Below are positions 1-32,000 of a DNA stretch of 32,000 nt, piece after piece. Below the pieces are notes generated by a model that ran no database searches, was not told where the DNA came from, and saw only the letters and a program-made list of their open reading frames with translations. This DNA is from Geotalea daltonii FRC-32. GTDB lineage: Bacteria > Desulfobacterota > Desulfuromonadia > Geobacterales > Geobacteraceae. Location of the stretch: assembly GCF_000022265.1 (NCBI RefSeq), contig NC_011979.1, positions 1,020,001 through 1,052,000 on the forward strand. The letters are read 5' to 3'. The position numbers and the translations under genes were made by a program. Each line of letters opens with the position of its first letter. Position 1 is the stretch's first letter.

Positions 1-857
1 TCCCGTGAAGGACCGAAAAGGGTCTCCGACTTGCCGAGCACGAGAAATCCCCCCTGTTCCAGCACGGTTGCAAAGCCTGCCATAATCTTCTGCTGCTGTG
101 AACGTTCGAAATAGATGAGCACATTCCGGCAGAGGATCAGATCGCTCACGGCGTAACTGCTTGGGTCGAAGAGATCGCTCTGCCGGAATGTGACCATTTC
201 CTTTATATCAGGCAGCAGATGGTACTTTGAACCCACTTGCTTGAAGTAGCGTGTCTTTACCGGGTCAGGAACCTCCGCCATTCTGTCCTCTCCATAAACT
301 CCTGCCCGAGCTGCTTGGAGGGTGTCGGCATCCACATCAGTAGCCAGGATGGATACGTTCAGGTCCTGCAGATCTTCCTGGAAATGTTCCTTGAGGATGA
401 TGGCCAAACTATACGGCTCTTCACCACTGGCGCAGCCGACGCTCCACAGCCTGAGTTCCCGGTGGTCCCGGTTTTTGCACTGCTGAATCAATTGGGGGAT
501 GATCTCTTCTTTTATTTTGCGGAAGGTGAGGGGATTTCTGAAAAACTGGCTGACATGGATGGTAAGAACCTTGTACAGGAGCTCCAGTTCCACCTCGCTG
601 CCCAAGAGGAGATCGCAGTAGTCTTCGGCAGTTTTGCAGTGAGTCGCCCTGACCCTGATGCCGATGCGCCGCTTTATGCACTTGTCTTTATAACAATCGA
701 GGTTGAATCCTTTCAGACTCTTGAGGACTTTGCCTATGGTGCCGAATGATTCAGGTGAGATATCAAGGGGGGTATCTTCCGCCAGATCTATATCCTCTTT
801 TGGGTTAGCATCAGGTTTGACGAGGTCCGCCCCGTTAAATGCTGAAGGCAGTGTCAA
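1..857 (-). CDS. cheR: Chemotaxis protein methyltransferase CheR; the 3' end runs off the left edge of the window
   Basis: The minus-strand frame (codon 59..57 and in phase) is open from position 1 to beyond 878. Hand translation gives ..SFGTIGKVLKSLKGFNLDCYKDKCIKRRIGIRV..VSQFFRNP..RLWSVGCASGEEPYSLAI..ILATDVDADTLQAARAGVYGE..DLILCRNVLIYFERS..GGFLVLGKSETLF, i.e. the CheR N-terminal domain plus SAM-methyltransferase motifs. It is missing from the supplied ORF track because its stop lies outside the window. There is no in-frame ATG. Candidate starts are TTG 857..855 (overlapping the PilZ stop as TTGA) or GTG 878..876. Confidence 0.8.
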   Translation of the reverse strand, partial: MTLPSAFNGADLVKPDANPKEDIDLAEDTPLDISPESFGTIGKVLKSLKGFNLDCYKDKCIKRRIGIRVRATHCKTAEDYCDLLLGSEVELELLYKVLTIHVSQFFRNPLTFRKIKEEIIPQLIQQCKNRDHRELRLWSVGCASGEEPYSLAIILKEHFQEDLQDLNVSILATDVDADTLQAARAGVYGEDRMAEVPDPVKTRYFKQVGSKYHLLPDIKEMVTFRQSDLFDPSSYAVSDLILCRNVLIYFERSQQQKIMAGFATVLEQGGFLVLGKSETLFGPSR

Positions 858-1192
858 TACCTGTCCAATTCCCGGCACAGTGCATTGAATGCATCTTCTC
901 CGTCTAATATCCTGATTATCCTGACGCCCATGCCGCTCTTCTTCACCAGTCGCAGCATGTTTGCCGGTACCTTCTTTGCCCACATGACGCGGGCTTCCAT
1001 CCTGACAAGGGTCGTCTCATCGATGGCCAGATCCACTTTTACATCGCTTCCCGGCGAAGCGACGTTTGCTGTTTTGATGAAAAGGCCGTGATGGGAGATA
1101 TCTTCAGTAAAGGCAATGCGGTCGGTCTGCAGCAGCCCGAATTTCACAGACAGCCTTTTCCGCAGCCTTTTTATTCTTCGCTTGTCAGCCAT
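854..1192 (-). CDS. PilZ domain protein (c-di-GMP receptor)
   Basis: 112-aa ORF with an ATG start. It has RxxxR (RRIKR / RLRKR) near the N-terminus and DxSxxG (DISHHG), the two PilZ c-di-GMP-binding motifs. Confidence 0.8.
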   Translation of the reverse strand: MADKRRIKRLRKRLSVKFGLLQTDRIAFTEDISHHGLFIKTANVASPGSDVKVDLAIDETTLVRMEARVMWAKKVPANMLRLVKKSGMGVRIIRILDGEDAFNALCRELDRY

Positions 1193-1263
1193 CGGTCGTC
1201 ATCCCAAGTTGCAATAAGTGTCGACAGATTAACACAATTTTTCCATATCTCACAGCTAAAACT

Positions 1264-1314
1264 GGTTCGGTAACGTTTCACCCGAACCGACTCAGGCCGG
1301 GATCGAGCCTGAGT
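1264..1314 (-). terminator. Tandem perfect stem-loops; possible terminator or 3'-UTR structure downstream of the BON gene
   Basis: GGTTCGG-N11-CCGAACC (1264..1288) and ACTCAGGC-N9-GCCTGAGT (1290..1314). On the minus strand the distal hairpin is followed by AGTTTTAG. It lies about 130 nt from the BON stop, so the assignment is weak. Confidence 0.3.
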
Positions 1315-1442
1315 AACCGGTGGCGGCAAAAGGGGATGATTGGTGGCCAGACAGGCAACTGGGGGTATGCATTTAGAGGATGGAAAGGGCAACGTCGTTT
1401 TGAGTGGAAATTTTTCCTTAACACGGCAGCGGCAGGAAGCCA

Positions 1443-2165
1443 TCACTCCTGATGTTGCAGCAGGTTCTTTACGCTGTCTACCCGGAATACATACCAGGCA
1501 TCGGCTTCTGCCATCCGTCGTTCCGTTTCGTTGGTCACCAGCCCTTCCAGGGTTACCGCATAATCGCGGCAACGGACACGTATCTGGGTCGCATTGACGA
1601 AAGGATCCTTTTCCAGCGCCAGGCGGATCCCATCGATGACCTCGTCGTCGTTGTCTTCTTCCGGCGGGCTTATCTCAAGCCCGTTGATGACATCTCTGCT
1701 GCCGGGAACCCACCACGCCAGAACGCCGGCCATCCGTTTTTGGGAGAGGCTTGCCACCTGTCCGTTAAGGGTTACTACCCCCTTGTCAACCGCCACTTCA
1801 ATTGCACCCGACGCGGTTAGCGGCTCTCTTACCGACTCCATCTGCCCTTTTACCAAGGCGCGAAGTGCATATGGTTCCAGAAGATTTTCAGCGACAATGG
1901 CATTGCAGACGTGGGTCCTTATCTCGCCGTCTTCCATACGTTCGGCAGGCATGACATGGAGCCGGTCGATGATCGCCGAAACTCCGGGGATCTTGCCCGC
2001 TGCTTCGAGGGCGATCTTCTTTGCTGCCAAGGTTTCTGTTTCCCCCGTCAGCGTTACCTCTCCGTTGCTGTAATCGACTCTGATCGGGCTTGCATGGAGA
2101 TTTATCAGCGGTTCCCGTTCAAATGCCGCCATTACCTCTCTGGTAACGTCATCTCTGTTTTTCAT
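1443..2165 (-). CDS. BON domain-containing protein (three BON repeats, OsmY-like)
   Basis: 240-aa ORF with three repeats of the BON pattern (..V..G.VTL.G.V......K..A...A..I.GV..V...L.V). GGGGGGAA Shine-Dalgarno-like run about 5 nt upstream of ATG 2165. Confidence 0.8.
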   Translation of the reverse strand: MKNRDDVTREVMAAFEREPLINLHASPIRVDYSNGEVTLTGETETLAAKKIALEAAGKIPGVSAIIDRLHVMPAERMEDGEIRTHVCNAIVAENLLEPYALRALVKGQMESVREPLTASGAIEVAVDKGVVTLNGQVASLSQKRMAGVLAWWVPGSRDVINGLEISPPEEDNDDEVIDGIRLALEKDPFVNATQIRVRCRDYAVTLEGLVTNETERRMAEADAWYVFRVDSVKNLLQHQE

Positions 2166-2340
2166 GGTTCCCCCCGGTTAAAATAGTCGATGTAAGTAAA
2201 TTTTAACTCAAAAATTGCCGCGGTCATCTGTCCGGGTAAAAAAGGGGGGGAGCGAAGGGGCGTTTTGGTGAATTGGAAAGGGCGAAACAGGAAAGACGGC
2301 CTCTGCAAGCCGCCTATCTCCGATTAGCTTTAAAATGGGG

Positions 2341-2778
2341 TCAGTTCATTTGCTCAAGTTCGTGTTCAGCAAGTTGGGCTATCTCCAGGTAAATGGCGAT
2401 CATCACGCCTATGTCGCACCATTTCCTGGCGATGGTGCGGATCAACGACCAGCCATTCACTAAAGTACCGGCAAAAAGGAAGATGCCCACGGTCCGGTCT
2501 TCTTCAAAGCCCATCAGAATGACGGCATAGACGGCGATGGTAATCATTGACGCCAGCCAGGCAAGTTCCGGTCCTTTGAACGGATTTGACATGACCCGAA
2601 GAAAGTCGATGTAGTAATTGCTCAGTCCGCGGACCTTTTGCAAGAATTCGCTGACACCGTCTTTTCCCTGTTTCAGGTAGGCATAGGAAAGAAACCTTTC
2701 GGTGGCACGCTTTCTTCCGGCGGTCATCCGCTCATGGACGTACTTTTCGATTGCCTCGTCGATTATTTCCGTGTTCAT
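2341..2778 (-). CDS. Hypothetical small membrane protein (two predicted TM helices)
   Basis: The ORF 2341..2787 starts at a GTG. The internal ATG at 2778 is preceded by GAGGTGA with 6-nt spacing, so I prefer 2778. Hydrophobic stretches: LAWLASMITIAVYAVILMGF and VGIFLFAGTLVNGWSLI. I recognise no family. Confidence 0.5.
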   Translation of the reverse strand: MNTEIIDEAIEKYVHERMTAGRKRATERFLSYAYLKQGKDGVSEFLQKVRGLSNYYIDFLRVMSNPFKGPELAWLASMITIAVYAVILMGFEEDRTVGIFLFAGTLVNGWSLIRTIARKWCDIGVMIAIYLEIAQLAEHELEQMN

Positions 2779-3051
2779 GACTGTCACCTCACTTCTGTTG
2801 CAGTGCTCTCAGCGATGGAAAATCATTTACATTATTCGTGCCGATCTCGCGCCGGGGAAATCTGCTGTCCATATCCGCCAATTATATCAGGTCATAACCC
2901 GTATTTCAGCAGCCGGTGACAATGCTTTTTTCAGGGGGAAAGTGTGGCATTTTTGCAACTATGCAAAAATATGGTTCAAAAATTCGCAAATCTACGGGAG
3001 GATGGGGGGGCAAAACAGGAAAGAGGGAGTTTTCAGTACGGAGATAGGTTG

Positions 3052-3087
3052 GCGGGAACAGGCTATGGCTTTGCAGCCTGTTCCCGC
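3052..3087 (-). terminator. 13-bp perfect stem-loop immediately after the aminotransferase stop (no U-tract)
   Basis: GCGGGAACAGGCT (3052..3064) pairs with AGCCTGTTCCCGC (3075..3087), with a 10-nt loop. It starts 7 nt beyond the stop codon at 3094..3096. No T-run follows on either strand. Confidence 0.4.
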
Positions 3088-3093
3088 TGCTGG

Positions 3094-4398
3094 TCAGGAC
3101 TTGAGATATTGGCCGATTTTTTCCGCCAGCGTCTGGTAAATGCGCTCGCATTCCTTATCGTCCTTTTCCAGGAGCGTGACCCTGAACCCCTGCAGGTCGG
3201 TATTGAAGGATGAAAGCGGAACGATACAGATGCCGGTATGGGCCAGGATGTAGTAGACAAAGCGCTTGTCCGGCGAGACGCCGGGGGCGTTAACCAAGCC
3301 TTCCACCAGTTCCCTTACCTCGACGTTGTCGATGGGCAGGCTCTGCCGGTTGGTAAGCAGCCCTTTTTCAAAGGCAACCGCCATGTAAAAGGCGCCGTTG
3401 GTGCGGTTCACCACCAGCCCCGGCACATCCTTGAGGAAATTGTAGGTGATGTTGCTCATGCGCTCATAGCGGGTGATGCGCTCCGCAAGGTAATTGCCGT
3501 ACTCCGGGTGGGACATGATGGCCGGAATGGTTTTTTGGGGCAGCGTAGTTGAACAGACCTCATTCATCTTGGTGTTGAGGATGGAGTTGATGTATTTTTT
3601 GAAGCGCTCGTCCTTCTGGCCATTGTAAACCTCAATCCAGCCGCAGCGTGAGCCCGGCCAGGGCAGTTCCTTGGAGATCCCTTTCATGGCAATGGCCGGC
3701 ACATCGCCGATGACATCGGAGATGGGAACCGTTTTCTCGTTGTTGTAGACGATGTTGTTATAGACTTCATCGGCAATAATAAAGAGGTCGTATTCCTTGG
3801 CTATGGCGACAATCTGGCGCAGGGTCTCCACCGGGTAGACCATGCCGGTCGGATTGTCCGGGTTGATGAGCATGATGCCGGAGATCTGCGGGTTATATTT
3901 TACATGGTTGCGCAGGTCGTCAAGGTCGGGGAACCAGTTGTTTTCAGGCCGCAACTGGTAGCAGACAGGAGCAGCCAGTGCGTGGGCCGCCTCCCCAAGG
4001 GTATGGGTGGTGTAGGTGGGGGAAGGCATCAGCACTCTCGTCTCATGACGGAGATTGCCATAAACCTTGGCGATGGCGTCTCCCAGGCCATTGAAGAAGA
4101 TGATGTCGTCCGGAGTTATCTGGGCTCCACCCCGCTTATTGGTAAGGCCACAGATGAATTCGCGGGTCTCCAGAACCCCCCTGGTGTGGCAATAGCCATA
4201 GGTATCATCGTTCATGGCTTCTTTGGCGACAATCTCCTTCATCCAGGTGGGGATAACCTCCCCTTTGACAATCGGGTCGCCGATATTTTCCCAGTTGATC
4301 TTGACGCCATGTTTCTGCAGCTTTTCCGCCACATTGACGATGTTCCTGATCTCATAGGTCAGTTCTCCAGCTCCGGGGGTGACAATATCGTTTCTCAT
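3094..4398 (-). CDS. PLP-dependent class I/II aminotransferase (alanine/aspartate aminotransferase-like)
   Basis: 434 aa. Contains INPDNPTG, the PLP-lysine region GISKELPWPGSRCGW (SK....G.R.G) and an N-terminal WENIGDP. GAGGT SD about 8 nt upstream of ATG 4398. Confidence 0.9.
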   Translation of the reverse strand: MRNDIVTPGAGELTYEIRNIVNVAEKLQKHGVKINWENIGDPIVKGEVIPTWMKEIVAKEAMNDDTYGYCHTRGVLETREFICGLTNKRGGAQITPDDIIFFNGLGDAIAKVYGNLRHETRVLMPSPTYTTHTLGEAAHALAAPVCYQLRPENNWFPDLDDLRNHVKYNPQISGIMLINPDNPTGMVYPVETLRQIVAIAKEYDLFIIADEVYNNIVYNNEKTVPISDVIGDVPAIAMKGISKELPWPGSRCGWIEVYNGQKDERFKKYINSILNTKMNEVCSTTLPQKTIPAIMSHPEYGNYLAERITRYERMSNITYNFLKDVPGLVVNRTNGAFYMAVAFEKGLLTNRQSLPIDNVEVRELVEGLVNAPGVSPDKRFVYYILAHTGICIVPLSSFNTDLQGFRVTLLEKDDKECERIYQTLAEKIGQYLKS

Positions 4399-4440
4399 CC
4401 GCTTACCTCGCTCCTAAGAATTTTAAAATTCCAGCCAATC

Positions 4441-4480
4441 CCAAATGATAAAAGGCCGTGGGGGGAAACCCACGGCCTTT
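4441..4480 (-). terminator. Rho-independent terminator of the VOC/cupin/SH3-like operon
   Basis: AAAGGCCGTGGG (4451..4462) pairs with CCCACGGCCTTT (4469..4480), with a 6-nt loop. On the minus strand the stem is followed by TTTTATCATTT. Confidence 0.7.
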
Positions 4481-4632
4481 AAAATAAGTAAATGTTCAAC
4501 GCACACTTACAGGGCAGCGGGCAGACCTGCGGCGTTAAACGCCGCTGCGCTCATAGCTCGTGCATCCCTGCAAGTATTGAAAAACGGCTCTTTGTTCATA
4601 AGTGAACCAAATAACACAGACCAGGTATCCAG

Positions 4633-5253
4633 TCAATGTTTTTGTGGGTCGAATTTTTCATCGATGGATATGGTAAAACGCCCGTCGCTGTCGCGCCATC
4701 GCAGCCATCCGTATGCGGTAAGGTCGACCAGAACCAGTGCCCAGTCTTCCCTGACATCGATGATGCGCAGATTCTTCTGCCTGGAGAGAACTTCCAGTTG
4801 CGGCGCAGTTGCAGAGGGATCGTGGCGAAGCAGGTAGAATTCTTTTTTCAGCCCGGGCAAAAGTTTTGCCGCCCGTCCCTTGAGAAAATGGTTCCAGGTG
4901 ACGTACTCCCATGCCCTGGAGTTTTTCAGCCACCCTTCGCGTCCTGCTTCGTCATAGACGATGTGCAGCCAGTTTCCTTTCTTGCCAGTTACGGCAGCGG
5001 CGTATTCACCGGTCCGGCCCTGAATAACAGGGGTAAGGGAAGGGAGATCACTGCTTTCCAGGTCTGTTATTCTCTCAACGCCAGGCTCTCCGTATATGGG
5101 GAGGGTACAGCATGGTTCGCTGCTCCGGGAAGGGAATGGGCGGATCACCAGAAGCCCTTCGCCGCTGAACGGCCGGGGAGGTGCGATGGCGGCGAGAGCG
5201 GTCTGGACAGAGAGACCGAGGCAGATGGTTATGAGAATGATGCGCAGTATCAT
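4633..5253 (-). CDS. Secreted protein with SH3-like repeats (hypothetical)
   Basis: 206 aa. N-terminal signal peptide MILRIILITICLGLSVQTALA-AI. Two segments have the bacterial SH3 look (GNWLHIVYDEAGREGWL; EDWALVLVDLTAYGWLRW). The ATG is 2 nt after the upstream stop. Confidence 0.55.
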   Translation of the reverse strand: MILRIILITICLGLSVQTALAAIAPPRPFSGEGLLVIRPFPSRSSEPCCTLPIYGEPGVERITDLESSDLPSLTPVIQGRTGEYAAAVTGKKGNWLHIVYDEAGREGWLKNSRAWEYVTWNHFLKGRAAKLLPGLKKEFYLLRHDPSATAPQLEVLSRQKNLRIIDVREDWALVLVDLTAYGWLRWRDSDGRFTISIDEKFDPQKH

Positions 5254-5255
5254 CG

Positions 5256-5723
5256 TTAGGAGAGGAGCGCCTTCAGCTCGGCAAGATATTTCCCCGCAAG
5301 GGAAGTCCCGTCTTCCGGAGCCCAGGGGGCTTTTTCCCCTTCGGCCAAAGGGCGGTACGGGCCGGCTTTCGCCTCAAAGAAGATTGTTCCCGGCTCCAGG
5401 CTCACTGCCGTATGAAATACGCCGTGGGGAATGTCGGCAATGACGGTCCCGCTTTCCGTGCTGAGAACAGAGCTCTGCAGAACCTTACCGTCGTTGGCGA
5501 AGATGATGATGCCGAGCTTGCCCCTGAGGATGACGAAGGACTCATCCTTGACCGGGTCAAGATGGCGATGGGGACGGATGTAAGAATCGGGCTCGATGGC
5601 GTTGAGCAGCCGATGACAGCAGAAATCGTCCGTCGGATGCAGGTTGTAGTTCTTTCTGAGCCTCGGGTTTGCCTGGGCTTCATGGGTCAGGCCGTCCAGC
5701 AAGTTTTTATCGATGATTTTCAC
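5256..5723 (-). CDS. WbuC-family cupin-fold metalloprotein
   Basis: IIDKNLLDGL..ANPRLRKNYNLH..RLLNAIEPDSYIRPHRH..ESFVILRG..IPHGVFHT..GTIFFEAKAGPY matches the WbuC cupin pattern. The track ORF extends to 5870, but that part overlaps the VOC gene. GTG at 5723 lies 5 nt after the VOC stop. Confidence 0.7.
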   Translation of the reverse strand: MKIIDKNLLDGLTHEAQANPRLRKNYNLHPTDDFCCHRLLNAIEPDSYIRPHRHLDPVKDESFVILRGKLGIIIFANDGKVLQSSVLSTESGTVIADIPHGVFHTAVSLEPGTIFFEAKAGPYRPLAEGEKAPWAPEDGTSLAGKYLAELKALLS

Positions 5724-5727
5724 AGTG

Positions 5728-6081
5728 TTAACCTTCGACCAAGGCGAACTGGTTGCCGTCCGGATCCAGCACCACCGCCATCTTCCCCCATGGCGTCCGC
5801 TCCAGCGGCTCGGCAAACTTGACGCCCGCGGCAGCAAGCTCCTTGCACAGTTCCTCAATGTCGGAAACAATCAGGGTAATACCGGTATGCCGCCCTGCCA
5901 GCGGCTTCGCCGCATCGTGCATGGCCAGCGCCACACCCAGGGTAGGCCCACCGCCGGGGAAAAACTCCATCATGGTCGGCGACTCCTGCACCAGGGGCAG
6001 CTTGAGCTGATCCTTATAAAACTGCTTGGCCTTTTCCAGGTCGAGAACAAAGACCACCACATTTTTCATCTTGATCGGCAT
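5728..6081 (-). CDS. VOC (glyoxalase/bleomycin-resistance/dioxygenase) family protein
   Basis: 117 aa. Typical VOC beginning (VVFVLDLEKAKQFYKDQLKL) and end (TPWGKMAVVLDPDGNQFALVE). Confidence 0.8.
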   Translation of the reverse strand: MPIKMKNVVVFVLDLEKAKQFYKDQLKLPLVQESPTMMEFFPGGGPTLGVALAMHDAAKPLAGRHTGITLIVSDIEELCKELAAAGVKFAEPLERTPWGKMAVVLDPDGNQFALVEG

Positions 6082-6224
6082 TGTTACCTGTCCTTTTCGC
6101 GTGAATTGAAGGGCATAAAATAGCAGAGCTGCTTATGGCTGGCAAGGGCCATTTGCCGGGCAAAGCCAAGAAAGGTGCCTGCCACGTTCATGATGATGCT
6201 CTCCCGGTTGCGACTGCACAGATG

Positions 6225-7181
6225 TTACAAATGATTTTTCTCCAGGCAGAAGCCGGCCTGGTGCAGGGCTTCAAGCAGCTCTTCAATAAAGAGATCGATA
6301 TATTCCTGGCTGATGGCGCTGGAATGGGGGGTGATCAGTATGTCCGGTTCATGCCACAGGAGGGAATCGGGCGCCAGCGGCTCGACTGCAAAGACATCCA
6401 GACCCGCACCCGCCAACGGGCCGTCATGGAGGGCGTGCAGCAGATCCTCTTCCCTGTAGCAATTGCCGCGCCCCAGGTTGTACAGGCAAGCCCCCGGCTT
6501 CATGGCATCGAAATGCCGGGTGGTGAAGATACCGTCGGTTTCTGCGCCCCCCGGCAGGAGCAGCACCACGTGATCGGCATGGGGCAATGCCTCCTCCAGC
6601 CGGCCAAAGGGGATGACCCGGTCAACGGCGAGGGGAGCCGCAAAGCCTTCCACACGCCGCTTGACCCCCGTAACCCCGGCCCCGAACGCCTTCAGCAGTT
6701 CTGCCATGGACTCTCCCAGCGCACCTAAACCGACGATGAGCACCTGCTGCCGGAAAAGGGCCGTGCAGTCATTGTATCCCAGGCGTCCCCAGACCCTGTT
6801 CTTCTGGTCGTCCAGGGATTTGCCCATGCGCCGGTTGAAGTAGAGCATCATGGAGAGGAGGCTTTCCCGCATGATACGGCCGTGGAAGCTGCCATAGTGC
6901 GTCTTCACCCGGCCCGATGGATCTTCGTCAACCCAGTCGTGGCCGGCAGCCGGGGTAAAAACCATCTTCAGCTTCGGCGCCTTGTCGTACCACGGTGCCT
7001 TGAAATGCCAGACCAGCACGCACTCCGCCTCGGGAAGTCGCTCCATGAAGTCCTTGGTGTCACTTGCCACGGTGATGGGGATATGGGGAAGCGCCTGACG
7101 TAGTTGGTCAAGATGACGCGGCTTGAAGGAAAAGGCATCGACGGTGTTCTGGAGATGGATGAGGATGTTATGTATGTTCAT
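6225..7181 (-). CDS. D-isomer-specific 2-hydroxyacid dehydrogenase family protein
   Basis: NAD-binding VLIVGLGALG (GxGxxG). Catalytic-region motifs NLGRG, GAGLDVFAVEP and ITPHSS. The track ORF begins at GTG 7214. I prefer ATG 7181 (MNIHNIL..) but the start is uncertain. Confidence 0.85.
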   Translation of the reverse strand: MNIHNILIHLQNTVDAFSFKPRHLDQLRQALPHIPITVASDTKDFMERLPEAECVLVWHFKAPWYDKAPKLKMVFTPAAGHDWVDEDPSGRVKTHYGSFHGRIMRESLLSMMLYFNRRMGKSLDDQKNRVWGRLGYNDCTALFRQQVLIVGLGALGESMAELLKAFGAGVTGVKRRVEGFAAPLAVDRVIPFGRLEEALPHADHVVLLLPGGAETDGIFTTRHFDAMKPGACLYNLGRGNCYREEDLLHALHDGPLAGAGLDVFAVEPLAPDSLLWHEPDILITPHSSAISQEYIDLFIEELLEALHQAGFCLEKNHL

Positions 7182-7275
7182 GGTGGTTTCCGTGTTTTTA
7201 AAGTTCGCTCGCACTTAAGCAGTCCGGGTTCCTGCAAATCACCAGATGCAAAGTCTGACATCATCTCCCTATTTA

Positions 7276-7935
7276 TCAAGGGCTGATCTCAGACCCTGCC
7301 TTGACTTGAGCTCCAGCCTCACTCCACTTTTGTGCCAGCTTTTCAATGCTTTTGCTGCTTTCCGTCGCAATACCATCTTGGAAGAGCGTCACTTTATAGC
7401 CGCGATTCAGGGCGCCACGGGCCGTGGCGTTCACACAGTAAGCCCCGTCCAAGCCCGTGATTAATAATTGGCTTATCTGCTTTTCTGCAAGGTAAGCCTC
7501 AAGCTCGGGGTTGGAAAAAGCGTCCGGCCGATTCTTGGAGAGGGTTATGGCCATGGGGACTTTGATAAGGCGGTGGTCCATTTCCGTTCCAGGGGAACTA
7601 GGCGCGTTGATCCCGTCTGTAAAAAACGACATGATTGGATTATCGATTACATTTTTTATATAAACAACAGTAATTCCCTTTTTTTGAGCCTGTGCAAGTA
7701 AGGCGTTAGAGACCCTCACAATTCGATCTCCGTCATGGTAACGCTTCTTAGCTTGGGGTCCCGTGTAATCTTCTTGGATATCAATGATGAGAAGTGCAGC
7801 ACGTGGAACTGCATATTTCTTGATGGGTATTCCCCTTGTGGGTCGCATGCTCCAGTAGATCAGAGCAAAGAGCATAAGTGCCAAAAGAAGAACCGAAGTA
7901 GCCGACCAGTACAGAATTTTTTTCAATCGCTTCAT
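7276..7935 (-). CDS. Isochorismatase-family cysteine hydrolase with N-terminal membrane anchor
   Basis: ALLIIDIQEDY (catalytic Asp region) and LLITGLDGAYCVNATARGA (catalytic Cys region). N-terminal hydrophobic segment ATSVLLLALMLFALIYW. Confidence 0.8.
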   Translation of the reverse strand: MKRLKKILYWSATSVLLLALMLFALIYWSMRPTRGIPIKKYAVPRAALLIIDIQEDYTGPQAKKRYHDGDRIVRVSNALLAQAQKKGITVVYIKNVIDNPIMSFFTDGINAPSSPGTEMDHRLIKVPMAITLSKNRPDAFSNPELEAYLAEKQISQLLITGLDGAYCVNATARGALNRGYKVTLFQDGIATESSKSIEKLAQKWSEAGAQVKAGSEISP

Positions 7936-7946
7936 TATTGACCCCT

Positions 7947-8864
7947 TTACTTTACGCTTGATAGCAGGATGTCACTGAGCTCTGCAAAAAACTCCCCGCG
8001 ATAAGAAGTGCCGGCAGCGTTTAAACGGTGGTCTGCAGCTGGATAGACCCTGAGAGTGAGGTTATTCTTCCCTGCCTCCTTGAACTTCGATTCCAGGAAA
8101 CGTGCAGAATCGACCGGAACACTTTCGTCCTGTTCGCCGATACCCACCAGGATGGGAATGTATAGCTTGAGAAAGTCGGGTAGAGGTTCGATGTCCATGA
8201 CGTCGGACCACCAGCGATAGGGGTTGCCATACCAACTCTTTTCAATGCTGCGTGAATCGGTTGCAATCTTCTTCCAGCCTGACTCCACATCGAACCATAT
8301 GAGGCCTTTTTCCCGGAGGGTGGAGAGTGATTTGCGCATCGAGTAGCCGCCGCTGCCGATAATCGCAAGGTGGGTAACTGCTGGGTTTGACCCGGCTACC
8401 TTGGTTGCGGTCAATGCTCCCTCCGAGACGCCAACTAAGACGATATTTCTTGGGGTGGGCGCAGTGGAGCCGATCTGGGCGACGATGAATTCGGAATAGT
8501 CGGCTGACCATTGTTCTGGATTGTTAGCGAGATGAAATTCCTGGCCGCAGCCGAACAGTCCGGTAGAACGGTCCGGTACAAATCTTTTATTCAGGACGAA
8601 TATACGGGCATTGACTGTGAGACCGCCGACATAGCTGGGCATTACGGCCTTCCAACTGGGGCAGCCTGTCGCTCCGTAAAAGAAGAGTAGGGTATCCACC
8701 TTGGATGCGTCACCGACGGTGAATGTGTAGTAGATGCTCGAACCGCAGTCTTTGTAGTGAAAAGAAAGAGGGGAAGGCGCTTCGCTGCCGTACATGTGGA
8801 CGGAGCGCTGAATCAACGTGCAGCCGGACAATAGGAAAAAAAATAACAGCAAAAGAACGCGCAT
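7947..8864 (-). CDS. Alpha/beta-hydrolase lipoprotein (Ser-Asp-His esterase/peptidase type)
   Basis: Lipobox LLSGC after MRVLLLLFFF. Nucleophile elbow GVSEG (GxSxG), acid region GEQDESVP, His region AADHRL. Separated by 11 nt from the downstream isochorismatase-like gene. Confidence 0.65.
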   Translation of the reverse strand: MRVLLLLFFFLLSGCTLIQRSVHMYGSEAPSPLSFHYKDCGSSIYYTFTVGDASKVDTLLFFYGATGCPSWKAVMPSYVGGLTVNARIFVLNKRFVPDRSTGLFGCGQEFHLANNPEQWSADYSEFIVAQIGSTAPTPRNIVLVGVSEGALTATKVAGSNPAVTHLAIIGSGGYSMRKSLSTLREKGLIWFDVESGWKKIATDSRSIEKSWYGNPYRWWSDVMDIEPLPDFLKLYIPILVGIGEQDESVPVDSARFLESKFKEAGKNNLTLRVYPAADHRLNAAGTSYRGEFFAELSDILLSSVK

Positions 8865-9074
8865 GTGCTAGTCCTGGTTGATTTGTCCAACGGCAGTGGA
8901 GCGCAGTAATGTGGTGAAGCGCCGGGGGCGACGCCGCGCTTCAATAGCCGTATCACAGCCTCACGGCAAAAGGATCAATGCCTGCCAAATTTGCGCGCAC
9001 TATAAACCCGATTTTAGTGGTTGTCAAAGGTGATGACGCCGCTATGAAAGGAGCAGAAAGAATCCTGCCGGAAA

Positions 9075-9102
9075 TTGCATATCTCTTCCCATCGGCTACA
9101 AT
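9075..9102 (+). promoter_or_regulatory. Candidate sigma70 promoter for the thiolase-like operon
   Basis: TTGCAT (9075..9080), 16-nt spacer, TACAAT (9097..9102); about 43 nt upstream of ATG 9145. Confidence 0.35.
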
Positions 9103-9144
9103 GTGATTCACACTTCGCAAAGCCAACGAGGGAAGGAATCGACC

Positions 9145-10809
9145 ATGAAAACAGCTTTTCATCCGCGCAGGGTCTATATTGCGGCGTCATATATGGCGCC
9201 GGTGGGGCGGTACAATGGCAAGGAACGGGAGGCGTGCACCTTTCTGGAACTGGCGGAAAAGGCGGCGGCTGTGTTTGCATCCAGCCCGGTTCGCCCCAGG
9301 GATATTGAGGCTGTTGTCGTGGGGAGCCAGAATCCGGGGGCATTTTCCGGGGTGGACAACACCGCCGCCAAGGTGGCCGGGGTGCTGGGCATTTCCGGCG
9401 CCAAGTCGGTGTTGATCGATACCGCTTCCTCGTCGGGGGCATCTGCCTTTGAAAACGCCTACATGGAGATTGCCTCGGGGCGCTCCGACCATGTCCTGGC
9501 CATGGGCATTCAGAAGATGAGCGACGTCTCCACCCTGGATGCCACCAAGATTGTCGCCGGGGTCATCGACCGGGACGAGGCGGAGTTCGGCCTGTCCATG
9601 CCGGCCTGCGGCGCACTGGTGGCCCGGTCTCTCATGCAGCGCCTGAATCTCTCGGAGGAGGAATGGACTGCCTTTTCGGCCATGCTCACCGAACGGGCCC
9701 ATCGCTTTGCCGCTCGCAATCCCGATGCCCATCTCAATTTCCAGATTCCGGTGGATGAATATTACCGGCAGATTGTCAACGGCAAGAACTACATGTACTG
9801 GTGGCCGTTGCGCTACCACGATTTCTGCCCCATGTCCGACGGGGTGGCGGCGGTCATTCTCACGGCCCGCCCCCAAGAGGTCATGGTGACCGGGGTGGGT
9901 AGCGCCACGGATATTCCAACCATCGCCGACCGTCGCTATTTCCAGTCATTCCCGGCGACGGTGCGGGCGGCGGCCGCTGCCTACGGCATGGCCGGCATCA
10001 AGGATATCACCACCTTCGCCGGCAAGCTGCATGTGAACATGCATGACCCATTCAACGGCTTCGGTCCCATCAATATGGTCGATCTGGGTATTCTTCCCCG
10101 TGCGCGGCTTCTGGACGGTCTTTTCGACGAGAGCCTCACCGGCGAGCGAGGCCGATTCCCCACAAACCTTACCGGCGGCCTCAAGGGGCGCGGCCATCCT
10201 CTGGGGGCCACCGGAATGATCCAGGTGGTGGAAAATCACCGGCTGATTCTGGAGAGGGGCTTCCAGGCAGGCCTTTCCCATTCCATCGGCGGCCCCATCA
10301 ACAACAATGTGGTGATCCTGCTGGAGCGGGTTTCACATTTTCGCCACCGTCCCTGTCAGCCATACAAGCCGTGGGGGTTGCCGTCCCTGGGTACGCTGAA
10401 ACCCAAGCAGGTCACCATAGATGCCCTCCTGTCCGGCACCGAGACGGTCGAAGGTAGCTACGTCACTTCCACCACCCGCTTCGACTACAAAACCAGCCAG
10501 CCGCTCAATACGCTGATGCTGGTGTCATGCCGCATGAACGGTGGCCGCTATACCTTCCTCTTCGGCATCGGCGGCGAGCATTACCAGAGCATCGCCAGCC
10601 TGGTGCCGGGGGACAGGTTGAGCCTGGAGCGCAAAGATGGTCTGATCCTCGTCAACCAGATGCCGGTCAAGCGTTTTTACCAGCGCACCCTGGATGGCCT
10701 GATGGAATTTGCCGAATCGGGATGGAGGATATTCCAGGGAAAGAAGGTGATGCAAGATAGGAAGAAAGCCGAAGGCGAGCCAACCCTTTATTCCGGTGGA
10801 GCAGCATGA
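9145..10809 (+). CDS. Thiolase-fold (SCP2/archaeal-thiolase-like) protein fused to a C-terminal DUF35-like OB-fold domain
   Basis: The track ORF starts at 9103. ATG 9145 (MKTAFHP..) is preceded by GGAAGGA. The thiolase-like core includes ..VLIDTASSSGASAFENAYMEIASGRSDHVLAMGIQKM.., ..CPMSDGVAAVIL.., ..NMHDPFNGFG.., ..TGGLKGRGHPLGATG... About 170 extra C-terminal residues (..VEGSYVTSTTRFDY..LMLVSCRMNGGRYTFLF..LVPGDRLSLE..) have a DUF35 OB-fold-like pattern. Confidence 0.75.
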   Translation: MKTAFHPRRVYIAASYMAPVGRYNGKEREACTFLELAEKAAAVFASSPVRPRDIEAVVVGSQNPGAFSGVDNTAAKVAGVLGISGAKSVLIDTASSSGASAFENAYMEIASGRSDHVLAMGIQKMSDVSTLDATKIVAGVIDRDEAEFGLSMPACGALVARSLMQRLNLSEEEWTAFSAMLTERAHRFAARNPDAHLNFQIPVDEYYRQIVNGKNYMYWWPLRYHDFCPMSDGVAAVILTARPQEVMVTGVGSATDIPTIADRRYFQSFPATVRAAAAAYGMAGIKDITTFAGKLHVNMHDPFNGFGPINMVDLGILPRARLLDGLFDESLTGERGRFPTNLTGGLKGRGHPLGATGMIQVVENHRLILERGFQAGLSHSIGGPINNNVVILLERVSHFRHRPCQPYKPWGLPSLGTLKPKQVTIDALLSGTETVEGSYVTSTTRFDYKTSQPLNTLMLVSCRMNGGRYTFLFGIGGEHYQSIASLVPGDRLSLERKDGLILVNQMPVKRFYQRTLDGLMEFAESGWRIFQGKKVMQDRKKAEGEPTLYSGGAA

Positions 10810-11104
10810 AACCGTCCGCCATGCCATTATCGCCCTCCTGGAGAAAAATGAGCTGACAGCCCGGGAGATTTCCGAGCAGACCGGCATCGGCGAAAAGGAT
10901 GTCTACGACCATCTGGAGCATATACAGCTGCACAGGCAGAATCTGCATCTGGCCGTGACACCTGCTGTCTGCCGCAAGTGCGGATTTGTCTTCAGAAAAA
11001 GAGAGCGCCTGAAGAAGCCGGGGCGTTGCCCGGTCTGTCGCGGAGAATTCATCGACCCACCATCCTTTTTCATCCAGAGTGGCTCTGGTGCCGGTTCCTG
11101 TTAA
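10796..11104 (+). CDS. HTH domain fused to a Zn-ribbon (COG3357-type predicted transcriptional regulator)
   Basis: 102 aa. The N-terminal part (TVRHAIIALLEKNELTAREISEQTGIGEKDVYDHLEHI) looks winged-helix. The C-terminal part has CRKCG..N15..CPVC (four-Cys ribbon). The GTG start overlaps the upstream gene by 14 nt. Confidence 0.7.
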   Translation: MEQHETVRHAIIALLEKNELTAREISEQTGIGEKDVYDHLEHIQLHRQNLHLAVTPAVCRKCGFVFRKRERLKKPGRCPVCRGEFIDPPSFFIQSGSGAGSC

Positions 11105-11109
11105 TCGTG

Positions 11110-11139
11110 TTGACATGCTGCCGCACAACAGTGTATTGA
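11110..11139 (+). promoter_or_regulatory. Candidate sigma70 promoter for the diguanylate cyclase gene
   Basis: TTGACA (11110..11115), 18-nt spacer, TATTGA (11134..11139). Confidence 0.3.
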
Positions 11140-11168
11140 ATCTGTGCATATGTTAATCATGGCAGGAG

Positions 11169-12416
11169 ATGACACTGGTGACGGTTGCCGCACTGAAAAA
11201 GCTTACTATTTTAGCCCCTTCCGTCATTCTTCTTGTCATGGCCTACCTGGCGATTCCCCATATTGCGGCCCTGCCTCCTCCGCAGCATGAGCTTGCCCTG
11301 CTTTCCCCTTATCTGTTCATTGCCACCGGCCTGATACTCAGTTTCGCCTTCAGCAGGGGGCGGGCCTTTTTCGTGCTGCTGCTCCTGGCCGGCTTTTACT
11401 GGTTCTTTCGCACCTATCTCCAGCATGGGCTCTCAGACTTTCTTCCCCGTGTCGTCTTCCAGTTTCTCTGCCTGCTTATTCCTCTCAATATCACCATCTT
11501 CTGCCATGTGAGGGAACGGGGGGTCTTCACCCTTTCGGGAAGGATGCGCTTTGCGTTTCTTGCCATGCAGCTGGCAGCGGTCGCCTGGATCATCAGATAC
11601 CGTGAAGACTACGGCCAGGTGCCGCTATTTTTCTCTCGCCCATTTCTGGACATCCCCTTTATTTCTGACTCCCCGGTTCCACAGGTTGCATGGCTGGTTG
11701 CCATCATCGGCTTTGTCCTGGTCCTGTACCGGGTCGTGATCCACAAATCCCCCATCGACAGCGGTTTGCTTGGCGCACTGGTTGCGGTCTTCATTGCCTT
11801 CAACACTCTGACCGTTGGCGATTTCCCCCTGGTTTTCATTGCCGCTGCAGCGTTTATCCTTGCGGTGAGCGTTCTTCAGGATTCCCACAACATGGCTTTC
11901 CGTGACGATCTTACCGGGCTTCCCTCCCGTCGCGCCCTGAACGAGCAAATGCTGTCCATGGGGCGGCAGTACACGATTGCCATGCTTGATGTGGATCACT
12001 TCAAGATCTTCAATGACACCCATGGCCATGATGTGGGGGATCAGGTGCTGAAGATGGTGGCGAAAAAAATTGGTGCGGTGAAGGGGGGAGGACGGCCTTT
12101 CCGCTATGGTGGCGAAGAATTCACCATTGTCTTTCCCCGCCGGAAAATGGGCGATGCCATCCCTTTTCTCGAAGATGTGCGCAGTGCCATCAGCGCCTAC
12201 GAGCTGTCGATCCGCAGCAAGGACCGCCCCAAGAAGGCAGAGGAAGGAAAAAAGAAACGCAATGCCGGCCATGGCGACAAAACGGTCTCGGTTACCATCA
12301 GCATCGGCGTAGCAGAGAGCAGCGACAGCCTGCGCCTGCCGGACGATGTGATAAAGGCCGCAGACAAAGCCCTCTACCGGGCAAAGAGCAAGGGGCGCAA
12401 CCAGGTGAGCAGGTAA
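11169..12416 (+). CDS. Membrane-anchored diguanylate cyclase (GGDEF domain, GGEEF active site)
   Basis: About 230 aa of N-terminal polytopic membrane domain, then DDLTGLPSRRAL..DVDHFKIFNDTHGHDVGDQVL..RYGGEEFTIVF..SIGVA..ADKALYRAKSKGRN. AGGAG abuts ATG 11169, so in-frame GTG 11178 (9-nt spacing) is an alternative start. Confidence 0.9.
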   Translation: MTLVTVAALKKLTILAPSVILLVMAYLAIPHIAALPPPQHELALLSPYLFIATGLILSFAFSRGRAFFVLLLLAGFYWFFRTYLQHGLSDFLPRVVFQFLCLLIPLNITIFCHVRERGVFTLSGRMRFAFLAMQLAAVAWIIRYREDYGQVPLFFSRPFLDIPFISDSPVPQVAWLVAIIGFVLVLYRVVIHKSPIDSGLLGALVAVFIAFNTLTVGDFPLVFIAAAAFILAVSVLQDSHNMAFRDDLTGLPSRRALNEQMLSMGRQYTIAMLDVDHFKIFNDTHGHDVGDQVLKMVAKKIGAVKGGGRPFRYGGEEFTIVFPRRKMGDAIPFLEDVRSAISAYELSIRSKDRPKKAEEGKKKRNAGHGDKTVSVTISIGVAESSDSLRLPDDVIKAADKALYRAKSKGRNQVSR

Positions 12417-12603
12417 TATTTACCGGCAATATACCCCACGACAAACCCTCCGTGATGACCGTACCGCCGGGCCGACGGCCATATCTTGTTGTCCTCCATT
12501 CTTCCATGACAGAATACCCCACCAGCAGCCATTGCATCCTTAACCGGGAAGGTTAGAATTATCTTGGGACCGGCCAGAACCGACATGACAATCAGGGGGG
12601 GCG

Positions 12604-13773
12604 ATGGGATTCTCGGCAAGGTTAATGATGGTTAGCTTCATGCTTTTCCTGGTGCTTTTCCTGTGGGGAGCACCTGAGGGTGCAGATGCCGCCGGCCCTG
12701 CCCATGCAGCCGCCCCTTTCCCCTCCATCACCCTGAAAAAGTACGCTTCCGGTTTTGACGAGCCCACCGATATCGCCAATGGGGCAGACGGCAGCGGCAG
12801 ACTCTTTATCCTGGAGAAAAGCGGCAGGGTGCGGATCCTCAGGGATGGGAAAATTCTGCCGGCGCCATTTCTGGATATCGAGAAGCTGGTCAAGTCTTCA
12901 GGCTCCGAGCAGGGGCTGCTCGGCATCGCATTCCCCCCCGGTTTCAAGCAAAAGGGTCATTTCTACGTCAACTACACCGATCACAGCGGCATCGGCAATT
13001 CGACTGTGGCACGCTATGGGATAGGCGCCAATGTAGATATTGCCGAACCTGCCACGGCGCAGATCATTCTCCGTGTCACGCAGCCCTTCAGAAACCACAA
13101 CGGCGGTCAGCTCGCCTTCGGCCCCGACGGTTTTCTCTACATCGGCTTCGGCGACGGCGGCAGTGCCGGGGATCCCCGCAACAACGGACAGCGTCTCGAT
13201 ACTTTTCTGGGGAAGATGTTGCGGCTGGATGTGGAGTCGGGGGTGTCGCCCTACCGGATACCCCCCGGCAATCCGTTCAGGAATGAAATCTGGGCATACG
13301 GCCTGCGCAACCCCTGGCGCTTCTCCTTCGACCGCGAGACAAAAGATCTCTACATTGCCGACGTGGGACAGGACCTTTACGAGGAGGTGGACTTCCAGCC
13401 GGCAGCCAGCAAAGGGGGAGAAAATTATGGCTGGAGAATGACGGAAGGCTCCCACTGCTTTAAAAAGAAAGATTGCTCCAAAAAAGGTCTGACCTTGCCG
13501 GTGGCGGAGTATGATCATTCTGAGGGTGACTGCTCTATCACCGGCGGTTTCGTCTACCGTGGCAAAGAATCTCCCTCCCTTGTGGGGATCTACTTCTATG
13601 GCGATTATTGCAGCGGCAGGATCTGGGGGCTGAGACGCACCGGTGGCAAATGGGAGAAAAAGCTGCTCTTAAAGACCTCCCTGAAGATTTCCACCTTCGG
13701 CGAAGATGAAGTGGGCAATGTTTATGTGGCCGATCTGGCAAGCGGAGATATCTACAAGATAACCGGGCGTTGA
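12604..13773 (+). CDS. PQQ-dependent sugar (glucose/sorbosone) dehydrogenase, soluble beta-propeller type, secreted
   Basis: Signal peptide MGFSARLMMVSFMLFLVLFLWGAPEGADA. Contains GLLGIAF, HNGGQLAFGPDGFLYIGFGDGG, YGLRNPWRFSFD and DVGQDLYEEV, characteristic of the GSDH/YliI family. Confidence 0.85.
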   Translation: MGFSARLMMVSFMLFLVLFLWGAPEGADAAGPAHAAAPFPSITLKKYASGFDEPTDIANGADGSGRLFILEKSGRVRILRDGKILPAPFLDIEKLVKSSGSEQGLLGIAFPPGFKQKGHFYVNYTDHSGIGNSTVARYGIGANVDIAEPATAQIILRVTQPFRNHNGGQLAFGPDGFLYIGFGDGGSAGDPRNNGQRLDTFLGKMLRLDVESGVSPYRIPPGNPFRNEIWAYGLRNPWRFSFDRETKDLYIADVGQDLYEEVDFQPAASKGGENYGWRMTEGSHCFKKKDCSKKGLTLPVAEYDHSEGDCSITGGFVYRGKESPSLVGIYFYGDYCSGRIWGLRRTGGKWEKKLLLKTSLKISTFGEDEVGNVYVADLASGDIYKITGR

Positions 13774-13949
13774 AGCCAATATCGGGCCATGCTGCCCGAG
13801 TGGCCTGCACCGCAAATCCATCCCTCTTCCTTATCTTAAATATGTAGACAAGTGTAATATGAATCCTGCGCTAACCGCGCTCCGTCATCCGGTGTCGTTT
13901 CTCCTTCTGCACAGGTCCTTTTCTTTCGATTCCCCCAAACCCACATTTT

Positions 13950-13991
13950 TTGACCCAGGTCATAATCTTCCTTCCATTGATGCCGTATGCT
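13950..13991 (+). promoter_or_regulatory. CRP/FNR-family (Dnr/NnrR/HcpR-like) activator site at class II distance from a -10 element
   Basis: TTGAC-CCAG-GTCAT at 13950..13963 is 9 of 10 matches to TTGAC-N4-GTCAA. TATGCT lies at 13986..13991. If the TSS is about 7 nt after the -10 (near 13998), the site centre is at about -41.5. Confidence 0.45.
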
Positions 13992-14020
13992 GAGAATCAT
14001 CAAAGAGAGGGAGGTGCCAG

Positions 14021-14242
14021 ATGGAATTCAACAACGACCTGGGCAACAAGGCAATTCAGGATGTGATTCAGACGTATCCGGAGATAGGTGAAATTCTGAA
14101 CCGGTTCGAGATCGGCTGTGTCACCTGCAAAGTGGGCATCTGCCTGTTGAAGGACGTGGTTTCCATCCATGGTCTTTCCAGGGAAGACGAAGCGCGCATC
14201 GAAGCAGAGATAAACGGGTATATGGCAAAGAACGCCGCATAA
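14021..14242 (+). CDS. DUF1858-type small redox-disulfide protein (hybrid-cluster-protein-associated / ScdA-N-like domain)
   Basis: 73 aa. IQDVIQTYPEIGEILNRFEIGCVTCKVGIC matches the DUF1858 pattern with a CxxC. Strong SD GAGGGAGGTG upstream of the ATG. Confidence 0.7.
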   Translation: MEFNNDLGNKAIQDVIQTYPEIGEILNRFEIGCVTCKVGICLLKDVVSIHGLSREDEARIEAEINGYMAKNAA

Positions 14243-14274
14243 ATAAATCATCAATCAGAGAAAAGGAGACGAAC

Positions 14275-14730
14275 ATGAGTAATCTGGGATGTGGCTGCCC
14301 CGGCAGCATGGCAAGGGTCATCGAGAGAGAAGAGACAAAGACTGCGGCAACGGAAAAAGCCGTTTCAGAACTGCGGCAGTGGCCGGTGCAGCTGCACCTG
14401 GTGCCTTCCACCGCACCATACTTCAACAACAGCGATATTCTCATATCGGCCGACTGTGTTGCCTTTGCCCTGGGCAGCTTTCACAGCGACCTGCTGAAGG
14501 GGAAGGCATTGGCCATAGCCTGTCCGAAACTGGATGATACGGGTGCTTATGTGGAAAAACTGGCAACGATATTTCGCGCCAATGGGGTGAAAAGCATCAC
14601 TGTGGCCATCATGGAAGTCCCATGCTGCCGCGGGCTCGATGTAATGGTCAAGCAGGCGTTGCAGCAGTCGGGCAAGGATATTCCGCTGGAGACGGTCATC
14701 ATCGGTGTTGACGGCGAGAGGAGAAACTGA
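14275..14730 (+). CDS. Cys-rich FrdX-like redox protein: the WPVQLHLV...CPKLD...MEVPCC domain normally found C-terminal to a 2x[4Fe-4S] ferredoxin module
   Basis: 151 aa. Motifs LRQWPVQLHLVPSTAPYF, ADCVAFALGSFH, GKALAIACPKLDD and ITVAIMEVPCCRGL, recalled from proteins annotated as 4Fe-4S ferredoxin-type. Here only a short GCGCPGS N-terminus precedes the domain. SD AAGGAGA. Confidence 0.55.
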   Translation: MSNLGCGCPGSMARVIEREETKTAATEKAVSELRQWPVQLHLVPSTAPYFNNSDILISADCVAFALGSFHSDLLKGKALAIACPKLDDTGAYVEKLATIFRANGVKSITVAIMEVPCCRGLDVMVKQALQQSGKDIPLETVIIGVDGERRN

Positions 14731-14731
14731 G

Positions 14732-15298
14732 ATGAAAAGGGATATTACGCAGGCCCTGGTTGCTGAGCACAAGCTTATTCTGCGCATGCTGGCGATTTTG
14801 GAAAGGAATGCCCGAGCCACTGCCGCCGGGACTTTTAGAGAGTATCGCTTTTATCTCGATGGGGTGGATTTTATCAGGAACTATGCCGACCGTTACCACC
14901 ATGCCAAAGAGGAGGACGTGCTGTTCGAGTCACTGGTGAAAAACGGCATGCCCAGAGAAAACAGCCCGGTGGCGGCAATGCTCATGGAGCATGACCAGGG
15001 AAGGACGTACGTGAAGGCAATGGAAGAGGCGGCTATGGCGGCCCTGGCTGGGGAAATGGACCGGGACGGAGCAATTGCCGAAAACGCCCTGGCCTATGTG
15101 CAACTCCTGAAGGAGCACATCAGCAAGGAGGACACAGTTCTCTACCCGCTTGCGGAAAGGCTTTTGCCAGAAGCCGCCCGTGATGCCATTGTTGCCGGAT
15201 ATGAGGCTGCCGAAGCGCGAACTACCGGAGACTTTACAACAAGATATGAAATGCTGGTGGCAGCCTGCGAGCAGGAAGCAGTGTCAAAAGCAGCATGA
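14732..15298 (+). CDS. Hemerythrin (HHE cation-binding) domain protein
   Basis: His/Glu ligand motifs EHKLILRML, YADRYHHAKEEDVLF, MLMEHDQGR and LLKEHISKEDTVLYP. ATG 14732 is 1 nt after the upstream TGA and is preceded by GAGAGGAGAAA. The upstream extension in the track ORF (14705) is not needed. Confidence 0.85.
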   Translation: MKRDITQALVAEHKLILRMLAILERNARATAAGTFREYRFYLDGVDFIRNYADRYHHAKEEDVLFESLVKNGMPRENSPVAAMLMEHDQGRTYVKAMEEAAMAALAGEMDRDGAIAENALAYVQLLKEHISKEDTVLYPLAERLLPEAARDAIVAGYEAAEARTTGDFTTRYEMLVAACEQEAVSKAA

Positions 15299-15323
15299 GC
15301 TTACAGCTCCTGGCGGACGCAGT

Positions 15324-15380
15324 GCAAAGGGTGCAGGTTACCCGATGAGATCGTAACAGGCACCCTTTGCTCGTTTTACG
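15324..15380 (+). terminator. Rho-independent terminator of the DUF1858/FrdX-like/hemerythrin operon
   Basis: GCAAAGGGTGC (15324..15334) pairs with GCACCCTTTGC (15360..15370), with an inner GTTAC/GTAAC stem, followed by TCGTTTTACGTT. Confidence 0.65.
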
Positions 15381-15389
15381 TTAAAAGTT

Positions 15390-16436
15390 TTACCCGGGTG
15401 GGGATGTCTTGCGACGTTTGAGAAAAAAAACGATCACCACGGAAAATGCCAGTGTGATCAGGGTGCCCACAAGACCGGCAATGCTGGTACCAGCCTTACG
15501 GTCGATCTTCTCTGTTTCACCGGTTGCCGAAGGCTTTATTTTCTGTTCTGCAGACTTGCCGAAGGAGTAATCACGGAGCAGGGCGGTCTTGTCCTGAATT
15601 CGGGCCAGTGCCCCGTGAAGCCCCAGGTTCGGCCCCGCAAGCTCTTCCTTGCCCGTTACCTTGAAAATGGCCCATTCCAGGCCGTCAGGATTTTTTGAAG
15701 CGAACCAGGAGAGGACGCCGGCGGCTATGATGGCCACTGCCATGAAAGCCAGCAGAATATCACGTAGCGGATGATTGCCTGCAGGTTGCCCACTGAAGGC
15801 ATTCTCGAGGATTTCCGGTCGGACCTTGTAAATGAATGACACCACTGCCAGGGTGACGAATCCTTCGACAATGCCTATGGCCAGATGAATGGGCTGCATC
15901 AGCAGCACGAAAGTGGGAAACGGCAGGACTGAAATGCCTGAAAAAAAAGTTTCCAGCACCACTGCAAGGGACCCCAGCTGTAGACAGGCAATGGCGGCAA
16001 TCATGGTGGCCATTGTCATGGGATAACGCCCGGGATTGGGGCCGAGGATCTTCTTGTAGATGAGGGGGTATGCAATAAAGGCGGGGAAGAAGCCTATATT
16101 GAAGATGTTGCAGCCGAGAGCCAGCAATCCTCCGTCGGCAAAGAACAGGGCTTGGACCACGAGGACTGAGGCAATGGAGAGGAATGCCCCATGGGGTCCC
16201 AGAAGGATCGATAGCAAAAGCCCACCCCCCAGGTGACCACTGGATCCGGTTCCCGGAATGGTGAAGTTGATCATCTGCGCTGCAAAGAGAAAGGCGCCGA
16301 GCACCCCCATGAGCGGCACATTGCGATCATCGAGCCTGTTGCGCACTTTTGCCGAACAGTAGGCGATGGTGATGACCGATGCCCCCCACATGGTTCCACC
16401 GACAGCCGGAGACAGTAATGCGTCCGCCATATGCAT
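15390..16436 (-). CDS. ECF-type Ni/Co uptake substrate-capture component: CbiM/NikM fused to a PDGLE (NikN-like) C-terminal domain
   Basis: The CbiM/NikM core (MHMADALLSP.., FTIPGTGSSGHLGGG.., ALFFADGGLLALGCNIFN..) is followed by ..NPDGLEWA.. and a terminal TM helix. I place the start at ATG 16436 so the protein begins MH.., as required for the N-terminal metal-binding site of this family. GGGGAAG SD 8 nt upstream. The track ORF extends to 16559. Confidence 0.85.
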   Translation of the reverse strand: MHMADALLSPAVGGTMWGASVITIAYCSAKVRNRLDDRNVPLMGVLGAFLFAAQMINFTIPGTGSSGHLGGGLLLSILLGPHGAFLSIASVLVVQALFFADGGLLALGCNIFNIGFFPAFIAYPLIYKKILGPNPGRYPMTMATMIAAIACLQLGSLAVVLETFFSGISVLPFPTFVLLMQPIHLAIGIVEGFVTLAVVSFIYKVRPEILENAFSGQPAGNHPLRDILLAFMAVAIIAAGVLSWFASKNPDGLEWAIFKVTGKEELAGPNLGLHGALARIQDKTALLRDYSFGKSAEQKIKPSATGETEKIDRKAGTSIAGLVGTLITLAFSVVIVFFLKRRKTSPPG

Positions 16437-16595
16437 AGAGAGATCTTCCCCTGTGGCACGAATATTCCTGGTTTCAATCCGGAAAGGGTTCTTTTCTGCC
16501 CTGGCGGCGTCAATCTGCGGGCTTACTTGTGCGACGTACCGATGTACGTCTCCGCGCAAGCCCTTGATTTCCTTGCCAGAACAAAAAATCCCCTC

Positions 16596-16648
16596 TTTCC
16601 GAATCGGAAACCACTAGTTTCTCATCCGGAGTTTCCGGATGGAAACTA
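16596..16648. promoter_or_regulatory. Nested perfect palindromes sharing GTTTCC/GGAAAC cores, in the divergent cbiM-sel1 intergenic region (operator cluster or leader-RNA stem-loops)
   Basis: TTTCCGAATCGGAAA (16596..16610, perfect 7-1-7 palindrome). TAGTTTC-t-CATCCGGA-GTT-TCCGGATG-GAAACTA (16615..16648, 15 bp of pairing with one bulge; contains TCCGGA-N3-TCCGGA). Confidence 0.4.
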
Positions 16649-16660
16649 CTGGCAATATGA

Positions 16661-16689
16661 GCCATACGCTATCGCATATTCAGTGTCAA
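16661..16689 (-). promoter_or_regulatory. Candidate sigma70 promoter for the cbiM/nikM-type gene
   Basis: On the minus strand: perfect -35 TTGACA (plus 16684..16689), 17-nt spacer, weak -10 TATGGC (plus 16661..16666). This implies a leader of about 215 nt. Confidence 0.3.
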
Positions 16690-16738
16690 TGGATTTTGCG
16701 GAACTGTCGCTACACTTGTCCAATGAAATATTAAAAAG

Positions 16739-16767
16739 TTGACCACAGACTTGGGATTTGCAATAGT
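16739..16767 (+). promoter_or_regulatory. Candidate sigma70 promoter for the Sel1-repeat gene
   Basis: TTGACC (16739..16744), 17-nt spacer, AATAGT (16762..16767); about 35 nt upstream of ATG 16802. Confidence 0.3.
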
Positions 16768-16801
16768 TACAAAAAATTCATTCAAGCTGTGGAGGGCTGA
16801 A

Positions 16802-17986
16802 ATGGTACGCCACAAGAACATAGTCGCCTTGTCAATTCTTTTCTGTATTGTTTCTGCAACGGCTGCCCGCGCCGATTACGAATCAGGGCTTCGTGCCTAT
16901 AATGATGGTGATTTCGCCACGGCCATGCGTGAGTTCAGGACGGACGGGAGCCCCAAGGCATTGTATCAGATCGGCCTCATGTATGCGGAAGGGAAAGGGG
17001 TAAGAAAACCGAACCCAACCGAAGGGATGAAGTGGTATCGCAAGGCTGCGGACCAGGGTTTCGTGAAGGCCCAGTATGCCCTTGGCCTCTTGTATGCACT
17101 GGGGGAGGGCACCCTGACCAACCGGAAGGAGGCAGCCAGGTGGTACCGCAAGGCTGCAGATCAGGGACATGTGACGGCCCAATACAACCTGGCCCAGATG
17201 TACAGCCGTGGCGACGGCGTCAAACAGGACGAAGCTGAAGCTTTCAAGTGGTATCGCAAGGCCGCAGAGCAGGGGCATGGCACAGCCCAGTTGACAATTG
17301 CCCAGCTTTATGACAAGGGGCTGGGTGTGGCGCCGGATAAAAAAGAGGCTGCCCGCTGGTATCTGAAGGCGGCCGAGCAGGGGAAGCCTGCTGCCCAGTT
17401 TGCCGTCGCCACCATGTATGAAAAGGGGGAAGGGGTCGAAGCCGACAAAAAGGAGGCGCTGAAGTGGTTCCGCCGTGCCGCTGAACAGAAGCACGCCAAG
17501 GCCCAGTTCAAGGTCGGTTTTTACTATGACAGGGATGACAGTGGTGCCGAAGGTAAAAAGGAGGCGGTCAAATGGTACCGCCGGGCCGCCGAAAGTGGTG
17601 TTTCCGAAGCCCAGTTCAATTTAGGCATTCTTTATTATTACGGCAGGGGGATAGAACGTAACAAAAAAGAAGCTGTGAAATGGTTCCGCAAGGCCGCCGG
17701 CCAAGGGGACTCCGATGCCCAGTTTAATCTGGGTCACATGTACGACCAGGGGGATGGTATCAAACAGGACTGGAAGGAAGCAGTCAAATGGTACCGCAAA
17801 TCAGCCGACCAGGGCTTCGATCAAGCCCAGTTCAGTCTTGGCCTCATGTACTTCCATGGCCATGGGGTGAAGCAGAACAGGAGGGAGGCCATCAAGTGGT
17901 TCGTCAAGGCTGCGGAACAGGGTTCCGAAGAAGCGATAAGGACCCTGGAAGCCTTGGGCAGGCATGCTCCGTTGCAGGCGCACTGA
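16802..17986 (+). CDS. Secreted Sel1-like (SLR/TPR-type) repeat protein
   Basis: ATG 16802 is preceded by GGAGGG. Signal peptide MVRHKNIVALSILFCIVSATAARA-DY. Repeated consensus ..AQ..LG.MY..G.GV..D..EA.KWYRKAA.QG.. The track ORF starts at an upstream TTG (16739) that I do not favour. Confidence 0.85.
   Translation: MVRHKNIVALSILFCIVSATAARADYESGLRAYNDGDFATAMREFRTDGSPKALYQIGLMYAEGKGVRKPNPTEGMKWYRKAADQGFVKAQYALGLLYALGEGTLTNRKEAARWYRKAADQGHVTAQYNLAQMYSRGDGVKQDEAEAFKWYRKAAEQGHGTAQLTIAQLYDKGLGVAPDKKEAARWYLKAAEQGKPAAQFAVATMYEKGEGVEADKKEALKWFRRAAEQKHAKAQFKVGFYYDRDDSGAEGKKEAVKWYRRAAESGVSEAQFNLGILYYYGRGIERNKKEAVKWFRKAAGQGDSDAQFNLGHMYDQGDGIKQDWKEAVKWYRKSADQGFDQAQFSLGLMYFHGHGVKQNRREAIKWFVKAAEQGSEEAIRTLEALGRHAPLQAH
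16955..17926 (+). repeat. Nine head-to-tail 108-nt (36-codon) Sel1 coding repeats with no register breaks
   Basis: Residues K52 to S375 of the protein divide into exactly 9 x 36 aa units, each ending ..KW(Y/F)RKAA(E/D)QG. Confidence 0.8.
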
Positions 17987-18031
17987 ACGGTTACCTCCTG
18001 TTACCCTGCCATATCCGATGGCCGGTTCAGG

Positions 18032-21000
18032 TCATTCACCCAGCACCCCCATTACCCAGTCCAGGTTGACCCTGGCCACCAGATAGTCCCGTTTCGCCCG
18101 TGAAAAGTTGCTTTTGGCCTGCAGCAGGTTCAGTTCGGCATCCTCCACCTCCAGGCGGATCTTTACCCCAAGCTCATACCCCTTTTCCGCCATGGTCAGC
18201 AGCCTTTCTGCCTGCTTTACCGTCCCCGACAGGGCGTTTACGATCTCTTCCGATTCGGCCAGGGCATTGACCGCATTTCGCGCATCCAGGGCGATGGCAT
18301 CCAGCTGCTTTGCCTCGTCGATCTTGAGACTTCTGACGGTTGATTCGGCCTGAGCCGTCTTGCCGCTGGTGCGAAAGCCGTCGAAGAAGGGGAAGCTCAG
18401 GTAGATCCCCGCACTCCAGGCAAACCCGTCCGCCTTGTTATCTCCAATCTCCAGCTGCTTCCAGCCATAGCTTCCCTTCAGATCCAGTCGAGGCTTGTTG
18501 TCGGCTGCTGCAACATTTACCAGTTCCTCGTACATCCCCAGACGGTGGCGCAAATCGGCCAACTCCGGCCTCTTTTTTTCGGCAACGGCGATAGCTTCCT
18601 CATACGTGGCATGGGGCGTTATTGCCGCATCAAGGGCGCCGCTGACCTCAATCTCATGGTCCAGGGCAAGCAGGTAGCGGAGTTCCTGGCTGGCGGTGCG
18701 GATCTGGTTTTCCGTGCGGATCACCTCCGGGCGGGCATTGTCGACGGTCACACCAGCAGCGAGCACATCGTATTCGGTGGCAATCCCTTCAGTGTATTTT
18801 TTGCGGGTTTCATCCAGGTGACGTTTTTTCTGTTCCAGGTTCTGCGATGCAAAGGCGTTCAGTTCCCGGGCGAGAAGGACGTTATAGAAGGTGACGGAAA
18901 CGTCACGGGCTGCTGCTTGACGGTAGAGGCGCAATTGATCGTCTGCGGTCTTGAGGCCGATTTTTGCGGCGCGGATGGCAGCTCCCACTTTGCCCCAGGA
19001 GAAGAGCACCTGGGAGGCGCTCAACTCGGCGCTTCGCCTGTCCTGTGATCCCGAGACGCCGAAGAAGGCGCTCTGGCTGTCGTCCCAGTCACGGGCGACG
19101 GTGCCGTTCAGGGAAAGCTGCGGCAGGGCTGCTGCCCGCTCCTCCACATACCGCCCTTCCACCTGTTTAAAGTACTCACGGGCCTTCTCCAGGTCCCGGT
19201 TCTTTTCCGCCGCAATCTGCAGGGCCTGCTCCAGGGTCAGCGTCTGCACCTCCGCGTTGGCTCGGGACACAAGGACCATCGAGCCGCAGAGCAGGCAGAG
19301 CGCACCGATCAGTCCCCTGAAAAACCTTCTGCCGGGAAGCAGCCTGATTACTTTGCCGGCTCCTCTACGGGCCTCTCCTGCCGGCGGGGCTCCGGCGTCC
19401 GAATTCTGCCCATGCTCTTTGTTCCACTTCCGCTTCAGCCATGCCCCCAAGTCGTCGACAACGGTATAGACCACCGGCACCACCAGCAGGGTCAGAAGAC
19501 TTGAGGTCAGCAGACCGCCGATGACGGTGCGAGCCATGGGAGCACGCCCCTCGGCGCCGGAGCCTATGGCGAAGAAGAGGGGGAGCATGCCGAAGATCAT
19601 GGCCAGGGTGGTCATGGCGATGGGGCGCAGTCTCGTCCGTCCCGCTTCGATCACCGCCTGCCGCCGCGGCATGCCATCCCGTCGCTGCAGGACTTTGGCA
19701 TAATCCACCAGCAGAATAGCGTTCTTCGTCACCAGCCCCATGAGCATGATCAGGCCGATCAGAGACATGATGTTGACGGTGTCGCCGGTCAGTTTCAACA
19801 TGCCGGCCACGCCGACAATGGAGAGGGGCAGCGAAAGCATGATGGCCAGCGGCTCCAGGAACGACTCGAACTGGGCGGCAAGGATCAGATAGACGAAAAG
19901 CACCGCCAAAAGCAACGATTCTCCCATGTAGCCGAATGATTCAGCCATGTCTTCCGCCTCCCCGGAAAAATTTACTGAGTATCCAGGGGGCATCCGGATG
20001 TTGCTGGCTGCCGCTTCCACTTTTTTTACCGCCGTGCCGATGGGGAGATTGTCCAGATTGGCGCTGACGGTCACTTGGCGCGACAGGTCACGGCGGTTGA
20101 TTTCGCTGGGGGTCGCTGCCACCTCGTAGCTGGTGATCGCTGACATCGGCACCAGCTTGGTGCTGCCGGCTCCGTCGGGGACGGAAATTTTCAGGTCTCG
20201 TACCTGCCCCGGGTTCTGCCGCAGGTTTTCAGGCAGCCTTACCCGCACGTCGACGGCATCGCCGTCCTCATCTTCATAGGTGGTGATTGCTTCCCCCCCT
20301 ACCAGCCGGCCCAGGGAGGCGACGATGTCGTTGGTGGACACACCGGCGGACAGTGCCCGCTCCCGGTCCACCCGCAGGCGGTACTCGGGGATGTCGTGTT
20401 CCAGGGTTGCCGAGATATCGACGATCCCGGGAATCTTGTACATCTCCTCCTTCAGTTTGGCCGCCAGTCCCTTGAGGACGGCGATATCTTCCCCTTTGAG
20501 ATTGGCATTGAGCGGCTTGCCGCTCCCCATGCTGCCGACGATCTCGATGGAGAAGGTGATGCCGGGAATCTGCCGGAGGCGTTCCCGCACCACCTGCTGA
20601 ATCTCCTGCTGTTTCCGCGTGCGCTCCTGTTTTTCCTTGAGTTTTACGTAAACGAGCCCATCCCGGACCGTGCCGCTGTCGCCGGCGCCGATGGTGGCAT
20701 AGGTATGGTCTATTTCCGGGATGTTCTTCATCCGGTCAAGGACCAGGCCGAGGCGGTTTTCCGTCTCGGCCATGCTGGCATCGGGGGCTGTCTTGAAGGA
20801 AACCTGGAATTCTCCGTTGTCTTCAGTGGCCATGAAAGAGGATTCCAGGGTGGCAAAGATGGCCAGTCCCGCGATAAAGGCGGCGAAGGCCGAGGCCATG
20901 ACTGTTTTACGGTGATCGAGAGCCCAGCCGATGGCGCTTCGATACTTGTCTGCGGTATAGTCGAACCAGTCGTTGAAGGTTTCCAGCAATTTTGCCAATC

Positions 21001-22501
21001 CTTTCCGATGACCACGGGCTGTAATGGCGGGATCGTGCCAGCGGGAGGAGAGCATGGGGTCAAGGGTGAAGGAGACGAACAGCGATACCAGCACCGCAAA
21101 GGAGACGGTGATGCCGAAAGGGAAGAAAAAGCGGCCTACGATCCCCTTCATGAAGGCAACGGGCACGAAGACGGCCACCACCGACATGGTGGTGGCGAAG
21201 ACCGCCAGGCCGATCTCGGCGGTGCCGAAGCGGGAGGCCTCCATGTGGTCCTTGCCGTGCTCCAGGTGCCGGACGATATTTTCCCGGACGACGATGGCAT
21301 CGTCGATCAGCAGGCCGATGGCCAGCGACAAGGCCATGAGGGTCATGACATTGAGGGTCATTCCCATGGCGTTCATGACGATGAAGGAGGAGATGACCGA
21401 GATGGGGAGGGTGACGCCGGTAATGACCGTCGAACGCCAGGAGTTGATGAAACAGAAGACGATGACGATGGTGAGAATACCGCCAATGAGAAGTGTCTCC
21501 TGCACGTCAGCCAGGGAGTCCCGGGTCATGATGGAGCCATCGCGGACCATGGACAGCCTCACTCCCGGCGGCAGGTCTTTTTCAACCTTGCCCATGATCT
21601 TCTTGATGTTGTCCACCACCTGGACCTGATTTGCCCCAGATTGCTTGTAAATATCCAGGCCGATGGCGGGAATGCCGTTGATCAGCGCCAGCCGCCGTTT
21701 CTCTTCGACCCCGTCGCCGACGGCAGCCACTTCTGCAAGGGTTACCGGCCTGCCGTTACTGCGGGCGATGACCATTTGCCGATAATCGTCGGCCCGTTCC
21801 GGCTTTCCTTCCATGCGCAGGGGGTATTCGGCGCCGCCGCGGGTCAACCGTCCCAGGGGCGTGTTGGTGTTTTCGCTCCGCAGTCCGTCCACCACATCGT
21901 TGACCCCCAGCCCCACCGCATCCAGGCGGGCCGGGTCGATCTCCACGTTGACCTCACGTTTCTGTCCCCCGATCATGTCAACCTTGCCGACGCCGGCAAT
22001 GCTCTCGAAGCGCTTCTTGACTCTCTTTTCCACCAGTACAGTCAGTTCCCGCGGGAGCAGCGTTTCCGACTGTACCGCAAGGGCCGCTACCGGCATGGCA
22101 TTGAAGTCCAGCTTCTGGATGATCGGCTCTTCCGTGGCTGTGGGCAGGTCGCCGCGGATGGAAGTAATCTTCGCCCGCGCTTCCTGGGCCACGTCGTTCA
22201 GCTGCTCTTCCAGCCTGAACTCGACCACAACCGTGGAAACGCTTTCACGGGAGAAGGACATGACGTGCTTCACCCCAGCCACCTGGTTCACCGCTTCCTC
22301 GATCCGCTTGGAGACCTCCCGTTCCACTGTTTCCGGCGAAGCTCCGGGAAACTTGGTGACGATTGAGATGACCGGTATCTCCACGTTGGGATACATTTCC
22401 ACCGACAGCCGGCGGTAGGAAAAGATTCCCAGCACCACCAGGGCCAACATCATCACCGCTGCGAAGACCGGCCGTTTTATGGACAGTTCTGAAAGTACCA
22501 T
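18032..22501 (-). CDS. RND (AcrB/HAE1-type) efflux permease fused in frame to a TolC-type outer-membrane factor
   Basis: Single uninterrupted 1489-codon ORF. Residues 1 to about 1027 are a full 12-TM RND permease (MVLSELSIKRPVFAAV.., TM4 LLIDDAIVVRENI). Residues 1084..1489 are a full-length OMF with two OEP repeats (EVQTLTLEQALQIAAEKNRDLEKAR...). ATG 22501 is 3 nt after the MFP stop. Confidence 0.85.
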   Translation of the reverse strand: MVLSELSIKRPVFAAVMMLALVVLGIFSYRRLSVEMYPNVEIPVISIVTKFPGASPETVEREVSKRIEEAVNQVAGVKHVMSFSRESVSTVVVEFRLEEQLNDVAQEARAKITSIRGDLPTATEEPIIQKLDFNAMPVAALAVQSETLLPRELTVLVEKRVKKRFESIAGVGKVDMIGGQKREVNVEIDPARLDAVGLGVNDVVDGLRSENTNTPLGRLTRGGAEYPLRMEGKPERADDYRQMVIARSNGRPVTLAEVAAVGDGVEEKRRLALINGIPAIGLDIYKQSGANQVQVVDNIKKIMGKVEKDLPPGVRLSMVRDGSIMTRDSLADVQETLLIGGILTIVIVFCFINSWRSTVITGVTLPISVISSFIVMNAMGMTLNVMTLMALSLAIGLLIDDAIVVRENIVRHLEHGKDHMEASRFGTAEIGLAVFATTMSVVAVFVPVAFMKGIVGRFFFPFGITVSFAVLVSLFVSFTLDPMLSSRWHDPAITARGHRKGLAKLLETFNDWFDYTADKYRSAIGWALDHRKTVMASAFAAFIAGLAIFATLESSFMATEDNGEFQVSFKTAPDASMAETENRLGLVLDRMKNIPEIDHTYATIGAGDSGTVRDGLVYVKLKEKQERTRKQQEIQQVVRERLRQIPGITFSIEIVGSMGSGKPLNANLKGEDIAVLKGLAAKLKEEMYKIPGIVDISATLEHDIPEYRLRVDRERALSAGVSTNDIVASLGRLVGGEAITTYEDEDGDAVDVRVRLPENLRQNPGQVRDLKISVPDGAGSTKLVPMSAITSYEVAATPSEINRRDLSRQVTVSANLDNLPIGTAVKKVEAAASNIRMPPGYSVNFSGEAEDMAESFGYMGESLLLAVLFVYLILAAQFESFLEPLAIMLSLPLSIVGVAGMLKLTGDTVNIMSLIGLIMLMGLVTKNAILLVDYAKVLQRRDGMPRRQAVIEAGRTRLRPIAMTTLAMIFGMLPLFFAIGSGAEGRAPMARTVIGGLLTSSLLTLLVVPVVYTVVDDLGAWLKRKWNKEHGQNSDAGAPPAGEARRGAGKVIRLLPGRRFFRGLIGALCLLCGSMVLVSRANAEVQTLTLEQALQIAAEKNRDLEKAREYFKQVEGRYVEERAAALPQLSLNGTVARDWDDSQSAFFGVSGSQDRRSAELSASQVLFSWGKVGAAIRAAKIGLKTADDQLRLYRQAAARDVSVTFYNVLLARELNAFASQNLEQKKRHLDETRKKYTEGIATEYDVLAAGVTVDNARPEVIRTENQIRTASQELRYLLALDHEIEVSGALDAAITPHATYEEAIAVAEKKRPELADLRHRLGMYEELVNVAAADNKPRLDLKGSYGWKQLEIGDNKADGFAWSAGIYLSFPFFDGFRTSGKTAQAESTVRSLKIDEAKQLDAIALDARNAVNALAESEEIVNALSGTVKQAERLLTMAEKGYELGVKIRLEVEDAELNLLQAKSNFSRAKRDYLVARVNLDWVMGVLGE
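19253..19330 (-). other. Internal signal-peptide-like segment at the RND/OMF junction
   Basis: Residues 1058..1083 are RRFFRG-LIGALCLLCGSMVLV-SRANA, followed by EVQ. This is a positive n-region, a hydrophobic core and an AxA-type (ANA) signal peptidase I motif. It is preceded by a Gly/Ala/Pro-rich linker (residues about 1028..1057). Confidence 0.5.
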
Positions 22502-22504
22502 GGT

Positions 22505-23662
22505 CTATTTCCCTCCGGCTGCGGCGAAGGCTACCCGGTCCCCATCCTTGAGGTTGAAGCTGCCGCGGTTCACATAGCGTTCGCCCGTTTTCAGCCCTGC
22601 CGTTATTTCCACCATCTCGCCGCTGACCGTGCCGATCTGCAGCTGGCGGCGTCTTGCCTGGTCTTTCTCCACCACGAACAGGGTCGCCTTCTTTGCCGTC
22701 AGGTCAAGCCCGCTCAGAATTCCGCGGGGAACCTGCAAGACGTTTTTCCTGACGCCGCAGATGATTTTTCCCTTGGCAAACAGTCCCCCCTTAAGGATTT
22801 CCGGCTCGTTGACCACTTCGGCGACCACTTTGAGGGAGCGGTCGGCAGCCTGGACCTCAGGGTTGATGAACATGATCCTTCCCTGGAAGGTCCTGCCGGG
22901 GACGCCGTCGGTGGTGAAAAGCAGCTTCTGTCCAACCTGCAGACGGGCCATTTCTGCCGACGGCACAGTAAATGTCAGGTTTAGCAGGCGGTTGTCGACG
23001 ATCTTGAAGATCGGCATGGCGGCAGCGGCGTCGCTGGCCAGATCGCCCACATTGACAGCGCGCAGGGCGACGGTGCCGTTGATGGGGGAGAAGACCATTC
23101 CCTTCGCCTGGCGCAGCTTCGCCTGGCGATGCTCCTCTTCGGCGACCCGGATACCGGCACGGCTCGCCTCGATGCGGGCGGCAGCGGCGGCAGCTTCCGT
23201 ATCCGCATCATCCACGGCCTGCTGGGTGGCGAGCCCCGCCTCTTTCAGCTTATTCACCCGTGCCAGCTCCCTGTCCGCCCGTTTTGCTGCTACCTCTGTC
23301 TGGGCCAGGTTTGCCCTGGCCGACTTGATGGCGGCCTCGGTCCGCTTGACGGTTGCTTCCGTTTCGGCCACGTCGATCCTTGCCAGGAGGGTCCCCTTCT
23401 TCACCCGCACCCATTCGGTGACATAAACCTGTTTCACCAGGCCTGGAATCTGGGTCTTTACCTCGGCGAAGAATTTTGGCTCCAGGGTGCCCGTTACTTC
23501 CACCCCTTCCTCAAGGTCGGCAGCGGCAGCAACGGCAACTTCCACGGCTACCGGCGGTTTGACAGTGCTTTCACCCTTGCCGGCAGCTGCTCCTCCGCTT
23601 TTCGAGCAGCCCATGGTTCCAGCCGCCAGGCATAGTACGCACAGCATCAGCAGTTGCTTCAT
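22505..23662 (-). CDS. RND efflux membrane fusion (periplasmic adaptor) lipoprotein
   Basis: 385 aa. Signal plus Cys (LAAGTMGCSK). HlyD/AcrA-type lipoyl, coiled-coil (alanine-rich heptads) and beta-barrel pattern. Confidence 0.9.
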   Translation of the reverse strand: MKQLLMLCVLCLAAGTMGCSKSGGAAAGKGESTVKPPVAVEVAVAAAADLEEGVEVTGTLEPKFFAEVKTQIPGLVKQVYVTEWVRVKKGTLLARIDVAETEATVKRTEAAIKSARANLAQTEVAAKRADRELARVNKLKEAGLATQQAVDDADTEAAAAAARIEASRAGIRVAEEEHRQAKLRQAKGMVFSPINGTVALRAVNVGDLASDAAAAMPIFKIVDNRLLNLTFTVPSAEMARLQVGQKLLFTTDGVPGRTFQGRIMFINPEVQAADRSLKVVAEVVNEPEILKGGLFAKGKIICGVRKNVLQVPRGILSGLDLTAKKATLFVVEKDQARRRQLQIGTVSGEMVEITAGLKTGERYVNRGSFNLKDGDRVAFAAAGGK

Positions 23663-23699
23663 TTCTTCATCCCCTTTTCTTGGAGTAGTTGTCCTGTCT

Positions 23700-24296
23700 T
23701 TATCCGGGCGTCATCAGCCCCTGCAACACCATGCCCAGCATGCGCTCCATCTGTCTACTGTCAATGCGGGGCGGGGTCTGGCACAGTTGTTCTTCCATGG
23801 TGGTATTGAGTATGGAGACGATGATCCAGGCAGTGTCCCTCGTGTCATTGGCCACAAACTCTCCTTGGGCAATTCCCTCCTTCACCAGAGCTTCGACAGT
23901 CGCGACAATTCTTGAGTAATAGTCTTCGAAGTCAATGGGGGGAGCCCCTTGTGGCGGACCATAATAAATGGCATAAATGAGGCGGAGAACTTCGAGCCGG
24001 TCGATGACCAGTACCAGGAGCAATGAGCAGAAATGGATGATTTTTGCAGCGGCAGTCCCGGAAATGGTGGTCATCCTGTCCAGGGATGCATCGAACTGGG
24101 CGAAGGAGCTGTTCATCAGCTCCAGGTATATGCCTTCCTTGCTGCCGAAGTAATAGTAGAGTACCGGTTTGGTGACGCCCGATGCCTCGACAATTTCACG
24201 TACCGACGTTGCAGCATAACCCTTGTTGTTGAAAAGCGTCAAAGCTGAAGCCAGAAGCTTTTCCCTGACGCCGTCCTGTTTCTGTTGTTCTGCCAT
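23700..24296 (-). CDS. TetR/AcrR-family transcriptional repressor
   Basis: N-terminal HTH LFNNKGYAATSVREIVEASGVTKPVLYYYFGSKEGIY. ATG 24296 is preceded by GAGG with 6-nt spacing. The track ORF starts at GTG 24302. Confidence 0.9.
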   Translation of the reverse strand: MAEQQKQDGVREKLLASALTLFNNKGYAATSVREIVEASGVTKPVLYYYFGSKEGIYLELMNSSFAQFDASLDRMTTISGTAAAKIIHFCSLLLVLVIDRLEVLRLIYAIYYGPPQGAPPIDFEDYYSRIVATVEALVKEGIAQGEFVANDTRDTAWIIVSILNTTMEEQLCQTPPRIDSRQMERMLGMVLQGLMTPG

Positions 24297-24314
24297 GGTC
24301 ACCTCGCGTCAAAC

Positions 24315-24328
24315 TTACCGACCGGTAA
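24315..24328. promoter_or_regulatory. Candidate TetR operator 1
   Basis: TTACCGACCGGTAA, a 14-bp palindrome with one central mismatch. It overlaps the predicted -10/TSS of the tetR operon promoter. Confidence 0.5.
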
Positions 24329-24354
24329 ATACCATTAAGGAGCGGTTTGGTCAA
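24326..24354 (-). promoter_or_regulatory. Candidate sigma70 promoter of the tetR-MFP-RND operon
   Basis: On the minus strand: TTGACC (plus 24349..24354), 17-nt spacer, TATTTA (plus 24326..24331). Confidence 0.45.
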
Positions 24355-24361
24355 GGGGAAT

Positions 24362-24376
24362 CTACCGATCGGTAAG
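24362..24376. promoter_or_regulatory. Candidate TetR operator 2
   Basis: cTACCGATCGGTAag, with a 12-bp perfect palindrome core TACCGATCGGTA (24363..24374). It shares the TACCG..CGGTA half-sites with operator 1 and lies just upstream of the -35. Confidence 0.5.
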
Positions 24377-24409
24377 TAGCTGCCGTAGGGTGCCGGCAAA
24401 AGGAATGGA

Positions 24410-24438
24410 TTGATTTTTTCAGTCCGAATTTATATAGT
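24410..24438 (+). promoter_or_regulatory. Candidate sigma70 promoter for def-fmt
   Basis: TTGATT (24410..24415), 17-nt spacer, TATAGT (24433..24438). This implies a 5' UTR of about 100 nt containing a 9-bp stem-loop (TGCCTGTAC-cttgg-GTGCAGGCA). Confidence 0.45.
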
Positions 24439-24545
24439 GCATTGATGCCTGTACCTTGGGTGCAGGCAAATGGCTCCAAGTAACATTCACATCCGGTTCC
24501 CACCCGGAGCCGTGGAATTTGCCGGGCTTTGTATAAGGAAATGCC

Positions 24546-25061
24546 ATGATTAAAAAAATACTTACCTTTCCCGATCCGGAACTGAAAAAGAAATGCCAGC
24601 CGGTAACGGTTATTAACGATAAAGTCAGGGAACTGGTGCGGGACATGGCCGAGACCATGTACGACGCGCCGGGAGTTGGGCTGGCCGCGCCACAGATCGG
24701 TGTCCATCAGCGGGTGGTGGTCATTGACGTGACCGGGAAGGACGAGCAGCCCCAGTTACTGGTTGCCATAAACCCTGTCATTGTTCATGCCGACGGCGAG
24801 GCCTATGAAGAGGAAGGGTGCCTGTCCATTCCTAAATATGCTGCCAATGTGCGCAGGCATGAGCGGGTGGTGGTGAAGGCCCTGAATCTGGAGGGAGAGG
24901 AAGTCACCTTCAAGGCCGATGGCCTTCTCGCCATTGCCTTTCAACACGAGATCGACCATCTGGACGGCATTCTCTTCATCGACCACATTTCGCCCCTGAA
25001 GAGGGAGATATTCCGGCGCAAGTACCGCCGTACCATGGAAGACCTGCAGGAGGCGGGGTAA
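24546..25061 (+). CDS. def: Peptide deformylase
   Basis: The three deformylase motifs are present: GVGLAAPQIG, EGCLSIP and HEIDHLDG. AAGGAA SD. Confidence 0.95.
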   Translation: MIKKILTFPDPELKKKCQPVTVINDKVRELVRDMAETMYDAPGVGLAAPQIGVHQRVVVIDVTGKDEQPQLLVAINPVIVHADGEAYEEEGCLSIPKYAANVRRHERVVVKALNLEGEEVTFKADGLLAIAFQHEIDHLDGILFIDHISPLKREIFRRKYRRTMEDLQEAG

Positions 25062-26000
25062 ATGCGGATAATCTTTATGGGGACCCCGGAATTTGCCTGC
25101 CCCACCCTGCAAAAGCTGATCGACCGGAAGGAGGAGGTCGTTGCCGTAATAACCCAGCCGGACCGTCCCAGGGGGCGCGGCCAGCAGACCTTGCCGCCGC
25201 CGGTAAAGGTGCTGGCGGAGCAGCATGGTATCCCGGTGATGCAGCCGGTCAAGGTACGGGTTCCCGAGGTGGTGGAGAGCATCCGCGAGCTGGCTCCCGA
25301 TTTGATCGTTGTCGTTGCCTTTGGCCAGATCCTTCCCAAGAGTCTGCTGGACATTCCCCCATATGGCTGCATCAATGTCCATGCCTCGCTTTTGCCCCGC
25401 TGGCGGGGTGCGGCACCGCTCAACTGGTGCATTATCGACGGTGACACGGAAACCGGGGTCACCACCATGATGATGGATGTGGGGCTTGACACCGGTGACA
25501 TGCTGTTAAAAAAAACAACCTCCATCGACCCGGACGAGAACACCCAGTCGCTGCACGACCGCTTGTCAATTATTGGCGCCGACGCCCTTGCCGAGACCCT
25601 CGATCTGCTCAATGCAGGGAAGCTGGTCCGGGAAAAGCAGGATGACGCCCTGACCTGCTATGCATCCATGCTGAAGAAGGAAGACGGGCTCATCGACTGG
25701 AGCAGGGACCCCCGGTCCGTAAAGAACCTGGTGCGTGGCATGACCCCCTGGCCGGGCACCTACACATTTCTAGACGGCAAAATGCTCAAGGTCTACCGGG
25801 TGAGAATTGCCGAAGGTGAAGGCGAGCCTGGGACGGTGATCGGTGCCGGCAGGCAGGGGCTGGAGGTTGCCTGTACCGGTGGAAGTGTCATCATCGAAGA
25901 ACTGCAGCTGGAAGGCAAGAAGAGGCTTCCTGCCGGCGACTTCCTTGCCGGTTACAAGATCGCTACCGGAGCAAAGCTCGGGCATAAGGATGCAGCTTGA
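25062..26000 (+). CDS. fmt: Methionyl-tRNA formyltransferase
   Basis: MRIIFMGTPEFA.., ..INVHASLLPRWRGAAP.., and a C-terminal formyltransferase domain. The ATG directly abuts the def stop. Confidence 0.95.
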   Translation: MRIIFMGTPEFACPTLQKLIDRKEEVVAVITQPDRPRGRGQQTLPPPVKVLAEQHGIPVMQPVKVRVPEVVESIRELAPDLIVVVAFGQILPKSLLDIPPYGCINVHASLLPRWRGAAPLNWCIIDGDTETGVTTMMMDVGLDTGDMLLKKTTSIDPDENTQSLHDRLSIIGADALAETLDLLNAGKLVREKQDDALTCYASMLKKEDGLIDWSRDPRSVKNLVRGMTPWPGTYTFLDGKMLKVYRVRIAEGEGEPGTVIGAGRQGLEVACTGGSVIIEELQLEGKKRLPAGDFLAGYKIATGAKLGHKDAA

Positions 26001-26764
26001 CCAGTAAATTACCCCAAACTCCTCCCCGCAAACGTCTCTTTGTTGCGCTGATGGGGGTCACCTGTTTTCTGATCGTCGGCATCATTTACCTGTTCTGGTG
26101 GGTGCCGACCACGGGTCTGGCCAACATTCATCCGGATCTGCCACGTCTGGCCGGAGTTATATTCGCCGCACTTTCGGGAGTCGCCCTGTTCGGCACACTG
26201 CTCCTGGTTCTGACCACCGCTTTCGGGAAAGATATATTCTTTACCCGCTTCATGCGCGGCGTAGTCATCAAGTTCCTCCTGCCGGTCATAGAGTTCATCG
26301 GCACCATCTTCGGTATCGCCAAGGATACCATCCGCCAGTCCTTCGTCGCCATGAACAACAGCCTGGTCACCTCGCAACACCTGAAGGTTCGCCCGGACCG
26401 CATTCTTATCCTGCTTCCCCATTGTCTGCAGCTCTTCGACTGCGAGATCAAGGTCACCGGCGACATCAACAAATGTATCCGTTGTGGCCGCTGCGACATC
26501 AAAGGATTGGCCGAGCTGGCGCAGAAATACAACATCGACATTTCCGTGGCCACCGGCGGTACCCTGGCCCGCAAAGTCATCATCGAGAGAAAGCCGAAGC
26601 TGGTGGTGGCCGTCGCCTGCGAACGTGACCTCACCTCCGGCATCAAGGACTGTTATCCCCTGCCGGTGATCGGGGTCCTCAATGATCGCCCCTTCGGCCC
26701 CTGCTTCAATACCAAGGTGGATGTGGAAAAGATAGAAGAGGCGCTGAGATTGGTGCTGCCCTGA
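25997..26764 (+). CDS. DUF116 family membrane/Cys-rich protein
   Basis: N-terminal TM helices, then LLPHCLQ..CIRCGRCDIKGL..VATGGTLARKVI..VAVACERDLTSGI, typical of DUF116. The TTG start overlaps the fmt stop (TTGA). The start is uncertain; ATG 26051 is an alternative. Confidence 0.7.
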   Translation: MTSKLPQTPPRKRLFVALMGVTCFLIVGIIYLFWWVPTTGLANIHPDLPRLAGVIFAALSGVALFGTLLLVLTTAFGKDIFFTRFMRGVVIKFLLPVIEFIGTIFGIAKDTIRQSFVAMNNSLVTSQHLKVRPDRILILLPHCLQLFDCEIKVTGDINKCIRCGRCDIKGLAELAQKYNIDISVATGGTLARKVIIERKPKLVVAVACERDLTSGIKDCYPLPVIGVLNDRPFGPCFNTKVDVEKIEEALRLVLP

Positions 26765-26771
26765 TGTGCAG

Positions 26772-27749
26772 ATGAAAACGAAACGTGTATTCCTGATCAA
26801 TCCTTTTAATTCTGCGGTATTACTAGCAGTGCTTTTGTTTTTTCTCATTGCCTCTCCTGCTGTTGCTGCAGATAAAATCTCCGGTTATAAATCCATTTTT
26901 CACGTATGTCGAGACGAAGCGGGTAACCTGCAGCTGGCCATCCGCCAGTTCATACTAGACGGCGTCACTTATCTGCTCCTGGTAAATCCGCGCAGCCTGC
27001 AAACTTCCATTGTCCCGGCCTCCACTACAACTTCCGCATCTGCCGGCGAGGCGGACGCGGCAGCGCATTCCCCCTTTTCCACGGCACTGGAGCGTCTTAC
27101 AGCACAACCCCGGTTGCAGAATGCCGGACTGACCCATGGGGAATCGTCCAAGAACGGGCTGTTTCTGAGCGTGGATCTATGTCCGTCGAAGAAGCCGTTC
27201 GAGCGTGAAATGTTCACTGTCGTGGCTGATCTGGCTGGAAAAACAGGCGGTCCCGTGCCGGTAGCTGTGGCAATAACCGGTTACTGGCTGGCCCATCACC
27301 AGGGTGAAATGGAGTGGCTCAAGGGGGAAATGGCCGGAGGCAGGCTGGCTATCACCTGGGTCAATCACTCCCACAGCCATCCCTATGATCCCAAAAAGCC
27401 GTTCAATCTGAATTTTCTGCTGACCCCAACGGTGGACTTCGAACAAGAAGTCCTGTCCACAGAGATGGCGCTGCTTGAAAACGGCCTATTGCCGTCGATA
27501 TTTTTCCGTTTTCCGGGATTGGTGGCCGATGGCAGATTATTGAAAAAGTTGCGCCAGCTGTCACTGATACCGGTGGGGAGCGATGCCTGGCTTGCCAAGG
27601 GGGAAACTCCGACAAACGGCAGTATTGTCCTGGTTCATGGCAACGGTAATGAACCACAGGGAATAAGGAAGCTGCTGCCGCTCCTTCGCAGCGACAACCC
27701 TCCAAGGCTTCTGCCGCTCCAAGATGCTGTTGCCGGCAGTGCGCCCTAG
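26772..27749 (+). CDS. Secreted polysaccharide-deacetylase-like (CE4/NodB-fold) protein
   Basis: Signal peptide ..LLFFLIASPAVAADK. CE4-like motif series: LSVDLCPS (motif 1 variant), NHSHSHP (H-S-x-x-H), FRFPGL (RxP) and VLVHGNG (LxH). Assignment is by motif resemblance only. Confidence 0.5.
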   Translation: MKTKRVFLINPFNSAVLLAVLLFFLIASPAVAADKISGYKSIFHVCRDEAGNLQLAIRQFILDGVTYLLLVNPRSLQTSIVPASTTTSASAGEADAAAHSPFSTALERLTAQPRLQNAGLTHGESSKNGLFLSVDLCPSKKPFEREMFTVVADLAGKTGGPVPVAVAITGYWLAHHQGEMEWLKGEMAGGRLAITWVNHSHSHPYDPKKPFNLNFLLTPTVDFEQEVLSTEMALLENGLLPSIFFRFPGLVADGRLLKKLRQLSLIPVGSDAWLAKGETPTNGSIVLVHGNGNEPQGIRKLLPLLRSDNPPRLLPLQDAVAGSAP

Positions 27750-27791
27750 CTAAATAAGTTCAGATATTGACTCTGATTTACGGATTATCCC

Positions 27792-28124
27792 ATGCAATTT
27801 GCCGTCAAGCTTCTCCTGGCCAACCTGATTATCATCGCCTGCACCCAGATCGACAGGAAATTCCCCTCCCTGGGTGGACTCATTGCCACCATGCCGCTGA
27901 CGAGCTTGCTGGTTCTCCTCTGGCTCTACAGCGACAACCCCGGCGACTCCAGATTGATGACCGATTACACCAGGGGCGTTCTCTGGGGGGTCATCCCGAC
28001 CGTACTTTTCTTTGCCGTGGCCCTGGTTTGTTTCCGCCGCCAGTGGCCGCTGCCCCTCGTGCTTTCCGCTAGTTTCGCCGCCTGGCTGGCAGGGGCGGCA
28101 GTTCACCAGTGGCTGTTAAAATAG
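27792..28124 (+). CDS. DUF3147-like small integral membrane protein
   Basis: 110 aa with four hydrophobic segments. GGLIATMPLTSLLVLLWLY resembles DUF3147. Confidence 0.45.
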   Translation: MQFAVKLLLANLIIIACTQIDRKFPSLGGLIATMPLTSLLVLLWLYSDNPGDSRLMTDYTRGVLWGVIPTVLFFAVALVCFRRQWPLPLVLSASFAAWLAGAAVHQWLLK

Positions 28125-28135
28125 AAGGTTTCCAT

Positions 28136-29023
28136 ATGAAATATCTCTTCGCTGCATGTTTCATTCTTATTGCATGCTCCTGCTTCGCCGCCGAATCGGC
28201 TCCACGTTATGCAGTGGCCCAGCTGCCGACACCGGTGTTGAATACCCCCAATTTTGCCGCCGTTTTCGGTGGTCGTGACGGGCGCTCGCTCCAGACCGAC
28301 GACTGCGGACTGATCCGGGCCATGGAGTTCATCGCCCTGCCGGGAACGGCATTCACCATCGAGGAAGAGCTGACGCGGGGAAAGCTGCGCATCTTCAAGG
28401 TTACAACTGCCGATTACCCCTACCGCAGCAAAACAGGCTATTACATCGACCGCCGGTTCGTCCGCCTGACGGACAAAAAGCCCATAGAGCGCTCCCGCCG
28501 GCTGCCATCGCGCCAGGCCATCATCGACGACATGCTTGCCGCCAGGGGGAGCCGCTATGTCTGGGGAGGGAATATCCGCCTGGGCATAGACCAGATGCAC
28601 TCCTTTTTCAGCCCTGCAGGAACCATCAGTGCCGAAACAGCCGACCTCTGGCGGCTTAAGGGGGTGGATTGCTCCGGCCTTCTTTACCAGGCAACCAACG
28701 GTTTCACCCCCCGCAATACCAGCGAACTGGTCGGCTATGGCAGTCCGGTCCCCATCGCCGGAAAGGACATTGACCAAATCGCAAAGGAGGTCGAACCCCT
28801 TGACCTGATTGTCTGGTCGGGTCATGTCATAATTGTCCTGGACAGGGAAAGGACTATCGAAAGCCGCCTGGACTGCGGCGGTACCGGCGGAGGCGTGGTT
28901 GTTCGCCCGCTCCGCCAGGTGCTGGCTGGCATCATGAAAGCACGGACTGCCGTCAATGACTATGCCGAAGCAACAAAGCCAGGGAAGAAAGGCTTTGTTA
29001 TCAGGCGTTGGTATCAAAGTTAA
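28136..29023 (+). CDS. NlpC/P60 (C40) cell-wall peptidase with N-terminal SH3-like domain, exported
   Basis: ATG 28136 is preceded by GAAGG. Signal peptide MKYLFAACFILIACSCFAAES. Contains RYVWGGN, the catalytic Cys in GVDCSGLLYQ, and the His in LIVWSGHVIIVLD. Confidence 0.8.
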   Translation: MKYLFAACFILIACSCFAAESAPRYAVAQLPTPVLNTPNFAAVFGGRDGRSLQTDDCGLIRAMEFIALPGTAFTIEEELTRGKLRIFKVTTADYPYRSKTGYYIDRRFVRLTDKKPIERSRRLPSRQAIIDDMLAARGSRYVWGGNIRLGIDQMHSFFSPAGTISAETADLWRLKGVDCSGLLYQATNGFTPRNTSELVGYGSPVPIAGKDIDQIAKEVEPLDLIVWSGHVIIVLDRERTIESRLDCGGTGGGVVVRPLRQVLAGIMKARTAVNDYAEATKPGKKGFVIRRWYQS

Positions 29024-29065
29024 TTCCCATCTGCCGCCTCCTACGCCTCTGCAGGCGCATCCCCA

Positions 29066-29093
29066 TTGACAACCGGCGCTTTTCTTCTATAGT
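29066..29093 (+). promoter_or_regulatory. Candidate sigma70 promoter for the EEP-PLD pair
   Basis: TTGACA (29066..29071), 16-nt spacer, TATAGT (29088..29093). Confidence 0.5.
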
Positions 29094-29119
29094 TGATTAA
29101 CAAATTCACATTTTACTGA

Positions 29120-29896
29120 ATGTTGATCGACATTTTCCAGCCATCACACCCGGCCATGACAATCCATTTTTCGGTAATGACCTATAATGTCCATAGCTGC
29201 ATCGGCATGGACGGCAAAGTTTCTCCCCTGAGGATTGCCGAGGTGATCGCCCACTACGACCCGGACATTGTCGCACTGCAGGAACTGGATGCAGGTCTGA
29301 CCCGTTCCGACCTGGTGGACCAAGCTCACCTGATCGCCAAGAGCCTGGAAATGTCCTACCATTTTCATTCCTCCATTCAGGTGGAAGAGGGGGAATACGG
29401 CAATGCCATTCTCAGCCGCTTCCCCATCCATCTGGTAAAAGGGGGGGCGCTGCCGACGCACCCGGTGAATAAAAACCTGGAGCGGCGAGGTGCCGTCTGG
29501 GCCGAGGTTGAACTGAAGGGGATACGGGTGCAGGTGGTGGCGACGCATCTGGGTCTTAACCGCCGGGAGCGCATGTGCCAGGCCAACGCACTTTCCGGTC
29601 CCGATTGGCTTGGGCACCCGGACTGCCGGCCTCCTGTCATCCTCTGCGGTGACTTCAATGCACTTCCCGGATCTTTCGTTTACCGGCACTTCATTCGCAG
29701 CCTCCATGATGCCCATCGCAAGGGAAGGGGGAGACGGCTGAAAGGTACCTGGCCGGTCCGGCTTCCCTTGATGCGCATTGACTACCTCTTCGTTACTCCT
29801 GATATCACGGTAAGACGCATCAGCGCCCACAGAACCCCGCTGACCATGGCGGCTTCCGATCATCTGCCGCTGGTGGCGGCACTGGAGCTGTCATGA
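29120..29896 (+). CDS. Endonuclease/exonuclease/phosphatase (EEP) family protein, YbhP-like
   Basis: VMTYNVHSCIG.., DIVALQELD, GNAILSR, VVATHL, LCGDFN and ASDHLPLV form the EEP motif series. The start is uncertain (ATG 29120, 29156 or 29177). Confidence 0.8.
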   Translation: MLIDIFQPSHPAMTIHFSVMTYNVHSCIGMDGKVSPLRIAEVIAHYDPDIVALQELDAGLTRSDLVDQAHLIAKSLEMSYHFHSSIQVEEGEYGNAILSRFPIHLVKGGALPTHPVNKNLERRGAVWAEVELKGIRVQVVATHLGLNRRERMCQANALSGPDWLGHPDCRPPVILCGDFNALPGSFVYRHFIRSLHDAHRKGRGRRLKGTWPVRLPLMRIDYLFVTPDITVRRISAHRTPLTMAASDHLPLVAALELS

Positions 29897-31422
29897 GTAT
29901 ACTTAAGCCCGGAGTCAACTGCATGGGGATCTACAAGGTCCGGGAATCAGGTCTCCTGATCGATGCCTGTGACTATTACCGTGCCTTCTACCATGCTGCC
30001 CGCCATGCCCGGCACAATATCCTCATGGCCGGCTGGCAATTCGACTCGGAAGTGCGTCTCATCAGGGGAAAAGAGGCCCAGTTGGCGGATGGTGACGTGC
30101 GCTTTCTCGCCTTCCTCGAATCACTCTGCGAAAAGAACCCGGAACTGGAGATATACATCCTCGCCTGGGATTTCAGTATCTTCTTTTCACTGGAACGGGA
30201 ATGGTTCCAGGACCTGATCTTCAACTGGTCCACCAACGAGAGGATTCATTTCACCTTTGACGGCAAGCATGCCGTCAATGCCACCCATCACCAGAAATTC
30301 GTCATCATCGATGGCCAACTGGCTTTCGTCGGTGGCATCGACATCTGTTCGGACCGCTGGGATGACCGTCGCCATCTGCGGCACAATCCGGAACGAAAAA
30401 ATGTCGACGGCATCTCCTACGGCGCTTATCACGATATCCAGTCGTACCATACGGGCCCGGTAGTCAGGGAACTGCTGGGAGTATTTCAGGATCGGTGGGC
30501 CGAGGCAGGAGGGGAAACCATAGTCTTTCCCACGGTCAATGGGCATTTGCCAAAGGTCGACGGGGCTGCCCTTCCCCTGCCGGCAGGTTCCGTAGCAATA
30601 AGCCGGACCCAGGCCCGTGATCTGCTTGCCCTACGCGAGCAGATCCAGGAGATTCGCCGCTTGTTCATCGATGCGATCATGGCTGCCGATCGGCTGGTCT
30701 ATATGGAAAACCAGTACTTCAGTTCCCAGGCGATTTTTTGGGCGCTGGTATCGAGGATGAAAGAGCGGCAGCGGCCGAAGCTTGAGATTGTCTTGATCCT
30801 GCCCGACAGGCTTCCTTTTACCGAAGAACTGTTTCTTGGCCTGCCCCAGATGAAGATGCTTAAAGGGCTGAAGGAGGTGGCCGCCGAGAACGGCCACCGT
30901 CTGGGGATCTATTCCACCGTCTGTACCGACAATGGCGAGAGAAACATGACTTTCATCCACTCCAAGCTGATGCTTGTGGATGACCGGTTCCTGACGGTGG
31001 GTTCGGCCAATGCCACCAACAGGAGTCTGGGGCTCGATACGGAACTGAACATGAGCTGGGAGGCGGAGGTTGGGGAGGGGAGGGAACTTGAAGAATCGAT
31101 CCGCCGGGTGCGTATCTCCCTTCTGACCGAGCATTCGGCGATGTACGATGAAGGGGCGGAAAACAGACTGGGGCAGATCGAAGGGCTGGTGGATTATCTG
31201 GACTCGCTGGTGGATAATAAGGAGAGCCGGCTTTGTCTGTATCAGCCGGATCAGTCTCTGGAGGGGATCGGCTGGCAGGGGGCGCTGGAACCGGTGACCC
31301 GTATCGTGGATCCCGAGCGGCCCCAGGTGGAAGAATTCGTCTTTGAAAGCCTGTCAAGATTTGAAACAAGCAAGTTCACCAGAGGGATATTACTTCTGGG
31401 GCAGTGGCTGTCCGGTCTTTAA
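29893..31422 (+). CDS. Phospholipase D superfamily protein with two HKD motifs (ClsB-like cardiolipin synthase / PLD)
   Basis: HKD 1 is HHQKFVIIDGQLAFVGGIDI. HKD 2 is IHSKLMLVDDRFLTVGSANATNRS. No obvious TM helix. The ATG overlaps the EEP stop (ATGA at 29893..29896). Confidence 0.85.
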   Translation: MSILKPGVNCMGIYKVRESGLLIDACDYYRAFYHAARHARHNILMAGWQFDSEVRLIRGKEAQLADGDVRFLAFLESLCEKNPELEIYILAWDFSIFFSLEREWFQDLIFNWSTNERIHFTFDGKHAVNATHHQKFVIIDGQLAFVGGIDICSDRWDDRRHLRHNPERKNVDGISYGAYHDIQSYHTGPVVRELLGVFQDRWAEAGGETIVFPTVNGHLPKVDGAALPLPAGSVAISRTQARDLLALREQIQEIRRLFIDAIMAADRLVYMENQYFSSQAIFWALVSRMKERQRPKLEIVLILPDRLPFTEELFLGLPQMKMLKGLKEVAAENGHRLGIYSTVCTDNGERNMTFIHSKLMLVDDRFLTVGSANATNRSLGLDTELNMSWEAEVGEGRELEESIRRVRISLLTEHSAMYDEGAENRLGQIEGLVDYLDSLVDNKESRLCLYQPDQSLEGIGWQGALEPVTRIVDPERPQVEEFVFESLSRFETSKFTRGILLLGQWLSGL

Positions 31423-31441
31423 CAGGATCAAAATAACTTCT

Positions 31442-32000
31442 TCATTCTATGAAACTCGAGCCTTTCCATTTGCCATAGAATACCACTTCCTCCAGCGGTT
31501 TTCTCTTCGGTACCTCCGTAATGGTGTCATGTGGATGACCTATGGGGATCAGTCCGACAATACGGATATTCTCCGGAATGTAGAGCAGTTCATGAAGCTT
31601 CCGTGCATAGAAAAGACCGACGAAAACACTGCCCAGGCCCAGTGAATGGGCGGCAAGCATGATGTTCTGGGCGGCAATGCCGGCGTCGGTCATATAATAG
31701 GGCTGCCCCCCCATCTCCCCCGATTGGGCCGGGTCGGCACAGAGAACGATGACCACCGGCGCCTCGGCAACGGCAGCCTGGGCAGGGTTGGTCTGGTAAC
31801 CCCTGGGGGCGAAAAATGCCGCCACGAACGATAATTCGCTCAATTTTTTTCTGGTAGCAGCATCGGTGACGACGACGAATCGCCAGCACTGCATGTTGGC
31901 CCATGACGGCGCCATCCTTGCGGCATCGAGCACCGCGTGCAGCATGCCCGGTTCGACCGGCTTATGGGAAAACCTCCGGATACTGCGGCGGGTTTTTATG
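31442..32000 (-). CDS. Nitroreductase family protein; the 5' end runs off the right edge of the window
   Basis: The track ORF begins at Met 31945, but the frame stays open to 32000. It reads [44 protein letters not shown].., the canonical nitroreductase N-terminus, so the true start lies beyond the window. Confidence 0.8.

What the first reader, a model, noticed from the sequence alone, without database searches (positions are those of the whole stretch)
18032..22501. In-frame fusion of an inner-membrane RND permease to a complete TolC-type outer-membrane factor via an internal signal-peptide-like linker
Tripartite RND pumps are normally encoded as separate MFP, RND and OMF genes, because the RND subunit stays in the inner membrane while the OMF must be exported and assembled in the outer membrane. 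Here one uninterrupted 4.47-kb ORF encodes both.
- RND part: residues 1 to about 1027 form a complete 12-TM AcrB-like permease. Its last helix should leave the C-terminus in the cytoplasm.
- Linker: residues about 1028..1057 (KEHGQNSDAGAPPAGEARRGAGKVIRLLPG) are low-complexity.
- Signal-like segment: residues 1058..1083 (RRFFRG-LIGALCLLCGSMVLV-SRANA|EVQ) have the n-h-c architecture and AxA cleavage motif of a Sec signal peptide.
- OMF part: residues 1084..1489 (18032..19252) are a full 406-aa two-repeat OMF.

Purine-rich SD-like strings (AGGAGAGG, AGAGGAG; plus 19360..19379) survive in the linker. However, there is no ATG/GTG/TTG in frame until Met1075, inside the hydrophobic core. Independent initiation would therefore yield an OMF without an export signal.

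The sequence thus predicts either a polyprotein in which a 13th TM/signal segment is cleaved by signal peptidase to release the OMF into the periplasm, or a recently fused or inactivated gene pair. A co-translationally produced 1:1 RND:OMF polyprotein would be a mechanistically novel route for stoichiometric assembly of a trans-envelope pump. I cannot tell from memory whether this fusion family has already been described.
Basis: partly seen in the sequence, partly recalled or inferred. Interest (0 to 1): 0.75.

Follow-up and report, generated by a model that had tools for sequence, protein, structure and literature searches.

The report
RND pump fused to its TolC channel
One Geotalea daltonii gene encodes both the inner-membrane RND efflux pump and its TolC-like outer-membrane channel, joined by what looks like an internal cleavable signal peptide; the fusion is real, widespread and already flagged in genome annotations, but I found no study of it.

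Summary
Window 18032..22501 (-) is one uninterrupted 1489-aa ORF: a full AcrB/MdtBC-type RND permease, a 30-aa disordered basic linker, a 26-aa n-h-c segment ending ANA|EVQ, and a complete TolC-type OMF. It is not an artefact or a recent accident. The exact protein is G. daltonii FRC-32 ACM19310.1, named 'efflux pump, RND family, inner and outer membrane proteins'. More than 115 cluster representatives (57-89 % identity) from several phyla are fused the same way, as are distant fusions at about 30 % identity. Every junction keeps a basic stretch, a short hydrophobic core and a small-residue cleavage motif, while its sequence drifts freely. Positional orthologues exist as split, translationally coupled gene pairs (mostly ATGA overlap with a strong SD) whose OMF has an ordinary N-terminal signal peptide. 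Fused loci have lost that start and SD. Best reading (about 0.75): a polyprotein whose 13th hydrophobic segment exports the OMF and is cut by signal peptidase I, giving a 118-kDa 13-helix RND and a 45-kDa OMF. Cleavage is inferred, not shown. I found no paper on it. Moderately interesting, and directly testable in G. sulfurreducens.

The parts
23700..24302 (-). TetR-family regulator, first gene of the operon
   Evidence: Pfam TetR_N E 1.9e-17. The same position is held in G. sulfurreducens and Geobacter sp. DSM 9736.
22505..23662 (-). Periplasmic adaptor (membrane fusion protein). Its stop lies 3 nt before the fused ORF's ATG.
   Evidence: Pfam HlyD_D23 E 4.4e-22 and HlyD_3; spacing read from the sequence.
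22512..22516 (-). GGAGG Shine-Dalgarno for the fused ORF, 10 nt upstream of the ATG at 22501
   Evidence: Sequence CCGGAGGGAAATAGACCATG.
18032..22501 (-). Single 1489-aa ORF (162.8 kDa precursor): RND permease, linker, signal-like segment and OMF
   Evidence: Identical to G. daltonii FRC-32 ACM19310.1 / WP_012646039.1 / B9M2D1.
19421..22501 (-). RND permease, residues 1-1027 (HAE1, MdtB/MdtC-like), 12 TM helices, C-terminus predicted cytoplasmic
   Evidence: ACR_tran 4-1015; NCBIfam RND_permease_2 E 2.1e-267; 12 hydrophobic peaks. TM4 DDAIV and TM10 TKN motifs are visible in the translation.
19331..19420 (-). Cytoplasmic linker, residues 1028-1057; low-complexity, basic at its end (KVIRLLPGRR...)
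   Evidence: AF2 pLDDT <50 over residues 1027-1056. 7 non-synonymous versus 1 synonymous change against G. toluenoxydans, frame preserved. This long linker is specific to the P0001-P0006 clade; most relatives have about 10 aa here.
19253..19330 (-). Internal signal-peptide-like segment, residues 1058-1083: n RRFFR, h GLIGALCLLCGSMVLV, c SRANA; predicted 13th membrane-spanning segment (N-in, C-out)
   Evidence: 13th hydrophobic peak. K/R:D/E is 7:1 before the core and 1:3 after it. Lone helix 1058-1077 in the model. Homologous to the N-terminal signal peptide of the split OMF in Geobacter sp. DSM 9736. Family-wide statistics.
19250..19255 (-). Predicted signal peptidase I site ANA|EVQ, between residues 1083 and 1084
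   Evidence: Best (-3,-1) site by a home-made score. It lies 4 residues before the position aligned with residue 1 of mature TolC. Cleavage is not shown experimentally.
18035..19252 (-). Complete TolC-type outer membrane factor, residues 1084-1489 (45.1 kDa if released)
   Evidence: Two OEP repeats; TIGR01844 TolC family 1087-1487; end-to-end alignment with TolC chains; AF2 mean pLDDT 88 with full TolC topology; TM-score 0.72-0.79 to TolC structures.

Best explanation
The gene encodes a polyprotein precursor of two pump subunits. The ribosome makes one 163-kDa chain. The RND part inserts into the inner membrane as 12 helices and ends in the cytoplasm. The basic linker plus the hydrophobic segment 1058-1083 then act as an internal signal peptide. 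This segment inserts N-in/C-out as a 13th span and drives Sec-dependent translocation of the 406-aa OMF part into the periplasm, in the same way that the pump's own two large periplasmic loops are exported after TM1 and TM7. Signal peptidase I cuts after Ala1083 (ANA|EVQ). The products are a 118-kDa RND that keeps the 13th helix, and a free 45-kDa OMF that trimerises in the outer membrane and docks with the MFP encoded just upstream. In evolutionary terms this is what an ordinary translationally coupled RND-OMF gene pair becomes when the stop and start at their overlap are lost. The fusion is tolerated because the RND C-terminus is cytoplasmic, so the OMF's signal peptide keeps its correct orientation. 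Shown here: the fused ORF, its conservation, the junction anatomy, its homology to real signal peptides, and the loss of internal start signals. Inferred: the topology of segment 13, Sec export, cleavage and assembly.
For: (1) Conservation. 115 of the 120 best cluster representatives are fused, 107 of them at 57-89 % identity over 99-100 % of the query and 8 matching only about 70 % of it in the best local alignment. They include G. sulfurreducens, C. bemidjiense, Geomonas, Acidobacteriota, Desulfobacteria, Nitrospirota and Verrucomicrobiota. The G. sulfurreducens protein occurs in 113 index blocks. Distant fusions at about 30 % identity also exist. (2) Junction anatomy. All 106 fused proteins parsed and the distant fusions show the same order: basic n-region, uncharged hydrophobic core, small-residue c-region, then the conserved OMF start LTL[ED]xA. 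(3) Signal-peptide behaviour. The hydrophobic run has a median of 14 aa, equal to the signal peptides of split orthologues (p = 0.27) and shorter than TM1 (16) and TM7 (19). An AxA-grade site follows in 83 % of fused proteins, against 0 % for TM1 and 50 % for TM7. Residue identity is not conserved: commonest-residue frequency is 0.36, against 0.85-0.97 for eleven of the twelve TM helices (TM7 is 0.60), yet hydrophobicity is always kept. (4) Homology to a real signal peptide. The positional orthologue in Geobacter sp. DSM 9736 has the same synteny (def-fmt-DUF116 | TetR-MFP-RND-OMF) but is split, and its OMF starts M..IVRKMRCRFRQITFFAGSLSVSLCLCGG..EAHA|AETRVLTLDQAL. (5) No independent initiation. 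Split loci have an ATG, in most cases with a strong SD and overlapping the RND stop as ATGA. 13 of 15 fused loci, including the window, have no SD-associated start before the core. (6) Cleavage position. ANA|EVQ lies 4 residues before the residue aligned with residue 1 of mature TolC. (7) Geometry. The model has a 24-residue H2 and a 68-residue H3. By TolC topology (Koronakis 2000, my knowledge) the OMF N-terminus therefore sits mid-barrel, roughly 65 A above the periplasmic tip. Only about 9 residues separate the hydrophobic core from the first structured OMF residue, so an uncleaved chain could not reach an outer-membrane-embedded OMF. (8) Orientation. K/R:D/E is 7:1 before the core and 1:3 after it, which fits the positive-inside rule.
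Against: There is no experimental evidence for cleavage, export or expression in any organism. I found no proteomic or genetic study. SignalP and DeepTMHMM were not available. The cleavage score is home-made, picks the best site in a window, and is helped by Ala-rich composition; the TM7 control reaches the same grade in 50 % of cases. Natural cleavage of an internal signal peptide after a 12-TM protein is rare in bacteria. A retained 13th helix on an RND trimer has no structural precedent that I know of. Two fused loci (L015, L016) do have an SD plus GTG near the core, so internal initiation cannot be excluded everywhere.
Confidence: 0.75

Rival explanations
1. Uncleaved two-membrane protein. 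The chain stays intact, with segment 13 as a permanent anchor and the OMF domain tethered to the pump, working either as a non-canonical periplasmic or outer-membrane module or as a single polypeptide spanning both membranes.
For: One ORF with no internal start. A few relatives have long spacers after the hydrophobic core (P0097 about 100 aa, P0063 and P0091 about 30 aa) that could act as tethers.
Against: Most family members, including the window, have only about 5-25 residues between the core and the first structured OMF residue. That is far too short to reach the mid-barrel N-terminus of an outer-membrane-inserted TolC-type protomer above a roughly 70 A RND periplasmic domain (established AcrAB-TolC geometry, my knowledge). 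The AxA-type motif is kept in 83 % of fused proteins with no other obvious reason. The segment has signal-peptide length (14 aa), not anchor length. Split orthologues release a free OMF.
Confidence: 0.08
2. Two proteins by internal translation initiation. The OMF is made separately from a non-canonical or weak start in the linker (for example ATC1052 or CTG1054, downstream of the GAGGAG string), and the full-length product is a minor or irrelevant species.
For: SD-like strings AGGAGAGG and AGAGGAG lie in the linker. Rare start codons ATC1052 and CTG1054 follow them. L015 and L016 have an SD plus GTG near the core.
Against: There is no stop codon, so ribosomes translating the RND part read through into the OMF anyway. 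No ATG/GTG/TTG occurs before Met1075 in the window or before GTG1075 in G. toluenoxydans. 13 of 15 fused loci lack any SD-associated start, whereas split loci have an ATG, in most cases with a strong SD. Most fused proteins have no Met before the core. The scan found no promoter-like site near the junction on the coding strand.
Confidence: 0.05
3. The OMF is released by a different protease or pathway rather than signal peptidase I, for example lipoprotein signal peptidase at one of the Cys residues in LCLLCG, or a site-2 or rhomboid-type intramembrane cut.
For: The core contains two Cys (LCLLCGS). Some relatives have Cys-containing cores such as VSPCLRGG.
Against: No lipobox consensus ([LVI][ASTVI][GAS]C) is present in the window, and Cys is not conserved across the family. 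NodT-type lipoprotein OMF models score well below the TolC-type model. The conserved feature is the small-x-small motif after the core.
Confidence: 0.07
4. Artefact or decaying gene: a sequencing or assembly frameshift, or a recent fusion that inactivated the pump.
For: The draft G. toluenoxydans assembly (L003) shows frameshifts in this gene and is annotated there as fragments, including a 'TolC family protein' of 494 aa.
Against: The G. daltonii genome is a finished 4.3-Mb contig. The junction is in frame in both G. toluenoxydans assemblies, and the second gives an intact 1489-aa protein. Hundreds of independent fused homologues have both halves highly conserved.
Confidence: 0.02

Closest known systems
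Canonical tripartite RND pumps (AcrAB-TolC, MexAB-OprM, MdtABC-TolC)
   Same: The same three components and operon logic: TetR regulator, MFP, RND and OMF. The RND half is a full HAE1-type permease. The OMF half is a full TolC-type protomer.
   Different: Here the RND and OMF are one ORF with an internal signal-like module. A comprehensive 2021 review (PMC8277102, first 300,000 characters held) mentions no natural RND-OMF fusion.
Split positional orthologues, for example Geobacter sp. DSM 9736 RND (P0043, 1047 aa) plus a 469-aa OMF (L001)
   Same: 84 % identity over the RND half, the same synteny (def-fmt-DUF116 | TetR-MFP-...-RND-OMF), and an OMF signal peptide homologous to the window's internal segment.
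   Different: These are two genes with an 8-nt overlap. The OMF has its own ATG and a GGAGG SD, and an extra SMR gene lies between the MFP and RND genes.
FbcH cytochrome b/c1 precursor of Bradyrhizobium japonicum (Thony-Meyer, James & Hennecke, PNAS 88:5001, 1991)
   Same: From my own knowledge: a polytopic inner-membrane protein ending in the cytoplasm is followed in the same ORF by an internal signal peptide and an exported protein, and the two are separated by signal-peptidase-type cleavage. It is the closest known bacterial mechanism.
   Different: FbcH's exported part stays at the inner membrane or periplasm as a subunit of the same complex. Here the released part must cross the periplasm and assemble in the outer membrane. 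I could only verify that the paper exists; its text is not held.
Other fusions within the RND superfamily or pump field (SecDF of Thermus; engineered covalently linked AcrB trimers)
   Same: They show that RND-superfamily subunits tolerate covalent linkage.
   Different: Those join parts that stay in the same membrane. None links an inner-membrane subunit to an outer-membrane one, and none needs an internal export signal.

Membership tests
RND permease, HAE1 type (AcrB/MdtB/MdtC-like) | Full-length ACR_tran domain | tested here: met
   PF00873 covers residues 4-1015, profile positions 2-1020 of 1021, E 2.8e-266. NCBIfam RND_permease_2 890 bits, MdtC and MdtB models about 582 bits; all are below the equivalog cut-offs, so it is a family member but not an orthologue of a named pump.
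RND permease, HAE1 type (AcrB/MdtB/MdtC-like) | 12 TM helices with two large periplasmic loops after TM1 and TM7 | tested here: met
   The hydrophobicity scan gives TM1 at 11-29, TM2-6 at 336-476, TM7 at 534-552 and TM8-12 at 863-1020. No dedicated topology predictor was available.
RND permease, HAE1 type (AcrB/MdtB/MdtC-like) | Proton-relay residues: Asp pair in TM4 and Lys in TM10 | tested here: met
   GLLIDDAIVVREN (TM4) and GLVTKNAILLVDY (TM10) are visible in the translation and nearly invariant in the family alignment. The equivalence to AcrB D407/D408/K940 rests on my own knowledge.
RND permease, HAE1 type (AcrB/MdtB/MdtC-like) | Adjacent membrane fusion protein gene | tested here: met
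   HlyD_D23 protein at 22505-23662, ending 3 nt upstream.
Outer membrane factor, TolC type | Two OEP repeats forming a complete protomer (4 beta-strands, long coiled-coil helices, equatorial elements) | tested here: met
   PF02321 in 2 stretches; TIGR01844 over 1087-1487; end-to-end alignment with TolC; AF2 topology strand-H1-H2-S1-S2-H3(68 aa)-H4, repeated, at pLDDT 88; TM-score 0.72-0.79.
Outer membrane factor, TolC type | Own N-terminal signal peptide on a separate polypeptide | tested here: not met
   The signal-like module is internal, at residues 1058-1083 of a 1489-aa chain, with no usable start before it.
Outer membrane factor, NodT/OprM lipoprotein type | Lipobox with an N-terminal acylated Cys | tested here: not met
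   There is no lipobox consensus and Cys is not conserved. TIGR01845 scores 101.8 bits against a cut-off of 210.
Sec-type signal peptide cleaved by signal peptidase I | n-region with net positive charge | tested here: met
   K/R:D/E is 7:1 in the 21 residues before the core. The n-region is basic in all fused relatives.
Sec-type signal peptide cleaved by signal peptidase I | Short hydrophobic h-region (about 7-15 aa) rather than an anchor of 20 aa or more | tested here: met
   The window core is GLIGALCLLCGSMVLV. The family median run is 14 aa, equal to the split-orthologue signal peptides (p = 0.27), against 16 for TM1 and 19 for TM7.
Sec-type signal peptide cleaved by signal peptidase I | c-region with small residues at -3 and -1 | tested here: met
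   The window has ANA|E. At the best-scoring site of 114 fused proteins, A is at -1 in 107 and at -3 in 93. The score is home-made, not SignalP, and it selects the best site, so these frequencies are inflated.
Sec-type signal peptide cleaved by signal peptidase I | Located at the N-terminus of the translated chain | tested here: not met
   It follows 1057 residues of RND and linker.
Sec-type signal peptide cleaved by signal peptidase I | Actual cleavage by LepB | not testable with these tools
   This needs N-terminal sequencing, proteomics or immunoblots.
Bacterial membrane polyprotein with an internal signal peptide (FbcH type) | A polytopic inner-membrane protein ending in the cytoplasm, followed in frame by a signal peptide and an exported protein | tested here: met
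   12 TM helices (even number, N-in) followed by an n-h-c module and the OMF. AcrB's N-in/C-in topology is established knowledge.
Bacterial membrane polyprotein with an internal signal peptide (FbcH type) | Two mature proteins demonstrated from one ORF | not testable with these tools
   I found no expression or processing data.

The most novel reading that the evidence does not exclude
The fusion is not a neutral accident but an assembly device. Co-translational 1:1 synthesis and cleavage at the pump's own C-terminus would deliver each OMF protomer next to the RND trimer that made it. That would enforce a dedicated, non-exchangeable channel. The retained 13th helix might also serve as a built-in accessory helix, comparable to the small protein AcrZ on AcrB. 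Under this reading, the repeated switching between fused and split forms would reflect selection on stoichiometry or partner fidelity rather than drift.
Probability: 0.15. Interest if true: 0.75.

Novelty: new variant of a known kind. Interest (0 to 1): 0.55.

Why it matters
Tripartite pumps are described in textbooks as three separately encoded subunits. How the outer-membrane channel is recruited, and in what ratio, is still debated. This is a large natural family, found in several phyla and including the genetically tractable model organism Geobacter sulfurreducens, in which the inner-membrane motor and the outer-membrane channel are made as one chain. If the predicted cleavage is confirmed, it would be a second, far more widespread bacterial case of a membrane polyprotein resolved by signal peptidase at an internal signal peptide. 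It would also be the first case I know of whose products end up in two different membranes. The natural fused/split pairs of orthologues provide ready-made controls for asking whether covalent coupling affects pump stoichiometry, partner specificity or assembly. On the practical side, automatic annotation now labels these proteins only as 'efflux RND transporter permease subunit', so the OMF half is invisible in gene inventories. Genomes scored as lacking an OMF for a given pump may in fact carry one.

Tried and rejected
(1) Literature. Nine full-text searches and several in-paper searches found no description of a natural RND-OMF fusion. Searches for locus tags I guessed for G. sulfurreducens (GSU2662-2667) found nothing relevant. 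Subscription journals are not covered, so the absence is not proof. (2) The FbcH paper could not be read by DOI or PMC id; only its citation was verified. (3) My regex classification of loci missed several OMFs and mislabelled contig-end cases such as L043, so I replaced it with tblastn. That in turn mislabelled L003 as split, because the draft has a frameshift elsewhere in the gene. The junction itself is in frame. (4) A terminator-like hairpin at 19342-19329 (-) in the linker was dismissed: its stem is only 5 bp, and the regional count of such sites (10) is within the shuffled expectation of 7.4 +/- 3.0. (5) There are no Rfam families in the window and no promoter-like site on the coding strand near the junction. 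(6) A lipoprotein-type OMF was considered and rejected. (7) A structural role for segment 13 as a conserved pump helix was considered and judged unlikely from its lack of sequence conservation. An AcrZ-like role remains only speculation.
Full report
OBSERVATION. The window carries one uninterrupted ORF at 18032..22501 on the minus strand, 1489 codons plus a stop. Pfam finds a full-length ACR_tran domain over residues 4-1015 (E 2.8e-266) and two OEP stretches reaching residue 1481. NCBIfam places the first part among multidrug RND permeases, with MdtB and MdtC among the best-scoring named models, and the second part in the TolC family over residues 1087-1487. The linker is 1028-1057. RRFFRGLIGALCLLCGSMVLVSRANA is 1058-1083. 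EVQTLTL starts at residue 1084, nt 19252. The only in-frame ATG/GTG/TTG codons between residue 1019 and the OMF are Met1075 and GTG1078, both inside the hydrophobic core. A hydrophobicity scan shows the 12 AcrB-type helices plus a 13th peak at 1060-1078. The gene is the last in an operon of TetR (23700-24302), MFP (22505-23662) and the fused ORF. A GGAGG lies 10 nt before its ATG.

IT IS REAL AND WIDESPREAD. The exact protein is G. daltonii FRC-32 ACM19310.1 / B9M2D1, on a finished 4.3-Mb contig. Of the 120 best cluster representatives, 115 carry both domains at about 1460-1576 aa. Of these, 107 show 57-89 % identity over 99-100 % of the query. They come from Geobacter, Geomonas, Citrifermentans, Desulfuromonadaceae, Desulfobacteria, Acidobacteriota and Thermoanaerobaculia, Verrucomicrobiota and a Nitrospirota-like MAG. 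G. sulfurreducens PCA has the same TetR-MFP-fusion operon, and its protein is listed in 113 index blocks of independent assemblies. An exhaustive search at the 50 % representative level also finds full-length fusions at only 29-33 % identity: P0191, P0204-P0207, P0213, P0224, P0230, P0255, P0276 and P0277. In the sister species G. toluenoxydans the junction is colinear and in frame. A second assembly of that species gives an intact 1489-aa protein. A sequencing artefact or a recent inactivating fusion is therefore excluded.

THE JUNCTION IS A SIGNAL PEPTIDE IN EVERYTHING BUT POSITION. Across the 106 fused proteins parsed, and in the distant fusions, the junction has the same order of elements. 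TM12 ends in W[LIV][KR]R[KR]W. A basic stretch follows, then an uncharged hydrophobic core, then a small-residue c-region, and then the conserved OMF start LTL[ED]xA. I compared this segment with two internal controls. The positive control was the N-terminal signal peptides of split orthologues. The negative controls were the same proteins' N-in/C-out helices TM1 and TM7, which also precede large periplasmic domains. The median hydrophobic run is 14 aa for the junction and 14 aa for the real signal peptides (p = 0.27), against 16 for TM1 and 19 for TM7. An AxA-grade (-3,-1) site follows in 83 % of junctions, against 0 % for TM1 and 50 % for TM7. This score is home-made and selects the best site in a window, so it is supporting evidence only. 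Residue identity in the segment is the lowest in the protein: commonest-residue frequency is 0.36, against 0.85-0.97 for eleven of the twelve pump helices (TM7 is 0.60). Hydrophobicity is nevertheless kept in every member. Even at 90 % overall identity, the linker plus signal is only 50 % identical. That is how signal peptides evolve, not structural helices. Charges obey the positive-inside rule, with K/R:D/E of 7:1 before the core and 1:3 after it.

FUSED AND SPLIT FORMS ARE INTERCONVERTIBLE. A scan of species-representative genomes returned both forms of the same gene pair. About 15 loci are fused at the junction: L003-L007, L009-L016, L026 and L076, and probably L043. About 25 loci are split but adjacent. 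In Geobacter sp. DSM 9736 the synteny is the same as in the window (def-fmt-DUF116 diverging from TetR-MFP-...-RND-OMF), so this is a positional orthologue. There the RND ends in ...WLKRKWKRQAKLEVHEDTEPRRVSNA*. The OMF, overlapping by 8 nt, begins M..IVRKMRCRFRQITFFAGSLSVSLCLCGG..EAHA|AETRVLTLDQAL. That is clearly the counterpart of the window's KVIRLLPGRRFFRGLIGALCLLCGS..RANA|EVQTLTLEQAL. Split loci are classic translationally coupled pairs: the OMF ATG mostly overlaps the RND stop as ATGA, and a strong SD (often AGGAGG with a 7-nt spacer) lies inside the RND tail. In fused loci these signals are gone. 13 of 15, including the window, have no SD-associated start before the core, and most fused proteins have no Met there. 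In the sister pair L031 (split...KKVVTT* plus MKKLYYRVFILIL...) and P0016 (fused...KKVVKGSAIALVFITILL...), the RND's own basic tail has taken over as the n-region. L008 is a near-intermediate...RGV*SMKYTLIHIVVLILMC..., with one in-frame stop and an ATG two codons later. On an NJ tree of 164 RND halves, fused and split tips interleave within one clade, and Fitch parsimony needs at least 14 state changes. The tree has no support values and the sample is biased towards fused sequences, so this number is only indicative.

THE OMF HALF IS COMPLETE AND STARTS WHERE MATURE TolC STARTS. The C-terminal 432 residues align end to end with TolC chains. The conserved LTLEQAL aligns with the first residues of mature TolC, so that query residue 35 matches 1EK9 residue 5. 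ANA|EVQ would therefore leave an N-terminus about 4 residues longer than TolC's. An AlphaFold2 model of residues 1021-1489 has mean pLDDT 88. It shows a disordered linker (1027-1056, pLDDT <50), a lone helix at 1058-1077, a break, and then the full TolC topology twice over, with long helices of 68 and 70 residues and four long strands. Foldseek gives TM-scores of 0.72-0.79 to TolC structures.

MECHANISM. The best-supported model (about 0.75) is a polyprotein. AcrB-type permeases begin and end in the cytoplasm (established from AcrB structures). A following signal peptide therefore has the normal N-in orientation and can insert as a 13th span. Export of the 406-aa OMF would use the same Sec route that already exports the pump's two large periplasmic loops. 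Signal peptidase I would cut after Ala1083, giving a 117.8-kDa RND that retains helix 13 and a 45.1-kDa OMF. The geometry argues that cleavage is obligatory for a canonical pump. By TolC topology the OMF N-terminus sits mid-barrel; the model's H2 is 24 residues and its H3 is 68. Only about 9 residues separate the hydrophobic core from the first structured residue. An uncleaved chain would have to bridge well over 100 A. Shown here: the ORF, its conservation, the junction anatomy, its homology to real signal peptides, and the loss of internal start signals. Inferred: topology, export, cleavage and assembly.

RIVALS. The rivals are an uncleaved tethered protein (0.08), independent internal initiation (0.05), release by another protease or the lipoprotein pathway (0.07) and artefact or pseudogene (0.02). 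The evidence for and against each is given in the rival entries.

COMPARISON WITH WHAT IS KNOWN. The parts are ordinary members of the RND-HAE1 and TolC-type OMF families, and the membership tests were met. The exception is that the OMF lacks its own N-terminal start and the signal module is internal. The arrangement has been noticed by annotators. The curated Geobacter annotations call it 'efflux pump, RND family, inner and outer membrane proteins' in G. daltonii, G. sulfurreducens and C. bemidjiense, whereas current automatic names say only 'efflux RND transporter permease subunit'. I found no paper that describes or tests it, including the 2021 Chem Rev review of tripartite pumps, of which the first 300,000 characters are held. 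The closest mechanistic precedent is the B. japonicum FbcH cytochrome b/c1 precursor (Thony-Meyer et al. 1991). Its citation was verified, but the content rests on my own knowledge because the text is not held.

VERDICT. Novelty is 'new variant of a known kind': known components, a known type of processing, and an architecture already visible in databases but apparently unstudied. Interest is 0.55. The finding is moderately surprising to a pump specialist, is not an open-question breaker, and is unusually easy to test because natural fused and split orthologue pairs exist and G. sulfurreducens is genetically tractable.

Noticed in passing
L003 (G. toluenoxydans JCM 15764 draft), about 6129 and about 7601: The draft assembly has frameshifts inside the RND part and near the OMF end of this gene. 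The gene is annotated there as fragments (P0121, a 'TolC family protein' of 494 aa, and P0123 of 535 aa). A second assembly gives an intact 1489-aa protein (P0122). These are probably draft sequencing errors that hide the fusion.
   Followed up: partly
L008: 6150-6450: The RND and OMF are in the same frame, separated by a single stop with an ATG two codons later (...WLKRKWSGPSSAVRGV*SMKYTLIHIVVLILMC...). One point mutation would turn this into a fusion.
   Followed up: partly
L001: 5390-5701 (Geobacter sp. DSM 9736): A small multidrug resistance (SMR, PF00893) gene sits between the MFP and RND genes of the split orthologous operon. The window has no counterpart.
   Followed up: no
L019, L024; proteins P0007, P0008: Several relatives, both split and fused, have a Cys-containing motif (VSPCLRGG / VSPCLSGGCS) in or just after the signal core. 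It is not a canonical lipobox, and I did not examine what it means.
   Followed up: no
window 19329-19342 (-): A small hairpin followed by a T-run (CTGCTTCCCGGCAG AAGGTTTTTC) lies in the linker just before the signal-like segment. The stem is only 5 bp and such sites are not enriched over shuffles, so it is probably chance.
   Followed up: partly
window 15390-16559 (-): Another fusion-type gene lies nearby: a CbiM cobalt-uptake transmembrane domain joined to a PDGLE domain in one 389-aa ORF. A Sel1-repeat protein (16739-17986, +) lies between it and the pump operon.
   Followed up: no
window 11001-12000 and ORF 11169-12416 (+): This stretch has a strong AT skew (-0.316), the most extreme in the window. 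It falls inside a GGDEF protein whose GGDEF domain matches Pfam in two separate stretches (243-355 and 369-413).
   Followed up: no
window 28103-29023 and 4633-5259: Two pairs of almost exactly mirrored ORFs lie on opposite strands (304/304 aa and 206/207 aa). Neither 304-aa ORF has a Pfam hit, and of the other pair only the minus-strand ORF has a weak SH3_3 hit. Which strand is coding was not resolved.
   Followed up: no
proteins P0191, P0204-P0207, P0213, P0224, P0230, P0255, P0276, P0277: Full-length RND-OMF fusions at only about 30 % identity to the window protein, some with a Bacteroidota-like sequence style, have the same n-h-c junction. They suggest further, possibly independent, fusion lineages.
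   Followed up: partly
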